Shown here: positions 1 through 64,000 of the stretch, piece by piece
Layout: each line of letters begins with the position of its first letter
How positions within the stretch are numbered: position 1 is the first letter of the stretch
DNA from: Gammaproteobacteria bacterium
GTDB lineage: Bacteria; Pseudomonadota; Gammaproteobacteria; UBA1113
Assembly (NCBI GenBank): GCA_021773295.1
Contig: JAJFKI010000007.1
Span: 5,046 to 69,045 of the forward strand
DNA: 64,000 nt
Direction of reading: 5' to 3'
The notes under the pieces: generated by a model
The model's input: only the letters and a program-made list of their open reading frames with translations
What the model was told of the DNA's origin: nothing
Databases searched by the model: none
Made by a program: the position numbers and the translations under genes

Positions 1-12
1 CGATGGGTATAT
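1..12. repeat. Terminal fragment (cgatgggtatat) of the MITE-like palindromic element; body lies upstream of the window
   Basis: Identical to the right terminus ...tacgatgggtatat of the full copies at 35230-35406 and 41265-41442. Confidence 0.35.
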
Positions 13-77
13 AATCCACACACTGTAGAGGCGCTTCTAACGCGCCCCTACAATTGAAAAATTCGTGACCGATTTTT

Positions 78-395
78 TTAATTGTCGTTACTAGGTTTAA
101 TCATCTGCTGTAGCTCGCCACTTTCATAAAGTTCAAGCACAATATCACACCCCCCAACAAATTCACCATTGATAAAGAGCTGTGGAAAAGTAGGCCAATT
201 CGCAACGCTGGGTAAATTCGCTCTCACCTCAGGATCTGCCAAGATATCCACAAAGGCAAAAGGCTCACCACAGGCTTTTAAAGCTTGCACGGTTTTCGCC
301 GAGAAACCACATTGTGGCATATCAGGCGAGCCTTTCATGAAAAGAATAATTTTATTGTCTGCAATTTGCTGTTTTAACTCATCAATAATTGACAT
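78..395 (-). CDS. grxD: Monothiol glutaredoxin, Grx4/GrxD family
   Basis: 105 aa; CGFS active-site motif (PQCGFSAKT) and conserved WPTFPQL(F/Y)I, GG(C)D motifs of Grx4-type glutaredoxins. Confidence 0.9.
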   Translation of the reverse strand: MSIIDELKQQIADNKIILFMKGSPDMPQCGFSAKTVQALKACGEPFAFVDILADPEVRANLPSVANWPTFPQLFINGEFVGGCDIVLELYESGELQQMIKPSNDN

Positions 396-513
396 TATTT
401 TACCTCTTTTGTTTGCAATTTTAGCGATTATATAATTTTACGCCGTCAACTGCTAGTCCCATTACGCATCATGAGGTAAACTGCAACCCTACAAAACATC
501 CAAGGAGTAAACC

Positions 514-1098
514 ATGACATTTGAACTACCCGCCCTACCCTATGAACTCGATGCACTAGAGCCCCATATTTCAAAAGAAACCTTAGAATACCATCACGGC
601 AAACACCACCAAGCCTATGTAAACAATCTAAACAACTTATTGCCTAGCTCAGAGTTCGACGGCATGGCCCTTGAGGAGATTATCAGGCAATCCTCTGCCG
701 GTATTTTTAACAATGCCGCTCAAATTTGGAACCATACCTTTTATTGGCATAGCTTAAGCCCCAATAGCAACGGTGCACCCAATGGCACATTAGCAGAGGC
801 GATTAATAAAACATTCGGATCCTTTGATGAGTTCAAACAACGCTTTACTAAATCTGCTGTGAGTTTATTCGGCTCCGGTTGGTGTTGGTTAGTACGCACG
901 GCCAATGGTAGTCTTGATATCGTCAACACGGCTAATGCACAAACGCCCATAACTGACGCAAGCTTAACACCATTATTCACCTGTGATGTTTGGGAGCACG
1001 CTTATTACGTTGACGTACGCAATGCGCGCCCTAAATATTTAGAGAATTTTTGGAACTTAGTCAATTGGGACTTTGCACAAAGCAATTTTGATAAATAA
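514..1098 (+). CDS. sodB: Fe/Mn superoxide dismutase
   Basis: 194 aa; metal-ligand motifs HHGKHH..., DVWEHAYY; RBS aaggag 7 nt upstream of ATG. Confidence 0.93.
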   Translation: MTFELPALPYELDALEPHISKETLEYHHGKHHQAYVNNLNNLLPSSEFDGMALEEIIRQSSAGIFNNAAQIWNHTFYWHSLSPNSNGAPNGTLAEAINKTFGSFDEFKQRFTKSAVSLFGSGWCWLVRTANGSLDIVNTANAQTPITDASLTPLFTCDVWEHAYYVDVRNARPKYLENFWNLVNWDFAQSNFDK

Positions 1099-1120
1099 TA
1101 AAGAATCATAAGGAGATCTC

Positions 1121-2296
1121 ATGGTACAAGGATTAATGACCACTTATATGCCCCTACCCGTCCAACTCTCACATGGCAAAGGCGCTATTGTTTGGGATAA
1201 AGAGGGTAATGAATACATTGATGCGTTAGGGGGCATAGCAGTCTGTGCCCTGGGCCATGATTATCCCGAGGTGACCACGGTCATCCAACAACAAGCGGCC
1301 AAGCTGCTTCATACCAGTAATTTATTTGAAATTGAATATCAAATAAACCTTGCTAAAAAACTGACGAAAGTATCCGGCATGGATGCCCTTTACTGCGGTA
1401 ACTCAGGCGCCGAAGCCAATGAAGCCGCCTTCAAACTATGCCGACTCTATGGCCATCAAAAAAACATTGATATACCGCATATCGTCGTCATGGAAAAAGC
1501 ATTTCATGGACGCACCCTCGGCTGTTTAAGTGCTTCGGGCTCCCACAAAGTCCAAGCTGGATTTGAACCCTTAGTGCAAGGCTTCGTCCGTTGTCCCTAC
1601 AATGATCTCAATGCCTTAGAAACCATTTTGAAAAATGATCACACTATCGTTGCTGTTATGTTAGAGCCCATTCAAGGCGAAGGCGGTATTATCGTTCCAG
1701 ATGATGGCTACTTGGCCGGCGTAAGAAGCTTATGTGATGCACACGAGTGTTTGATGGTACTGGATGAAATACAAACAGGCGTTGGTCGTACCGGCAGTTT
1801 CTATAATTACCAACAAGCAAACATTCTGCCTGATATTGTCACCAGTGCTAAAGCCTTGGGTAATGGCATTCCCATCGGTGCTTGTTTAACGCACGGTGTG
1901 GCCAGTGACTTATTCAAGCCAGGTAACCACGGCTCAACCTTTGGTGGTAATCCTTTATCAACGCGTGTGGCCTGCACCGTGATTGATACCATCATCAAAC
2001 ATAAGCTCGCGCAAAAGGCACAAAAGATGGGACAAAAAATCATGACACGCTTACAACAAGAACTGAGCGATAACCCTCATGTAAAAGGCATCCGCGGCAA
2101 AGGTTTGATGATAGGCGTTGAATTAGACAAACCATGTCGTGATATTTTAAACATTGGCTTAGAGCAAGGTATACTCTTTAACGTAACCGCAAACTCAGTG
2201 TTGCGCTTAGTGCCGCCTTACATCATCACTGAAGAACAAGCCGAAGCCATCAGCATACGTTTAATTAACTGTATTCATCACTATTATGGCGACTGA
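1121..2296 (+). CDS. Class III PLP aminotransferase, acetylornithine/succinylornithine transaminase (ArgD/AstC family)
   Basis: 391 aa; collinear with E. coli ArgD/AstC (LPV..G.G..WD..G..YID..GGIAV..LGH; EPIQGEGG; LDEIQTGVGRTG; TSAKALGNG lysine); RBS aaggaga upstream. Confidence 0.85.
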   Translation: MVQGLMTTYMPLPVQLSHGKGAIVWDKEGNEYIDALGGIAVCALGHDYPEVTTVIQQQAAKLLHTSNLFEIEYQINLAKKLTKVSGMDALYCGNSGAEANEAAFKLCRLYGHQKNIDIPHIVVMEKAFHGRTLGCLSASGSHKVQAGFEPLVQGFVRCPYNDLNALETILKNDHTIVAVMLEPIQGEGGIIVPDDGYLAGVRSLCDAHECLMVLDEIQTGVGRTGSFYNYQQANILPDIVTSAKALGNGIPIGACLTHGVASDLFKPGNHGSTFGGNPLSTRVACTVIDTIIKHKLAQKAQKMGQKIMTRLQQELSDNPHVKGIRGKGLMIGVELDKPCRDILNIGLEQGILFNVTANSVLRLVPPYIITEEQAEAISIRLINCIHHYYGD

Positions 2297-3623
2297 AGTT
2301 AACTTTGATGGCTTAGTGGGTTTGACCCATAATTATGGTGGCTTAGCACTCGGCAATACTGCCTCCATTAAAAACAAACTCATCTTGTCAAAACCAAGAC
2401 AAGCGGCGCTGCAAGGTTTGGATAAAATGAAATTTTGTCATGATCTTGGTTTGGCGCAAGCCGTGCTGCCGCCCCATTCGCGCCCAAATTTAAATTTTTT
2501 AAAGCAATTAGGCTTTACAGGCAGTACAGAGCAAATATTGCAACAAGCAGAAAAAGAAAGCCCGGCCTTACTCGTGACCAGCTACTCTGCCTCTGCCATG
2601 TGGACAGCCAATGCGGCCACGGTATCGCCCAGCGCCGATACAGAAGATGAAAAAGTGCATGTGACACCGGCGAATTTAATCAGCAATTTGCATCGCTCCC
2701 TAGAGACGCCAATGACGACGAAAATACTCAACGCTATTTTTCATGATCGCCATTATTTTCATCATCATACTCCCCTACCCTTACAGGCTAACTACAGTGA
2801 TGAAGGCGCCGCTAATCATGGTCGCTTGTGTCTCGATTATGACAGCCCAGGTGTTGAACTGTTTGTCTATGGTAAACACTCACTCGATGAAGCCAGAGCA
2901 TTGCCACGCCACTTCCCCGCACGCCAAACCCTTGATGCCAGTGAAGCGATTGCCAGATTACATTTACTGCAGCCCAGTAAAACTATTTTTGCACATCAAC
3001 ATCCAAGGGCTATTGACCAAGGCGTTTTTCACAATGATGTTTTGGCCGTCACCAATAAGAGCGTCATCTTTTATCACGAAAATGCTTACTTGCAGCATGA
3101 TGCTGTTATGGATGCCCTGCAACACGCCTTAGCCCCCACAGAGTTAATCCGCATTTGCGTCAGCAATGAGCAAGTCCCCTTAGCAGACGCTGTTAGTTCT
3201 TACTTATTTAATAGCCAGCTTGTTAGCATCAATGATGGCACCATGGCACTCATTGCACCACAAGAAGTCGCTGACAACCGACACACACAAGCTTTTGTCA
3301 AACAGTTACTTGCTAATAATGCGCAACCCATTCGCCATGTTCACTATGTGAATTGCCGTCAAAGCATGAAGAACGGCGGTGGGCCTGCCTGTTTGCGTTT
3401 GCGGGTTGTGCTAACAAAAGAAGAACAAGCGGCCATTAATCAATGCGTATTATTCACAAATGATCTGTATGAAAAACTTTTTACATGGATTAACAAACAC
3501 TACCGAGAAAAAATCTGTTATGATGATTTACTTGATCCACTACTAGTAGAAGAAAATTATCGGGCATTAGATGAATTGACCCAACTTCTTGATTTAGGTT
3601 GCATCTACGATTTTCAGCAATAA
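2286..3623 (+). CDS. astB: N-succinylarginine dihydrolase
   Basis: 445 aa; N-terminus EVNFDGLVGLTHNYGGL and C-terminal GGGPACLRLRVVLT catalytic-Cys motif match AstB; 11-nt overlap with upstream aminotransferase (operon). Confidence 0.85.
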   Translation: MATEVNFDGLVGLTHNYGGLALGNTASIKNKLILSKPRQAALQGLDKMKFCHDLGLAQAVLPPHSRPNLNFLKQLGFTGSTEQILQQAEKESPALLVTSYSASAMWTANAATVSPSADTEDEKVHVTPANLISNLHRSLETPMTTKILNAIFHDRHYFHHHTPLPLQANYSDEGAANHGRLCLDYDSPGVELFVYGKHSLDEARALPRHFPARQTLDASEAIARLHLLQPSKTIFAHQHPRAIDQGVFHNDVLAVTNKSVIFYHENAYLQHDAVMDALQHALAPTELIRICVSNEQVPLADAVSSYLFNSQLVSINDGTMALIAPQEVADNRHTQAFVKQLLANNAQPIRHVHYVNCRQSMKNGGGPACLRLRVVLTKEEQAAINQCVLFTNDLYEKLFTWINKHYREKICYDDLLDPLLVEENYRALDELTQLLDLGCIYDFQQ

Positions 3624-3626
3624 GAT

Positions 3627-6600
3627 ATGGCATTAAAAAACTACATAAAAACTGGCTGCCTCATCGCAACACTGCTAAGCGCACCGCTTGCTTTTGCCTA
3701 TACTGATTACATGTTCCCCAATGTTGTTATCGAACCTGCCGTTGGTTCTTATACCTCTGGCAAAGCGGATGTCATTACCCCACTTTTCTTTCGCAATGAT
3801 AGCTTATGGTTTGGTGATCTCGCCGGTAAGTATGGGCAAGATCAAGATTGGTACACTAGCCTCGGTGGCGGTTACCGCATTATCAATAATGATAACTTTC
3901 TTTCCGGTGCTTATGTATTTGCCGATTATAATGTCACCGTCGATGGCTCAACGTTTTGGGTCGCCAACCCTGGGGTAGAGCTTTATGCTCGCAATTGGGA
4001 CGCTCATCTGAACGGATATTTCCCAATCTCTAGTGATACAAAAACACTAGCCATCTTTTACGGCCCCAATGGCAAAAATCCCGTCAAAGCCTCAGGCCAC
4101 TCTGTCTTTGCTGAGAAGCTTAAGTTAATTGAAGAAATTGGCATGGGGGGTGATCTTGATGTGGGTTATGATATCCCGCGTAGGATTCCAGTGGTTGGCT
4201 TGATTCACATTGATGCTGGTCCTTATTACTCACACTTCCCTGAAGGTGATGATATGATCGGTGGTCAAGTGTCAGTGGAAACACGAGTGAATGAATTTGC
4301 TAAAATTAAATTAACTGACAGTTACGACACGCTTTTCCAAAACTCCTTTCTAGCTAGCCTGGTGATCCAATTTGGCGGTCAAGGTGTACCACAAACCAGC
4401 CCCATGAGTCGTCATCTTGTAGCGCGTCCCGTGCGTCATTTAGGCTCTGCAGCCGTTGGCACTGCCGAGCGCACACGTAAAATTATTTCTGATGATCGCG
4501 TGATGGTGGAGCTCTTTGGTAATATTTGGTACTTCACCTCTCAAGGTGGTTTCCCATTTGATAAAGCATTCGGCACAGACAATTGTACGGCTGAATTTCC
4601 TTGCGACAATGCTAGTTTTAATCAAATAACACTCAATGATATCAACGGGTTTTCTGTCAATGCATTACTCTTCTTCAAGCCAGGGAGTTATAGCGTTAAT
4701 AGCAGCGGCACTAATCCCAATGAAATTACCCTTCTAAATGGCATGTCTGCCTATGGCCGAACAGATAATTACACCATGGCTGCGGCCGATGACAACCGAC
4801 CAACGTTCTTTGGTACCTTTGATTTAGCAGGCAATAATTTAGTGACCAATGTTAACTTCCAAGGTACTGGTACCAATAAGTTGGTAGGTATCGATGCGGA
4901 TAATGCACCTAATTTAACGCTTAATAAAGTCCGGGTGAGTCATTATACGGGCACCAGTGGCAACACGGTCATGGGTATCGACATTGATAACAGTGCTAAC
5001 TTAAGCATGACCGATGTTGATGTCAATTTTATTCAAGGGGCTAATGGCAGTAACGGAACCAATGGTACCAATGGCGCTAACGCCTCTGGCGCAGGAGGCA
5101 TTGGTGGTAATGGTACGGTAGGAACTAATGGCACCAGTGCTGATAATGCCATTGGCATTAATCTCAATGGAGACACCAATGCTAGTTTAAGCACAGTAAC
5201 CGTCTCTAATATCGCCGGTGGCACGGGTGGTAACGGTGGTACTGGCGGTGCGGGTGGTTCTGTTACTAATCCCGATGCGGCGGCGCAAGGTGGTAGCGGC
5301 GCTGCTGGTGGTGTTGCTGGCTCCGGCGGTAATGCAATCGGTCTTGATATGGTTAGCAGTACCGCTACGATTGATACGCTGTCAATCACCAGTGTCACTG
5401 GTGGCCAAGGTGGCAGTGGTGGCAACTCCGGCAATGGTGGCTCAGCTGATAATGACAATAACTTTGACGCGGGTGGCGGAGCACTCAACGTAAACGCCGG
5501 TACTGGTGGCGGCGGTAGTAACGGCGGTAATGGCGGCAATGGTGGTGCAGCGACTGGGTTTGTCGATACAGGCGATACTATCACCCTAAACAATAGCTCA
5601 ATCACAACCATCAGTGGCGGTAGTGCCGGCGCTGGCGGTAATTCAGGTGCAGGCGGTAGCGCAACGGTAGACGATAACATCACCCAAGGAGGTAGCGGTG
5701 TGCTATCTGTCACAGCAGGCACTGGTGGTGATAGCGGTAACGCCGGTAATGGCGGTACTGGTGGTAATAGCATTGGCCTTGATGCAACAACCAGCGCAAC
5801 AACAACGATTAACAATCTAACCGTCAATAATATTAATGGTGGTGTAGGTAACAGCGGTGGCGCTGCAGGTAGTGGCGGAAATGCAACGGCCGATGATAAT
5901 GATCAGCTCAATAACAATGCGCTAACGGCCAATGGTGGCACAGGTGGTGATAGTGGTAATGGTGGCAATGGTGGTACTGGCGGCACTGCCACAGGGATCC
6001 ACAACGATAGCAGTACCATGACCATCAATACAGCCACCGTATCAACGGTCACTGGTGCTAATGGCGGCCTGGGCGGCGTGAGTAATCAGGCCGGCGATGC
6101 GGATACTTCAGACAACCTCTCATCCTTTGACAATGCAGGGCTTACGCTCACTGTCACGGCTGGCACGGGTGGTACCGGTGGTGTGAGTGGCACTGGTGGT
6201 AATGGTGGCGTCGCTATTGGCATCGACAATGATCAAAGTGCCGTGAGCAACCTAAGCACCGTCACGATTACCAGCGTGACTGGTGGTAGTGGTAATAGCA
6301 GTGGTAATGCAGGCCGTGGTGGTAATGCCAACGCTAATAATAATGACGAAGCTGCTACCGGCCAGAATAGTTCAACTGCGGGCAATGGCGGTCTGGGCGG
6401 CACGAGTGCCAATGGTGGTTCAGCTGGCTTAGCCGTTGGTCTTCGCTCTAGAAATTCAAGCCAAAACACCATCAGCAATAGTACTATTTCATACATTAGC
6501 GCCGGCACAGGCGGCGCTGGTGGTAATGGCGGTGCTGGTGGTAATTCCAATGCGAACTCAAATGGGATTGGCGACACGGGCACATTAACCGTGAATGCAG

Positions 6601-7859
6601 ATGATGCCGGTAACGGTAATGCAGCGGGTAATGGTGGCACGGGTGGTGATGGCTTTGGTATTACATCTGATAGCACCAGTGGTGTCACAATGACCTCAAC
6701 TAACCTAACACAAATCAATGGCGGCGCTGGCGGTGCCGGTGGTAGTGGTGGCGCCGGTGGTAGCTCGAGCGCAGATCAAAATTCAGTGGGGCTTTCCGCT
6801 AACATTATTGCCTCTGCCAACGACGCAGGTAATGGCGGTAATGGTGGTAATGCTGGTAATGGTGGCCTGGGTGTTGGTTATAGTGCGACAGGTAGTAGCA
6901 CCAATAACTTAACGGGCGGCACTATTAGCAATATTACAGGGGGTAATGCCGGTGCTGGTGGTATTGCAGGTAATGGTGGTAGTTCAAACACTAATAGCAA
7001 CACCACCCTCAATAGATCCATAACCGCCAATGCAAACAACGGTGGCAATGGTGGTGTTGGTGGTAATGGTGCCCTTGGTGGTAATGCTTTTGGTATCAAC
7101 GCAACCAGTTCTGCGACCCTCACCCAGACTAATGGCACTAACATTCAACAAATCGTTGCGGGCAGCGGCGGCAATGGTGCAGCCGGCGGCATAGGCGGCG
7201 GCAGTAATGCCAATAGCAATAGCATCCAAGCGGTGGGCGATACCCTAACGGTCAATGGTGCCATTGCTGGCTTAGGTGGAGTTGGTGGCACGGGTGGCGT
7301 GGGTGGCCGTTCGGCAGGCGCCAATGCTGTTACAAGTGCAACCATTAATATTACAAACAATACCATCACTCAAATTACGGGTGGCCAAGGCGGTATTGGT
7401 GGCAATGGCGCGCTGGGTGGCTCTGCCAGTACCAATAATAACACCGTTGCAGTCCCAATAGTCGGAAGTGCAACGGCAGGTACGGGTCGCGATGGCGGTG
7501 ATGGTGGTAATGGCGCCAATGGTGGTGATGCGCGCTCAACGGATGACAATGGTGGTAGTGGTACCATCAATGGCGTTGGCCTCACCCTCAGCAACCGTAC
7601 CGCTGGCAATGGTGCTAACAGTGGTGCTGGCGGCAATGGCGGTGATGCAAACTCAAACGGTAATACACCTGGTCTAACGCAAACACTCGGCACACCAGGT
7701 GATGGCGGCGACAGTGGCACTGGTGGTGATGGCGGTGATACTGATTCAAATACAGGTACTGCGGGTAGCGCTGCTAATGCTGGTACAGCAGGTGCCGTGG
7801 GACTAGGTGGTACTGGTGGTGCAGCTGCAACAGGTGGCGCGGGCGCTACCGAACCATAA
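3627..7859 (+). CDS. Secreted 1410-aa glycine/asparagine/threonine-rich repeat protein, putative surface adhesin. N-terminal ~300-aa globular, possibly beta-barrel, domain followed by >15 degenerate ~75-aa Gly-rich repeats
   Basis: Signal peptide MALKNYIKTGCLIATLLSAPLAFA; N-terminal region with alternating aromatic/hydrophobic beta-strand-like pattern; remainder dominated by TAGTGG(D/G)SGN(A/G)GNGGTGG / IT(S/T)VTGG modules; single uninterrupted ORF. Confidence 0.6.
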   Translation: MALKNYIKTGCLIATLLSAPLAFAYTDYMFPNVVIEPAVGSYTSGKADVITPLFFRNDSLWFGDLAGKYGQDQDWYTSLGGGYRIINNDNFLSGAYVFADYNVTVDGSTFWVANPGVELYARNWDAHLNGYFPISSDTKTLAIFYGPNGKNPVKASGHSVFAEKLKLIEEIGMGGDLDVGYDIPRRIPVVGLIHIDAGPYYSHFPEGDDMIGGQVSVETRVNEFAKIKLTDSYDTLFQNSFLASLVIQFGGQGVPQTSPMSRHLVARPVRHLGSAAVGTAERTRKIISDDRVMVELFGNIWYFTSQGGFPFDKAFGTDNCTAEFPCDNASFNQITLNDINGFSVNALLFFKPGSYSVNSSGTNPNEITLLNGMSAYGRTDNYTMAAADDNRPTFFGTFDLAGNNLVTNVNFQGTGTNKLVGIDADNAPNLTLNKVRVSHYTGTSGNTVMGIDIDNSANLSMTDVDVNFIQGANGSNGTNGTNGANASGAGGIGGNGTVGTNGTSADNAIGINLNGDTNASLSTVTVSNIAGGTGGNGGTGGAGGSVTNPDAAAQGGSGAAGGVAGSGGNAIGLDMVSSTATIDTLSITSVTGGQGGSGGNSGNGGSADNDNNFDAGGGALNVNAGTGGGGSNGGNGGNGGAATGFVDTGDTITLNNSSITTISGGSAGAGGNSGAGGSATVDDNITQGGSGVLSVTAGTGGDSGNAGNGGTGGNSIGLDATTSATTTINNLTVNNINGGVGNSGGAAGSGGNATADDNDQLNNNALTANGGTGGDSGNGGNGGTGGTATGIHNDSSTMTINTATVSTVTGANGGLGGVSNQAGDADTSDNLSSFDNAGLTLTVTAGTGGTGGVSGTGGNGGVAIGIDNDQSAVSNLSTVTITSVTGGSGNSSGNAGRGGNANANNNDEAATGQNSSTAGNGGLGGTSANGGSAGLAVGLRSRNSSQNTISNSTISYISAGTGGAGGNGGAGGNSNANSNGIGDTGTLTVNADDAGNGNAAGNGGTGGDGFGITSDSTSGVTMTSTNLTQINGGAGGAGGSGGAGGSSSADQNSVGLSANIIASANDAGNGGNGGNAGNGGLGVGYSATGSSTNNLTGGTISNITGGNAGAGGIAGNGGSSNTNSNTTLNRSITANANNGGNGGVGGNGALGGNAFGINATSSATLTQTNGTNIQQIVAGSGGNGAAGGIGGGSNANSNSIQAVGDTLTVNGAIAGLGGVGGTGGVGGRSAGANAVTSATINITNNTITQITGGQGGIGGNGALGGSASTNNNTVAVPIVGSATAGTGRDGGDGGNGANGGDARSTDDNGGSGTINGVGLTLSNRTAGNGANSGAGGNGGDANSNGNTPGLTQTLGTPGDGGDSGTGGDGGDTDSNTGTAGSAANAGTAGAVGLGGTGGAAATGGAGATEP

Positions 7860-7884
7860 AACAACCTATAAGGAAAGACAGACA

Positions 7885-8271
7885 GTGGAAAATACCGAAC
7901 CTGAAGGCGAACTCGTCATCCGCACACTAGCAATGCCCAAGGATACCAATGGCAATGGTGATATCTTCGGTGGCTGGATTCTGTCACAAATGGATCTCGG
8001 TGCCGGAATTCTTGCTATGAAAGTCGCAAAAAAAAGAGTAACCACCGTTGCCATTGATAAAATTGTCTTTGCTCATCCGGTAAGAGTGGGTGACACTGTC
8101 AATTGCTACGCTAAATTACTAAAAATCGGCAACACCTCCATGACCATGCAATTACAAGCATGGGTCATTAATATTCACTCCGAAGAAATGAAAAAAGTCG
8201 CCGAAAGTATTTTCACCTATGTTGCTCTGGATGAAAAGCGTCGACCAACGCCAGTGAACAGTACTTCTTAG
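7885..8271 (+). CDS. Acyl-CoA thioester hydrolase, hotdog fold (YciA-like)
   Basis: Collinear with E. coli YciA (LVLRTLAMP.DTN.NGDIFGGW..SQMD.G..LA); ORF track starts at GTG 7807 inside the upstream gene; GTG 7885 after the upstream stop (7857-7859) with aaggaaaga RBS preferred. Confidence 0.75.
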   Translation: MENTEPEGELVIRTLAMPKDTNGNGDIFGGWILSQMDLGAGILAMKVAKKRVTTVAIDKIVFAHPVRVGDTVNCYAKLLKIGNTSMTMQLQAWVINIHSEEMKKVAESIFTYVALDEKRRPTPVNSTS

Positions 8272-8289
8272 TAATCAGATTGCGAATCA

Positions 8290-9696
8290 CTAATCGTTTG
8301 AATGTTCTATTTCCGGCATCACAATCGGTTTAAGTTGTTCATAGGCATAACTTGCTCGCAAGACTAAGTCATCCCGTAGATGACCACTCGTTATTTGCAA
8401 ACCCACCGGCAAACCATCTGCAGTAATACCACATGGAATCGTTGCCGCAGGATGCCTGGTTAAATTATAGAGACAAGTAAACGGCGTCCAGCTATCGACT
8501 CGCCCCATGGCCGGATAAGGAGAATTCATCCCCGTGTTAAACGCAACGAGCGGCATGGTGGGCAATAATAATAAATCATATTCAGAATAAAAAACGTTCA
8601 TCGCTGATGTCAACACACGGCGTTCACATTCTGCAGTAAAGTAATCATTCACAGTAATTGATTTTGCAAACCGTGATAATTCGCGAAAATCTGACTCCAA
8701 CAATTCACGCTTTTCAGAAGAAATTTCTAGATAGGTATGCAGCATAGACACCAGCCAGTGGGTATTAAAACATTCTAAATAATTATCAATGGGAGGATCG
8801 ACAATCGTGACATCAGCCCCTAAATCTCTAAAGTATGCTTCCACCTCATTAAAAATATCAACCACTTCTTCATTCACACTAAAATACCCAAGATTATGAC
8901 TAATAGCGACTTTTATTCCGGCAATACCTTTATCAATGTCTTTGGTGTAGTCTTGCTTTTTTATGGGCAAGCTAAGGCAATCTCTGGGATCATAACTCGC
9001 AATCGCATTCATCAAATGAGCACTATCCATCACCGACCGAGTCATAGGACCCGCATGCACAAAGGATCCCAAATGACTAGGAGGTACTAATGGCACCACA
9101 CCATTTGTTGGCTTTAAGCCAAAAACACCACAAAAGGACGCTGGAATTCTAATCGAACCGCCGCCATCCGTACCAACGGCCAGTGGAAACATACCCCCGG
9201 CAAGACCACTGGCTGCCCCACCACTCGAGCCACCACAGGTCTTATCAGGATTCCAAGCATTTTTAGTCACTCCGGTAATCGCATTTTCAGTAATCCCTTT
9301 CCAGCCTAATTCACACATCGTTGTTTTGCCCATCAGTGTCACGCCAGCACGGCGCAATAATGCCGTCACTGGGGCATCATCTTCCCAAGCTTGATCAGGA
9401 TCTATGGTCAATGAACCCATGCGAGTTGGCCAGCCAATGGCGCGAAAGCCATCTTTAATGGTTGTCGGTACACCATCGATTGGACTCAGCGGTTTACCTT
9501 TAAGCCATCTTTGTTCAGACATTTTGGCATCAATCAGGGCTTTTTCATGATCTAAGATAGAAAAACAGTTGAGTTTGGGATTTACTTTTAAAATACGTTG
9601 GTACACAGCATCTAGCACTTCCACTGGAGATATTTCTAATTTTGAATATAATGTGCTTAGTTCAGTCGCAGTGAGCTTATAAACATCATTTAACAT
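8290..9696 (-). CDS. Amidase-signature family amidase
   Basis: GGSSGGAASGLAGG amidase signature; start placed at internal Met (MLNDVYKLTATEL..., aa 44 of the tracked ORF) preceded by agga RBS; the first 43 aa of the ORF are an unlikely leader. Confidence 0.8.
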   Translation of the reverse strand: MLNDVYKLTATELSTLYSKLEISPVEVLDAVYQRILKVNPKLNCFSILDHEKALIDAKMSEQRWLKGKPLSPIDGVPTTIKDGFRAIGWPTRMGSLTIDPDQAWEDDAPVTALLRRAGVTLMGKTTMCELGWKGITENAITGVTKNAWNPDKTCGGSSGGAASGLAGGMFPLAVGTDGGGSIRIPASFCGVFGLKPTNGVVPLVPPSHLGSFVHAGPMTRSVMDSAHLMNAIASYDPRDCLSLPIKKQDYTKDIDKGIAGIKVAISHNLGYFSVNEEVVDIFNEVEAYFRDLGADVTIVDPPIDNYLECFNTHWLVSMLHTYLEISSEKRELLESDFRELSRFAKSITVNDYFTAECERRVLTSAMNVFYSEYDLLLLPTMPLVAFNTGMNSPYPAMGRVDSWTPFTCLYNLTRHPAATIPCGITADGLPVGLQITSGHLRDDLVLRASYAYEQLKPIVMPEIEHSND

Positions 9697-9762
9697 TATT
9701 TTAATCCTGGTTAAGATTTTTTCTGCCTGATATATATAGATTAGCATAAGGAAACACATAGT

Positions 9763-10932
9763 ATGACGAAAGTATCTGATGCGCCGAAGCTTAATATCGC
9801 TTCTAAAGTAATACACGCAGGTCAAAAACCTGATCCGAGCACGGGTGCAATTATGCCCCCCATCTACGCAACATCAACCTACGTTCAACAAAGCCCTGGG
9901 GTACACCAAGGTTATGAATATTCTCGTAGCCAAAACCCTACGCGTGAAGCCTATGAACGCTGCATTGCGGCCTTAGAAAACGGTGCTCGTGGCTATGCCT
10001 TTGCCTCAGGCATGGCTGCCATTGCAACTGTGTTAGAGTTATTGGACTCAGGTTCACATATTATCGCTAGTGATGATTTATACGGCGGCACATTTCGTCT
10101 CTTTGATAAGGTCAAACAACGCTCAAGTGCACTAGCATTTAGTTTCATTGATTTCACGAAGATCGAGAATATCGAACATGCAATTCAAGAGAACACTAAA
10201 TTATTGTGGATAGAAACACCCACAAACCCAATGTTAAAACTTGCTGATATTGAACAAATAGTCGCCCTCGCGAAACGTAAGAACTTATTAACAGTTGTCG
10301 ACAATACCTTTGCCACGCCAATTAACCAGCAACCGCTTGCACTGGGCGCTGATATTGTCATGCATTCAGCCACCAAATACATTAGCGGTCACTCCGATGT
10401 GGTGAATGGCATCGTGGTGGTGAATGACAATCCTGAGTTGATTGAACAACTGGCATTTTTGCATAATGCTATGGGCGCTATCGCTGGTCCTTTTGATAGC
10501 TTTCTCGCCTTACGTGGCGCCAAAACCTTAGCCATCCGCATGCAGCGGCATAATGAAAATGCCACGGAATTGGCTCCGTGGCTAGCGAGTCACCCCAAAA
10601 TAGAACAAGTCATTTACCCAGGGCTTGACAGTCACCCTCATCACGCCCTAGCTAAACAACAAATGCAAGGTTTTGGTGGCATGATTAGCATAATCTTAAA
10701 AGGTAGCTTGGCAGATACCACTCGTTTTTTAGAACGCTGTCATTTATTTGCTCTAGCAGAGAGTTTGGGGGGCGTTGAGAGCCTAATTGAACACCCAGCG
10801 ATTATGACCCACGCTTCCATTCCAGCGGAAAATCGACGTGAATTGGGGATTATTGATGGGTTAGTACGCCTTTCCGTAGGAATCGAGCATATTTCTGATC
10901 TTAAACATGATTTAGATTATGCATTGCGTTGA
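9763..10932 (+). CDS. Cys/Met-metabolism PLP-dependent enzyme (cystathionine gamma-synthase/gamma-lyase/beta-lyase family)
   Basis: 389 aa; family-typical N-terminus (..HAGQ....TGA...PIY.TSTY) and TKY(I/L)SGHSD lysine region. Confidence 0.85.
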   Translation: MTKVSDAPKLNIASKVIHAGQKPDPSTGAIMPPIYATSTYVQQSPGVHQGYEYSRSQNPTREAYERCIAALENGARGYAFASGMAAIATVLELLDSGSHIIASDDLYGGTFRLFDKVKQRSSALAFSFIDFTKIENIEHAIQENTKLLWIETPTNPMLKLADIEQIVALAKRKNLLTVVDNTFATPINQQPLALGADIVMHSATKYISGHSDVVNGIVVVNDNPELIEQLAFLHNAMGAIAGPFDSFLALRGAKTLAIRMQRHNENATELAPWLASHPKIEQVIYPGLDSHPHHALAKQQMQGFGGMISIILKGSLADTTRFLERCHLFALAESLGGVESLIEHPAIMTHASIPAENRRELGIIDGLVRLSVGIEHISDLKHDLDYALR

Positions 10933-10973
10933 TTTGTGAGATAGCCGGTTAGCTTCTATACTTTGCACTAGAC

Positions 10974-11008
10974 CTATACCAATCGTACCTCAAAATGCGA
11001 TGGGTACT
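10974..11008. repeat. Minimal/collapsed copy of the MITE-like element (two termini only)
   Basis: tataccaatcgtacctcaaaatgcga|tgggtac is the left terminus followed directly by the right terminus of the 175-bp element. Confidence 0.45.
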
Positions 11009-11041
11009 ACAATAAATAAACGAAAGAGGGGTCGGGTCTAT

Positions 11042-11878
11042 ATGTCCAAAGTATTAAAGACATTATTCGCAATTGATTTCGCATCCTCGTCGAAAGAGGC
11101 ACTGCAAGCTTTAAGATACATACAGGGACATTACGGCGTTGAGCTGTACTTGATGCATGTTATCACCAGCTTCTGGCGTTCTTGGCTTTCATCCGGTCTC
11201 CACGAAAAAGAACAATTACAACGCCTCGAAAGCTGGAGTTCGCGCTTACGAGAACAACAACTAGCACCGGATCACTTAATCATTAAAACGGGCACAGCTG
11301 CGAGTGCGATTATTTCTGAAGCCAATAAGCTCGATACCGATCTAATCCTCATCGGCGGCCATGTGACTAAAAAGCGTTTTGGCACAGAGAAAACAGCCAT
11401 GATGGTGGTACGACACGCATCTCAATCGGTACTGCTTTGCAAAAATCATGTGTTTAATAAAGTACTTTGCGGTGTCGATGGTTCAAAAAGTTCTGCGAGA
11501 GCATTGAATCAAGCGATTAACGTCTGCCGTGCGAATGATTTATCACTCACCATTGCTAGTGTATTACCGCGCTTAGACTTTAACCCACTGGGCATGCCCA
11601 ATGAAGATATTGAAGCCAGAGAACAAGCCTATCGTGAAGCTAAAATCATTGAAATAAATGAATTCCTTGATCACTTCGATTTCTCAGGCGTGCAAACGAA
11701 TCGCTGCTATCCCTGGGGCACCACATCACGGGTTATGCTTAATATGGCATTCGATTTTGACTATGACTTAATCGTTATCGGCGCAACGGGACAATCCATA
11801 TTAAGTAATGTCTTAATGGGTGGTACTGCTGAACGCATCCTCAAAGCAGCTCCTTGTTCACTTCTGATTACTCGCTAA
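11042..11878 (+). CDS. Universal stress protein, tandem UspA domains
   Basis: Two Usp-type domains (..DLILIGGHV..; ..LIVIGATGQS..LMGGTAERIL..APCSLLI); start at ATG 11042 with aagagggg RBS, not the upstream ATG 11000. Confidence 0.8.
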   Translation: MSKVLKTLFAIDFASSSKEALQALRYIQGHYGVELYLMHVITSFWRSWLSSGLHEKEQLQRLESWSSRLREQQLAPDHLIIKTGTAASAIISEANKLDTDLILIGGHVTKKRFGTEKTAMMVVRHASQSVLLCKNHVFNKVLCGVDGSKSSARALNQAINVCRANDLSLTIASVLPRLDFNPLGMPNEDIEAREQAYREAKIIEINEFLDHFDFSGVQTNRCYPWGTTSRVMLNMAFDFDYDLIVIGATGQSILSNVLMGGTAERILKAAPCSLLITR

Positions 11879-12021
11879 ACCAAAATGAATCTTCGCAACA
11901 CAGCTGTCTTTTCCTTGTCTGAAAAACCATTGAGAATAATGACATGTTCAACGATTAGCAACTGGTTGTTATCATTTTGTTTTTAAAATTCATGACCACA
12001 ATCCACAGACATTCCCACACC

Positions 12022-12030
12022 TTATCCACA
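12022..12030 (+). promoter_or_regulatory. Consensus DnaA box TTATCCACA upstream of nrdA
   Basis: Exact 9-mer; part of a 15-bp arm (cttatccacaagctt) inverted-repeated at 12144-12158. Confidence 0.5.
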
Positions 12031-12149
12031 AGCTTTTCCCAGGTTGTTATCTTGCATTTCAAAATCAAACGCTCTATCTTGTAGTTGGAGTGAGGGAAAT
12101 ACCCATATATTGGGGTGCCGGAGTGCACAGACCCCAACACCCTGCAGCT

Positions 12150-12158
12150 TGTGGATAA
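12150..12158 (-). promoter_or_regulatory. Consensus DnaA box (TGTGGATAA, reverse orientation) 37 bp upstream of nrdA start
   Basis: Exact reverse-complement 9-mer; partner of the box at 12022. Confidence 0.5.
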
Positions 12159-12194
12159 GTTGTAAAGAAATAACTCAACACCTGGAGGGGGTTA

Positions 12195-15038
12195 ATGGAA
12201 ACCATCGAAAGAAATACCTTTATTACGAGTAAAGCATCCGTGAAAGAGAATAATAATAACACAATCACTGAGATTACGGCTAATCAACCTGGCACCATAA
12301 GAGTCATTCGTCGCAATGGCAAAGTTGTCGCCTATGACGATAGTAAAATTGCCATCGCCTTAACCAAGGCATTTATTGCCCAAGAGCAAGAAGCCACCGA
12401 GCACGCTTCAAGCAGCATCCATGACAAAGTTGAACAATTAGTAAGTGCTATTACCACTGCCTTCCAACGACGCTTACCCAGTGGTGGCACCATCCATATC
12501 GAAGATATCCAAGACCAAGTTGAATTAGCGCTCATGCGTGCTGCAGAGCACCAAGTTGCCAGAGCCTACGTCCTTTACCGTGAAGAACACCGCAAAGCGC
12601 GTGAAGCAGAGCCAGCTATTAAAGATGAAAATTTATTACACATAACCCTCGATGATGGTATGCGAGTACCTCTGGATATGAATCGTTTAAAAAACATCGT
12701 AACTGAAGCTTGCCACGGCATTAGTGATGTTGATGCGGACATTATCATCAAAGATGTACATCGCAATTTATACGATGGCGTTAGCTTGGACGATATTCAA
12801 AAAGCACTCGTGCTTTCTGCTCGCACACTTATCGAAAAAGAACCTAACTACACGCATGTCACTGCAGGCATTTTATTACATTCCTTACGGCGTGAAGCTT
12901 TGAACTTTTTGAACTTAGCAAAAGAAGCGTCATTCAAGGAAATGAAACAACTTTACCCCACCTATTTCAAAGCTTATCTTAAAAAAGGCATTGAATGTGA
13001 GTTACTGGATCCAAACTTACTCAACTTTGACTTAGATAAAATTACTAAAGCTATCGACCCCACGCGTGATTTTAATTTCACCTATCTTGGCTTACAAACA
13101 CTCTATGATCGCTATTTTATTCATAGTAATGACACGCGCTTTGAATTGCCACAAGCCTTTTTCATGCGCGTTGCCATGGGCTTAGCGGGAGAGGAAAGTG
13201 ATAAAGAAGCCAGAGCGATTGAATTTTACAATTTGCTCTCTTCTTTCGATTACATGAGTTCAACGCCAACCTTATTCAACTCAGGCACCTTGCGTCCACA
13301 GTTATCCAGCTGCTACCTCACCACTGTCCCTGATGATCTAGATGGTATTTATAGTGCCATTAAAGACAATGCCCTACTGTCTAAGTTCGCTGGCGGACTT
13401 GGTAATGATTGGACACCTGTGCGTGCTATGGGTGCAAAAATCAAAGGAACCAATGGTAAGTCTCTTGGTGTTATCCCCTTCATGAGTGTGGCCAATGCCA
13501 CCGCCGTTGCCGTTAATCAAGGCGGTAAGCGCAAAGGCGCTGTGTGTGCTTACCTAGAAACCTTCCACAAAGACATTAAAGAATTTTTAGATTTACGTAA
13601 AAATACTGGCGATGAACGCCGTCGTACTCACGACATGAATACTGCCAATTGGATCCCAGATTTATTCATGAAGCGAATCATGGAAGATAAAAATTGGATT
13701 TTATTCTCACCCGATGACGCACCTGATTTACACGATCTCTACGGCCCACAATTCGAAGAAGCCTACCTTGCTTATGAGAAAAAAGTAGCGACTGGTGAAA
13801 TTAAAAACGTCGAAGTAACACCTGCAAAAAATTTATGGCGTAAAATGTTAAGCCTATTATTTGAAACAGGTCATCCATGGGTCACCTTCAAAGATCCCTG
13901 TAATATCCGTTCGCCACAACAACATGTAGGCGTGGTACACAGTTCAAATCTCTGCACTGAAATTACTTTAAACACATCCAACGATGAAATTGCCGTCTGT
14001 AATTTAGGCAGCATCAATTTACCGGCTCACATTGAAAATGGCGCCATTAATAAAGCGAAATTAGAAAAAACCATCAACACAGCCATTCGCATGTTGGATA
14101 ATGTCATTGATATTAACTATTACTCCGTACCACAGGCGAGACGCTCTAATTTGCGTCACCGCCCTATTGGTCTTGGTATCATGGGTTTCCAAGATGCTCT
14201 GTATAAATTAGGCATCAATTACTGCTCTGATGATGCGGTACAATTTGCTGATACCTCGATGGAATTAGTCAGTTATTTTGCCATTCAAGCTTCATGTCAT
14301 TTAGCCAAAGAACGTGGTGCTTATTCAAGCTTTGAAGGCTCTTTGTGGAGCAAAGGTATTTTGCCCATTGATTCCATCGATTTATTAGAAAAAGCACGTG
14401 GTGGTTATTTAGAACAAGACAGAAGCACAACGTTAGACTGGGACAAATTACGTAAAGCCGTGAAAACCCATGGTATGCGTAATTCAAACTGCATGGCTAT
14501 TGCGCCAACAGCAACAATTTCTAACATCGTTGGTGTTAGCCAATCCATCGAACCTACCTACCAGAACCTCTACGTTAAATCCAATTTATCCGGTGAATTT
14601 ACCGTGGTTAATCCGTACTTGGTCAAAGACTTAAAAGCCTTAGATCTTTGGGATCAAGTAATGGTCAATGACTTGAAGTATTTCAATGGTAGTGTCCAAG
14701 CCATTGAACGTATACCTGCAGTTATTAAACAGCGCTATGCCACTGCTTTTGAAATTGATGCAATTTGGCTGGTAGAAGCCGGCGCCAGACGCCAAAAGTG
14801 GATTGACCAATCTCAGTCATTAAATCTTTACATGGCAGAACCTTCTGGTAAAAAACTAGATAATCTGTACCGAACTGCTTGGTTGCGTGGTTTGAAAACC
14901 ACTTACTACTTGCGTAGCTTGGGTGCCACCAATGCAGAAAAATCAACAATACACGATCACGCACTGAATGCCGTTAACGTGCAGCAAGCACCGCAAGCTT
15001 GTGCCATTGATGATCCTGAATGCGAGGCTTGCCAGTAA
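12195..15038 (+). CDS. nrdA: Ribonucleoside-diphosphate reductase alpha subunit, class Ia, with N-terminal ATP-cone
   Basis: 947 aa; ATP-cone ([13 protein letters not shown]), catalytic NLCTEI...C, C-terminal tail cysteines; ggagggggtt RBS. Confidence 0.95.
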
Positions 15039-15097
15039 TGACTGGATTTAAGTCTAACGAACAAGAAAGTAAATACAGTTACAAAAAGGAATCTATT

Positions 15098-16252
15098 ATG
15101 TCAACTTTAGAATTATGTGAAGAGGATGTTGCAATGATTGATGAAGATTTATCAAACATTATGAATGCCACAGCAGATCAAGCACAAAACGCAAGGATCA
15201 CGGGGCTTGAGACGATTGAAATGGGTGCAGCCCGTATTCAAGTGGATGATAAAAAAATCATAAATTGCCGCGCCGACTTAAACCAATTAGTGCCCTTCAA
15301 ATATGAATGGGCTTGGAAAAAATATTTAGACGCTTGTGCGAATCATTGGATGCCTAATGAAATCAATATGGCGCCTGATGTCGCCTTGTGGAAAGATCCA
15401 AACGGCTTAAGTGAAGATGAACGTCTCATTATCATGCGAAACTTAGGCTTTTTCTCCACTGCCGATTCATTGGTAGCCAATAACTTAGTGCTCGCGGTTT
15501 ATCGACATGTCACTAACCCTGAGTGTCGTCAGTACTTACTACGCCAAGCCTTCGAAGAAGCCTTGCATACTCATGCTTACCAATACGTCATTGAAAGTTT
15601 AGGTTTAGACGAAGCCGAAGTCTTTAATATGTATCGCGAAGTGCCATCAGTAGCTACAAAAGCAAATTGGGCGTTAAAATACACGCAAAGCTTAGGCGAC
15701 CCAACCTTCCAGACAGGAACGCCTGAAACCGATCAACGCCTACTACGCGACTTGATTGCTTTTTATGTCATTTTTGAAGGGATCTTCTTCTATGTAGGCT
15801 TCACTCAAATTCTTTCCATGGGTCGTCGAAATAAAATGGTGGGAACATCAGAGCAGTTCCAATATATTTTACGCGACGAATCTATGCACATGAACTTTGG
15901 TATCGATGTTATTAATCAAATCAAAATTGAAAATCCACACTTATGGACTGATGCTTTCCAACAAGAAGCCATTACCATGATTCGTGAAGGTGTAGACTTA
16001 GAAGCTCAATACGCCATCGACACCATGCCACGCGGCATCCTTGGCATGAATGCGGGTATGTTTAAAGAATATTTAGAATACATCGCTAACCGTCGTTGTG
16101 CGCAAATCGGCTTACCAGAGCAATACCCAGGCGCTGACAATCCATTCCCATGGATGAGTGAAATGCTCGACTTAAAGAAAGAGAAAAACTTCTTTGAAAC
16201 CCGCGTGATTGAGTACCAAGCCGGTGGTACCTTGTCCTGGGACGATGATTAA
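15098..16252 (+). CDS. nrdB: Ribonucleoside-diphosphate reductase beta subunit
   Basis: Di-iron/tyrosyl-radical R2 fold (FEGIFFY..F); start at ATG 15098 with aaagga RBS rather than the overlapping 15020 start. Confidence 0.93.
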
Positions 16253-16278
16253 TCGTTTTTTACCCCCCCTACCCTAAT

Positions 16279-16299
16279 CTTCCCCCGCAAGGGGGGAAG
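16279..16299. terminator. GC-rich hairpin (8-bp stem, GCAA tetraloop) between convergent nrdB and the lipoprotein gene
   Basis: cttcccccGCAAgggggaag, a near-perfect inverted repeat (one extra G bulge); no clean U-run, so may also be a small repeat element (see 17424-17490). Confidence 0.4.
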
Positions 16300-16341
16300 A
16301 AATAAGCAGTGCAGAGCATTTTATTTAGCGAGATTATAATT

Positions 16342-16557
16342 TTAGTCTTTAGTTACTTGATGGCCAATCAAACCACCAACTGCAGCACCTGTTGCACCGC
16401 CAATAACAGCACCAGAGCCTGAACCACCGATTGCGGCACCTGCGGCACCACCAACCACAGCGCCAGCCATTGTGCCTTTTTCTTGTTTCGTCATGGAGCA
16501 GCCCGCTAAGACCGCGGCAAGAACAATTGTTCCAGTAATCGTCAATATCTTTTTCAT
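16342..16557 (-). CDS. Glycine-zipper lipoprotein (Pcp/SlyB-like)
   Basis: 71 aa; lipobox LAGC; GxxxG-rich glycine-zipper segment (VVGGAAGAAIGGSGSGAVIGGATGAAVGGLIG). Confidence 0.7.
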   Translation of the reverse strand: MKKILTITGTIVLAAVLAGCSMTKQEKGTMAGAVVGGAAGAAIGGSGSGAVIGGATGAAVGGLIGHQVTKD

Positions 16558-16667
16558 AATATCCCCTCACACGTATGTGTAATTATTGAACTACACCATT
16601 AGTTTAGCAAAGATTAACAGAAAATCATGGCTGGATAGATAATTTTTAAAAGAGGCTTACTGGTTGA

Positions 16668-17354
16668 TTATTCAATAATACTGGGATGCAATAAGACCTC
16701 ATCCAGCAATTGCTGCGTAAAACACGTGCGAAGATAAAATCCCCGTGGCAAGGTCATTATAGCGACGCCATCAGGCCCGATGGCTTTTGTTAATGCACTG
16801 GCATTGGCGCCTTTTGGTCTTACTTGCATATACTTTCCATACTTTGCCGTAATTTGTTCGATTTCGCCAAAAGCTACTTTGTCCATGAGCTCTTGCCAGT
16901 CTTGACGCAAAATAGCTTCTTGTAAGGACGTGGCTTGCCACAAAAACCCTTGGCCTATTACCCTATCTTTCAAAGGGCGCCCTTTCTCCGTCAAAATCGG
17001 TATCCATAGTACTTTTGTCAACTTGGCTTTTACTTCTGAGTTTTCCCAGGTGAGACCTAAGATGTTATATAAAGGTACGATACTGACATAGGTGGACTCT
17101 AAAACTTTACCCGCTGAGTTTATGGGGATCGTTTTTAATTCTATGCCTAATTGTTGGAAGTCTGGCTCTGGCTTCGAGCCTGCTGAAGCTCCTAGACATA
17201 ATTCTAATAACAGCCCTGCTATTCCTTTGCTTTTCTTTGGATCCTCGGGGAGCTCTACCCCTAGGTTATCAGCCAATTGGGCTATGGGCATACCGGCGAT
17301 GGCCTGTACGCGTTTTAGCAATTGTTGTTCCGTGCTCGGCGGGCTAATTTTCAT
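16668..17354 (-). CDS. mutH: DNA mismatch repair endonuclease MutH
   Basis: 228 aa; collinear with E. coli MutH including the catalytic D-x6-E-x-K (DFQQLGIELKTIP) and GASAGSKPE, LTLPRGFYL motifs. Confidence 0.85.
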   Translation of the reverse strand: MKISPPSTEQQLLKRVQAIAGMPIAQLADNLGVELPEDPKKSKGIAGLLLELCLGASAGSKPEPDFQQLGIELKTIPINSAGKVLESTYVSIVPLYNILGLTWENSEVKAKLTKVLWIPILTEKGRPLKDRVIGQGFLWQATSLQEAILRQDWQELMDKVAFGEIEQITAKYGKYMQVRPKGANASALTKAIGPDGVAIMTLPRGFYLRTCFTQQLLDEVLLHPSIIE

Positions 17355-17423
17355 GATTATTCCTTGTTTTTCTAGTTGTTATAATAATATTTTAATGTTT
17401 TTCTTTAAGTTATGGTTAGTCTG

Positions 17424-17490
17424 CTTATCCCCCACCCTGCAGGGGGAGGGAATAGGAAGTGCTTATTCCGTAGCCCGCAAGGGAGAAAGA
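17424..17490. repeat. GC-rich multi-hairpin element upstream of mutH
   Basis: ccctgcaggg palindrome, ggaata...tattcc hairpin and cccGCAAggg tetraloop hairpin; shares the GCAA-hairpin and aataagca motif (inverted) with the element at 16262-16325. Confidence 0.3.
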
Positions 17491-17604
17491 ACAATGGATA
17501 TGCTAGCTAAAAAAAATGCGCAATACCAGTCTTCTCGTCAAGCATAGTGTCCAATTATTGGCTATAGTCATAGTAACTGTTCAATAAGATAACAGGGGGT
17601 TGTT

Positions 17605-18315
17605 TTGGGAAAGATGGCTAAATACATCGTCCTGCCGATGGTAAGTATGGCCATGGGGGTTTGCGAGAGTGCTTTTGGCGGTCAGTTTGCTGAGCGTTAT
17701 TGTAAGCAAGCAGGTTTCCATTGCATTAACATCAAATCAGGCGATAGTTGGCAAAAACTCTTTCCCGATGAAAAACACCGCGATGTCGTCAAACGTGTCA
17801 ATCGCATGAATACTCGCTTACGCAAAGGCATGCGTATCGCTGTACCTAATAATTTGCCTTATACCGACCGTATGGACATTGCGCCCTTTCCACAACTCAT
17901 TAATCCACCCGGTAGAAAGCTCGTGGTTGTTGATCCAAAAGTGTTAGCGTGGGGTGCCTACAATCGCCAAGGCGAGTTAGTTCATTGGGGTCCTGCATCC
18001 GGCGGCAAAAACTATTGCCGAGACGTGCGCAGAGGCTGTCGCACCGTACGCGGCACTTATTCCTTTTACCATAAACGCGGCGCTGGTTGTCGTTCAAGCA
18101 AATATCCTCTAAGACGTGGCGGGGCACCCATGCCCTACTGCATGTTCTTTTACAAAGGATATGCACTACATGGCTCACCCGTAGTGCCAGGCTACCATGC
18201 CAGCCACGGCTGCGTACGCTTATTTAATAATGACGCAAAATGGCTGAACACAGAATTTATTGATTTACCAAGTTACAAAAGAAGGGGCACAAAAATAATA
18301 ATAAATAATTACTGA
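17605..18315 (+). CDS. L,D-transpeptidase (YkuD/ErfK family) with N-terminal LysM domain
   Basis: Catalytic HGSP...GYHASHGCVRL motif; LysM-like segment (INIKSGDSWQKL...RVNRMN...GMRIAVP); N-terminal signal. Confidence 0.8.
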   Translation: MGKMAKYIVLPMVSMAMGVCESAFGGQFAERYCKQAGFHCINIKSGDSWQKLFPDEKHRDVVKRVNRMNTRLRKGMRIAVPNNLPYTDRMDIAPFPQLINPPGRKLVVVDPKVLAWGAYNRQGELVHWGPASGGKNYCRDVRRGCRTVRGTYSFYHKRGAGCRSSKYPLRRGGAPMPYCMFFYKGYALHGSPVVPGYHASHGCVRLFNNDAKWLNTEFIDLPSYKRRGTKIIINNY

Positions 18316-18455
18316 CAAACGTTAATAGCACGTCTTCGCAAGGTTTAAGCGAGATTGTCCGAAGATAAAAATTCCTTATAGAATTTTTCTGGATCCTCGG
18401 CTCAAAGCCGAGAACATGGTTTCTGCCTCCTCGACCCCCTCAAGTAAGGGGCATT

Positions 18456-18528
18456 CTCTCGGGGGCCCGAAGACAGAGTGGTTTTCTCCTTTGCCACGCT
18501 GTCGACATTTCCCCGAGAGATTTTTTTT
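18456..18528 (+). terminator. Long-range stem (ctctcgggg/ccccgagag) followed by T8 run; intrinsic terminator for + strand transcripts
   Basis: 9-bp perfect inverted repeat enclosing ~45 nt with internal hairpins, then attttttttattt. Confidence 0.45.
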
Positions 18529-18530
18529 AT

Positions 18531-19508
18531 TTATAGCGTGTGTGGAATACAATGCTCGATTAGGTTTAAAGGATCAGCATGGTTTCTGAGCTCATCACTT
18601 AACGTACGGCGCCAATGTTTACCTCCTGTTACTCCGTGGAACAGATTGAGCAAAGGGCGAGTCATATGCTTTAAAGCGACACCTTGAGACATTTGCTGAC
18701 GAATATAAGCTAAGTATTTTTGAATAACTTCACTGCGGGTTTTGATCACTGCACCCTCTGCATAAATGTAGTGATCGATGTGCGCGATTAGATAGGGATT
18801 ATTACACGCTTCGCGTCCTATCATAACACCGCTTACGTGGCGCAAATGCTCTGTGATGTCACCAAGGGTTTTAATGCCACCGTTCATCGTTAATGTTAAA
18901 TCCGGAAATGCTTGTTGGATGCGATAAACTCGCTGATAGTCTAAGGGAGGAATGTCACGATTCTGTTTTGGACTCAGTCCCTTCAGCCATGCTTTGCGTG
19001 CATGGATAATCACATGGCTACAACCAGCGGCAACAATTTCGGTAATAAAGCCATGTAAGTGCTCATAGCTGTCTAATTCATCGATGCCATTGCGACATTT
19101 GACGCTCACTGGCATGTCAACTGCTTCCTTCATTGCCGCGACACAATCAGCCACTAAGCTCGGCTCAGCCATCAAACAAGCCCCTATGGCGCCCGATTGA
19201 ACTCGGCTACTTGGGCATCCTACATTCAAATTAATCGCGTCATAGCCCGCCTTTTGAGCAATAATGGCACATTTAGACAGTTCCGAGGGGTTACTGCCTC
19301 CTAGTTGGAGCACTAATGGGTGTTCAGCCTCATCATAGGCTAAAAAACGCGTAGGGCAGTTATGTAGCAGTGCTCCAGTTGTCAGCATTTCGGTGTATAG
19401 CACCACCCGATGCGATAATATCCGCATTAAATAGCGAAAATGCCGATCCGTGACATCCATCATCGGTGCAATTGATACCTTGGAAGAGAACATAATAAAA
19501 TTAATCAA
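18531..19508 (-). CDS. dusA: tRNA-dihydrouridine synthase A
   Basis: 325 aa; (V/F)S(I/V)APM(M/L)D(V/W)TDRH.RY N-terminal motif and TIM-barrel Dus signature. Confidence 0.85.
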   Translation of the reverse strand: MINFIMFSSKVSIAPMMDVTDRHFRYLMRILSHRVVLYTEMLTTGALLHNCPTRFLAYDEAEHPLVLQLGGSNPSELSKCAIIAQKAGYDAINLNVGCPSSRVQSGAIGACLMAEPSLVADCVAAMKEAVDMPVSVKCRNGIDELDSYEHLHGFITEIVAAGCSHVIIHARKAWLKGLSPKQNRDIPPLDYQRVYRIQQAFPDLTLTMNGGIKTLGDITEHLRHVSGVMIGREACNNPYLIAHIDHYIYAEGAVIKTRSEVIQKYLAYIRQQMSQGVALKHMTRPLLNLFHGVTGGKHWRRTLSDELRNHADPLNLIEHCIPHTL

Positions 19509-19607
19509 TCAATAAATGTAGGGGTAGTATAAAGGATTTAGAGACTAAAATCTTGCCAAGAGCGAAAGGATTATTCAGCATTGGGCAAAACATTGATTGC
19601 TCAACTC

Positions 19608-21296
19608 CTATGCTAACAAAAGCGTCGATATTTCTTTAGCCGTCATTGGTTTGTAATAATGATAACCCTGAGCACAATCACAACCTAACATTTGCAAACA
19701 CGTGGCTTGTTCTTGCTCCTCAACACCTTCGGCAATGACTTCAAGCTGCAATAATTTCGCTAATAAAATAATCGTTTTTATCACATTTTTTGTATTAGAA
19801 CAGTTTACAATTTTATCTATAAGTGATTTATCAAGTTTCAATTCATCAAAAGGTAGTTGAATTAAATAGAGCATTGATGAATAACCCGTACCAAAATCAT
19901 CAATGGAAAGTTTTAACCCGAGCTTTTTTAATTTTTTTACTTGCTCAAATGTAATATCTGCATTACTCATAACTGCTGCTTCACTGAGCTCGATGCAAAT
20001 TTGTTGAGGCGAAATAGTATGCTTCGTAAGAAGATTTTCAATAACCTCAACAAGGAGATCAAGCCGTAAATTATAGAGTGATATATTAATTGATAATATA
20101 AGTTCAGGATTTTTCTTCAGCCATGGCTTAACCTGCTGGCAGGCCGAATCTAACACCCAATAATCAATTATGTGAATGATGCCCGTTTCTTCAGCGATGG
20201 GTATAAATAATTCTGGAGAAATTTCACCAATTTCCCTTCCTTTCCAACGAATTAATGCTTCTATACCAATAATTTTGTTATCCAACATACGCACTTGTGG
20301 TTGATAACAAAGCGTAAATTCCTTCTTGCTTATCGCTGTATGTAACGCTTCTTGGATTTGATATTGATTTTTTAATGCTTCATTCATCTCATCTGAATAA
20401 AAGCACAGCTGATTCCCGCCTTTTTTCTTTGCTTCATACATTGCTTGATCAGAATGTTCGATAAGCTCTTCGGTTGAGCTTCCTGCGCTAGGATAGACTG
20501 CAACACCAATACTAAGCGCACAATAAATCTTCTGCTTCTCGTAATAAAAAGGCTGGGCAAAAGCATTGATGACTCTTTCCCCTAGCAACGCAATCTCTTT
20601 GAAATCATTTACTCGCTGTTGCACTAATATAAATTCATCACCGCCAAGTCTAGCAACTAAATCTGTATCACGAACAAGCTCGCGCATTCGAGTTGCAAAA
20701 TTTTTCAGGACATTATCCCCAGCACTGTGCCCATAAAGATCATTAATAGCTTTAAAGTTATCAATATCAATAAACATAATTGAAAAATTATAATTATAGC
20801 GTGTTGCTAGTTTAATAAGTTTATCCATCTCTTTCTGAATGGTTGTGCGATTTAGCAGATTTGTGAGTGGATCATATTCGCCAACTTCTTTTATGATAGA
20901 TTTTAATTTCAATATTTCTGAACGATCCCTCACCAATAGTAAAATAGTACTTTCATTTTCTATCTTGATTGGGATAAAGCTCATTAGGGTAGGAAACTCT
21001 GAGCCATCCAGTTGTAAGCCCATGAGATTATTATCCAGCAGTACTTTTGTACTGTTATCATTGAGTAATCCAACGATCTGTTGGTATATTTTTTTCTGAC
21101 TTCTCTCAGGTAACAAAGCCTCGATAGATTCATTAATAAGGCTCTCACTGTCTCTTGCAAATAGGCATTCCGCTGCGTAATTGACATAGATAATCTTGCA
21201 TGTCTTATCGATAAGAACAACGCCGTCACCAAGCATTTCGCAAAATTTATATAAAGGCTGATTCTCAAACTGTGTTTTTATTTGCTGGTCTGACAC
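19608..21296 (-). CDS. PAS-GGDEF-EAL c-di-GMP signalling protein
   Basis: 562 aa; PAS N-terminus, GGDEF (RLGGDEFILV), EAL (EALIRW...) domains. Confidence 0.9.
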   Translation of the reverse strand: MSDQQIKTQFENQPLYKFCEMLGDGVVLIDKTCKIIYVNYAAECLFARDSESLINESIEALLPERSQKKIYQQIVGLLNDNSTKVLLDNNLMGLQLDGSEFPTLMSFIPIKIENESTILLLVRDRSEILKLKSIIKEVGEYDPLTNLLNRTTIQKEMDKLIKLATRYNYNFSIMFIDIDNFKAINDLYGHSAGDNVLKNFATRMRELVRDTDLVARLGGDEFILVQQRVNDFKEIALLGERVINAFAQPFYYEKQKIYCALSIGVAVYPSAGSSTEELIEHSDQAMYEAKKKGGNQLCFYSDEMNEALKNQYQIQEALHTAISKKEFTLCYQPQVRMLDNKIIGIEALIRWKGREIGEISPELFIPIAEETGIIHIIDYWVLDSACQQVKPWLKKNPELILSINISLYNLRLDLLVEVIENLLTKHTISPQQICIELSEAAVMSNADITFEQVKKLKKLGLKLSIDDFGTGYSSMLYLIQLPFDELKLDKSLIDKIVNCSNTKNVIKTIILLAKLLQLEVIAEGVEEQEQATCLQMLGCDCAQGYHYYKPMTAKEISTLLLA

Positions 21297-21400
21297 CGTC
21301 CCATCCCTGAGTCATTCATTATAGGCACCCACAGCGTATGGCGTTAACTCGCCAATTCGTGTGCACCACCTAAAGTTTAGTATTAATTACCTGAAATACT

Positions 21401-21560
21401 ATATACACATCGTACTCCGAAATGCAAGATTAATGCTGCTGCTTTTTGCCCTCATTGAGCGTTTGCAATTTGGCAATAGAATCACTAAAACGTCCAAAGG
21501 GAACAAAAGTTACCAGGCATAAATCTCGCATTTCGAAGTATTCAAAGCCAAACGATGCAA
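21401..21560. repeat. Degenerate, inverted copy of the MITE-like element
   Basis: atatacacatcgtactccgaaatgcaagattaatgctgctgctttttgccc...caatttggcaatagaat...ccaaagggaacaaaag...ctcgcatttcgaagta aligns with the reverse complement of copies at 35230 and 41265. Confidence 0.5.
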
Positions 21561-21569
21561 TTTAAACTA

Positions 21570-22706
21570 TTATCTTCCATATTTATGAATGATTCGTAAC
21601 ATGCTAAGCGCAATTTGCATCCTAGCCTGATACTTTAACTCGCCTTTATTGGTCAGCACCGATACTGCCATATCACGATTTGGCACCCAGATATAGAGTG
21701 CGGAATAACCCGTTGTCGTTCCTGTGTGGTACCAAATATCACCATACTGTTCAAAGTAGCGACGTTTAATTCCCAAGCCATAACCAAATTCATTGGAGTA
21801 ACTTGGCAATGTCCTGCCCGTTGCTCGCGAGACAACTTTTTTTAACTCACGTAACTCTTTTGACGTTAATACGCCGCCAGTGAACAATTGCCGTGCCCAG
21901 TATGCCATGTCTTGGCTATTAGAGACCAATGCCCCTGCTGCCCCTGCCCATGACATATTAATATTGGTTTTATCCATTTTGTCATAATACCCATGGACTA
22001 AATGTCGTTTCATCCAATGGGGGTAACGATGTGTTGCATAATACATGTGCTTTAAATGATACGGCGTCAAAATATAGGTTTGTAGATTTTCCGCCACTGG
22101 GCGATGAGTGACGTGATGAATGATCATGCCTAATAAAATGTAATTGGTATTTGAATAACGCCAATCTACCCCAGGCTTAAAAAGTAAGGAGCGTTTATAG
22201 GCATAATTGACAATTTCATTAGGCTCCCATTGCGTGTGATTATGCTTGCTATTATAAATATGATCAAAACTACCAAGCTTGGTGTAATTAAATATCCCAC
22301 TGGTGTGATTGAGTAAGTTACGGATGGTAATCCTGTGCCATTTTTTATATTTGGGCAGATATTTCGTCAACGGCGCATCCAATGATAATTTATGCTCCGA
22401 GGCTAATTTTAAAATCAACACAGCGATAAAGGTTTTAGTAATACTCCCGACTTGAAATAAGCTGTATTCATCTATGAGCGTCTTACCACCACGACGTTGA
22501 TAGCCAGAATGTAAATTAAGAATATAATGATTAGGAAAACTAATGCTCACCGCTAAGGCGGGAATGTTATACACTTTGCGTTGCCGAGCGACTTCATAGT
22601 TTAATTTATTCATCAACGTATGTGTATCGGCCATCGCCGTTACGCTAAAGAAGAAAAGTAGATAAAGAATGTATCTAAAGCATCCTTGCTTTTTTGTCAT
22701 TATCAT
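21570..22706 (-). CDS. Serine hydrolase, class C beta-lactamase/PBP-like family, secreted
   Basis: Signal peptide; SxxK (SITK), YxN (YSN), HTG (KTG-like) motifs. Confidence 0.75.
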   Translation of the reverse strand: MIMTKKQGCFRYILYLLFFFSVTAMADTHTLMNKLNYEVARQRKVYNIPALAVSISFPNHYILNLHSGYQRRGGKTLIDEYSLFQVGSITKTFIAVLILKLASEHKLSLDAPLTKYLPKYKKWHRITIRNLLNHTSGIFNYTKLGSFDHIYNSKHNHTQWEPNEIVNYAYKRSLLFKPGVDWRYSNTNYILLGMIIHHVTHRPVAENLQTYILTPYHLKHMYYATHRYPHWMKRHLVHGYYDKMDKTNINMSWAGAAGALVSNSQDMAYWARQLFTGGVLTSKELRELKKVVSRATGRTLPSYSNEFGYGLGIKRRYFEQYGDIWYHTGTTTGYSALYIWVPNRDMAVSVLTNKGELKYQARMQIALSMLRIIHKYGR

Positions 22707-22735
22707 GGAGGTCCTGACAGTTTATCGGGAAAAAT

Positions 22736-23992
22736 TCATACTCCAACAGTAACTGGTTTGCGAAATTTTATCAATAACGCCACCATTAACCCTAATACTA
22801 AGAACACTGGCACCATCACCACCGGCAGTAACAGACTGCTTTTATCAAAGACAAACTTTGCTGCATGGTGGGATAACACATTACCCACCAGAACGCTCAT
22901 AATGACTTGTAAAATAGTTCCCATGGCAATATTAACGGTGCTAATAAGACCTGAGGCCAAACCATTAAGCGCTACTGGCATTTGCTTACTCATTGCGGCA
23001 AAAGGAACAAAGTTAAAACTACAAAAGCCACCCAACAAAAACATGGTCACCATCAATAACCAAAGGTTGGTGTTGTAAGGGTAAATAATCACGCCGATAC
23101 TAATGATGGAGCCGATGGCTCCAATCAGCATGATGCGCCGTAAGGGATAACGATCACAGACCCATCCAATCATAGCGCTACCAAAGATTTGCCCAACCCA
23201 AACTAAGGATACAATTTCAGCTGCTTCGAACGTTGGCATGTGATAGCCTTTCACCAAGTATGGCACGCCCCACATGGATGCAAAGGCAACCGTCGGCGCA
23301 TTCACTAAGCCTGCATAAAGCGCTAATAACCACGTATTGGGCGTATTAATTTGTTTAAGCGCGCCTTTGCTAATGACGTGTGCTTGCCGCACATACCTGT
23401 GCTTTGGGTACAATACCCAAAAGGCTATGGCAAAGACAATGCCTACCATTGCAAAGAAATACACATCATAACGCCATCCCAAGGATTCCAAAGTAAAAGG
23501 AAGAATATTTTGCCCTGCAACGGCCCCTAATACCCCCATGGTTGCCGTCAAACCAACAAATAAGCCCCGCTTTTCAACTGGAAAGTACTTTGCAATCACT
23601 TTCAACGCGCCAATCATACAAAATGAGGCACCAATGCCCATGAATAGCCGACTTACCTGCGCCATCAATAGATTCGTACTATGGGCAAACCATACGTTTC
23701 CAGCCGCTAATAGCACTGCTGCTAAGACAAGCATGTTGCGCTCACCATATCTGTCGATGAGGAGTCCTGCAGGCAATTGCATAATGATATACGTATAAAA
23801 ATAAAGGGCTGTTAATTGGCCAACAGCACCCGGTGTAATTTGAAAACTCTGAGACAAATCAAAGACAAAGACGCTCGGCGATACCCGAATGAAAAATTCG
23901 TAAAAGAAAAAACTCACGGCTAATAGCCAAAATAGCATTGCTTTGCGATGTGTCATAATCTTGCCCAATATAATTGAGGCACTATTGTACAA
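22736..23992 (-). CDS. MFS transporter
   Basis: 12 predicted TM segments; MFS loop 2-3 motif (DRYGERN); likely start at the second Met (MTHRK...). Confidence 0.8.
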   Translation of the reverse strand: MYNSASIILGKIMTHRKAMLFWLLAVSFFFYEFFIRVSPSVFVFDLSQSFQITPGAVGQLTALYFYTYIIMQLPAGLLIDRYGERNMLVLAAVLLAAGNVWFAHSTNLLMAQVSRLFMGIGASFCMIGALKVIAKYFPVEKRGLFVGLTATMGVLGAVAGQNILPFTLESLGWRYDVYFFAMVGIVFAIAFWVLYPKHRYVRQAHVISKGALKQINTPNTWLLALYAGLVNAPTVAFASMWGVPYLVKGYHMPTFEAAEIVSLVWVGQIFGSAMIGWVCDRYPLRRIMLIGAIGSIISIGVIIYPYNTNLWLLMVTMFLLGGFCSFNFVPFAAMSKQMPVALNGLASGLISTVNIAMGTILQVIMSVLVGNVLSHHAAKFVFDKSSLLLPVVMVPVFLVLGLMVALLIKFRKPVTVGV

Positions 23993-24042
23993 TAAACAGT
24001 GGCCAAAATGCCAGCATAATTGTTAAGAGGAGGACATTAAGT

Positions 24043-27000
24043 CTAAACAAAGTTTTGCGTAATATCCGTATCGTAGTAAATATCGCCGACTAATGTCAAT
24101 GATTGAACGTGTTGATAGACTTCACCGCCAACGTTAATCGTACCAAGCGCTTGCCATCCTGCACCCGTTTCAATATTGAGTACATCACCTGTGTTACCCT
24201 GTACGATTAGCGTATTTGGCGTGTCAACTGCGCCAAAGGTGTTAATTTCCGTGGACAGATCAAATACATCGGATAAGCCTAAGGTCAAGGTATTATTCCC
24301 GGTGCCGGTGATGTCGACAACTTCAATACCCTCGTGGATTAAATTGTTGATACTGGTTAAATCCACGACTTCACCACTGCCAGATAATTGTAGAGTATCC
24401 AGACCTGCACCACCATCAACTTTCGTCGTGTCTGCAGCATCATAAATGAGGGTGTCATCACCTGCCCCAGCGCGGTAAACATCATTACCACCCTGGCCAT
24501 CTAAGGTATCATCGCCTTGCATCGCAACAAGGTGGTTATCAAAGACATTACCTGTTAAGGCATCCGCCCCACTGGTGCCTTCGAAATCAATAATACCATT
24601 CGTATTTGAACCATAGATAACAAATAGCTCACCTTTACCTGGTCCACCACCAAGTGGGCTTTCGGGACTTCCTAAGATAATATCGTCATAGCCATCGCCA
24701 TCGAAATCGGTGACTTCTAGGTTAGCGCCCGCAATATCATCACGGCCAAATCGTTCATTGGCAGTATCACCATTGATGACATAGCCATTAAAGCCATCAA
24801 TATTTGAACCCACTCCATTTAACGTAAACGGTGCCGTTATGTTTGCCGAGCCGTAAATGACATACAAATCACCCGCATTAGTAAGCCCTTCATCACCTAA
24901 GGGGGCAACAAGGATTAAATCACTATAACCATCACCATTGACGTCCCCTGAGCCACTAACCGTTAACTCACTGGCCGCACTAGCAATAACGGCAAATCCA
25001 ACACTAGGCATACCGCCTACGGCAATACTATTAAATGTCGCTGGTGTCATTGACGTTAACGAAGGACCCCCGTAAATCACATAACCGACAATATCATTTT
25101 CAGCATTTGGCGTGCGTGTGGTAACAAATATATCATTATAACCATCTCCATTGACGTCTCCCGCACCAACAATGTTACCTTCTGCTTCAAAATCAACATC
25201 CGTAAGATCCGCGCCAGCATCAACGACATCAATAAATATACCGTTAGTTCCATTTAATAAACTTGCATCTAATGGGTTGGTGTAAGCACTCGTGCTACCG
25301 TAAACAATGGCAAATCCATCCGTGTTACCATCATCTACTGTTCCAAAGCCAATATCATCTAAACCATCGCCGTTAATATCACCTAAGTTCGCAATTCTTT
25401 GTGTTGCCGTCTCGCCAGTGCCCTCAAATTCAAAGCCGTTAGTGCCATTAACGGTATTCACATCAAGGGTCGCACCAAAACTGGTACTACCAAATATAAC
25501 AAAATGATTGCCACCGTTATTTGTTGTCATTGCAAAATCTGCAATACCATCGCCATTAACATCACCTAAGCCTTGGGCATCGTCAATATTTCCAAAGTTT
25601 AAGTTATCTTCAATTGTAAAACCGCTGAGATCATCAATATGAGTTTCCGCTGAAAGGATTGTGCTTTGTCCGAAAATGACTCTACCAACATTAGTGCCTA
25701 TTGTAGAGGTATAGGAAACCAGCATATCACCAATACCATCACCATTGACATCCCCAAGACCTGCAACTGCAAAGTCGATCTCATTAGCAAACGTGCCACC
25801 AACTGCAACATCACCTGTAATGACAAATCCTTGTGTGCCCGCGCCTAAAGCAGTCTTATTAATGCTACCTGTTACGCGCGTTGCACCACCATAAACAATA
25901 TAGGCTTCGCCATCATCAAAACCTGAAATCGTATTTTCAACGCCACGCGCATTGACGATGATATCGAGAATGCCATCACCATTATAATCACCCACACCCA
26001 CGGCACCACCAAGCGCGTCATCACTACCAATACCATTAAGTGTAAATCCAACAGCATTTGTAAGCGTTGTAGAAACAAGCTCATCAAAGCCAACCACTGT
26101 CACACTCACTGTCGCTGAATCTGTGGCGCCTTGTGAATCTGTTATCGTATAGGTGAAAGTGTCAACAGCCGTTTGCCCACCCGTCAAATTATTATGAAAG
26201 CTCGTACCAAAAGCATCATAAGTAAAGTTACCACTGGCATCCACGGTAACCGTTGCTCCATTCACACTGGTGGCATCAAAACTGGTGACACTAAAGGTAT
26301 CTCCCGTATCGATATCACTATCGTTTGTTACCACGTTACCTGCATCTTTACTTTTCGGATCAGGCAAGCTAACCGTATCAAAGGTGTCATCAACCGCTGT
26401 CGGTGCATCATTCACACCAGTCACAGTAATGGTCACTGTGGCTGTATCTGTACCACCATTACCATCATCGACTGTATAGGTAAAGGTATCGTTGAGGGTT
26501 TGGCCAACTGCTAATGCTTGCAAAGCTGCAGCCACCGTTGAATCATAAGTAAAACTACCATCGCCATTAACATTCACTGTTGCACCATTGACACTAGCTG
26601 CATCAAACACTGTGACTGTTAAGGTGTGGCCATCTGGATCGGTATCATTAACAAGTACGCCAGGCGCTGCAATATTAAGTGGCGTATCTTCATTGGTCGC
26701 ATCGCTGTCATCCATTGCATCAGGGACAAAATTAACGCCCGTTACCGTGACAGTAACCGTCGCTGTATCCGTACCGCCATTACTATCATCTATCGTGTAT
26801 GTGAAGGTGTCATTGAGGGTTTGGCCAACTGTTAATGCTTGTATTGTAGCAGATCCTGTTGGATCATAACTGAAACTACCATTGCCATTGACCGTTACAG
26901 CTGCACCACTGGTGCTGACTGCATCAAAGCCCGTGACGGTTAAACCCTGGCTTTCTGCATCTGTATCATTCACTAATACTCCTGGCACACCCTCATTAAG

Positions 27001-30000
27001 CACTGCATTTTCATCGGTTGCATAACCATCATCCACAGCATCTGGGGCATCATTAATGCCCGTGACATTAATGGTGACTGTCGCCGTATCGGTGCCAGTG
27101 TTGCCATCATCGATGGTATAAGTGAATGTATCATTGAGGGTTTGACCCGTATTGAGTGCTTGTATCGTCGCAGCACCGGTTGGATCATAACTATAGCTAC
27201 CATTGGCGTTGACATTAACTGTGGCACCACTCATGCTCGTTGCATCAAAGGCTGTGACTGTGATACCGTGACTTTCTGGATCCGAATCATTAACTAATAC
27301 ACCCGGCGCACCCGCATTAATCACGCTATCTTCATTCGTGGCATTAGCATCATCCACAGCATCTGGAGCATCATTAATACCTGTGAGTGTCACTGTGACT
27401 GTCGCCGTATCGGTGCCACCGTTACTATCATCAATCGTATAAGTGAATGTGTCATCAAGGGTTACGCCCGTGTCTAATGCTTGTATCGCCGCAGCACCCG
27501 TTGGATCATAACTGAAGCTACCATTGGCATTGACATTAACCGTGGCACCATTCACACTCGTTGCATTAAATGCTGTGACGGTTAAACCATGGCTCTCTGC
27601 ATCGGTGTCGTTGTTCAACACACCAGGCACACCAATATTCAACGCTGTATCTTCATCAGTTGCGTAACCATCATCTACTGCATCCGGAGCATCATTGACA
27701 CCCGTCACTGTGACGGTGACCGTCGCCGTATCGACGCCACCATTACCATCACTCACAGTATAATCGAACGTGTCATTAAGGGTAACACCCGTATTTAAGG
27801 CTTGAATGGTTGCGGCACTGGTAGGATCATAACTAAAGCTACCATCAGCATTGACATTAACTACGGCACCACTCGCACTCGCTGCATCAAACGCAATAAC
27901 TGTCAGTGTATCACTGGTATCAACGTCCGTATCACCATTTAAAACACCTAATGCTGCATTGACATTTAGCACAGCATCTTCGCTCGCATTGTAACCATCA
28001 TTATCAGCGACTGGCACATCATTTTCCCCGGTGATGGTCACCGTTACTGTAGCAACATCTGAGCTACCATTACCATCATCGACCGTATAACTAAAGCTGT
28101 CCACGGCTGTTTCACCGACCGCTAAGGATTCAAACTGACCATTAGGGTTATAAGTGACATCGGTCCCGTTATTGGTGACAAGACCTGTCGTACCCGCGAG
28201 GTTAAGACCGCTAATGGTTAGTGTGTCATTAAGATCTGGATCAAGATCATTAGCTAAGACGTCAACAAGCGTGCCAGCGTTATCTTCACTCACACTTGGT
28301 GTGTCTGCTACGGCTGTGACAGGATCATTAACACCTGAAATATGCATGGTAACCGTTTGCGTCGCTGTAGCACCATGCGCATCTTGTGCAGTATAAGTAA
28401 AAACATCCTGCGCCGTTTCTCCAACAGATAAATAATTAAAATTATTGCCTGGCTCATACTGAAAGTCACCACCACCAAGATCAGTGACTAATCCTATCGC
28501 ACCTGTTGTATTTAAACTTATAAAGGTTACATCCTCCCCTGAGTCAGTGTCAAAGTCGTTACCAATAGGAGAGGGATATATAGGAAAAACATCATCTTCT
28601 GTCAAAAAGTTATTGTCTGCAACTAAGACCATTGGATCATCAACACCAAGCACATTAATTGTCACATGAGCTGTGTCAGTAGCAATCCCATCGGTTATTG
28701 TATAATTGAAAGAATCATTAGTTGTTTGGCCCCCTGGTAAAATTTGTATGATAAAGACCGATGTTGGATCATACGTAAAACTGCCATCGCTTAGTAATGT
28801 AACATCAGCCCCTAGAAGCGAAGTAAACATACCAATTGGTGAAGTTACCGTCAATGTATCTAACGTATCAACATCTGTGTCATTGGCCAATATGCCACTT
28901 GCGGCATTAATATTAAAAATCGTATCTTCAGTAGCACCAACATAACTATCATTTACTGCAATAGGCGCATCATTAACCCCTTGAATGCTATAAGTGACCG
29001 TTGCTGTATCTGTGCCACCATTGCCATCACTGATTGTGTAAGTAAACACGTCTGTAACTACTTGGCCTTCAGCAAGTGCTTGGATATCTGGGTTTGTATT
29101 AGTGATGCTATATTGGTTTAATCCTGATACAGAATCAACGAATAAGTTACCGTAAGTGCCGCCTCCGAAGGAAGGACTTGAAGAAACACTACCAGCAACA
29201 TTTGTAACCGTCAGTGTATCTAATGTATCAATATCTGTGTCATTTACAAACAAGCTCGCACCAGTGTCTGCGAACTGAAATATACTTGGAAGATTCGCAT
29301 CTTCAATCAAAGGTATTGGCTGCGCATCATTGCCTGCCGTTGGTGCATCATTTGCACCTGTGACGGTAATATTTAAATTAGCTGTAGCTGTGGCGCCTTG
29401 ATCATCGGTGATTTGGTATGAGAATGAATCAATCACAGTTTGCGTCGCTGCTAATGCTTGAACATTTGCGGCGGCGTTGTCTAGTGTGTAGCTGTAAACA
29501 CCGTTGCTGGCAATGGTTACCGAGCCATAAGTGCCCATAACTACATTACCTACATTCGCCGGTAGACCAGCCACTGCTGTAACTGAAAATGATGAGCCAT
29601 TATCTACATCAGTATCATTAGTTGTAACTGTACCTCCTGCAACTAAAGTGCCATCTTCAGCCACATCATTTGAATCATCATTTGCTACGGGTGCGTCGTT
29701 GATACCCGTAATCGTCACCGTCACACTGGCTGTCGAGAACCCGCCATTACCATCACTCGCCGTATAACTAAAGGTATCGGTCGCGGTTTCTCCCACGGCT
29801 AAGCTTTCAAATTGTCCATTGGGATCGTAGGTGACATTCGTACCGTTATTAATAACACTGCCCAGTGTGCCCGCCGTATTCACAGCACTCACCGTCAACA
29901 CATCACTCGTATCCGGATCCGTATCATTGCTTAAGACATTAATCGCAACAGCAGGACCATCTTCATCGGCGGCGCCTACATCTGCAACGGCCGTTGGGCC

Positions 30001-31497
30001 ATCGTTTGAGCCCGTAATCGTCACCGTCACACTGGCTGTCGAGAACCCGCCATTACCATCACTCGCCGTATAACTGAAGGTATCGGTCGCGGTTTCCCCC
30101 ACGGCTAAGCTTTCAAATTGTCCATTGGGATCGTAGGTGACATTCGTACCGTTATTGATAACACTGCCCAATGTGCCCGCCGTATTCACAGCACTCACTG
30201 TTAAACTCGGGCTATCAATATCGCTATCGTTGGCTAGTACATCAATCACAACTGGCAAACCATCTTCATTAGCATTCCCAACATCATCAACTGTTGTAGG
30301 ATTATCATTTACGCCATTAACCGTCACCGTCACCGTTGCGGTATCCGTCAAACCTATTTCATCGGTGACAACGTATGTGAACATGTCTATTACAGATTGG
30401 CCAGCCGCTAGAGATTGAAAGCTAGCGGCTGGTGTGTATGTTACGACTCCATTGACAAGTTGTACTGTGCCTGTTGTTGTGCTGCCGTCAATGGAGAGTA
30501 CTGATAATGTTGTACCTGGGTTGGGATCGTTGTCATTTGCTGTTAATACATTTTCGCTTATTACGAGCGGTGTGTCTTCATTTGTTATTAGGTTGTCTGG
30601 ATTCGCAGTGGGAACTTGATTGAGTCTTGCGACGTTAATTGTAATTGGCGCTTCTGCTGTTGCACCACTTGGATCGGTGACCCTAGCTACCACTGTATAA
30701 GTTTGACCACCTAAATAATTAATTGCATCCGCGTTTGCAACTGAGAGAACACCTGTTGTCGAATTAATAGTGAATAAACTGAGCCCATTACCACTTACTA
30801 GTGAGTAAGTGATAGGATCGGCATCAGGATCAGAGGCTTGGACTGTGCCAATGGTGCCACCATCAGGAACAAACTGATTAACATTATATTGCAATGCACC
30901 TATGATGGGCGCTTGGTTGCTAGATTCCGAGACTGTGTTTGTAAAGTCGTCTGGATTATCATCAGACGGTGGTGGTGGCTCATTATCATCGCTAGGTGGT
31001 ATAGTTATTGTGACGGGGGGCTCTGCATTAGGGGTCGTTATTTGTGGTGGACTTTCCAAAGCTGTATTGAAATTTTGAAAATCATTACTTATCAATGAAA
31101 CCTCAGGCACATACTCAAGGGATGAAGATTGCTGTAGTTCCTCCATGGTGTAATAAGTTGTTGGGATCTTTAAATCAGTATCTGTTAAATCAAAGTTTTT
31201 AATTTTTGCGGGTTGAGCTAAACGACCTTGGAGACTTAAACCATCTATTATATGTATTTCTCGATGAACCGCAGAATCGATATACTCCATAGACATACCG
31301 ATTGATACACTCGTTAAACCGCCTGAGAAGAATGCGCCTGGTGTAAACGCAACGATGGATGGCGCAATAATAAAGCCAACCAGACCAACTGCTGTTATTA
31401 CAACATCAGGATGATCAAAAGCGGATTGGCCTACTCGACCATAATCTTGGACAACGACGGAACGTCTTCTTCGTCGTTTCTCATCTGGTAATGCCAT
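24043..31497 (-). CDS. Giant (2484 aa) type I-secreted RTX adhesin. ~14 tandem ~100-aa cadherin/VCBS-like repeats ending in (V/I)NDAP, FG-GAP-like repeats, RTX GGxGxD nonapeptides and a C-terminal secretion signal
   Basis: Repeats (..DAPDAVDDGYATDED..LTVTAF.ATS.NGATVNVN.NGSFSYDPTG...TDTATVTVTVTG(V/I)NDAP); GDVNGDG(Y/I)(N/A/S)D FG-GAP-like motifs; GQGGNDVYRAGAGDDTL RTX motifs; adjacent to ABC/HlyD genes. Confidence 0.85.
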   Translation of the reverse strand: MALPDEKRRRRRSVVVQDYGRVGQSAFDHPDVVITAVGLVGFIIAPSIVAFTPGAFFSGGLTSVSIGMSMEYIDSAVHREIHIIDGLSLQGRLAQPAKIKNFDLTDTDLKIPTTYYTMEELQQSSSLEYVPEVSLISNDFQNFNTALESPPQITTPNAEPPVTITIPPSDDNEPPPPSDDNPDDFTNTVSESSNQAPIIGALQYNVNQFVPDGGTIGTVQASDPDADPITYSLVSGNGLSLFTINSTTGVLSVANADAINYLGGQTYTVVARVTDPSGATAEAPITINVARLNQVPTANPDNLITNEDTPLVISENVLTANDNDPNPGTTLSVLSIDGSTTTGTVQLVNGVVTYTPAASFQSLAAGQSVIDMFTYVVTDEIGLTDTATVTVTVNGVNDNPTTVDDVGNANEDGLPVVIDVLANDSDIDSPSLTVSAVNTAGTLGSVINNGTNVTYDPNGQFESLAVGETATDTFSYTASDGNGGFSTASVTVTITGSNDGPTAVADVGAADEDGPAVAINVLSNDTDPDTSDVLTVSAVNTAGTLGSVINNGTNVTYDPNGQFESLAVGETATDTFSYTASDGNGGFSTASVTVTITGINDAPVANDDSNDVAEDGTLVAGGTVTTNDTDVDNGSSFSVTAVAGLPANVGNVVMGTYGSVTIASNGVYSYTLDNAAANVQALAATQTVIDSFSYQITDDQGATATANLNITVTGANDAPTAGNDAQPIPLIEDANLPSIFQFADTGASLFVNDTDIDTLDTLTVTNVAGSVSSSPSFGGGTYGNLFVDSVSGLNQYSITNTNPDIQALAEGQVVTDVFTYTISDGNGGTDTATVTYSIQGVNDAPIAVNDSYVGATEDTIFNINAASGILANDTDVDTLDTLTVTSPIGMFTSLLGADVTLLSDGSFTYDPTSVFIIQILPGGQTTNDSFNYTITDGIATDTAHVTINVLGVDDPMVLVADNNFLTEDDVFPIYPSPIGNDFDTDSGEDVTFISLNTTGAIGLVTDLGGGDFQYEPGNNFNYLSVGETAQDVFTYTAQDAHGATATQTVTMHISGVNDPVTAVADTPSVSEDNAGTLVDVLANDLDPDLNDTLTISGLNLAGTTGLVTNNGTDVTYNPNGQFESLAVGETAVDSFSYTVDDGNGSSDVATVTVTITGENDVPVADNDGYNASEDAVLNVNAALGVLNGDTDVDTSDTLTVIAFDAASASGAVVNVNADGSFSYDPTSAATIQALNTGVTLNDTFDYTVSDGNGGVDTATVTVTVTGVNDAPDAVDDGYATDEDTALNIGVPGVLNNDTDAESHGLTVTAFNATSVNGATVNVNANGSFSYDPTGAAAIQALDTGVTLDDTFTYTIDDSNGGTDTATVTVTLTGINDAPDAVDDANATNEDSVINAGAPGVLVNDSDPESHGITVTAFDATSMSGATVNVNANGSYSYDPTGAATIQALNTGQTLNDTFTYTIDDGNTGTDTATVTINVTGINDAPDAVDDGYATDENAVLNEGVPGVLVNDTDAESQGLTVTGFDAVSTSGAAVTVNGNGSFSYDPTGSATIQALTVGQTLNDTFTYTIDDSNGGTDTATVTVTVTGVNFVPDAMDDSDATNEDTPLNIAAPGVLVNDTDPDGHTLTVTVFDAASVNGATVNVNGDGSFTYDSTVAAALQALAVGQTLNDTFTYTVDDGNGGTDTATVTITVTGVNDAPTAVDDTFDTVSLPDPKSKDAGNVVTNDSDIDTGDTFSVTSFDATSVNGATVTVDASGNFTYDAFGTSFHNNLTGGQTAVDTFTYTITDSQGATDSATVSVTVVGFDELVSTTLTNAVGFTLNGIGSDDALGGAVGVGDYNGDGILDIIVNARGVENTISGFDDGEAYIVYGGATRVTGSINKTALGAGTQGFVITGDVAVGGTFANEIDFAVAGLGDVNGDGIGDMLVSYTSTIGTNVGRVIFGQSTILSAETHIDDLSGFTIEDNLNFGNIDDAQGLGDVNGDGIADFAMTTNNGGNHFVIFGSTSFGATLDVNTVNGTNGFEFEGTGETATQRIANLGDINGDGLDDIGFGTVDDGNTDGFAIVYGSTSAYTNPLDASLLNGTNGIFIDVVDAGADLTDVDFEAEGNIVGAGDVNGDGYNDIFVTTRTPNAENDIVGYVIYGGPSLTSMTPATFNSIAVGGMPSVGFAVIASAASELTVSGSGDVNGDGYSDLILVAPLGDEGLTNAGDLYVIYGSANITAPFTLNGVGSNIDGFNGYVINGDTANERFGRDDIAGANLEVTDFDGDGYDDIILGSPESPLGGGPGKGELFVIYGSNTNGIIDFEGTSGADALTGNVFDNHLVAMQGDDTLDGQGGNDVYRAGAGDDTLIYDAADTTKVDGGAGLDTLQLSGSGEVVDLTSINNLIHEGIEVVDITGTGNNTLTLGLSDVFDLSTEINTFGAVDTPNTLIVQGNTGDVLNIETGAGWQALGTINVGGEVYQHVQSLTLVGDIYYDTDITQNFV

Positions 31498-31640
31498 ACA
31501 ACCACCAACCTATAACTCAACAACACACTAGCAAAACCTGCCAAAAGAAGTTTTGCTCTCAGTATTTCATAAGTATAGTAAAGCTATGCGAGAATGCTTA
31601 TTAAGTTTTTTTTAATAAAGAAGAAATTTGTTAGTAACGC

Positions 31641-32942
31641 TTAAGGTTCTTTAAAGGCTCTGTCTGTCGCCTTGAAGAATGGATTAAGAATATAGTCTAA
31701 TACTGACTTTTTACTCGTAATAATATTGACGCTTGCCATCATCCCAGGAAGAATTGGGAGTTTCCTGCCTTTTTTGTTCTTCAGATAATTTTTATCTGTA
31801 GCAACTAATACTCGATAATAACTTTTCCCTTCTTCACTCTGCATAGTATCGGCACTGATTACAGCAACTTTTCCTTGCATACCACCAAAAATTGCAAAAT
31901 CATAAGCAGTGAACTTAACATAGGCTTCATCTCCAACTTTGATAAAGGCGATATCTTTTGGATCAACCTGCACCTCTACTGTCAATGTATCATCCAGCGG
32001 TACAAGTTCCATGATGTCTTCACCAGGAGGGATAACGCCGCCGATAGTGCTAATGTTAACATTGTTTACAATACCATTAACAGGTGAAACGATGGTCGTC
32101 CTGAATGCTCTATCTCTTGATGCTTCGATCCCTTTTTGCAAAATAATAAATTCTGACTGTAAATTTTTAAAGTTTTTATAGGCGTCTGCTTTAAACTTTT
32201 CTTTTTCTTCAATAATGCTGCCTTTAATTTCATTGACCTGTCGTTGCACGCGAATCAACTCTAAGTCTGACATAATCTGCTCTTTTACTAATGGCTTTAA
32301 TATATTTAATTCTTTGTTAGCCAAATCATAACTTCTTTGCATTGTCGATAAGCTTGTTTTTAAATCTGACATCCTTGCTTTAAAGATTTCAGTTTCACTT
32401 TTCACTAGCTCAGGGGCATTCTTTCTGACTTCCTGAGGGAAATCAATTGAAGTATCACCATTAATTTCAGCTCGGTAGCGAACAATTGTAGTGAGTAATG
32501 TCAAATATTTTATGTACTCTTCATTGTAATCCGCTTTAAAACGTGTATCGTCCAATTTTAACAAGGGTTGACCTCTTTTAACACGATCACCGTCTTTAAC
32601 AAATATTTCTTCAATAATCCCACCTTCTAAACTTTGAATAACTTTTACTTTTGATGAAGGTATTACTTTGCCTTGCCCAATAGTCGTTTCATCGATATAG
32701 CCAAGTCCTGCCCAAATAATCGCAATTAATAATAAGGCAATAACGGCATACAAAAAGAGGTTAGCTGCTCTTGGCGTAGTAATTAACAATGCTTGTTTGC
32801 TATCTGAGACAAAATCAATATCGTCAAGCTCTAAGCCATATAGTTTTTCCATATGCTTTAAATATTTCTGACGTGCTTCTAAATGTGATGAATGCACATC
32901 ATCAGACTTGTTCTCAACATCATTGTTTTTTTCGTCACTCAT
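31641..32942 (-). CDS. Type I secretion periplasmic adaptor (HlyD/LapC family)
   Basis: N-terminal TM anchor, long coiled-coil, C-terminal beta domain; start set at MSDEK (8-nt overlap with ABC transporter stop), the tracked ORF extends further. Confidence 0.85.
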   Translation of the reverse strand: MSDEKNNDVENKSDDVHSSHLEARQKYLKHMEKLYGLELDDIDFVSDSKQALLITTPRAANLFLYAVIALLLIAIIWAGLGYIDETTIGQGKVIPSSKVKVIQSLEGGIIEEIFVKDGDRVKRGQPLLKLDDTRFKADYNEEYIKYLTLLTTIVRYRAEINGDTSIDFPQEVRKNAPELVKSETEIFKARMSDLKTSLSTMQRSYDLANKELNILKPLVKEQIMSDLELIRVQRQVNEIKGSIIEEKEKFKADAYKNFKNLQSEFIILQKGIEASRDRAFRTTIVSPVNGIVNNVNISTIGGVIPPGEDIMELVPLDDTLTVEVQVDPKDIAFIKVGDEAYVKFTAYDFAIFGGMQGKVAVISADTMQSEEGKSYYRVLVATDKNYLKNKKGRKLPILPGMMASVNIITSKKSVLDYILNPFFKATDRAFKEP

Positions 32943-35091
32943 CTTTTTCACCTGCTGTGTTGTCCCCCAAACGCTCAAGAATCTTATCTTTACTCCCTTG
33001 CGCAAGTACCGTCCCCTTGTCAATCACAATCAATTTATCTAATATATTCAATATTGACATACGATGTGCTGTCAGTATTAATGTTTTGTCTACTATCATT
33101 TTTTGTAAATTGGTAATCACTCGCTTCTCAGTTTTAAAATCCATTGCGCTTGTGGGTTCATCAAATAGAAAAACGGGTGGGTTACCTAAATAGGCGCGTG
33201 CTAATGCAATACATTGTCGCTGCCCACCTGACATACTGGCACCACGTTCATCGATAAGCATGCGATAACCTTCATGATGTTCATTTGCAAATTGATCAAC
33301 TGCAGCAAATTCCGCAACTTTTATCACAGCACTATCTTCTACCCATGGTGCTCGCAAGGCAATGTTGTCTCTCAAAGTACCATAAAATAATGTGAAATCT
33401 TGTAATACACTGCCTATGTTTCGTCGTAAGTCCACAGGGTCAATTTGTGCTATGTCAATGTTATCAATCTTGATATTACCATCTTGTGGTTTATATAAAC
33501 CAAGAATCAAACGTTGAATCGTCGTTTTACCAGAACCTGTCCCCCCAATAATACCCATCTTATCGCCTGCTTCAATTTTGAAGGAGACATTATTTAGCAC
33601 AGCATAATCACTGGTTGGGTAAGCAAAGGTAACATTTTCAAATTCTACTGAACCTTTCAATTTGGTATAGCTAGTATACTTTTTCCCCATAGGACGTTCG
33701 TGAGGAAGCTCCATTATCTTATTTAAACCTTTAAGTGCAATTCTTGATTGTTGTATTCGAATTAAAATATTCGTGATTTGTGCTAATGGCGCTAATGCTC
33801 TACCCGCAAGAATGGTACAAGCGATTAACCCACCTACGGTTAATTGCCCCTGCATAATAAGATATACACCTAATATCACCACAGTCACCGTCACAACTTG
33901 CTGGATGAATGTGGCAAAGCTCATGGCTATTACTGAGAAGAACCTTGAACGTTGTGATGCACGGTAAGTAATACCAATATATTTTTCCCAACGACGCAGC
34001 ATAGTACCTTCTGCTACCATGCTTTTTAAAGTTTCCAAACCATTGATTGACTCGATCAAGACTGCATGCTTTTGGTTAGAACCAATGTAAGCCTTTTCTA
34101 TTGCCCTTCGCATCGGAATTTCTAATAAAATGCCCGCAAGGATAACCAAAGGCACAGCAATCAGCGGTACTATAGCCAGGACACCACCAATCATGTAAAT
34201 AATATATATAAATAGCAATACAAATGGAAAGTCAATAAAGCAGGTGAGTGTTGCTGATGTGAAAAAATCTCTTAGTACTTCAAACTCTCGTAAATTATTA
34301 GCAAACGCACCTGAGGAACTTGGCTTAGAACTTAGATTAATCGACAGCATCTGATTAAACAGCGTACTTGCAAGCAATACATCTGTTTTTTTACCGCTGA
34401 TGTCGATAAAGTGCCCTCGCAAAACTTTCATGACAAAGTCAAACAAGAATATAATTCCAACACCTGACGCTAATACCCAAAGAGTTTCAACCGTACTATT
34501 TGGGATTACTTTATCATAAACAATCATAATAAAAATTGGTGTAGCCAAAGCAAATGCATTAATCAAAAATGCTGACATCATCACCCTAACAAAAATAGAT
34601 TTATAACGGAACATTGTTCCCCAAAACCATGACTTTTCTTTTTGCACTTCAAATTCATCGGCACGCTTTTCAAAATCAACTTGTTTTTGACAAAAGATAG
34701 CATAGCCACTGTATTGATCAGCAATAGTTTCCAGGCGTATTCGTTTTACCGAGACATCTGTTTCAGGGAAAATGACTTCCGCCGTGCCATCATCAAAATA
34801 TTCTGTTATTAAGCAAGCTCGATCATCCTTAAGCACTAGCACTGCAGGCAATACTAAGCCAGGAATTCTATCAATAGGCCGCTTAACAACTTTCGCATAA
34901 TAACCAATGCGTCCAGCTGCCCTAATAAATAACTGTGGTGTTAACTTGCGCCCAACCAATGGCAGACCCGCCGTTAATGATTCCATCGAGTGTGGTTGTT
35001 GATCAAACTTTGTAAGAATGACCAAACAACCCAATAATGGATCATCAAAATGTAATTCCTGAAACCCCAAGTTTTCACTAAATTGAGTCAT
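32935..35091 (-). CDS. Type I secretion ABC transporter (HlyB/LapB family) with N-terminal C39-like domain
   Basis: 718 aa; ~130-aa N-terminal C39-like domain, 6-TM domain, Walker A GGTGSGKTT, signature LSGGQRQ. Confidence 0.88.
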   Translation of the reverse strand: MTQFSENLGFQELHFDDPLLGCLVILTKFDQQPHSMESLTAGLPLVGRKLTPQLFIRAAGRIGYYAKVVKRPIDRIPGLVLPAVLVLKDDRACLITEYFDDGTAEVIFPETDVSVKRIRLETIADQYSGYAIFCQKQVDFEKRADEFEVQKEKSWFWGTMFRYKSIFVRVMMSAFLINAFALATPIFIMIVYDKVIPNSTVETLWVLASGVGIIFLFDFVMKVLRGHFIDISGKKTDVLLASTLFNQMLSINLSSKPSSSGAFANNLREFEVLRDFFTSATLTCFIDFPFVLLFIYIIYMIGGVLAIVPLIAVPLVILAGILLEIPMRRAIEKAYIGSNQKHAVLIESINGLETLKSMVAEGTMLRRWEKYIGITYRASQRSRFFSVIAMSFATFIQQVVTVTVVILGVYLIMQGQLTVGGLIACTILAGRALAPLAQITNILIRIQQSRIALKGLNKIMELPHERPMGKKYTSYTKLKGSVEFENVTFAYPTSDYAVLNNVSFKIEAGDKMGIIGGTGSGKTTIQRLILGLYKPQDGNIKIDNIDIAQIDPVDLRRNIGSVLQDFTLFYGTLRDNIALRAPWVEDSAVIKVAEFAAVDQFANEHHEGYRMLIDERGASMSGGQRQCIALARAYLGNPPVFLFDEPTSAMDFKTEKRVITNLQKMIVDKTLILTAHRMSILNILDKLIVIDKGTVLAQGSKDKILERLGDNTAGEKDE

Positions 35092-35229
35092 GATCTGACC
35101 TTTTCTTTTTGTCCTTATTAATTAGCTATAGCACATTCTTGGTAAAATCCCATGAAAAAGGTACGGCTTGTAAGAGTTTATTTAATTGTTTTAATAAAGT
35201 CCTAACTTCTCTTATTAACAAATACTTAA

Positions 35230-35406
35230 CCGCATATACCCATCGTTCTTCAAAATGCGAGATTTAGGCGATTTGATTTTTGTTCCCGTGCAGGCTTTGA
35301 AATGCGGGTAATAGCCATTCTATTGCCAAATTTCAAAGCCTGTACGGGGACAAAAAGCAATAGCATTAATCTCACATTTTGGAGTACGATGGGTATATAC
35401 CCATCG
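35230..35406. repeat. MITE-like ~175-bp palindromic element, copy 1
   Basis: ~28-bp terminal inverted repeats (atatacccatcgttcttcaaaatgcgag / ctcacattttggagtacgatgggtatat) flanking an internal long imperfect palindrome; terminates in the 20-bp perfect palindrome cgatgggtatatacccatcg. Confidence 0.6.
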
Positions 35407-37432
35407 CACTCCAGCCAGTGTCTGGTTTAAAACGTGCGCCCATGCTAGTTTCCAGTCGTGAAAAGATTTCTTTGCGTTGATCATCTGCTAATTGTTGTAC
35501 ATAGTGAATGGGGCCACCTCTGAAGGGAGCAAAGCCAGTGCCGAAAATAATCCCGGCATCTAATAAATCAGCATCAGAGACTATACCTTCACGTAAGCAG
35601 GCAACGGCTTCATTCGCTAAACGTACGACTAAGCGTAATGCAAGATCATGAGGTGCTTTATAGTTGTTTGGTAGCTTTGGCTTTTGTGCGATGCCATCAT
35701 TATAACGATATAAACCTTGCCCTGTCTTTTTACCTAGGTGCCCTTCTGAAATAAGTTGATGTAATATTTCTGTAGCTTTCTCATCTTCACCTAGATGAAT
35801 ATTTTCTAGTGTCAATAAAACAACATCTAAACCTATCGTGTCTAACAATTCCATGGGCCCTATGGGCATACCAAAATTTTCAGCTGCCCTATCAATTGCA
35901 GCCATAGGCACACCTTCATTTGCTATTAAGAATGCCTCAAAAAGGTAAGCAGCTAACACCCTATTTACCAAAAATCCTGGTGCACTTTTTACGGGTAGTG
36001 GTAAGCGTCTCAATGTGCGTACAAAAGCAATCGCATGCTGTTTTTCTGTATCAAAGGTTCTAGGATTATAAACAACTTCGACCAGTGGCATTTTGTGAAC
36101 GGGATTAAAAAAGTGGATTCCTACTAATCGCTCAGGTTGTTGCATCATTGCAGAAATTTCTTTTAGCATTATACTTGACGTATTTGTCGCTAAAAGTGCT
36201 GTGGGTTTTGCTTTTTCTTCAATGTCTTTAAATAAAGCTTGCTTTAACGCAACATCTTCACTGACTGCCTCAATGATAACATCGGCTTTGCGAATACCAT
36301 CACCCGCAACATCGGCTTGTAAGCGATCCATAGCATCACGAATTTTGAGTGGATCTGTTAATTTTCTAGTAAATAATTTATGTGCTCGCTTAACTGCTGG
36401 TGCTATATATTGGGTATGTCGATCTTGTAATGTCACACGATAACCTTTCAGTGCACACCAGGTAGCAATATCACCGCCCATAACGCCAGCACCTATTACA
36501 TGCACATGCTGAGCTTCAAAGACAATGAGATCATCAAGGTTTTTTAAGCGTTCCTGTAAAAAGTAAACTCGTGATAAATTTATGGCAGTATCTGTCATTA
36601 ATAATTTACCGACTGAATTTGCTTCGGCAATGTAACTTTTCTCACTGTAAATGCCATGCGTTAACCAATTTTCCACAATGGCATAAGGTGCAGGATAATG
36701 TTCAATCTTAACGTCTTTAGCGTTTAATTTTTTACGGATAAGAGAAGCAACAACCGGACGAATGAACGACCAATTTAAAGTATTTTGCCAAAAACTTGCT
36801 TTTTGTTTGGCGGGTTTGTTTTGTAAATAATAAAGTGCTGAGTTATTTAATTGTCGCTCTGGTACAGCATCATCAATCACCCCCATAAGTTTTGCTTTTT
36901 TTGCAGAGATTGGACGACCACTTAACATCAACGTAATTGCAGCAGAAGGCCCGATCAATCTCGGTAAGCGTATCGTCCCCCCCCAACCAGGATGAATGCC
37001 TAACATGACTTCTGGCAGACCAATGCGAACTTGATGCTGCAATGAAGCAATACGATAATCGCATGCTAGGGCAAGTTCTAAGCCACCTCCCAAACAAAAT
37101 CCATTAATGAGTGCAACGGTTGGGAAACTAAAGGCTTCTAACTTATCAAATATTTGTTGTACTTGACGAATTAAGTCTACTGCTTTATTTACATCATTAA
37201 ATTGAGAAAATTGTTCAACATCAGCACCTGAAATAAACCCACTTTCTTTGCAAGAGTAAATGACCATGCCCTGTGGTGCCTGCGCGGGTAATTTGTCCAC
37301 GATATCATTGAGCTCTTCTAAAACAGGATAATTTAAGGAATTTGTTGCGCTATCTGCTCGATCAATACCAAGCCACAAAAATCCATCTGCCGTTTGCTTT
37401 ATTTTCCAGTGTTGATATTCTCTACTTGGCAT
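35372..37432 (-). CDS. fadB: Fatty-acid oxidation complex alpha subunit (enoyl-CoA hydratase / 3-hydroxyacyl-CoA dehydrogenase)
   Basis: 686 aa; N-terminal crotonase fold, central NAD-binding GAGVMGGDIA; the last ~10 codons of the tracked ORF run into the repeat element so the true stop context is uncertain. Confidence 0.85.
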   Translation of the reverse strand: MPSREYQHWKIKQTADGFLWLGIDRADSATNSLNYPVLEELNDIVDKLPAQAPQGMVIYSCKESGFISGADVEQFSQFNDVNKAVDLIRQVQQIFDKLEAFSFPTVALINGFCLGGGLELALACDYRIASLQHQVRIGLPEVMLGIHPGWGGTIRLPRLIGPSAAITLMLSGRPISAKKAKLMGVIDDAVPERQLNNSALYYLQNKPAKQKASFWQNTLNWSFIRPVVASLIRKKLNAKDVKIEHYPAPYAIVENWLTHGIYSEKSYIAEANSVGKLLMTDTAINLSRVYFLQERLKNLDDLIVFEAQHVHVIGAGVMGGDIATWCALKGYRVTLQDRHTQYIAPAVKRAHKLFTRKLTDPLKIRDAMDRLQADVAGDGIRKADVIIEAVSEDVALKQALFKDIEEKAKPTALLATNTSSIMLKEISAMMQQPERLVGIHFFNPVHKMPLVEVVYNPRTFDTEKQHAIAFVRTLRRLPLPVKSAPGFLVNRVLAAYLFEAFLIANEGVPMAAIDRAAENFGMPIGPMELLDTIGLDVVLLTLENIHLGEDEKATEILHQLISEGHLGKKTGQGLYRYNDGIAQKPKLPNNYKAPHDLALRLVVRLANEAVACLREGIVSDADLLDAGIIFGTGFAPFRGGPIHYVQQLADDQRKEIFSRLETSMGARFKPDTGWSAMGIYPSYSKM

Positions 37433-38741
37433 CTGCTGCTACTTCCCCATTTTCAACAATAATTGCCCCACCTTGACCACCACCAATGCAAATTGATGCT
37501 ACACCACGTTTAGCATTTTGTTGTCGTAACACATGCGCTAAATGCAAGGTTATCCTTGCACCACTGGCCCCGACGGGGTGACCCAAGGCAATTGCACCAC
37601 CATGAATATTTAAACGCGCTGCATCCAACGGGCCAAAGGCTTGCGGCAAAGTAAAATGTTGTCGACAATAATTAGCATCATTAAAGGCATCCATGCATGC
37701 TAGCACTTGAGCAGCAAAAGCTTCATTAATTTCCCAATAATCAACATCATTCATTGATAATTGATGTTGTTGCAATAAGGGGATACTTGCATGTACTGGT
37801 CCTAACCCCATGACCCCAGGATCAACACCGGCCCAGTTGACAGCAACTAAGCGGCCTAGCGTTGGTAGATTCCATTTTGCAACAGCCTTTTCACTGGCAA
37901 GAATTAACAGTGCTGCGCCATCAGTGATTTGGCTGCTATTGCCAGGCGTTACAAACCCATACTTTTTATCAAAAAAAGGTTTTAACTTAGCTAATCTTTC
38001 AATGCTTGAATCACTACGCAAACCATTATCATATTCGTAGTACTGACCCTGATTATCAATCAGTGGCACCACTTCTTCTGTCATTACGCCTTGTTCAATA
38101 GCCATTGCTAACTTTTGATGGCTTTGTACCGAGAATTCATCCATGCTTAACCGATTGATCTTAAAATTATAAGCTAGGTTTTCAGCAGTTTGCCCCATGC
38201 TAAGACCTATCATCGGGTCATTTAAACCACGTAAAATGGAAATGACCGGCTTTAGGAATGACAAGCGTGTTTTTAACAACAGACTAGCTCTCTTGGAAAA
38301 CGTCTTCGCGCTGTACCAAGCGCTTAACCATGCGATCATATCTTGATTAAACAACAAAGGTGCGTGGCTCATAGCTTCTGTTCCACCCGCTAACACAAGA
38401 TCGTGTCGTCCTGATTGAATGTCTTTCATCGCGCTGTCAATTGCTTGCATGCCAGACGCACAATTGCGTTGTACCGTATAAGCCGGTGCTTGCGCTTGAC
38501 AACCTAAGCGCAAAGCAATAAGCCGCGCGATATTTGTTTCATCAGGATTAGACATCACAGAGCCAATAACAATGCTTTCAATGTCTTTTGCGCTAAAGGC
38601 TTGACGATTTAATAAGGGCTGACCCGCTTTAACCGCTAAATCAGCCGCAGTAAAAGGACCCGGTTTATTTCTGGCTTTAAGAAATGGTGTGCGAGCACCA
38701 TCGACGATATAAACTATACGGCCCGGACTTTCTCTAGACAT
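37422..38741 (-). CDS. fadA: 3-ketoacyl-CoA thiolase
   Basis: 439 aa; thiolase active-site Cys (NCASGMQA) and C-terminal GxGxG motifs; overlaps fadB start by 11 nt. Confidence 0.88.
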   Translation of the reverse strand: MSRESPGRIVYIVDGARTPFLKARNKPGPFTAADLAVKAGQPLLNRQAFSAKDIESIVIGSVMSNPDETNIARLIALRLGCQAQAPAYTVQRNCASGMQAIDSAMKDIQSGRHDLVLAGGTEAMSHAPLLFNQDMIAWLSAWYSAKTFSKRASLLLKTRLSFLKPVISILRGLNDPMIGLSMGQTAENLAYNFKINRLSMDEFSVQSHQKLAMAIEQGVMTEEVVPLIDNQGQYYEYDNGLRSDSSIERLAKLKPFFDKKYGFVTPGNSSQITDGAALLILASEKAVAKWNLPTLGRLVAVNWAGVDPGVMGLGPVHASIPLLQQHQLSMNDVDYWEINEAFAAQVLACMDAFNDANYCRQHFTLPQAFGPLDAARLNIHGGAIALGHPVGASGARITLHLAHVLRQQNAKRGVASICIGGGQGGAIIVENGEVAADAK

Positions 38742-41185
38742 TCTTCTTGCTTCCCAGCTAATTCTTCATCCGTGAAATCGTCAACTGCGACAGCTTTTCT
38801 CACTGCTTCATCTGCCTTTCTGAGGAGTTCGATTTCTTCCTTCGTTAAGATCCCTTCTTTTGCTGCAATATTTAACTGCTCTTCAAAATCTGAAGCAGAT
38901 GAAATTAAATCTTCACTCACCGCTGAATAGAATTTTTTCTCAGCATCTTTCGCCGCAAGCACTGCATTAAAAGCATATTCCACTCGGCCCGTTGGATCAT
39001 CTACGCCCTCGCCAATAAAGATATCTTTGGTAAACTCTTTTCTGAAATCTGTTTGCTTAATCATTGCTCTTACAAGCTTATGTGATAATTCATCGGACGG
39101 ACCAGTACGATAGCTTTGCCCATAAGGGAAAATGACAAGTCGCATACAACGCCCCACCCCTTTAATTGGGAAGTTATGCGTTAAGTCGTCAATGGCTTTT
39201 TGAGTTTGTTGCAAAATATATTGCATAGCCCACTCAGCACTGTCTAAATCTGTTTCTGTCTCACCTTGCTCACGACAACGTCGCAATACTGCGGAGCCCA
39301 AATACAAATAACTTAAGATATCACCTAACCTGGCGGATAAGCTCTCTTTGCGTTTAATATCCCCCCCTAAGAGCAGCAGTGATATATCCGTTGCAAAGGC
39401 AAGCGCCGTGCTCATGCGCGTCAGTTGGCGGTAATAAGGTAGTAATTTTTGTTCGATGGGCACATTAATAAAGCGCCCACCAGTAATGCCATACCATAAG
39501 GCTTTAGCTAAATTACTTAAAGCATAGCCAATGTGCGAATACAACACTTTGTCGAACGCTTTCAACGCATCCTTACCTTCACCACCATGGGCTGCTTGTA
39601 TTTCAGCTTCAATGTATGGGTGACAACGCATAACGCCTTGCCCAAAGATAATTAAATTGCGCGTTAAAATATTTGCGCCTTCTACGGTGATGCTAACGGG
39701 TATTGATTGATGAGCGTGGCACATATAGTTACTGGGTCCATGCTGAACCGCCTTGCCTGCATGCACATCCATCACATAATTCAACACATCTCTACCTAAC
39801 TCCGTAGTATGATATTTCGTCAGCGCAGAAGCAATAGATGGTTTTAAGCCTAAATCAACAACGGAAGCCGTCATGGCACGCGTTGCTTCGATGATATAGG
39901 TCTTACCAGCAATATTCGCTAGAGCTTCTTCAACACCTTCAAATTTAGCAATAGGAATTTTAAATTGTTTGCGAATACGCGCATAAGCACCTGTCATTGC
40001 ATAGCCTAGGCGAGCCGCCGCACTGCTGATGGCTGGCAAAGATATAGAACGACCAATGGACAAACATGCCATTAACATTTTCCACCCTTCACCCAATCTA
40101 TCTTGGCCACCAATGATAAATTCCATCGGAATGAAAACGTCTTTACCTCGAGTAGGGCCATTCATAAAAGCCATACCCGCAGGAAAATGACGTAGGCCAA
40201 CTTCAACACCAGGATAATCTGCAGGGATTAAGCAGAGGGTAATGCCAATGTCTTCTTTGTCCCCCACAAGCTTATCTGGATCATATAATTTAAAGGCTAA
40301 ACCAATCACCGTTGCAATCGGTGCTAACGTGATATAGCGTTTGTCCCACGTCAAGCGAATGCCAAGCACTTCGCTCCCCTTATACATGCCTTTACAAACA
40401 ACACCTTTATCTGGAATTGAGCCCGCATCACTTCCGGCACTAGGGCCGGTTAAACCAAAACATGGTATCTCTTCACCAGAAGCTAAACGCGGTAAATAAT
40501 AATCTTTTTGTTCATCGGTACCATAATGATAGACTAATTCAGCGGGCCCAAGTGAATTAGGTACCATCATGCTAACGGCAGCACTCAAGCTTCGTGAGGA
40601 TATTTTACCAACAATGGTTGAATGGGCATAGGCTGAAAAAGCATGGCCTCCATATTTCTTTTCAATACATAAACCAAAAAAACCTTCTTTTCGCATATAG
40701 TCCCAAGCGGCTTCAGGGATCCGCCTGTCTTGCACAATTTGCCAATCATCTAGCATACGACATAAGGTGTTCACTTGGTTATCGACGAAGGATTGTTCTT
40801 CCTGACTTAAGGTTGGCTTTTTATACTCTGAAAACTTTTTCCAATCTGGATTGCCTTGGAATAAGTCTTTCTCCCACCAGACATCACCCGCATCTAAGGC
40901 TTCTTGCTCCGTTCGGCTAATAGGCGGTAATACACGTTTAAAATAAGCCAATATACCTTTGGTAAAGAAAGGCCGACGAACGTCAGCAATATTGAAAAGA
41001 ACCGCACTAACTAGATAAATAATCCAAGCGGGAAGTAATATAAACCAAGTCACAGAGCTAAAAAAGGAGTATACAAGAAGGACCGCAGCCATCACGCCCG
41101 TCCACACAATCGTCTTAGTACGATGAAATAAAAGCCACCAAACAATACCGATTAAAAGCAAAAATTCAATTAGTCCAGTCATCAT
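38714..41185 (-). CDS. fadE: Acyl-CoA dehydrogenase, long FadE type with N-terminal membrane segment
   Basis: 823 aa; collinear with E. coli FadE (FQGNPDWKK...; YGTDEQKDYYLPRLA.G.EIPCF.LT.P.AGSDAG.IPD.G). Confidence 0.88.
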   Translation of the reverse strand: MMTGLIEFLLLIGIVWWLLFHRTKTIVWTGVMAAVLLVYSFFSSVTWFILLPAWIIYLVSAVLFNIADVRRPFFTKGILAYFKRVLPPISRTEQEALDAGDVWWEKDLFQGNPDWKKFSEYKKPTLSQEEQSFVDNQVNTLCRMLDDWQIVQDRRIPEAAWDYMRKEGFFGLCIEKKYGGHAFSAYAHSTIVGKISSRSLSAAVSMMVPNSLGPAELVYHYGTDEQKDYYLPRLASGEEIPCFGLTGPSAGSDAGSIPDKGVVCKGMYKGSEVLGIRLTWDKRYITLAPIATVIGLAFKLYDPDKLVGDKEDIGITLCLIPADYPGVEVGLRHFPAGMAFMNGPTRGKDVFIPMEFIIGGQDRLGEGWKMLMACLSIGRSISLPAISSAAARLGYAMTGAYARIRKQFKIPIAKFEGVEEALANIAGKTYIIEATRAMTASVVDLGLKPSIASALTKYHTTELGRDVLNYVMDVHAGKAVQHGPSNYMCHAHQSIPVSITVEGANILTRNLIIFGQGVMRCHPYIEAEIQAAHGGEGKDALKAFDKVLYSHIGYALSNLAKALWYGITGGRFINVPIEQKLLPYYRQLTRMSTALAFATDISLLLLGGDIKRKESLSARLGDILSYLYLGSAVLRRCREQGETETDLDSAEWAMQYILQQTQKAIDDLTHNFPIKGVGRCMRLVIFPYGQSYRTGPSDELSHKLVRAMIKQTDFRKEFTKDIFIGEGVDDPTGRVEYAFNAVLAAKDAEKKFYSAVSEDLISSASDFEEQLNIAAKEGILTKEEIELLRKADEAVRKAVAVDDFTDEELAGKQEECLEKVRAV

Positions 41186-41264
41186 TCTTCCTTATATCAA
41201 TCGCTGCACACTTTATAATAACGGCTTCTCTCTCCTGCGCAAGCAAAAAAAGTATTCCTACTAA

Positions 41265-41442
41265 GTATATACCCATTACAGATGAAAATGCGAAATTAGG
41301 GCGATTTGATTTTTGTTCCCTTTGGACGTTAGAAATGCAGGTAATAGCCGGTCTATTGGCAAATTTCTAACGTTCAAAGGGGGCAAAAAGCAATAGCATT
41401 CATTTTGCATTTTCATCTGTGATGGGTATAGACCCATTACAG
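41265..41442. repeat. MITE-like ~175-bp palindromic element, copy 2
   Basis: Same termini (tatatacccattacagatgaaaatgcgaaatt / ...cattttcatctgtgatgggtataga) and internal architecture as copy 1; internal arms carry co-varying substitutions. Confidence 0.6.
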
Positions 41443-41539
41443 ATTCTGGCCTCATTTTGTCTGTTAATATTTTCCTTATTAAGCTATCTCTAAGGATACT
41501 TTTTGCGCATATTAAGTATACCCATCATACTTTTGATTC

Positions 41540-42070
41540 TCACTTACGCTTATGCTTTGTTCTGCGACGTGCCATTTGTTTTTTCGGTGATAAAGTAAAC
41601 CAATCTTCCTCCTTAATTGGGTGAAAATAATCCGCTTCCTCAGCCAGTAATGCTGATGTGGTTTCTTCAATCGCCGCGATTTCTATCCTTACACCTTCTG
41701 TTTTTAAATGGCGCACTAATTCAATATAGTCAGAGTCGCCAGACATAATGATAATGGTGTCTACCTTGCTGGCTAACTGCATTGCTTTAATCGACAAAGG
41801 AATATCTGCACTCTTATGACATGGGCGCACAGAGCCATGATACAGTTGATGCAAACGTTCTGCTAATTTTGATGAAATTTGCACCCCTTCGCGAAAATAA
41901 ATCAAACGATTTAACGCTCGGTTCAAGATGAGTCGTGGAATTAATTTATCAAAATTTAACATAGCACCTTCATCACCACACCGTTCATGGATACTACGTT
42001 CTATATTATTACCATCCACTAAAATGGCAACGGATTGACTTATAACGACATCGGGGGATTGCTGTGCCAT
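41540..42070 (-). CDS. NYN/LabA-like (PIN-like) domain protein with basic C-terminal tail
   Basis: 176 aa; VAILVDGNN and ...IIMSGDSD motifs typical of NYN/LabA nucleases; C-terminal KKQMARRRTKHKRK. Confidence 0.55.
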   Translation of the reverse strand: MAQQSPDVVISQSVAILVDGNNIERSIHERCGDEGAMLNFDKLIPRLILNRALNRLIYFREGVQISSKLAERLHQLYHGSVRPCHKSADIPLSIKAMQLASKVDTIIIMSGDSDYIELVRHLKTEGVRIEIAAIEETTSALLAEEADYFHPIKEEDWFTLSPKKQMARRRTKHKRK

Positions 42071-42898
42071 TTATTTGTCCTCCACATATAAATCTGGAAA
42101 TAATTCAGCACTAGGATCGACCGCATAGTCTACAAAATTCATAACACCTTCCTCTTTTAAAACATTTTCATCAAAATAAAAATTACCACTATTGGTTTTA
42201 GCTTCTTTAGTTAATATAGCGTAGGCAGCATCCGCAACAATGCTGGGGTGTCGACTACGCTTGATTAATTCACTGGGGAAATGCACTTTAATGGCCATGG
42301 TTGCAATGGTTGTTCTAGGCCACAATGAATTCACTGCCACACCTTGTTCTTTATACTCGGCTGCCAATCCCAAGGTACACATACTCATTCCATATTTTGA
42401 CATCGTGTAGGCGAGATGATCTTTAAACCATTTTGGCGATAAATTAAGGGGAGGCGATAAAGTGAGTATATGAGGATTATCTGATTTCACTAAGTGCGGC
42501 AAACAGGCTTGTGACATCGCAAAAGTTGCGCGCACATTCACATCAAACATTAAATCAAATCGACGCATTGGCGTCTTTTGTGTGGGTGTCAAATTAATAG
42601 CGCTGGCATTATTGACGAGTATATCAAGTTTGCCAAACGCATCGATGACTCTGTCTACCACTGCTTGTATTTGCTTTTCATCGCGCACGTCTAAGGCGAG
42701 CCCTAGTGCCTTACCACCTGCTTGTTCTACGGCTTTTGCCACGGTATCAATAGTACCTGGTAATGAAGGGTGTGGTTTGGTGGTTTTACCTGTAATAATA
42801 AGAGTGGCACCATCTCGCGCACATTTTAAGGCAATGGCTTCGCCGATGCCACGGGTCGAGCCCGTAATCAATATCACCTTGCCTTCCAGGGGCTGCAT
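42071..42898 (-). CDS. Short-chain dehydrogenase/reductase (SDR)
   Basis: TGSTRGIGEAIA Rossmann motif, YxxxK region; stop abuts the start of the NYN gene (1-nt spacing). Confidence 0.85.
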   Translation of the reverse strand: MQPLEGKVILITGSTRGIGEAIALKCARDGATLIITGKTTKPHPSLPGTIDTVAKAVEQAGGKALGLALDVRDEKQIQAVVDRVIDAFGKLDILVNNASAINLTPTQKTPMRRFDLMFDVNVRATFAMSQACLPHLVKSDNPHILTLSPPLNLSPKWFKDHLAYTMSKYGMSMCTLGLAAEYKEQGVAVNSLWPRTTIATMAIKVHFPSELIKRSRHPSIVADAAYAILTKEAKTNSGNFYFDENVLKEEGVMNFVDYAVDPSAELFPDLYVEDK

Positions 42899-42964
42899 CT
42901 TTTATTCCTTTTTATTATTCGATAGACAATCTTAGCATAATTTTGGCAAGCTACGATAGCTGCA

Positions 42965-43372
42965 CTATTCTTTATAAATACCCTTCTTATCAATCAACAC
43001 TTTCATAGAAAAATTTTTATCCATAGCAATTAAAAAGTGGTAATAAAGTTGCTGATGTTCATTTTTCTCCAGACTCAATCGATAGTATAAAGTGAAACCA
43101 TTAAGCTGCTTTCGACAATAACTGGATAAATTAAAGTCATAAAGCGCACTATCTGACACGACACAGGAAAAATGCTGTTTCTGTTTTATGCCGGCTGCTA
43201 GTGACAGCGCTAAGCTTTGGGCAAGAACTTGGCGCCTTTGTCTCGCCCAATGGTTTTGGTTTGCTCGTACTAACCACTCAATATTGGAAAACGTAGCCAT
43301 TGTCATCGCTGTTAAAATAAAAAGTAAGACTAATACTTGCACTAGGATAAATCCCTTTCTTCTACCTTGCAT
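42965..43372 (-). CDS. Minor pilin/pseudopilin-like protein (PilX/GspK-like N-terminus)
   Basis: RRKGFILVQVLVLLFILTAM class-III-signal-like hydrophobic N-terminus lacking Glu+5; last gene of a three-gene overlapping operon. Confidence 0.4.
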   Translation of the reverse strand: MQGRRKGFILVQVLVLLFILTAMTMATFSNIEWLVRANQNHWARQRRQVLAQSLALSLAAGIKQKQHFSCVVSDSALYDFNLSSYCRKQLNGFTLYYRLSLEKNEHQQLYYHFLIAMDKNFSMKVLIDKKGIYKE

Positions 43373-44240
43373 AAGCTATCCTCAGCCAGGCATACCACGC
43401 TTGATAATATTTGCCATCCTCAGCGATATGAAGCGCACCATTAAAACGGTAAGGACGTTTCTTTAACGTCACAGCTTCGATGCTATCCGTTAACAAGGCA
43501 AGTTGTAGCAAGGGCTGCGGTCCAGGCAGCCCTTTTAATTGCATATTATCCACACCTGCTACAATTTCTTGTGCTGGGTAGTACAGTGATTTTTGATATA
43601 AGGCATAATTTTTTTGCTGACGCTTGTTATGGTAATTGGTTTGTCGAATATAAAAATAATCATCCTCATAAAGGCCCACCCAAGCTCGCCCACGAAAACC
43701 CGATAAATTACTCTGTGTTACTACAGTAAATGAGTGGCCATGTTGCTGCACTGTCTTCACAATAAATTCTTTTGCAACAGTACAATTGCTAATGATCATC
43801 CGCATACCATTGTTCACTGTTCGATCAAGTTTGAACTGTAGTTGATGGCCTTGGGAGTTGATAGCAATAACGCGGGCAGGTTGTGCTGACATATAACGTA
43901 CTTCCAACACCATTGTCTTTGGTTTCATGGCACGTTTAACGCTCGCAGGCAAACCGCTGGAATAGTTAGAAAGAATTCTCAGTGCGTGCTGTGGGTTAAT
44001 ATGGGCCGTTTTTAAAACCTGTTGATGATTATCACAACCTAAAAACCCACTGAGAAGGCTTGCTTTTGTGATGATCGATAATGCGACTAAGCCATGGTAT
44101 TGCACGGTGGCGCGCGCCTGAGTCATTTCCATGCTTTTTTTTGCAGTCAATAATAAACGACTTACGAAACTGATAAAAAGACTACTCAAGAAAATCACGA
44201 GTAATAATTCCATCATCGCTACCGCTATCACTTTTTTCAT
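43362..44240 (-). CDS. Putative minor pilin, PilW-like
   Basis: 292 aa; N-terminal hydrophobic helix (AMMELLLVIFLSSLF); size and operon position between PilV-like and PilX-like genes. Confidence 0.35.
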   Translation of the reverse strand: MKKVIAVAMMELLLVIFLSSLFISFVSRLLLTAKKSMEMTQARATVQYHGLVALSIITKASLLSGFLGCDNHQQVLKTAHINPQHALRILSNYSSGLPASVKRAMKPKTMVLEVRYMSAQPARVIAINSQGHQLQFKLDRTVNNGMRMIISNCTVAKEFIVKTVQQHGHSFTVVTQSNLSGFRGRAWVGLYEDDYFYIRQTNYHNKRQQKNYALYQKSLYYPAQEIVAGVDNMQLKGLPGPQPLLQLALLTDSIEAVTLKKRPYRFNGALHIAEDGKYYQAWYAWLRIAYAR

Positions 44241-44242
44241 TG

Positions 44243-44557
44243 TTAATATCTCAACTTAGCCTGTGATTGCTGCCATTGAATACTAAGTGCGCCCTGACTT
44301 ATGTTGACTTTTGCATAAGGTATTAACGTTCTTAGCTGCCTCTCCCAGTGGGGGATACGTGATGACTGTTGTGCTTGAATGATGTTATAGGCACTTATTA
44401 ACGCCGTCTCAGCGACGGTCCTTTTCAGTAGTCGCTCACTTTGTTGTGCGCTTAGCGCCAATAATTTAAGGCAGGCAAAAGCGCCAAAACTCATTACCAA
44501 TAAGGCGACTAACAACTCTAGCAATGAAAACCCTCTGGCAAATGTTGGCATAGGCAC
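44243..44557 (-). CDS. Type IV (pseudo)pilin-like protein with canonical prepilin signal (PilV/FimT-like)
   Basis: N-terminus ..ARGFSLLELLVALLVMSFG: G-1, F+1, E+5 prepilin peptidase motif. Confidence 0.55.
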   Translation of the reverse strand: MPMPTFARGFSLLELLVALLVMSFGAFACLKLLALSAQQSERLLKRTVAETALISAYNIIQAQQSSRIPHWERQLRTLIPYAKVNISQGALSIQWQQSQAKLRY

Positions 44558-44634
44558 CTCTGTGTTTTATGTTTTTGAATTTTTAATTATTATGTTTAAT
44601 ATGCTTATAAATCACAAGCATTATTTAACATGTT

Positions 44635-45492
44635 TTGTTACAATCAATTGTTACTATATTGAACAGAATGGAACGTACTATGTTTAAATCGAAATACATC
44701 GCAAAATTTCCCGATGAAAATGGCATCATTCATTACAATGATAAAGAAAACTTGGTGTGGAATAAGCTTTATACTCGCCAACTTAATATCGTGGAACAGT
44801 ATGCCTGCGATGCTTTTTTGCAAGGGTTAGACATTTTAAAGTTTGCAACAGATAGGGTACCTCAAGTCAAAGAAATCAATGCGGCCCTAGGTAATACCAC
44901 TGGTTGGAGCGTTGAACCCGTCGAAGCATTAATACCTGCCGTGCAATTTTTCACCTTGCTCGCTAATCGTAAATTCCCTGCGGCTAATTTCATTCGCAGC
45001 ATTGAGGATTTTAATTACGTCACTGAGCCCGATATTTTCCATGAATATTTTGGTCACTTGCCAGTACTCACTCATCAAGCCTTTGCTGATTTCATGGAGC
45101 AATATGGCAAGTTTGCCCTGAATGCCAGTGAAGCGGATCGCCCTTATCTCGCCAGGCTCTATTGGTTTACCGTGGAATTCGGCTTATTAAAAACTGATAA
45201 AGGGATAAAAAATTATGGTGGCGGCATTTTATCATCGCCTGAAGAAACGGTGTATGCCGTTGATAGTGATAGCCCTGAACGCAGATCCTTGAGCGATATA
45301 CTCTCTGTGTTACGCACACCCTATCGTGTCGATATGATGCAAGCCGTATACTACGTAGCAGATGCTTTTGAAGAATTGTATCAGCTATTGAATGACGATT
45401 TGTTTGACTTGATTCAAGAGGCTCGTAGTTTAGGAGATTTCGAACCGACCTTCCCCTTACCTCGAGAAGATCAAAAAGGCGTTATGTGTTAA
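44635..45492 (+). CDS. phhA: Phenylalanine 4-monooxygenase
   Basis: Collinear with bacterial PAH (EPD(I/V)FH(E/D)(Y/L)FGH(L/V)P(V/L)L; LARLYW(F/Y)TVEFGL); start probably at a downstream Met (MERTMFKSK). Confidence 0.88.
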   Translation: MLQSIVTILNRMERTMFKSKYIAKFPDENGIIHYNDKENLVWNKLYTRQLNIVEQYACDAFLQGLDILKFATDRVPQVKEINAALGNTTGWSVEPVEALIPAVQFFTLLANRKFPAANFIRSIEDFNYVTEPDIFHEYFGHLPVLTHQAFADFMEQYGKFALNASEADRPYLARLYWFTVEFGLLKTDKGIKNYGGGILSSPEETVYAVDSDSPERRSLSDILSVLRTPYRVDMMQAVYYVADAFEELYQLLNDDLFDLIQEARSLGDFEPTFPLPREDQKGVMC

Positions 45493-45516
45493 TTATTTAT
45501 CAAAGGAATTTCTATT

Positions 45517-45852
45517 ATGTCAAATGATTTAAATACTAAAAAATGTGTTCCCTGCGAAGGTGGCGTACCTGCTTTGAGTAAAACAGAAGCGCAAATCCTC
45601 ACAAAGCAATTACATAACGATTGGGTATTAGCTGAAAAAAACGATGAAATTTATCGCGAAGTAAATTTCAAAAATTATTATGAAACTATGGCCTTCGTTA
45701 ATGCCGTTGCCTGGATGGCGCACCAAGAGGATCACCACCCAGATTTAAGCGTACATTATAATAAATGTCGTATTCGCTACAGCACCCATGCCATTAACGG
45801 TCTGTCTGAAAATGATTTCATTTGCGCAGCGAAAGTTGACGCATTATTGTAA
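45517..45852 (+). CDS. phhB: Pterin-4a-carbinolamine dehydratase
   Basis: 111 aa; (E/Q)DHHPD active-site motif; immediately downstream of phhA. Confidence 0.88.
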   Translation: MSNDLNTKKCVPCEGGVPALSKTEAQILTKQLHNDWVLAEKNDEIYREVNFKNYYETMAFVNAVAWMAHQEDHHPDLSVHYNKCRIRYSTHAINGLSENDFICAAKVDALL

Positions 45853-47760
45853 TTAATGATTCATTTCAACAAACAGTTGGTTCATGCGTTGTACGAAGGT
45901 TGCAGGATCATCTAAGGTGCCACCTTCTGCCAACACGGCTTGATCAAATAACACATGGCTTAATTCACTAAAGCGTGATTCTACCGTTTCATTTTGTAAT
46001 TTAAGCACCAGTGGATGTTCTGGGTTTAATTCCAAAATTGGTTTATTCGTTGGCACATCCTGACCTGCTGCTTTTAAGATACGCTGGATATTCATTCCCA
46101 TATCTTGCTCATCGGCAACAATACACGCTGGTGAAGATGTCAAACGATGTGTCATGCGTACATCTTTAGTTTTATCTTTTAATTCTTCTTTAATACGCGT
46201 TAGCACATCAGCAAATTTTTCTTCTGTTTCTTTTTTCTGCTCTTGCTCAACTTCATCTTCCAATTCACCTAAGTCTAAATCACCGCGAGTAATAGAGATT
46301 AATTGCTTACCTTCATACTCATTCAAATGAGCAACAAGCCATTCATCAACACGCTCATGAAGTAATAACACTTCGATGCCTTTCTTACGGAAAATTTCCA
46401 AGTGTGGACTGTGCCTAGTAGCATTAAAGCCATCGGCCGTGATGAAATATATCTTATCTTGATCTGGCTGCACACGAGCCAAGTAATCATCCAATGAAAT
46501 TTCTTGGGTTTCTTTGTCATCAAAGGTCGTGCTAAAGCGTAACAGTTTCGCTAATTTTTCACGGTTTGCGAAATCTTCAGCTAAACCTTCTTTGATCACT
46601 GGGCCGAATTCTTTCCAGAATTCATTATATTGCTCTTTATCGTTTTCAGCCATTTTCGCTAACATATCTAGTATACGTTTAGTCGTCGCTGCACGAATGT
46701 TGTCGATAACTTTATTGTTTTGCAATAACTCACGCGATACGTTTAATGGTAAATCATTTGAATCAATCACACCTTTCACAAAACGTAAGTATAAAGGCAG
46801 TAATTGCTCAGCATTATCCATTATAAATACGCGTTGCACATAAAGCTTTAAGCCTCTTGGCATATCGCGGTTCCACATATCAAAGGGTGCCGCTTTTGGT
46901 AAATAAAGTAAGCTCGTGTATTCTAACTTACCTTCAACTTTATTGTGCGCCCAGGTAAGTGGCTCTTGGAAATCATGAGAAATGTGTTTATAGAATTCTT
47001 GATATTCTTCTTCCGTAATTTTTGATTTAGGCAAAGTCCATAAGGCTTTAGCTTTATTTACGGCATTATACTCAGCCTTTTTGCCTTCTTTTTCTTGCTC
47101 TTCAGTCAATACTTCCTTCATTAAGACAGGGAAGGAAATATGATCGGAGTACTTGGTGATAATACTTTGCAAACGCCATTGATCTAAAAATTCTGACTCG
47201 TCTTCTTTAAGATGCAAGGTAATTATCGTACCTCTATCAGCTTTAGTAATAGCTTCAATGGTGTAATCACCTTCACCACAAGATTCCCATCTCACAGCTT
47301 CATCTTTTGTTAAGCCGGCACGTCTGGTTTCAACAGTCACCTTGTCTGCAACAATAAAACTTGAATAAAAGCCTACGCCAAATTGCCCAATCAATTGACT
47401 ATCTTTTGCTTTGTCTTTACCTAGCGCTGCTAGGAATTCACTGGTCCCTGATTTAGCAATCGTCCCTAAATGATCAATCACTTCTTGGCGCGACATCCCA
47501 ACACCATTATCTTTAATAGTAATGGTTTTAGCATCAGCATCGTAATCGACCCGTATTTTCAATTCATGATCATCTTCATAGAGTGAATCGTTAGCCAACG
47601 CTTCAAAACGTAATTTGTCTTCGGCATCCGAGGCATTAGAGATTAACTCTCTTAAAAAGATTTCTTTATTACTGTATAAGGCATGGGTCACGAGGTGCAA
47701 TAATTGCTTAACCTCTGTTTGAAAGCCTAAGGTTTCTTTATTTTCGACCGTTTCACTCAT
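45853..47760 (-). CDS. htpG: Molecular chaperone HtpG (Hsp90)
   Basis: 635 aa; GHKL ATPase N-terminus ([23 protein letters not shown]). Confidence 0.95.
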
Positions 47761-47804
47761 TTTTTAGATACTCCTGATTTAATCATTATCACATTGATAG
47801 GGTA

Positions 47805-47832
47805 TTTGGGGGCCAATGGCAAAATTTCAAGG
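47805..47832 (-). promoter_or_regulatory. Sigma-32 (RpoH)-type heat-shock promoter upstream of htpG
   Basis: On the minus strand: CTTGAAA (-35), 12-nt spacer, CCCCCAAATA (-10; consensus CCCCATNT), ~45 nt upstream of the htpG ATG. Confidence 0.6.
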
Positions 47833-47892
47833 CTTGCCAGTCAGATTACATAGGGTTATAGTAATTTTTTCACAAAAAACTTGGACTGATCA

Positions 47893-48480
47893 ATGAATTA
47901 TCATGCTTTAGCCACTGTACAATTAGGCTCTGAAAATGACTACTATAAAGCTGGTGATTTACCAGAAATTGTCCACGCTGATGACTCGGCCTTGGATGTA
48001 TTGTTTGACTTTAAACACACCAAGGCACTCACAATTGGCTATGAAAAACCCATTTTTGAGGCTCGCCAAGAAATGACATTTTGTGGGATTTTAGTCTTGT
48101 TGGTCGTTGATGAACTAGGGCAAGCCGTAGGTTTGATTAGTTCTGAAGATATTCTCGGCACAAAACCCGTTAAAATTTCACAAGAAAAAGATATGCAGCG
48201 TGCTGACATCAAAGTCAGTATGATAATGACCCCTTGTGAGAAACTAACAGCCATCTCCATACAGGATGTGGAAAGCGCCAAAGTTGGTCATATTTTAGAA
48301 ACATTGATTGAAAACAAATGCCACTATGCCTTAGCGGTCGACGTCGATGCAGATACCGATAAAAAAATTGTCCGTGGCGTCTTTTCTTTAACCCACATCA
48401 GTCGCCAATTAGACATTGATCCCGCAACACAAGCACGCTATGCCACAAGCTTAGCAAAGCTAAAACAAATGTTCGATTAA
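47893..48480 (+). CDS. CBS-domain pair protein
   Basis: 195 aa; two CBS motifs (..LVVDELGQAVGLISSEDIL.. and ..ALAVDVDADTDKKIVRGVFSLTHI..). Confidence 0.7.
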   Translation: MNYHALATVQLGSENDYYKAGDLPEIVHADDSALDVLFDFKHTKALTIGYEKPIFEARQEMTFCGILVLLVVDELGQAVGLISSEDILGTKPVKISQEKDMQRADIKVSMIMTPCEKLTAISIQDVESAKVGHILETLIENKCHYALAVDVDADTDKKIVRGVFSLTHISRQLDIDPATQARYATSLAKLKQMFD

Positions 48481-48490
48481 GAATTAAAAA

Positions 48491-48886
48491 TTAAACTCTC
48501 GACCCCAAATCCTTGTCTTCCTCATCACCTGCGATAAGGTATGTTAATTCATCACATAAAATTATCTGATTGCCTTTAAATTTCATGTAAGCAATCACTT
48601 TGGCTTCTATTTGTCGGCCATTGATTTTTGTCGCATCAATGTGATGCACACTACAAACAGCATCATCTTCTTCAATTAAATGTTCAAAATCAATAGTGAC
48701 TTTCTCAATGCTAGATTTTAATACTTTGATATGCTGCACAAATGAATCAAAATTTAAAGACTTGCCGTCAACATGCTGAACATACTCAGGATGAAAATAT
48801 TGTTTGATAATCGAGGCATCAAACGAACCAGCACCAAAAACTTCTAAAAATATTTTCTTAACGAATGCTTTTTTGCTTTCCATCAA
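48491..48886 (-). CDS. Hypothetical protein, NTF2/SnoaL-like fold (tentative)
   Basis: 131 aa; size and hydrophobic pattern consistent with SnoaL-like cyclase/NTF2 fold; no catalytic motif recognised. Confidence 0.35.
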   Translation of the reverse strand: MMESKKAFVKKIFLEVFGAGSFDASIIKQYFHPEYVQHVDGKSLNFDSFVQHIKVLKSSIEKVTIDFEHLIEEDDAVCSVHHIDATKINGRQIEAKVIAYMKFKGNQIILCDELTYLIAGDEEDKDLGSRV

Positions 48887-48926
48887 TATTTCTCCCTTTA
48901 AAATTTATCTCTACACCCATCGTACT

Positions 48927-50084
48927 TCAAGCTAACGCTTTCGTGATTTGCTCAAGTGCCATATTAATTTTCTCTTCTCTCAAAGCATAACAAATGCGAA
49001 TGATGTTATGGCCCTTATTTTTATCTAAATGGAATGACCGACCAGGTACGCTAGCAACTTTAGCGTTATCTAAGAGATAGCTTGCGACAGCTTCATCATC
49101 CCCAAGCCCCAGTTCTGATATATCAGCCATCAAATAGTAAGCCCCTTGTGGCAAGGGCACTTTAAATCCAAGATCATTTAAGGTTTGCACGACATGATCG
49201 CGTTTGGTTAAAAATTCTTGTGCTAAGTTCGTGTAATACTCCTCATCAACATTTAAAGCCGTGATGCAAGCATACTGCAATGGCGTTGGCGGGCAGACAT
49301 AAATTAAATCCTGTAATAATGACATTTTTTCAATGATCTCTTGCGGCCCCGAGACATAGCCTAAACGCCAACCAGTCATATTAAAAGTTTTTGAAAAACC
49401 AGAAATGGTGAGGGTACGTTCGAAGTGATCTTCAAGGCTAGCAATAGAAACATGTTCGTAACCGGGATAAGTAATATATTCATAAATTTCATCGGTGATC
49501 ATGTACAGGTCGTTTTCTCTGGCGATATTCCCCAATGCCAATAATTCCTGTTGGCTATAGACTTTACCTGTAGGATTATTGGGGGTACAAATAACCATGC
49601 CACGCGTAAGTGGCGTAACAGCTGCCCGCACTTCATCCATATCAATACTTAGGGTTTGTAAATTAATGGCAACTGATTTAACAGTGATGCCATTTAATTC
49701 TAATATATTTTTGTGGTAACCGTAGAATGGCTCAAATAGAATGACTTCATCACCAGCGTTAAATAAAGCATTAATAGCACAAACATAAGCACCGGTTGAA
49801 CCATGGCTCACCATGATTTGCGTATCTGGCTCGGCGTTAATCCGATTAAATTGTTTAATTTTTTCCGCGAGTGCGAAGCGCAAACTGCGAATGCCGTTAT
49901 AAGGCGAGTAAATACTTTTATCGCGCTCTATGGCGTCGTAAGCTGCTTGTTTGATAGGAGCAATCACCGGAATATCACAGACGCCCTGCCCTAAATTAAT
50001 CCCACCGATAGCAGCACATTTAACACTGGCTGAACGAATGCCGGACTGCTTTAAATCTTTACTCTTATCGCTTAATCTTGACAT
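48927..50084 (-). CDS. Class I/II PLP-dependent aminotransferase
   Basis: SGFSKTFNMTGWRLGY lysine motif; N-terminus ..LKQSGIR..; start placed at MSRLSD (Met 12 of the tracked ORF). Confidence 0.8.
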   Translation of the reverse strand: MSRLSDKSKDLKQSGIRSASVKCAAIGGINLGQGVCDIPVIAPIKQAAYDAIERDKSIYSPYNGIRSLRFALAEKIKQFNRINAEPDTQIMVSHGSTGAYVCAINALFNAGDEVILFEPFYGYHKNILELNGITVKSVAINLQTLSIDMDEVRAAVTPLTRGMVICTPNNPTGKVYSQQELLALGNIARENDLYMITDEIYEYITYPGYEHVSIASLEDHFERTLTISGFSKTFNMTGWRLGYVSGPQEIIEKMSLLQDLIYVCPPTPLQYACITALNVDEEYYTNLAQEFLTKRDHVVQTLNDLGFKVPLPQGAYYLMADISELGLGDDEAVASYLLDNAKVASVPGRSFHLDKNKGHNIIRICYALREEKINMALEQITKALA

Positions 50085-50171
50085 AGTGAATCTTTTCCAA
50101 ATATTGCCGTATTGCAATGAATCAGGATGGATTATATCCTTACTGATTATACTTTGCTAGGAAAGAATACT

Positions 50172-50723
50172 ATGGCATTAAAAAATACAGAAGAGACCTA
50201 TGGGCAAATGAGTAAATCATTGCATTGGATTGTGATGGTGCTAGTTTTAGTGTTACTGTTAGTGGGTTCCTTAATGGGCGACATTCCCTTTAAACCTGTG
50301 AAACATTTAGTGTACACGCTGCATAAATTAACAGGGCTAACGGTTATGTTCCTCATGATCTTTTTTGTGATTTGGTCCGCCTTTAATCCTAAACCCAGCT
50401 ACCCAGAAAAAATGAAAGCCTGGGAATTATGGTTAGCAAAAACCGTCCGTATTAGCTTATATGTAGTCATCATTGCAATGCCACTTGTGGGATGGTTTTT
50501 TTCAACAGCGGCAGGATACCCGCCCAGTTTATTTGGTGTCGCAGCCTTTCCAGCGCCCTTTGTTCCAGTGAGTAAAAGCCTGGCCGGCATCGGTCATGAG
50601 TTACATGAAATTATTGCTTGGATCATTGTCTGCTTAACGGTGGTACATGCGGCTGGTGCCTTTACCCATCGAGTGATTTATCGAGATAATGTCTTGCAAC
50701 GCATGATGGGGCTATCCGACTAA
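50172..50723 (+). CDS. Cytochrome b561 family protein
   Basis: Four TM helices with conserved His ligands (SLHWIVM..., ...HKLTG..., ...HELHE..., ...VVHAAGAF); start at ATG 50172 with aggaaag RBS. Confidence 0.75.
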   Translation: MALKNTEETYGQMSKSLHWIVMVLVLVLLLVGSLMGDIPFKPVKHLVYTLHKLTGLTVMFLMIFFVIWSAFNPKPSYPEKMKAWELWLAKTVRISLYVVIIAMPLVGWFFSTAAGYPPSLFGVAAFPAPFVPVSKSLAGIGHELHEIIAWIIVCLTVVHAAGAFTHRVIYRDNVLQRMMGLSD

Positions 50724-50791
50724 TAAAATGTAGGAACGCTTCACGCGCCACCCCTACATTATATGGCACCGTTCGTGGGATAAGGGGAAAC

Positions 50792-52567
50792 TTAAAATGG
50801 CAGTGCTATGTCTTCAGCCTCACTATGCACTTCAGTCACTGTGGTGGTTTCAGTAAAATGTTCAATTATTAATTGTAAATTTCTGCGTCCACGAAATTCA
50901 TTCACGTCTAGCCGATACACTGCATGGATGTGTGAAGCACGATGATTGGGCCATTGCTCTATGTCAATATTGAAAGCAATCGCATCAATCATTTGATTAG
51001 ATTGTGGCAGGGCTAAAATCATTTTTAAATGTTTGGCACCAACGATGCGTTGCTCCACCAATTTAAAAACCCCATCAAAGCTAGGCTCAGGAAATGCTTG
51101 CCCCCAGGGCTCGGCAAATTTTAATGTTTGTGCCAAACTCAAATTAAAGTCTGAGTCACTGAGTTGCCCATCAGAATAAACAACCCCTTGTGCTAAATCA
51201 TCGCTGAAGTGCTTCGCAACTTCTTCAGCAAATACCTTTTGGAAGTTATCAAAATTGTTTGCCTTTATCGTTAAACCTGCTGCCATGGCATGGCCACCAA
51301 ATTTTTCGATCAAATCGGGGTGTTGAGTTGCTACGGCATCAAGGCAATCACGGATGTGAATGCCATTGATTGAACGCGCCGATCCTTTAATATATCCCTT
51401 TTCAGCTTGTGCAAAAGCAACCGTTGGGCGATGACACTTTTCTTTAATCCGCGATGCAACGATACCGATAACGCCTTGATGCCAACTTGAATCATACAGA
51501 GAAATAGCTGCCGGCACTTGTTGTTGATTAAACTGCAGTTTATCAATTTCTTTAAAGGCTTGTTGTGACATTTCAGCTTCGATTTGTTTGCGCTCTTGAT
51601 TGAGTAAATCTAGTCGATTCGCTAGCGCTAAAGCTTCTTGTGTTGATTCACTCAATAAGCACACGATACCTATGGACATGTCTTCCAAGCGCCCCGCTGC
51701 ATTCAAGCGCGGGCCGACCGTGAATCCTAAATCTTGTGCTACTATTTGCTGACTACTGCGGTTGCCTACGGTTAGTAACGCTTGAATACCCGGTCTCGCG
51801 AAACCAGCACGAATACGGCATAAGCCTTGATGCACCAGGATGCGATTGTTTTTATCTAAAGGTACGACATCTGCGACAGTGCCTAAGGCGACTAAATCAA
51901 GCAATTGCCCTAAGTTTGGTTCCGTAATCCCTTGCTGTTTAAACCAATCTTGCTCTCTTAAATAACTACGTAGTGCTAACATCACGTAAAAAATCACACC
52001 AACACCGGCTAAGTGCTTACTGGGGAACTCACACCCTAATTGATTAGGATTGACGATAGCATCAGCATCTGGAAGCGTTTCACCTGGTAAGTGGTGATCG
52101 GTAATTAAAATGTTTGCACCCATCGCTTTAACAGCGTTCGTACCCTCAACACTAGAAATCCCATTATCAACCGTAATTATTAAATCCGGCTGCCACTGGG
52201 CAGCAACCGCAACAATTTCTGGTGTTAAACCATAACCATATTCAAAACGATTTGGCACGAGGTAATTAACCTGCTGCGCCCCCATCGCGCGTAACGCAGT
52301 CACAGCCACAGCCGTGCTAGTAGCACCATCAGCATCAAAATCACCAATGATCATAATTCGCTGTTGCTGCATGAGCGTGCCCGCTAGTAGGGTCGTTGCT
52401 TGCTCAATCCCCTTTAGCTTCGTAAAAGGTATTAACCCTTTCAAGTCTTTTTTCAGCTCATCTGGCTGAGTAATACTACGACTCGCATAAATTCTTTTTA
52501 ATACTGGATGAAAATCTTGTTCAATATTAAGCACGCTTTGAGGATCACGGCGCTTGATGATGATCAT
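50792..52567 (-). CDS. recJ: Single-stranded-DNA-specific exonuclease RecJ
   Basis: 591 aa; DHH (GDFDADG, DHH) and DHHA1 motifs; N-terminus collinear with E. coli RecJ (..LRRLYASRG..). Confidence 0.9.
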   Translation of the reverse strand: MIIIKRRDPQSVLNIEQDFHPVLKRIYASRSITQPDELKKDLKGLIPFTKLKGIEQATTLLAGTLMQQQRIMIIGDFDADGATSTAVAVTALRAMGAQQVNYLVPNRFEYGYGLTPEIVAVAAQWQPDLIITVDNGISSVEGTNAVKAMGANILITDHHLPGETLPDADAIVNPNQLGCEFPSKHLAGVGVIFYVMLALRSYLREQDWFKQQGITEPNLGQLLDLVALGTVADVVPLDKNNRILVHQGLCRIRAGFARPGIQALLTVGNRSSQQIVAQDLGFTVGPRLNAAGRLEDMSIGIVCLLSESTQEALALANRLDLLNQERKQIEAEMSQQAFKEIDKLQFNQQQVPAAISLYDSSWHQGVIGIVASRIKEKCHRPTVAFAQAEKGYIKGSARSINGIHIRDCLDAVATQHPDLIEKFGGHAMAAGLTIKANNFDNFQKVFAEEVAKHFSDDLAQGVVYSDGQLSDSDFNLSLAQTLKFAEPWGQAFPEPSFDGVFKLVEQRIVGAKHLKMILALPQSNQMIDAIAFNIDIEQWPNHRASHIHAVYRLDVNEFRGRRNLQLIIEHFTETTTVTEVHSEAEDIALPF

Positions 52568-52827
52568 TTTTTGTTGCTTCCTATCCTGGACGATTGTTTT
52601 GCTGAATCATAACAGCTTTCTCCGGATTGGTAAGCATTTTATTAGCAGCCTGGGGGCACAGGTAATTAACAATTTCGCTAATGAAGCTATTTTTTCAAAT
52701 AGAGTAATTACTATCAATCATCAGCTTACGTATTGTTAACCTGCCCCCCCATTTATTGTTTATAACATTAGCGCCCAAACCCTAGATAGTCCGAACAATT
52801 ATCGAACGATCTAGGTTCGTAACGTCA

Positions 52828-52992
52828 TTACGTTTTGAGCGCATTTGCAACTGATTTAAAAATTGATGTCATTCTTGGACCAATTAAGGCCAGTCCTGCG
52901 ACAATTGCTACAATAGACACCGCAGCAATTACACCATATTCCAAAGCAGTCACGCCCTTTTGGGCTTTCAAACGAGTTTGGATCGTCTTCAT
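52828..52992 (-). CDS. flp: Flp-family type IVb pilin (54 aa), missed by the >=60-aa ORF track
   Basis: Own translation: MKTIQTRLKAQKGVTALEYGVIAAVSIVAIVAGLALIGPRMTSIFKSVANALKT. Has the Flp motif G/VTALEYGVIAA and a GGGAGGTG RBS 6 nt upstream; lies directly downstream of the prepilin peptidase gene. Confidence 0.75.
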   Translation of the reverse strand: MKTIQTRLKAQKGVTALEYGVIAAVSIVAIVAGLALIGPRMTSIFKSVANALKT

Positions 52993-53087
52993 GTTGCACC
53001 TCCCTTCCTACCCTAAATAATGCTTGAGTCACCATAATGACAACTCATACTAGGAGTATAGTTTAGATGTAATCAAAACTCACACAA

Positions 53088-53957
53088 TTAATAACTTAAC
53101 AAATAATTAAATATTGTTTCACCCCAGAAAAAAGTAACAAATCCAGCAATTGACAGCATTGGAGAAAACGGTATTAGCATTTTCTTATCTGAAAGTCCTC
53201 TGAAATGCAGCAAAGTAACACTCACAATACCTAACATAATGAATGCAATTGCAATCGTTAAGGGTAAAAGCTCATAACCTTGCCACGCGCTTATCATTGC
53301 TAACAGTTTTGCATCTCCCAGCCCTAACCCTTCTGCTTTACGTACTATTTGATATAAATAACCTAATAGCCAAAACAGCAAATAGCCAATCGCCGCGCCG
53401 ATTATCGCATCCTTAGGAGAAACAAATACATCATAAGTGCTTATGATAAGACCCAGCCATAAAATAGGTAGCACAATACTATCTGGTACGAGTTGGTGCT
53501 CTAAGTCTATGCAGGTAACGATTAGCAGGCTAAAGCTAAATAAAAAGATAAGCAACGCCTTTAAATTCAAGCCATAAACAATCACAAGCCCGATTAACAA
53601 AACAACAGAGAGTAACTCCACTACGGGTACTCTGATACTCAAATTAGCGCGGCATTTGGAACACTTCCCGAGTAAAAACAGATAACTTAACAGCGGAATT
53701 TTCTCGGTCCATCGGTAGAAATAATGACAGTTCGGACAGGATGAAATGGATCGAGGAACAGGGATTTGTTCGCGTTGCGTTGCATCGGATGGGTCTTCAA
53801 TCTCTAAAAAAGCAAGGCACTCACTTTTCATGTCTGCGTACAGATTGGTGGGGATAAAATTAATGATAACGTTAATGCACCGTCCGATCACTAATCCGAG
53901 TATGACGAGTACAATTAACCCTAAGGTGGGCAAGTGAAATACGTTTAACGACTCCAT
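53088..53957 (-). CDS. Prepilin peptidase, full-length PilD type (A24A, Zn-finger plus N-methyltransferase domain)
   Basis: 289 aa; CPNC...CSKC tetracysteine motif, catalytic Asp regions incl. GLGDAKLL, 7-8 TM segments. Confidence 0.85.
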   Translation of the reverse strand: MESLNVFHLPTLGLIVLVILGLVIGRCINVIINFIPTNLYADMKSECLAFLEIEDPSDATQREQIPVPRSISSCPNCHYFYRWTEKIPLLSYLFLLGKCSKCRANLSIRVPVVELLSVVLLIGLVIVYGLNLKALLIFLFSFSLLIVTCIDLEHQLVPDSIVLPILWLGLIISTYDVFVSPKDAIIGAAIGYLLFWLLGYLYQIVRKAEGLGLGDAKLLAMISAWQGYELLPLTIAIAFIMLGIVSVTLLHFRGLSDKKMLIPFSPMLSIAGFVTFFWGETIFNYLLSY

Positions 53958-54118
53958 TTTTCTCTAGTACCTCTTCCATGTTGTTGAATCATTTTAATGA
54001 ATGCTTAAGCATAAGTACACCTTAGTGTCTATTTGTTTCAATTTAAAAATCATTAAGAGCCTTATTAATAGGTATATGGCCCTCACTACGCTATATTTTA
54101 AGTATGGGTGGTTAGGAT

Positions 54119-54577
54119 GTGGGGCAGATTATGCCGAACTCGATAGTATCTAAATTTTCGTGGCAAAAGGTACGTGGCGTCGTAGCCATCGAAGCCGCGT
54201 TCGTGCTCCCTGTGCTAATCTTACTCATTATTGCGACCATAGAGATTACCTATATCTTACACGCCAGGCACGCCATGCTTGATGCAGCCAGAGAAGGCGC
54301 GAGGTATGCGGCCATTGAGACTGTCACCGCTGCCGAGGTAAAAAATAAAGTTATTTCTTATCTTACCACTATGAAAATTAAGGCAAGCTCAGCGTGTCCC
54401 AATAACAGCTGTATTACTATCAGCCCATCTGATCCGAGTACGGTTAAGCGCGGAGAGTCTATAACAGTCAGTCTTACCATTCCGGCGGCGAAACTGTCTA
54501 TCGTTCCCAATAATGGAATATACACTTGGGGAAGTATAAAGCTAAATGTTAGCGCCTCAATGGCAAAAGAAAAATGA
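54119..54577 (+). CDS. TadE/TadF-like pseudopilin
   Basis: N-terminal TadE domain (RGVVAIEAAFVLPVLILLIIATIEI). Confidence 0.7.
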   Translation: MGQIMPNSIVSKFSWQKVRGVVAIEAAFVLPVLILLIIATIEITYILHARHAMLDAAREGARYAAIETVTAAEVKNKVISYLTTMKIKASSACPNNSCITISPSDPSTVKRGESITVSLTIPAAKLSIVPNNGIYTWGSIKLNVSASMAKEK

Positions 54578-54586
54578 GGTATTCAG

Positions 54587-55987
54587 ATGAAAAGAATAGC
54601 CTACACAAAGAGTAAAGGAATCGCAACAATGCTATTCGCATTGGTGGGCACTATTCTTATACTGTCTGCGTCTCTTGCACTAGAAATTGGGCTGGTACGC
54701 GTTGCAAAGGCAGAGGTACAAAATGCCACGGACTCGGGAGCAAAAGCTGCTGCTGATATACTCGGTTCAGCGAATGCGCTCGTCATTCAAAAAGCAAAAG
54801 ATTTTGTTAACAAACATACCATCTATGGAAACGCTAAACCGCAAAACGTTAAGGTTGAGTTGGGTGATTGGGATGACGCAACAAAAACCTTTAGCATCAA
54901 CAATAATAATCCGAAAGCTGTGCGAGTCACTGCAGAGTATTCAGGCAAACATTATTTAGCCAAGATAATCAATGTAAACGCGTATACTGTCACTGCAGAG
55001 TCAATCGCCATCTCAGTACCAAGAGACATTGTCTTTAGTGTTGATATTTCAGAATCAATGAATGACGATAGCCAATTGAAATCTATCAGTTTACTCGGTG
55101 AAGCAACCATTAAAAATAATTTATCCAAAATATATCAAGATCTAGGTTCACCCACCTACGGACAGATGACATGGGAACCTATCTACATCGCTAGCAATAA
55201 TACTAACACTGTTGTTCAACAACTTGGTTTAGACAATGTAGCGTACCCTTATGCAAAAGGCAGCTGGAATAAATTTGTGAATTATATCAAAAATGATTCG
55301 ACCATTGAGGCGGCGGGTTATAAAAAAAAGTATGGTTACTTAACCTTGGTGGATTATTGGCTCTCAGAAGTACCTGGGTTTGATGAAACCTCTGATCTAT
55401 GGAAAACTCGCGCAGAGCCGCTACTAACTGCAAAAGACGCCGTCGATTACATTCTTGCAACCTTAGGTCCAACCGATAAAGCTGCATTGCTGACTTACAA
55501 CACTAAAAATGGCTCGGGAGGCTTAGAAGTCGCTTTAACGACCAATAAACAACAAATAACCGATGTCTTAAGAGGCGATATTGCGGCTAATACACCTGGT
55601 CGCCAAGCAGGACACTGGCATAAATTTACTAATATAGGTTCGGGTATTAAAAATTCACGCGCAGAGTTAAATCAATCTATTGGCCTGCCTGAGCGACAAA
55701 TTGTATTAGTGAGTGATGGTAAGTCCAGTTGGAATGCCCAAGGGAATAATCCTTCTCAAAGTCGGCAAAATGTCATTAATCAAGTCAATTTTGCTAAAAA
55801 TGATGATATTATCATTTACACCGTTAGCATGGGGGCCGATCCTGATACTGACTTAATGCAACAAATCGCTGACATCACAGGGGGCATTCACATTAATATC
55901 CCGGCGGGTGATAGTGTTAATGAACACCTCGATAAGATGAACTTGCTCATCGATAATCTTGCTCCCAGAGCCGTCTTGGTGAAATAA
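54587..55987 (+). CDS. TadG-like pilus assembly protein with C-terminal vWA domain
   Basis: Tad_N-type N-terminus (KGIATMLFALVGTILILSASLALEIG); C-terminal vWA-like region. Confidence 0.7.
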   Translation: MKRIAYTKSKGIATMLFALVGTILILSASLALEIGLVRVAKAEVQNATDSGAKAAADILGSANALVIQKAKDFVNKHTIYGNAKPQNVKVELGDWDDATKTFSINNNNPKAVRVTAEYSGKHYLAKIINVNAYTVTAESIAISVPRDIVFSVDISESMNDDSQLKSISLLGEATIKNNLSKIYQDLGSPTYGQMTWEPIYIASNNTNTVVQQLGLDNVAYPYAKGSWNKFVNYIKNDSTIEAAGYKKKYGYLTLVDYWLSEVPGFDETSDLWKTRAEPLLTAKDAVDYILATLGPTDKAALLTYNTKNGSGGLEVALTTNKQQITDVLRGDIAANTPGRQAGHWHKFTNIGSGIKNSRAELNQSIGLPERQIVLVSDGKSSWNAQGNNPSQSRQNVINQVNFAKNDDIIIYTVSMGADPDTDLMQQIADITGGIHINIPAGDSVNEHLDKMNLLIDNLAPRAVLVK

Positions 55988-56074
55988 GGCGTGAAATGAC
56001 GCACAGCTATTGTATTGCCATTATAATTTCCTTAAACTAAACAATTAAATAGAGCAAATCAGAGGGACAAGGGA

Positions 56075-56884
56075 ATGTTACGCTCTAAGACATATTTATT
56101 CATTGTTGTCGTCGTGCTGGCCGGTGCATTAACCTTTTTCTTCCTACTACTGTCTCTGACAAAAAAAACCCCACCACCAAAAGCAGCTAAGATAACCCCC
56201 ACATCGCATATTTTAATCGCCAAACGACACTTAAACGTTGGAGTGAGGTTGAAACCAACGGATGTAGATTGGTCAGAAATTCAAAAGAAAGAATTAAAAC
56301 CTGAGCACATTGTTAAAAAGAAACAAGCATTAACCGATTACAATAATTTAGTCGTCAGACGCCCTATCGCTAAAAATCAGGCCATCACTAAAAACCGGAT
56401 TGCCTATTTGGGACACAATGGCTATTTAGCTGCGCTTATTAAACCTGGGATGCGTGCTGTCTCACTAAAAGTTGATATTCAATCGGGTGTTGCTGGGTTT
56501 GTTTTTCCTGGTGATAGAGTCGATGTCATCCTTACATACAAAACAGGGCCTAAACAAACTGACTATGAAAGCAAAACGCTATTAAGTAAAGTACTCGTAT
56601 TGGCCGTCGATCAAACTGCGACACCTGATCAAGGTAAACAAGCCATGGTTTCAAAAACTGTCACCTTAGAGGTTTTACGACAGCAAGCTGAAGAGCTAAC
56701 ACAAGGACAAAAGCTAGGCGTAATCACGCTAGCCTTGCATAGCGCTATGCCCCCTCTTCAATCACTCGATAATATAGATGTTGAAACAACAACCTTTAGC
56801 GCACCTATAACAAAGAAACCCCCAACATCAACGATTAATCTCCTTCGAGGTGAAGATGATAAAACTATTCAGTTTGATAATTAA
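56075..56884 (+). CDS. cpaB: Flp pilus assembly protein CpaB/RcpC
   Basis: N-terminal TM, SAF-like and C-terminal CpaB domain; position immediately upstream of the secretin. Confidence 0.8.
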   Translation: MLRSKTYLFIVVVVLAGALTFFFLLLSLTKKTPPPKAAKITPTSHILIAKRHLNVGVRLKPTDVDWSEIQKKELKPEHIVKKKQALTDYNNLVVRRPIAKNQAITKNRIAYLGHNGYLAALIKPGMRAVSLKVDIQSGVAGFVFPGDRVDVILTYKTGPKQTDYESKTLLSKVLVLAVDQTATPDQGKQAMVSKTVTLEVLRQQAEELTQGQKLGVITLALHSAMPPLQSLDNIDVETTTFSAPITKKPPTSTINLLRGEDDKTIQFDN

Positions 56885-58223
56885 TCAAATGCACACAACG
56901 AATACTCACTACAAACATTGTAATATTGGCAATCGTCGGCTATCACTGACTGCCATTGTAGCTTGCCTGTTACTTATCCTTAGTTGCCAAACAAGTTATG
57001 CCTTATCGCAAAATATTAGCCTTCAACTTAATAAAGGCAAAATCATAAGAGTCTATCGCCAAACAGATACTGTATTTATTGCAAATCCAGAGATTGCTAA
57101 CTTCCACCTAAAAGCACCTGGTGTCCTCTACATTTATAGTAAAAAAATTGGAGAAACCAACCTCTTTGTGATGAACAAACGGGGACAAGTCACTGCAAAG
57201 TACCATATTCAAGTTGTAGTTGATATATCAGGCTTAAAACGGGCACTTTATGCTTTATTCCCCAATGAACAGATACAGGTTAAGGCAGTTGGTGACTCTG
57301 TTGCACTAAAAGGACTGGTAGCCACAGCGAGTAAAGCAAACGCAATTATTAAAGTTGCTAACCGATTTGTACCTGACAAATCTAAAATTATCAATCTAAT
57401 AAAAATTGGCTTACCGACTCAAGTCAATCTACGGGTAAGAGTCGTTGAAATGCAACGTGAAACAGAACGAATCATTGGACTTAACTGGAACGCTATTTAT
57501 GGACCAGCCAGTACATTACTTGGCGTAGGCTCCTCATTTCCTTTAAGAGCAGCCACAGAAAGAAATTTTTTCTTAACAGCTGATATTCTACGTGGTAATT
57601 TAGATTTAACGGCGACAGTTGATTTGTTAGATCAAGAAGGTTTAGTCACTATACTCTCTGAACCGAATTTAACGGCCATGTCAGGTGCAACTGCAACATT
57701 CCTAGCAGGTGGTGAGTTTCCAATTATCGTGCCTCAGGGCGGGCTCAATAATTCTAACACCATTGAATTTAAAAAATTCGGCGTTCAATTAGCCTTTACG
57801 CCTGTGTTGCTTAATAGCAAGCTCATTAATTTGCATGTTCGCCCAGAAGTAAGTGAACTTACCGATAAAGGTGCTGTAGAATTGAGTGGAATAAAAGTTC
57901 CTGCTTTAGTGACGAGACGTGCAGAAACCACCGTTGAATTAAATAGTGGTCAAAGTTTTGTAATTGCCGGTTTGCTACAAAATAATGCGAAAAATTTAGT
58001 GAGTAAATTTCCTGGGCTGGGAGATATTCCTTTGTTTGGTCGTTTATTTAGATCTCATGAATTTTTACGAGGTGAATCAGAGTTGGTAATCATTGTAACA
58101 CCTTATATCGTAAACCCCACTGATGGTAATGAACTTGCTCTTCCAACAGACGAATTAAGAACTGCTCAAACTATCGTTAGAAAACTTAAATACAACGGTA
58201 AAATTGGCTTTATTCTGGAGTAA
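56850..58223 (+). CDS. cpaC: Tad secretin CpaC/RcpA
   Basis: C-terminal secretin signature (VPGLGDIPLFGRLF, IIVTPYIV); signal peptide after a long N-region; an alternative start at ATG 56889 is possible. Confidence 0.85.
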   Translation: MKMIKLFSLIINQMHTTNTHYKHCNIGNRRLSLTAIVACLLLILSCQTSYALSQNISLQLNKGKIIRVYRQTDTVFIANPEIANFHLKAPGVLYIYSKKIGETNLFVMNKRGQVTAKYHIQVVVDISGLKRALYALFPNEQIQVKAVGDSVALKGLVATASKANAIIKVANRFVPDKSKIINLIKIGLPTQVNLRVRVVEMQRETERIIGLNWNAIYGPASTLLGVGSSFPLRAATERNFFLTADILRGNLDLTATVDLLDQEGLVTILSEPNLTAMSGATATFLAGGEFPIIVPQGGLNNSNTIEFKKFGVQLAFTPVLLNSKLINLHVRPEVSELTDKGAVELSGIKVPALVTRRAETTVELNSGQSFVIAGLLQNNAKNLVSKFPGLGDIPLFGRLFRSHEFLRGESELVIIVTPYIVNPTDGNELALPTDELRTAQTIVRKLKYNGKIGFILE

Positions 58224-58226
58224 AAG

Positions 58227-58943
58227 ATGGCTATGACAAAAAAAATTAGTCTACTAAAAGTAACTCGTAACAGTTTACTGATGTTAACATTACTTATTGC
58301 AGGGTGTGCTGTTGATCCTGGCTATTGGAATGGTCACAATAAATTTCACAATGAAATCAGCTTCAGAGATTTAAATTATCAACTCAACTTCGATGAAAAT
58401 AAAACCAGCTTATCTAAGAAACAAGTTCATATGTTAAAAGGTGCAGTCACCAAGGCAAACAATGTTGAGCTCGTTTATTTATCTCCTTGCCCTGCAAGTA
58501 GCGAGTATGGTAATCAAAAGCGTGTCAAAGCTGTGGCAAAGGTAGTAAAAGAGCTTGGGTATACCCCTATTGTTGCAACTACACCACCACTTTCTCAACA
58601 TCCAAGCACTTGTGTCAATATAACTTTAAGGCAAATTTTTGTCATTCCACCTCACTGTCCTAACCTAGTATCGCCCGGCAGTAATTACTATAAAATATCA
58701 AGTAATTTCGGTTGCTCATCGGTAAGAAATCTTGGGGTTATGGTAGCCTATCCACAAGAATTACTCGATCCAGGCAGGGGTACGGGTGACGTACCGTCAA
58801 ATAGACAAATTCTTGCAATACAAGATTATAACAAAGGTGTCGTTAAAAAATTATACTCAAGTGAAAGTGAAACTGAGAGTGTTGAAGAGACTAGTGATAC
58901 CGGCGAAGGAGGAGAAGGTGGATCCATTAGCATCTCAAAATAG
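58227..58943 (+). CDS. Lipoprotein, possible CpaD/RcpB-like pilus assembly protein
   Basis: Lipobox LIAGC; position between secretin and tadZ; acidic C-terminal tail; assignment by synteny only. Confidence 0.45.
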   Translation: MAMTKKISLLKVTRNSLLMLTLLIAGCAVDPGYWNGHNKFHNEISFRDLNYQLNFDENKTSLSKKQVHMLKGAVTKANNVELVYLSPCPASSEYGNQKRVKAVAKVVKELGYTPIVATTPPLSQHPSTCVNITLRQIFVIPPHCPNLVSPGSNYYKISSNFGCSSVRNLGVMVAYPQELLDPGRGTGDVPSNRQILAIQDYNKGVVKKLYSSESETESVEETSDTGEGGEGGSISISK

Positions 58944-60111
58944 CAAAAACAATCAGTGGCATGCCTTCATTACAAATGAGAAAGCAAAAGCCACACTACT
59001 TGATATAGCCCAAACACATCACGATTGCCAGATGGAAGTGATAACAGGAAATCTTGATAAAGCTATTGAACACGTTGCCAATCGAGACATTCGTTATCTC
59101 CTTATCGACATATCCGGTGAAGATGATCCAATACCAAAAATAAAAGAACTTGCTGAACACTGCCATGATGAAATTTACGTCATAGCACTTGGTAAAACTG
59201 ATAACGTAAGCTTTTATCGTAAACTGCAGCTCATTGGAATTGATGACTACTTAGTGCTTCCCATCGAAGAAAAAGCATTATTTGATGCAATGCAAACCGT
59301 AGGCGTAACAACGACTAAATCAAAAGCTCATCAACGTCAAAATATTATCGTCGCTGGAGCACGCTCAGGTGTTGGTGCATCAACCATAGCGGTAAATCTT
59401 GCTCATGTTTTTTCCGAAAATAGACAGTACAAGACATGTCTCATTGACTGGGATTATCATTTTGGTAGCGCACTATTATCGTTTGATTTAGCGAGTAATA
59501 TGGACTTAGTAGAAGCCATCGGTAATGTAGATAGACTTGATACGTCACTTCTGGAAAACCTCTCAAAAAATGCTAGTGAAAATTTGAGTGTATTAGGAGC
59601 GCTCTGCCCATTAGACATGCCTATCACAGTCCAGCCCAATGACGTAATGAAAATAACCACGCTACTCAATGAGATAAATGACATTACTCTCCATGATATT
59701 CCTCACTCAAGCGAATTGTTATATCAACTTCTTAATGATGACACTACCGCTGTTATCATTATTTCGGATTTGTCTATAAATGCCATTCGCGATACACAGC
59801 GAATATTAGAGTTTTGTAAAAAGCAAGCGCCCCATAGTGACATAATCATGGTGTTAATGAATGACAAATCACTGAGTGGAGAGCAAATTACTATAAAGCA
59901 ATTTGGCCTAAAAGTTGAACGCAACCCTGACCATATCATAGAAAACGATAAAAATATTATTGTCGGTGCTTTAAATATAGGGGAACCTCTTGCTAAAACA
60001 GATCCAAATCATCCTATGATAGTTACCTTGAGAAAAATAACCCAATCAATTTTAAAAATTAAGACTCAAGAGAAGAAAAAATCGATTCTCAAGCGCTGGC
60101 TGCATATATAG
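58918..60111 (+). CDS. TadZ/CpaE pilus-assembly ATPase (ParA/MinD-like with N-terminal receiver-like domain)
   Basis: Deviant Walker A AGARSGVGASTIAVNLA; start placed at GTG 58918 with GGAGGAG RBS (the tracked ORF begins at 58786 inside the upstream gene). Confidence 0.8.
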   Translation: MDPLASQNSKNNQWHAFITNEKAKATLLDIAQTHHDCQMEVITGNLDKAIEHVANRDIRYLLIDISGEDDPIPKIKELAEHCHDEIYVIALGKTDNVSFYRKLQLIGIDDYLVLPIEEKALFDAMQTVGVTTTKSKAHQRQNIIVAGARSGVGASTIAVNLAHVFSENRQYKTCLIDWDYHFGSALLSFDLASNMDLVEAIGNVDRLDTSLLENLSKNASENLSVLGALCPLDMPITVQPNDVMKITTLLNEINDITLHDIPHSSELLYQLLNDDTTAVIIISDLSINAIRDTQRILEFCKKQAPHSDIIMVLMNDKSLSGEQITIKQFGLKVERNPDHIIENDKNIIVGALNIGEPLAKTDPNHPMIVTLRKITQSILKIKTQEKKKSILKRWLHI

Positions 60112-60120
60112 GAGTTAACC

Positions 60121-61575
60121 ATGTTAGGCAAAAAAAAATCTTCAGGCCCTCTTAAAAAAGAAGGTGCCCCAAAAACCTCTATTACAGAAACTACTCTTGA
60201 AGTAGACGCTACCATGGAAACGGAGCCAGCTAGCCCTACCTTTCCTGAAAAAATCAAATATCACCCAAGCTTTAAAATAAAAGGACGTATCCTTTCAGAT
60301 ATCCCCCCAGACATACAGCAAAAAGTGCTAAATATAACTGCAGCGATTCAAGAAGCAATTGTCGATCAAATTGATTTACACGAAATAACCTTTCTTGATA
60401 AAGAACAATTTCTGCAACTAGCGAAACCAATCATCGATAAAGTGCTATCAGATGAAAAAATATCACTCAATAAAAACGAAGAGTTATATCTTGAATATTG
60501 CATTCTCGCTGAAATGCTCGGTTATGGCCCTATACAAGCTTTATTAGATGATGTGTCTATCAATGATATTTTAATTAATGGCTTTACAAAAGTTTATGTG
60601 GAGCGTTTTGGTAAGCTGGAATTGACAGATATATCCTTTCGCAACGATGAGCATTTAATGAGATTAATAAGCCAGATGGTTTTAAAAACAGGGCGTAGAA
60701 TCGATGAACTTAATCCTTATGTTGATACCAGGCTACCTGATGGTAGTCGTGTGAATGCTATCATACCTCCCCTTGCCATTGATGGCCCGAGCGTATCAAT
60801 ACGTAAATTCAAACAAAGCATGATGCATTTTTCTGATATGATTACCACCGGTTCGATGTCTGTTGCGATGTCAAGAGTATTAGAAATTGCAGTTCGTTCA
60901 AAAATCAATATTTTAATATTGGGGGGTACAGGTTGTGGTAAAACAACATTTTTAAATGCCTTATCACAAATGATCCCAAATGATGAAAGGATTGTTACCA
61001 TTGAAGACGCTGCTGAATTACAACTACAGCAGCCACATCTAGTTCGATTAGAAACACGTACGCCAAATGTAGAAGGCGAAGGAGAGGTGACTATCAGACA
61101 ACTTGTTATTAATGCTCTTAGGATGCGACCGGATAGAATTATTCTTGGGGAAATTCGTGGTGAAGAGTCCTTTGAAATGTTACAAGCAATGAATACGGGC
61201 CATAACGGTTCAATGTGCACAATACATGCCAGCAGCACACGGGAAGTGGCTGCAAGGTTGTCAAACATGTTAATGATGCTAGGTTATAACTTTTCAAACC
61301 AGTCTATCCTCTCTCAAATAGCCAACTCAATTCAATTACTTGTCGAGTTAACCAGAATGAAAGACGGGAAAAGAAGAGTAACAAAAATTACTGAAATTAC
61401 AGGGCTTGAACACGACGTGATAACCATGCAAGATTTATTCGTTTATCAACAGTCAGGAGAAGACAAAAATGGTAATTTGCTTGGGGATTTTAAAGTCACC
61501 AAAATTAAACCTAGATTTTCATGGCGCACAATTCTCTATGGTTTAGATAAAGAATTATTGGAGGCGATGCAGTGA
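60121..61575 (+). CDS. tadA: Tad secretion ATPase TadA/CpaF
   Basis: Walker A GGTGCGKTT, Asp box, His box of VirB11/GspE-family ATPases. Confidence 0.92.
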   Translation: MLGKKKSSGPLKKEGAPKTSITETTLEVDATMETEPASPTFPEKIKYHPSFKIKGRILSDIPPDIQQKVLNITAAIQEAIVDQIDLHEITFLDKEQFLQLAKPIIDKVLSDEKISLNKNEELYLEYCILAEMLGYGPIQALLDDVSINDILINGFTKVYVERFGKLELTDISFRNDEHLMRLISQMVLKTGRRIDELNPYVDTRLPDGSRVNAIIPPLAIDGPSVSIRKFKQSMMHFSDMITTGSMSVAMSRVLEIAVRSKINILILGGTGCGKTTFLNALSQMIPNDERIVTIEDAAELQLQQPHLVRLETRTPNVEGEGEVTIRQLVINALRMRPDRIILGEIRGEESFEMLQAMNTGHNGSMCTIHASSTREVAARLSNMLMMLGYNFSNQSILSQIANSIQLLVELTRMKDGKRRVTKITEITGLEHDVITMQDLFVYQQSGEDKNGNLLGDFKVTKIKPRFSWRTILYGLDKELLEAMQ

Positions 61576-62471
61576 GTGGTCTCATGCTGATGTTAAGTCT
61601 ATTAATATCTGTAGTCTTACTGGCAGTATTATCCATTAAATTTGTAGAAGTCAGCTTGCGAAAAAAAAAGATTCAATCTCGTTTAAAGAAACAATGCCAA
61701 AAACAAAATACTGACATTGTTAGCCAATATCAGCTTGCTCCAAAACATAGCAGAATACTCTTCAAATGGCCTTTAAGCCGAGTCATACTGTGGTTTAGTG
61801 TATTAATGGGATCCTTTGCTTTAATATCTTTACTGTTTGAATCACACGCATTATTAACAACCGTCACAAGTTCATACCTACTGATTGCCTCAGGGATACT
61901 TTATATTGCTGGGTACATAAAACAAAAACAAAGAAATAAATTCATTGATGAACTACCCGCAATCATTGAGTTTATTGCACAAGCAGTCACAGGAGGAAGA
62001 ACTGTCCCAGAAGCAATTACGCTTGTTTGTGAAAAGTATACGGGGTTAATACAAAAAGTTTTTAAAAGAATTAATCGCTCAATAAACTTAGGTCAGTCCT
62101 ATGTCGATGCAATTAGAAAAGAAGCATTAGAGTTAAAAATGGTGGAATTTTATTTTTTTAGTATTATCATAGTGACGCAATTTAAAACTGGCGGAAAAAT
62201 CGCAGAGTTATTAGGTAATCTTGCTAAAACCTTATATGAAAAAAGAGCATTAAAATTAAAAATAAAATCACTCACATCTGAAGCAAAAACTAGCATGATA
62301 ATTTTGGCTATATTACCTTGGGTTGCTGTTTTATCAACATTGCTCATTGCTAAAGATTATCTTGCCCCGCTTTTTACCCATCCAATAGGGAGAATGGTCT
62401 TAGGTGGCAGCATTCTATCTGAAGTGATTGCTTTTATGATTTACAAGAGAATGTCTAAAGGAAAGCTATGA
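61572..62471 (+). CDS. tadB: Tad inner-membrane platform protein TadB
   Basis: GspF-like polytopic membrane protein; 4-nt overlap with tadA. Confidence 0.8.
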   Translation: MSGLMLMLSLLISVVLLAVLSIKFVEVSLRKKKIQSRLKKQCQKQNTDIVSQYQLAPKHSRILFKWPLSRVILWFSVLMGSFALISLLFESHALLTTVTSSYLLIASGILYIAGYIKQKQRNKFIDELPAIIEFIAQAVTGGRTVPEAITLVCEKYTGLIQKVFKRINRSINLGQSYVDAIRKEALELKMVEFYFFSIIIVTQFKTGGKIAELLGNLAKTLYEKRALKLKIKSLTSEAKTSMIILAILPWVAVLSTLLIAKDYLAPLFTHPIGRMVLGGSILSEVIAFMIYKRMSKGKL

Positions 62472-63415
62472 TCTCATCTGGATTACAATTCATTACTAAT
62501 AATATGTTTTTCATTGTATTATTTGTGATGCTTATAGCATCTCTTTATATTCTAACCGCCTTATGGATTAAAATGGATACGTACAAGCGCCTATCCTCAA
62601 GACTCTATAATCTGAATAAACGAGAAATAACCCCGACATTATCCACACAAAAAAGGATGAGCGACTCCCTGATAAAACAGTTAACAAAATTAGCAGAGTA
62701 CTTTAAATTATTTGATAGGCATGAACATAAACCGACGATACTATTACTGGCACAAGCTGGTCATACCAATAAAACCAGTTTAATTATTTACAGCTTTATA
62801 CAAATAGTTATTCCAGGTATTTTTGGCATGTCTGCATTTATCATTGCTCAAGCAGGTATTATTATTCATTTTAGTTTTACGCAGCAAATGATTTTTGTTA
62901 CGTGCGCCATCATTGTTGGAACTTATTTACCTATATTTGTGCTAAAAAAATTAGCTAAACACTACCAATCAAAAATCTATCGCAGTTTGCCTGATGTTAT
63001 GGATTTAATGGTGATGTGCTTAGAAGCTGGTTATGGCACTGATGAAATTTTTGATTTAATTGCTTACGAGTTTCAACATCTTGCCCCTGCAATGGCTGAG
63101 CAATTATACATTACAACCATGGAGTTACGCCTATTACCCGCGAGGCGGCTAGGATGGAGGAATCTTATGTTAAGAGTTCCTCTGGATGAAATAAAAAATT
63201 TAGTGGCCTGCATTGAACAAAATGAAAAATATGGAACCTCATTACTTAATAACGTAAAAATGTTAATTTTACACATAAGAAAAGAACAGGTGTTAAAAGC
63301 AGAAGACAAAGCGGGTAGATTACCTGCAATATTAACGCTCGTTATGGTATTTTTTATTTTTCCCATTACACTGATTTTACTATTAACGCCCGCTCTTATT
63401 AGAGCACTTTCATGA
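62468..63415 (+). CDS. tadC: Tad inner-membrane platform protein TadC
   Basis: GspF-like polytopic membrane protein; 4-nt overlap with tadB. Confidence 0.8.
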   Translation: MISSGLQFITNNMFFIVLFVMLIASLYILTALWIKMDTYKRLSSRLYNLNKREITPTLSTQKRMSDSLIKQLTKLAEYFKLFDRHEHKPTILLLAQAGHTNKTSLIIYSFIQIVIPGIFGMSAFIIAQAGIIIHFSFTQQMIFVTCAIIVGTYLPIFVLKKLAKHYQSKIYRSLPDVMDLMVMCLEAGYGTDEIFDLIAYEFQHLAPAMAEQLYITTMELRLLPARRLGWRNLMLRVPLDEIKNLVACIEQNEKYGTSLLNNVKMLILHIRKEQVLKAEDKAGRLPAILTLVMVFFIFPITLILLLTPALIRALS

Positions 63416-63435
63416 TACGCTCAAGGATATATTTA

Positions 63436-64000
63436 ATGATGAAAAAATATTTACTGCCCTTATTATCAGTTATTGTTTGCTTAAGCTTATCAGCCTGTAA
63501 AAGCCTAGAACTTGAACCTCAGCCTGTTGTTACTAAGGAAACTGAGACAAAGATGTTACAAATTGCACAGGTGGCTCATGCAACCTCACAGTATACAACT
63601 GCCGCAAAAATTTATCGTGAAATTTTAGATGCGCACCCTAATAAAGTACAACCAAAAATTGACCTAGCCAATACGCTTTATGATATGGGAAATTATGATG
63701 ACGCAATAAATTACTTTAAACAAATACTTGCTAAAAAGCCTAAAAATACAGATATAATTCGAAAACTTGGTAACTCCTACATGGCCATTAACCGTCCTGA
63801 GCTCGCCCTAGAAAAGTACCAGCAAGCGCTTGAAATCAATTCATCAGACATCAAAACACTCAGTGATTTAGGCATACTCCTTAATATCACTAATCATGCA
63901 CTTGCCGCAAATAAATGTTACCAAACAGCACTACAAATTAAGTCTAATGATCCATCATTAAATGCAAATTATGGCTTATCTTTAGCATTAACTGGACAGT
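63436..64000 (+). CDS. TPR-repeat lipoprotein TadD (partial, continues beyond window)
   Basis: Lipobox LSLSAC; tandem TPR motifs (AAKIYREILDAHPN..; GNYDDAINYFKQIL..; ALEKYQQALEIN..). Confidence 0.65.
   Translation, partial: MMKKYLLPLLSVIVCLSLSACKSLELEPQPVVTKETETKMLQIAQVAHATSQYTTAAKIYREILDAHPNKVQPKIDLANTLYDMGNYDDAINYFKQILAKKPKNTDIIRKLGNSYMAINRPELALEKYQQALEINSSDIKTLSDLGILLNITNHALAANKCYQTALQIKSNDPSLNANYGLSLALTGQ

What the first reader, a model, noticed from the sequence alone, without database searches (positions are those of the whole stretch)
41265..41442. Co-varying substitutions keep the internal hairpin arms of the repeat element self-complementary
In copy 1 both internal arms carry ...gtgcaggctttgaaat... 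and its complement atttcaaagcctgtac. In copy 2 both arms instead carry ...ctttggacgttagaaat... and atttctaacgttcaaagg. The two arms within a copy match each other better than the same arm across copies. The stem-loop is therefore maintained by compensatory change or gene conversion. That implies selection on a DNA cruciform or RNA hairpin rather than on primary sequence.
Basis: seen in the sequence. Interest (0 to 1): 0.6.

Follow-up and report, generated by a model that had tools for sequence, protein, structure and literature searches.

The report
Foldback mobile repeat with co-varying arms
The two hairpin arms of this 163-base repeat do change together between copies, but it is a small mobile DNA repeat of a familiar kind, and such linked changes are already known from similar repeats, so it is only mildly new.

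Summary
Copy B (41268-41430) and copy A (35235-35397) align without gaps. Of 71 predicted base pairs, 13 differ on both sides, and all 13 still pair in both copies.

The 13 changes fall in two blocks, an outer and an inner module. These are discrete module types, not many separate substitutions. The same types recur in other copies and reassort:
- Copy C has outer type 1 with inner type 2.
- A copy elsewhere in the genome has type 1 on one arm and type 2 on the other.

The element is a non-coding foldback repeat ending TA|TACCCATCG...CGATGGGTA|TA, with at least five copies or remnants in this window. A homologous family exists in Legionella adelaidensis. It keeps the same conserved blocks but has a quite different inner stem that still pairs with itself. 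A Bdellovibrionota-like metagenome organism has a family sharing only the termini.

- In that metagenome family, variants found in two or more copies almost always keep pairing (18 of 20). Variants in one copy do so half the time (13 of 26).
- Old copies have lost the fold.
- In all 13 intact copies the mismatches are G·T on one strand.

I read this as a hairpin needed for the element's spread, not for the host. This is a new member of a known kind, closest in behaviour to REPINs. No transposase was found.

The parts
41268..41430 (+). Copy B of the foldback repeat (the finding). It has termini TATACCCAT.../...ATGGGTATA, outer module type 2 (TACAGATG) and inner module type 2 (TTTGGACGTTAG).
   Evidence: I1, I2; model score 158 bits on +, 97 on -.
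41306..41336 (+). Inner left arm of copy B. Its partner is 41363-41393, with a 26-nt loop between them.
   Evidence: I2: 31 nt, 87% complementary.
41363..41393 (+). Inner right arm of copy B.
   Evidence: I2.
41431..41445 (+). Extra 15-nt copy of the left terminus (GACCCATTACAGATT), of B's own module type. It forms a small terminal palindrome with B's right end.
   Evidence: D1 (19-nt direct repeat, 95%).
35235..35397 (+). It has outer module type 1 (CGTTCTTC / GGAGTACG) and inner module type 1 (GTGCAGGCTTTG). Its right end supplies the last codons and the stop codon of the fadB-like gene on the minus strand.
   Evidence: (D14, I4, I9).
35398..35412 (+). Extra 15-nt left terminus after copy A (TACCCATCGCACTCC), cut at the same point as the one after copy B.
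21400..21545 (-). Copy C, in reverse orientation. It lacks about 12 nt at its left end and has a 13-nt central deletion. It carries outer module type 1 with inner module type 2, and its arms have partly decayed (-48 kcal/mol).
   Evidence: (I1, I2, I5, I6).
10975..11006 (+). Mini remnant D. The two termini are fused into a short hairpin (TACCAATCG...CGATGGGTA) and the interior is deleted.
   Evidence: (D18). A comparable 49-nt mini copy exists in L. adelaidensis (L121).
1..13 (+). Right terminus (CGATGGGTATATA) of a further copy that is cut off by the start of the window.
41517..41533 (+). Solo left terminus (TATACCCATCATACTTT), preceded by TA, 87 nt downstream of copy B.
48912..48928 (+). Solo left terminus (TACACCCATCGTACTTC), overlapping the 3' end of the aminotransferase gene 48927-50117(-).

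Best explanation
The finding is one copy of a non-coding, roughly 163-bp foldback mobile repeat (a MITE in the broad sense). Almost its whole length is one long imperfect hairpin. It ends in invariant termini, TACCCATCG...CGATGGGTA, and each end is flanked by TA.

The arms co-vary because only lineages in which one particular strand can still fold into the long hairpin, and whose two ends still match, go on to make new copies. Changes that reach several copies are therefore pair-preserving. They define subfamilies with different module types. Recombination between copies then reshuffles those modules.

Once inserted, a copy is not maintained and decays arm by arm.

Shown here:
- the anatomy of the element;
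- covariation in three families;
- the contrast between variants shared by several copies and variants private to one copy;
- the one-strand G·T polarity of the mismatches;
- decayed and chimeric copies.

Inferred, not shown:
- that the folded single strand (DNA, or less likely RNA) is the form on which spread depends;
- that TA is a duplicated target site;
- that an unidentified transposase is responsible.
For: **Dispersed multi-copy element with no coding capacity.**
- At least seven copies or remnants lie in 64 kb. The element itself encodes no consistent protein.
- Five small ORFs read across further copies on other contigs of the same genome.
- The syntenic relative L100 lacks the element. 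Its NYN-to-acyl-CoA-dehydrogenase spacer is 153 nt, against 354 nt here.

**Homologous family in Legionella adelaidensis.**
- The family has 24 places in 9 records.
- It keeps the termini, the blocks CGATTYGATTTTTG and CAAAAAGCRAYAG, the loop, and even the same left/right asymmetry.
- Its inner stem is unrelated in sequence yet pairs with itself.

**Family M, from a Bdellovibrionota-like metagenome organism.**
- It shares only the termini.
- It has the same two-subfamily, both-arms block pattern.
- Further single-pair compensations lie outside that block: 33/155, 46/143, 48/141, 77/112, and 88/101 with a G·U intermediate.

**Selection acts on spread, not on residence.**
- In family M, with the chimera removed, variants present in two or more copies preserve pairing 18 times and break it twice. 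Singleton variants preserve it 13 times and break it 13 times (Fisher p = 0.005).
- Old copies have lost the fold.

**A single strand is involved.**
- The + strand of all 13 intact copies folds better than the - strand, with RNA and with DNA parameters. There are 4-8 G·T pairs on + against 0-2 on -.
- In family M the commonest state at every stem pair is either Watson-Crick or G·U (6 pairs G·U, none A·C).
- In the two window copies there are 10 G·T pairs against 1 A·C mismatch.
- GC skew places the window's + strand on the lagging strand. From established replication-strand asymmetry, I infer that mutation bias there would produce the opposite polarity.

**TA flanks.** Tandem copies share exactly one TA (GGGTA-TA-TACCC), in 11 junctions on 10 metagenome contigs, after copy A, and as inferred from peptide P0121.

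**Precedent.** Conserved ends, a variable spacer that still pairs, compensatory changes and defunct singlets are described for REPINs (PMC3116915). Compensatory changes are also reported for bcr1 (PMC3184786).
Against: - Only two intact copies of this genome's own family could be read as DNA. The rest of the genome was not retrievable. The shared-versus-private test therefore rests on a different family in a different organism.
- Shared variants are not independent events, and relatedness alone inflates the shuffle controls, as the counting tool itself warns.
- The 12-sequence alignment of the Legionella-type copies was fitted to the structure.
- For family M, orientation was chosen by the covariance model, which may itself prefer G·U over A·C. 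Its polarity therefore counts as a single observation.
- Even private one-sided changes lean towards G·U (9 against 2). Some bias or some maintenance in place is therefore possible.
- No transposase, no empty-site comparison and no polymorphic insertion was found. Mobility and TA duplication are inferred.
- For the outer module, next to the termini, the need for both ends to fit one transposase would produce the same covariation without any hairpin.
Confidence: 0.55

Rival explanations
1. No selection on structure. Each subfamily was born as a near-perfect palindrome, for example by fold-back copying of one arm. Alternatively the arms are repeatedly homogenised by template switching or gene conversion within the hairpin. 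Covariation between copies is then only descent from different masters, plus recombination.
For: - The A/B differences are two contiguous blocks, not scattered substitutions.
- The module types are discrete and recur.
- A replacement tract spanning the centre changes both inner arms at once, as in M107c and copy C.
- Peptide P0122 implies a copy in which both long arms are of the left-arm type, as if one arm had been copied onto the other.
- Template-switch correction of quasi-palindromes is an established mutational process (my own knowledge).
Against: - Homogenisation should erase mismatches without regard to type. Yet the same G·T pairs and the same asymmetric internal loops persist in all copies of a family, and even between this genome and L. 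adelaidensis.
- The polarity is one-sided in 13 of 13 intact copies.
- Private changes are half disruptive, so correction in place is not efficient.
- Isolated pair changes with a G·U intermediate (88/101) look like stepwise compensation.
Confidence: 0.2
2. The hairpin is kept for the host. Once transcribed, it acts as an RNA element in neighbouring messages, for example as a 3' end protector, an RNase III site or a regulator.
For: - The strand-specific G·U polarity is what RNA-level selection predicts.
- Copies sit between genes, or at gene 3' ends.
- Related repeats such as ERIC and Correia affect mRNA (my own knowledge), and Coxiella MITEs give rise to small RNAs (PMC5896051).
Against: - The better-folding strand is antisense to co-directional flanking genes in about 10 of 13 copies, and orientation is mixed (with annotations).
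- No promoter-like or terminator-like site lies in or next to copy A. The one promoter-like match in the region scanned around copy B lies about 85 nt outside the element, and its count is no more than shuffled sequence gives.
- Many copies have decayed, been truncated, or been reduced to solo termini.
- No Rfam family matches. The only weak hits are generic hairpins.
Confidence: 0.1
3. The covariation reflects protein recognition of double-stranded ends. Both terminal repeats must fit the same transposase, and different subfamilies are served by different transposase variants. No folded form is involved.
For: - The largest co-varying blocks lie directly inside the invariant 11-12-nt termini: window pairs 15-21 and family M columns 13-27.
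- The same termini occur with unrelated interiors in three kinds of host.
- B's outer type resembles an outer type seen in the metagenome: ACCCATYACAGATGAAAATGCG against ACCCATCGCAAATGAAAATTACGG.
Against: - It does not explain the inner module, 55-70 nt from each end, which is the subject of the finding.
- It does not explain compensations deep in the stem (46/143, 48/141, 88/101).
- It does not explain the G·T polarity.
- Chimeric copies with discordant outer arms exist, though these may be immobile.
Confidence: 0.15

Closest known systems
REPINs (REP doublets forming hairpins, moved by RAYT tyrosine transposases; Bertels and Rainey 2011, PMC3116915)
   Same: - Highly conserved ends in inverted orientation.
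- A spacer whose length and ability to pair are conserved while its sequence is not.
- Frequent compensatory changes.
- Tandem clusters.
- Solo remnants interpreted as defunct copies.
- An asymmetric extra piece at one end.
- A hairpin proposed to form in single-stranded DNA or mRNA.
   Different: - There is no GTAG or CGTC tag, and no short GC-rich REP unit at the ends.
- The termini are AT-rich (TATACCCATCG) and flanked by TA on both sides.
- The element is about twice as long.
- No RAYT gene was seen, although only 64 kb of the genome could be examined.
TA-flanked bacterial MITEs such as Correia elements of Neisseria and ERIC of enterobacteria
   Same: - Size of 100-190 bp, non-coding and mostly intergenic.
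- Long imperfect palindrome.
- TA at both ends.
- Length variants produced by internal deletion.
- Overlaps with gene ends.
- No transposase inside.

Compensatory change in such repeats has been reported, for bcr1 in PMC3184786. For ERIC this is my recollection of Wilson and Sharp 2006, which I did not check.
   Different: - There is no sequence similarity to these families.
- The host group differs (Legionellales).
- The interior is replaced wholesale between families while 11-12 terminal bases stay identical across phyla.
Coxiella burnetii QMITE1 and QMITE2 (PMC5896051)
   Same: - The host belongs to the same order.
- Dozens of copies per genome.
- The 3' ends of genes are extended into the element.
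- QMITE2 is a target for an IS110-family element (IS1111). Likewise a repeat with the same termini in the metagenome organism carries an IS110-family insertion at a fixed site.
   Different: - QMITE1 is 300-400 bp with 2-3-nt direct repeats of variable sequence.
- QMITE2 has 7-11-nt direct repeats and a GTAG REP.
- Neither has the TATACCCATCG termini.
Integron attC sites
   Same: An imperfect palindrome in which the arms co-vary, structure rather than sequence is conserved, and one strand is the active folded form.
   Different: - There are no RYYYAAC/GTTRRRY core sites.
- There is no cassette array and no integrase nearby.
- The copies are scattered among housekeeping genes.

Membership tests
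MITE (broad sense) | Short (under about 300 bp), non-coding and present in many dispersed copies | tested here: met
   - The element is 163 bp.
- Seven copies or remnants lie in 64 kb.
- Further copies lie on at least five other contigs of the genome.
- Stop codons interrupt the reading frames, and which frames are open differs between copies A and B.
MITE (broad sense) | Terminal inverted repeats | tested here: met
   - The outer arms are 47-49 nt and 80-81% complementary.
- The termini TATACCCATCG / CGATGGGTATA are shared with the L. adelaidensis and metagenome families.
MITE (broad sense) | Target-site duplication flanking each copy | tested here: inconclusive
   - TA flanks nearly every copy on both sides.
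- Tandem copies share one TA.
- Without an empty site, TA cannot be told apart from part of the repeat itself.
MITE (broad sense) | A related autonomous insertion sequence with the same ends, or presence/absence differences between close relatives | tested here: inconclusive
   - No transposase lies in the window.
- None is bounded by these termini in the fetched loci.
- The only close strain pair was 99.98% identical, with no insertion differences.
- The distant syntenic relative lacks the copies.
REPIN / REP-RAYT system | Two inverted conserved ends with a variable spacer that keeps the hairpin through compensatory change | tested here: met
   compared with PMC3116915.
REPIN / REP-RAYT system | GTAG- or CGTC-tagged REP unit at the ends | tested here: not met
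   The ends read TATACCCATCGTNCTYC or ...TTACAGATG. The tetranucleotide tags are described in PMC3733652, of which I saw only the title and abstract.
REPIN / REP-RAYT system | A cognate RAYT (Y1 transposase) gene in the genome | not testable with these tools
   Only the 64-kb window of this genome is readable, and none of the 30 main ORFs scanned against Pfam matched a transposase family.
IS630 / Tc1-mariner-derived MITE | TA target duplication, and ends matching an IS630-family element | not tested
   The TA flanks are compatible with this. No IS630-family element was available for comparison of ends.
Correia element | The 26-bp Correia terminal repeat in a Neisseria host | tested here: not met
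   The termini differ and the host is Legionellales-like. The Correia sequence is from my own knowledge.
Intrinsic terminator | A GC-rich stem followed by a T tract | tested here: not met
   No terminator-like site was found on either strand around A or B. The stems are followed by ACCCAT... or GCGGTT...
Integron attC | R''/R' core sites and a position in a cassette array next to intI | tested here: not met
   - The sequence lacks these sites.
- The neighbours are fatty-acid oxidation, NYN-domain, short-chain dehydrogenase and pilin genes.
Any Rfam RNA family | A score at or above the family's gathering threshold | tested here: not met
   - There are no matches in the window at gathering score.
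- At the permissive threshold only plant microRNA-precursor models match, at 34 bits or less against thresholds of 83 or more. These are generic hairpin matches.

The most novel reading that the evidence does not exclude
The termini TA|TACCCATCG define a superfamily of foldback elements that crosses phyla (Legionellales, a Bdellovibrionota-like organism, and a third host with 35% G+C). Their interiors are free to change as long as one specific strand still folds. They would be moved as a folded single strand by a transposase not yet linked to them. This would be a REPIN-like replicator system separate from the RAYT/GTAG one. The extra 15-nt terminus after copies A and B would be part of the asymmetric moving unit.
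Probability: 0.2. Interest if true: 0.6.

Novelty: new member of a known kind. Interest (0 to 1): 0.35.

Why it matters
If this reading holds, the family is a clean natural example of selection acting on a selfish repeat's ability to spread, not on the host. Pairing is preserved in variants that multiplied and ignored in copies that merely sit in place.

The identical 11-12-base termini, found in distant bacteria around unrelated interiors, give a concrete handle for finding the responsible transposase. They also allow a test of whether it acts on a folded single strand.

For genome annotation, the element accounts for several things:
- odd C-terminal tails, such as the last 12 residues of the fadB-like protein here;
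- spurious small ORFs;
- the borders of an inserted adhesin and secretion island.

It does not reveal a new kind of regulatory RNA.

Tried and rejected
**Searches that failed or gave nothing**
1. The single genome-collection scan was wasted on a gapped pattern with only 19 fixed bases. It returned 99 chance loci, none related.
2. The source genome could not be fetched by exact-protein look-up. Two window proteins, its exact database match P0001 and peptide P0121 were all tried. Its other copies are therefore known only as five translated peptides.
3. The first metagenome scan, with 25 fixed interior bases, found nothing. Two viral scans found nothing.
4. The plasmid collection has no relative of the metagenome family.
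5. A literature search for the terminal sequence returned only primers.
6. The strain pair L122/L123 showed no insertion differences, so no empty site was obtained.
7. I did not fetch the roughly 12 remaining L. adelaidensis copies, because it would have cost many calls without changing the conclusion.

**Ideas considered and dropped**
- **Intrinsic terminator:** there is no T tract.
- **Known RNA family:** there is no Rfam match.
- **attC site:** there are no core sites and no cassette array.
- **IS200/IS605-type element:** the termini are symmetric with TA on both sides, which does not fit.
- **Bridge-RNA-like guide element:** here the stems vary and the loops are conserved, which is the reverse of that pattern.
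- **Replication-strand mutation bias as the cause of the G·T polarity:** GC skew predicts the opposite polarity.
- **Segmental duplication of A and B:** similarity ends at the element borders (D14).

Full report
**1. What is at the coordinates**

The interval 41265-41442 holds one copy, B, of a repeat whose core runs from 41268 to 41430. Almost the whole element is an imperfect palindrome.
- The outer arms are 49 nt and 80% complementary.
- The inner arms are 31 nt (41306-41336 and 41363-41393) and 87% complementary, around a 26-nt loop.

A second full copy, A, lies at 35235-35397. It is 76% identical to B over 171 nt.

Both copies fold far better than shuffled sequence: -101.3 and -92.5 kcal/mol, with z = -14.9 and -12.0.

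**2.

A and B align without gaps. On the 71 pairs of the minimum-energy folds:
- 13 pairs differ on both sides, and all 13 remain paired in both copies;
- 10 pairs differ on one side, and five of these are exchanges between Watson-Crick and G·U.

Read directly from the sequence, the variable inner block matches between arms 15/16 in A and 16/17 in B. The same arm compared across copies matches only 8/16.

The double changes are not scattered. About two events separate A from B, not thirteen.

**3. More copies in the window, and what they show**

- Copy C (21400-21545, reverse orientation) is truncated and has a central deletion. It combines the outer module of A with the inner module of B. Its arms have partly decayed, to -48 kcal/mol.
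- A mini remnant at 10975-11006 keeps only the two termini.
- The window begins with the right terminus of another copy.
- Solo 15-nt left termini lie at 41517 and 48912.
- After the right end of both A and B, separated by a single TA, comes a further 15 nt of left terminus. It is of the copy's own module type and is cut at the same position in both. I could not explain this.

**4. The host and the limits of the data**

The flanking fadB-like protein has an identical database entry from one 84.5-kb NCBI contig. Its next relatives are 59-60% identical, and the named hits are nearly all Legionella or Legionellales. The genome's other contigs could not be fetched.

A syntenic relative from a Logan assembly (L100) lacks the element. 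Its spacer between the NYN-domain and acyl-CoA dehydrogenase genes is 153 nt, against 354 nt here.

I translated the element and searched the protein collection. This found five small ORFs on five other contigs that read across further copies, all from the same source and most likely the same genome.
- Two peptides span an inner and an outer module of one arm and pair the same types as in the window: P0123 is type 2 with type 2, and P0124 is type 1 with type 1. P0125 reads outer type 2 followed by the start of inner type 2.
- P0121 reads through two copies in tandem.
- P0122 implies a copy whose left outer module is type 1 and whose right outer module is type 2. Its two long arms are both of the left-arm kind.

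These are inferences from peptides, not from DNA.

**5. Relatives elsewhere**

- *Metagenome scan.* A scan with the 20-nt tandem junction CGATGGGTATATACCCATCG found ten contigs.
  - Two contigs (34-36% G+C) share about 30 nt of the outer arm with this family.
  - Seven of the remaining eight (47-49% G+C) carry elements of an unrelated-interior repeat, family M, of 182-185 nt with the same termini. Fourteen copies were aligned.
  - The host of family M has flagellar/type III export genes. Its FliI/YscN ATPase is closest to Bdellovibrionota MAGs, at 67-71% identity.
- *Legionella adelaidensis.* A blastn search of the plasmid collection hit L. adelaidensis NCTC12735, whose chromosome pieces are filed as plasmids: 24 places in 9 records. 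These copies are true homologues.
  - They share the termini, the blocks CGATTYGATTTTTG and CAAAAAGCRAYAG, the loop AATAGCC...CTATTG and the same left/right asymmetry.
  - Their inner stem has a different sequence that still pairs with itself.
  - There is a T:A to C:G exchange in a conserved helix.

**6. Covariation in the larger sets**

- *Six Legionella-type copies:* 21 of 66 consensus pairs are compensatory.
- *Twelve Legionella-type copies, aligned to a covariance model:* 37 of 66, with 78 G·U cells against 30 A·C. This alignment leans towards the structure.
- *Family M:* 73 pairs, 12 of them compensatory. 96.2% of cells are paired against 92.2% when shuffled, and the covariation score is 0.186 against 0.118, each exceeded by 0 of 500 shuffles. 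Slid controls give 31-44% paired.

Family M again splits into two subfamilies that differ by a block in both arms (columns 13-27 with 160-174). It also has single-pair compensations outside that block, one with a G·U intermediate. It contains chimeras too. M105a has discordant outer arms. M107c has one subfamily's centre inside the other's ends.

**7. Where selection acts**

In family M, without the chimera:

| Variant class | Preserve pairing | Break pairing |
|---|---|---|
| Present in two or more copies | 18 | 2 |
| Singletons | 13 | 13 |

Fisher's exact test gives p = 0.005.

The folds of the twelve Legionella-type copies rank as follows:

| Copies | Folding energy (kcal/mol) |
|---|---|
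| A and B | -99, -91 |
| Four best-preserved L. adelaidensis copies | -66 to -77 |
| ad116 | -56 |
| Copy C (truncated) | -48 |
| ad117, ad118, ad119 | -30 to -41 |
| ad113b (truncated) | -35.5 |

The hairpin is therefore a property of lineages that went on to multiply. It is not something kept at each site.

**8. A single strand**

In all 13 intact copies from the three families, one strand folds better than its complement. The difference is 16-28 kcal/mol with RNA parameters in the six Legionella-type copies, and 5-13 kcal/mol with DNA parameters in all 13. That strand has 4-8 G·T pairs against 0-2 on the other. In family M the commonest state at every stem pair is Watson-Crick or G·U, never A·C.

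The window's GC skew puts the + strand on the lagging strand. From established replication-strand asymmetry, I infer that mutation bias there would give the opposite polarity. A cruciform in double-stranded DNA would extrude both strands and does not predict this. A folded single strand, DNA or RNA, does.

**9. Against a host RNA role**

- No promoter-like or terminator-like site lies in or next to copy A. The one promoter-like match in the region scanned around copy B lies about 85 nt outside the element, and its count is no more than shuffled sequence gives.
- There is no Rfam match.
- The better-folding strand is antisense to co-directional neighbours in about 10 of 13 copies (with annotations). 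This is suggestive only.

**10. TA and the missing transposase**

Nearly every copy has TA outside TACCC...GGGTA. Tandem copies share a single TA. This is what insertion into the TA beside an existing copy would give, as in IS630/Tc1-type elements. No empty site was available, however.

None of the 30 main window ORFs scanned against Pfam is a transposase. In the metagenome organism, an IS110-family element is inserted at a fixed point in a 110-nt repeat with the same termini, at two loci. That repeat is a target, not the mover, much as IS1111 targets QMITE2 in Coxiella (PMC5896051).

**11. Comparison with what is known**

The closest behaviour is that of REPINs. These have conserved inverted ends, a spacer conserved in length and pairing but not in sequence, common compensatory changes, tandem clusters, defunct singlets and an asymmetric intermediate (PMC3116915). 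Compensatory change has also been reported for bcr1 (PMC3184786).

The element fails the REP tag test, and its sequence matches no described family. I file it as a new member of a known kind. A survey reports conserved MITEs in 99.6% of Legionella genomes (PMC11602168), so this family may already be catalogued without having been characterised.

**12. Verdict**

Structure rather than sequence is conserved, but through subfamily turnover and recombination in a selfish repeat. The fold is in a single strand, and there is no sign of a host function.
- Interest is modest.

Noticed in passing
window 35372-35412 (minus-strand gene 35372-37432): The last 12 residues (SAMGIYPSYSKM) and the stop codon of the fadB-like protein are encoded by the right end of copy A plus the extra terminus. 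Homologues end soon after the conserved RFKPDxGW motif, with unrelated tails.
   Followed up: yes
window 35398-35412 and 41431-41445: Both full copies are followed, after one shared TA, by 15 nt of a further left terminus. It is of the copy's own module type and is cut at the same point in both. Simple truncation of a tandem neighbour does not explain the shared cut point.
   Followed up: partly
window 24043-35091: This stretch holds a 2484-residue cadherin/Big_9-repeat adhesin with its type I secretion genes (HlyD-like 31641-33023, ABC transporter 32935-35091). It sits between an MFS/beta-lactamase pair and fadB, which are adjacent in the syntenic relative L100. Repeat copies C and A lie near its two borders.
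   Followed up: partly
window 3627-7859: A 1410-residue glycine-rich ORF has 9-nt periodic GGN repeats, a locally raised G+C of 51%, and no Pfam match.
   Followed up: no
window 48912-48930: A solo repeat terminus overlaps the stop codon of the aminotransferase gene 48927-50117(-). This is a second gene whose 3' end lies in repeat-derived sequence.
   Followed up: partly
L103 2080-3660 and L105 1-48 (metagenome contigs): An IS110-family element (DEDD transposase, ORF 2168-3232) is inserted at the same point, GTGGAAG|CGGCC, of a 110-nt repeat that shares the TATACCCATCG termini. This occurs at two loci and recalls IS1111 inserting into QMITE2 of Coxiella. An IS66-family transposase lies next to it (L103 25-1455).
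   Followed up: partly
window copies A, B, C; L102, L104, L107, L109; L111, L116: The better-folding (G·T) strand of the repeat is antisense to co-directional flanking genes in about 10 of 13 copies across three hosts. This is a trend, not a significant result.
   Followed up: partly
P0122 (another contig, probably of the same genome): The peptide implies a copy whose two long arms are both of the left-arm type, as if one arm had been copied onto the other, while its outer modules are of different types.
   Followed up: partly
L121 398-452, L101 79-148, window 10975-11006: Mini versions of 32-70 nt keep only the termini and outer arms as a perfect or near-perfect small hairpin. They are probably internal-deletion products.
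   Followed up: partly
window 53088-63415: A Tad/Flp-type pilus assembly locus: prepilin peptidase, TadG-like protein, RcpC, secretin, CpaD, ATPase and TadB/C-like protein.
   Followed up: no
window 41247-41260 and 41491-41504: A 14-nt inverted repeat (86% complementary) brackets copy B together with about 60 nt of its downstream flank. It is probably a chance match.
   Followed up: no
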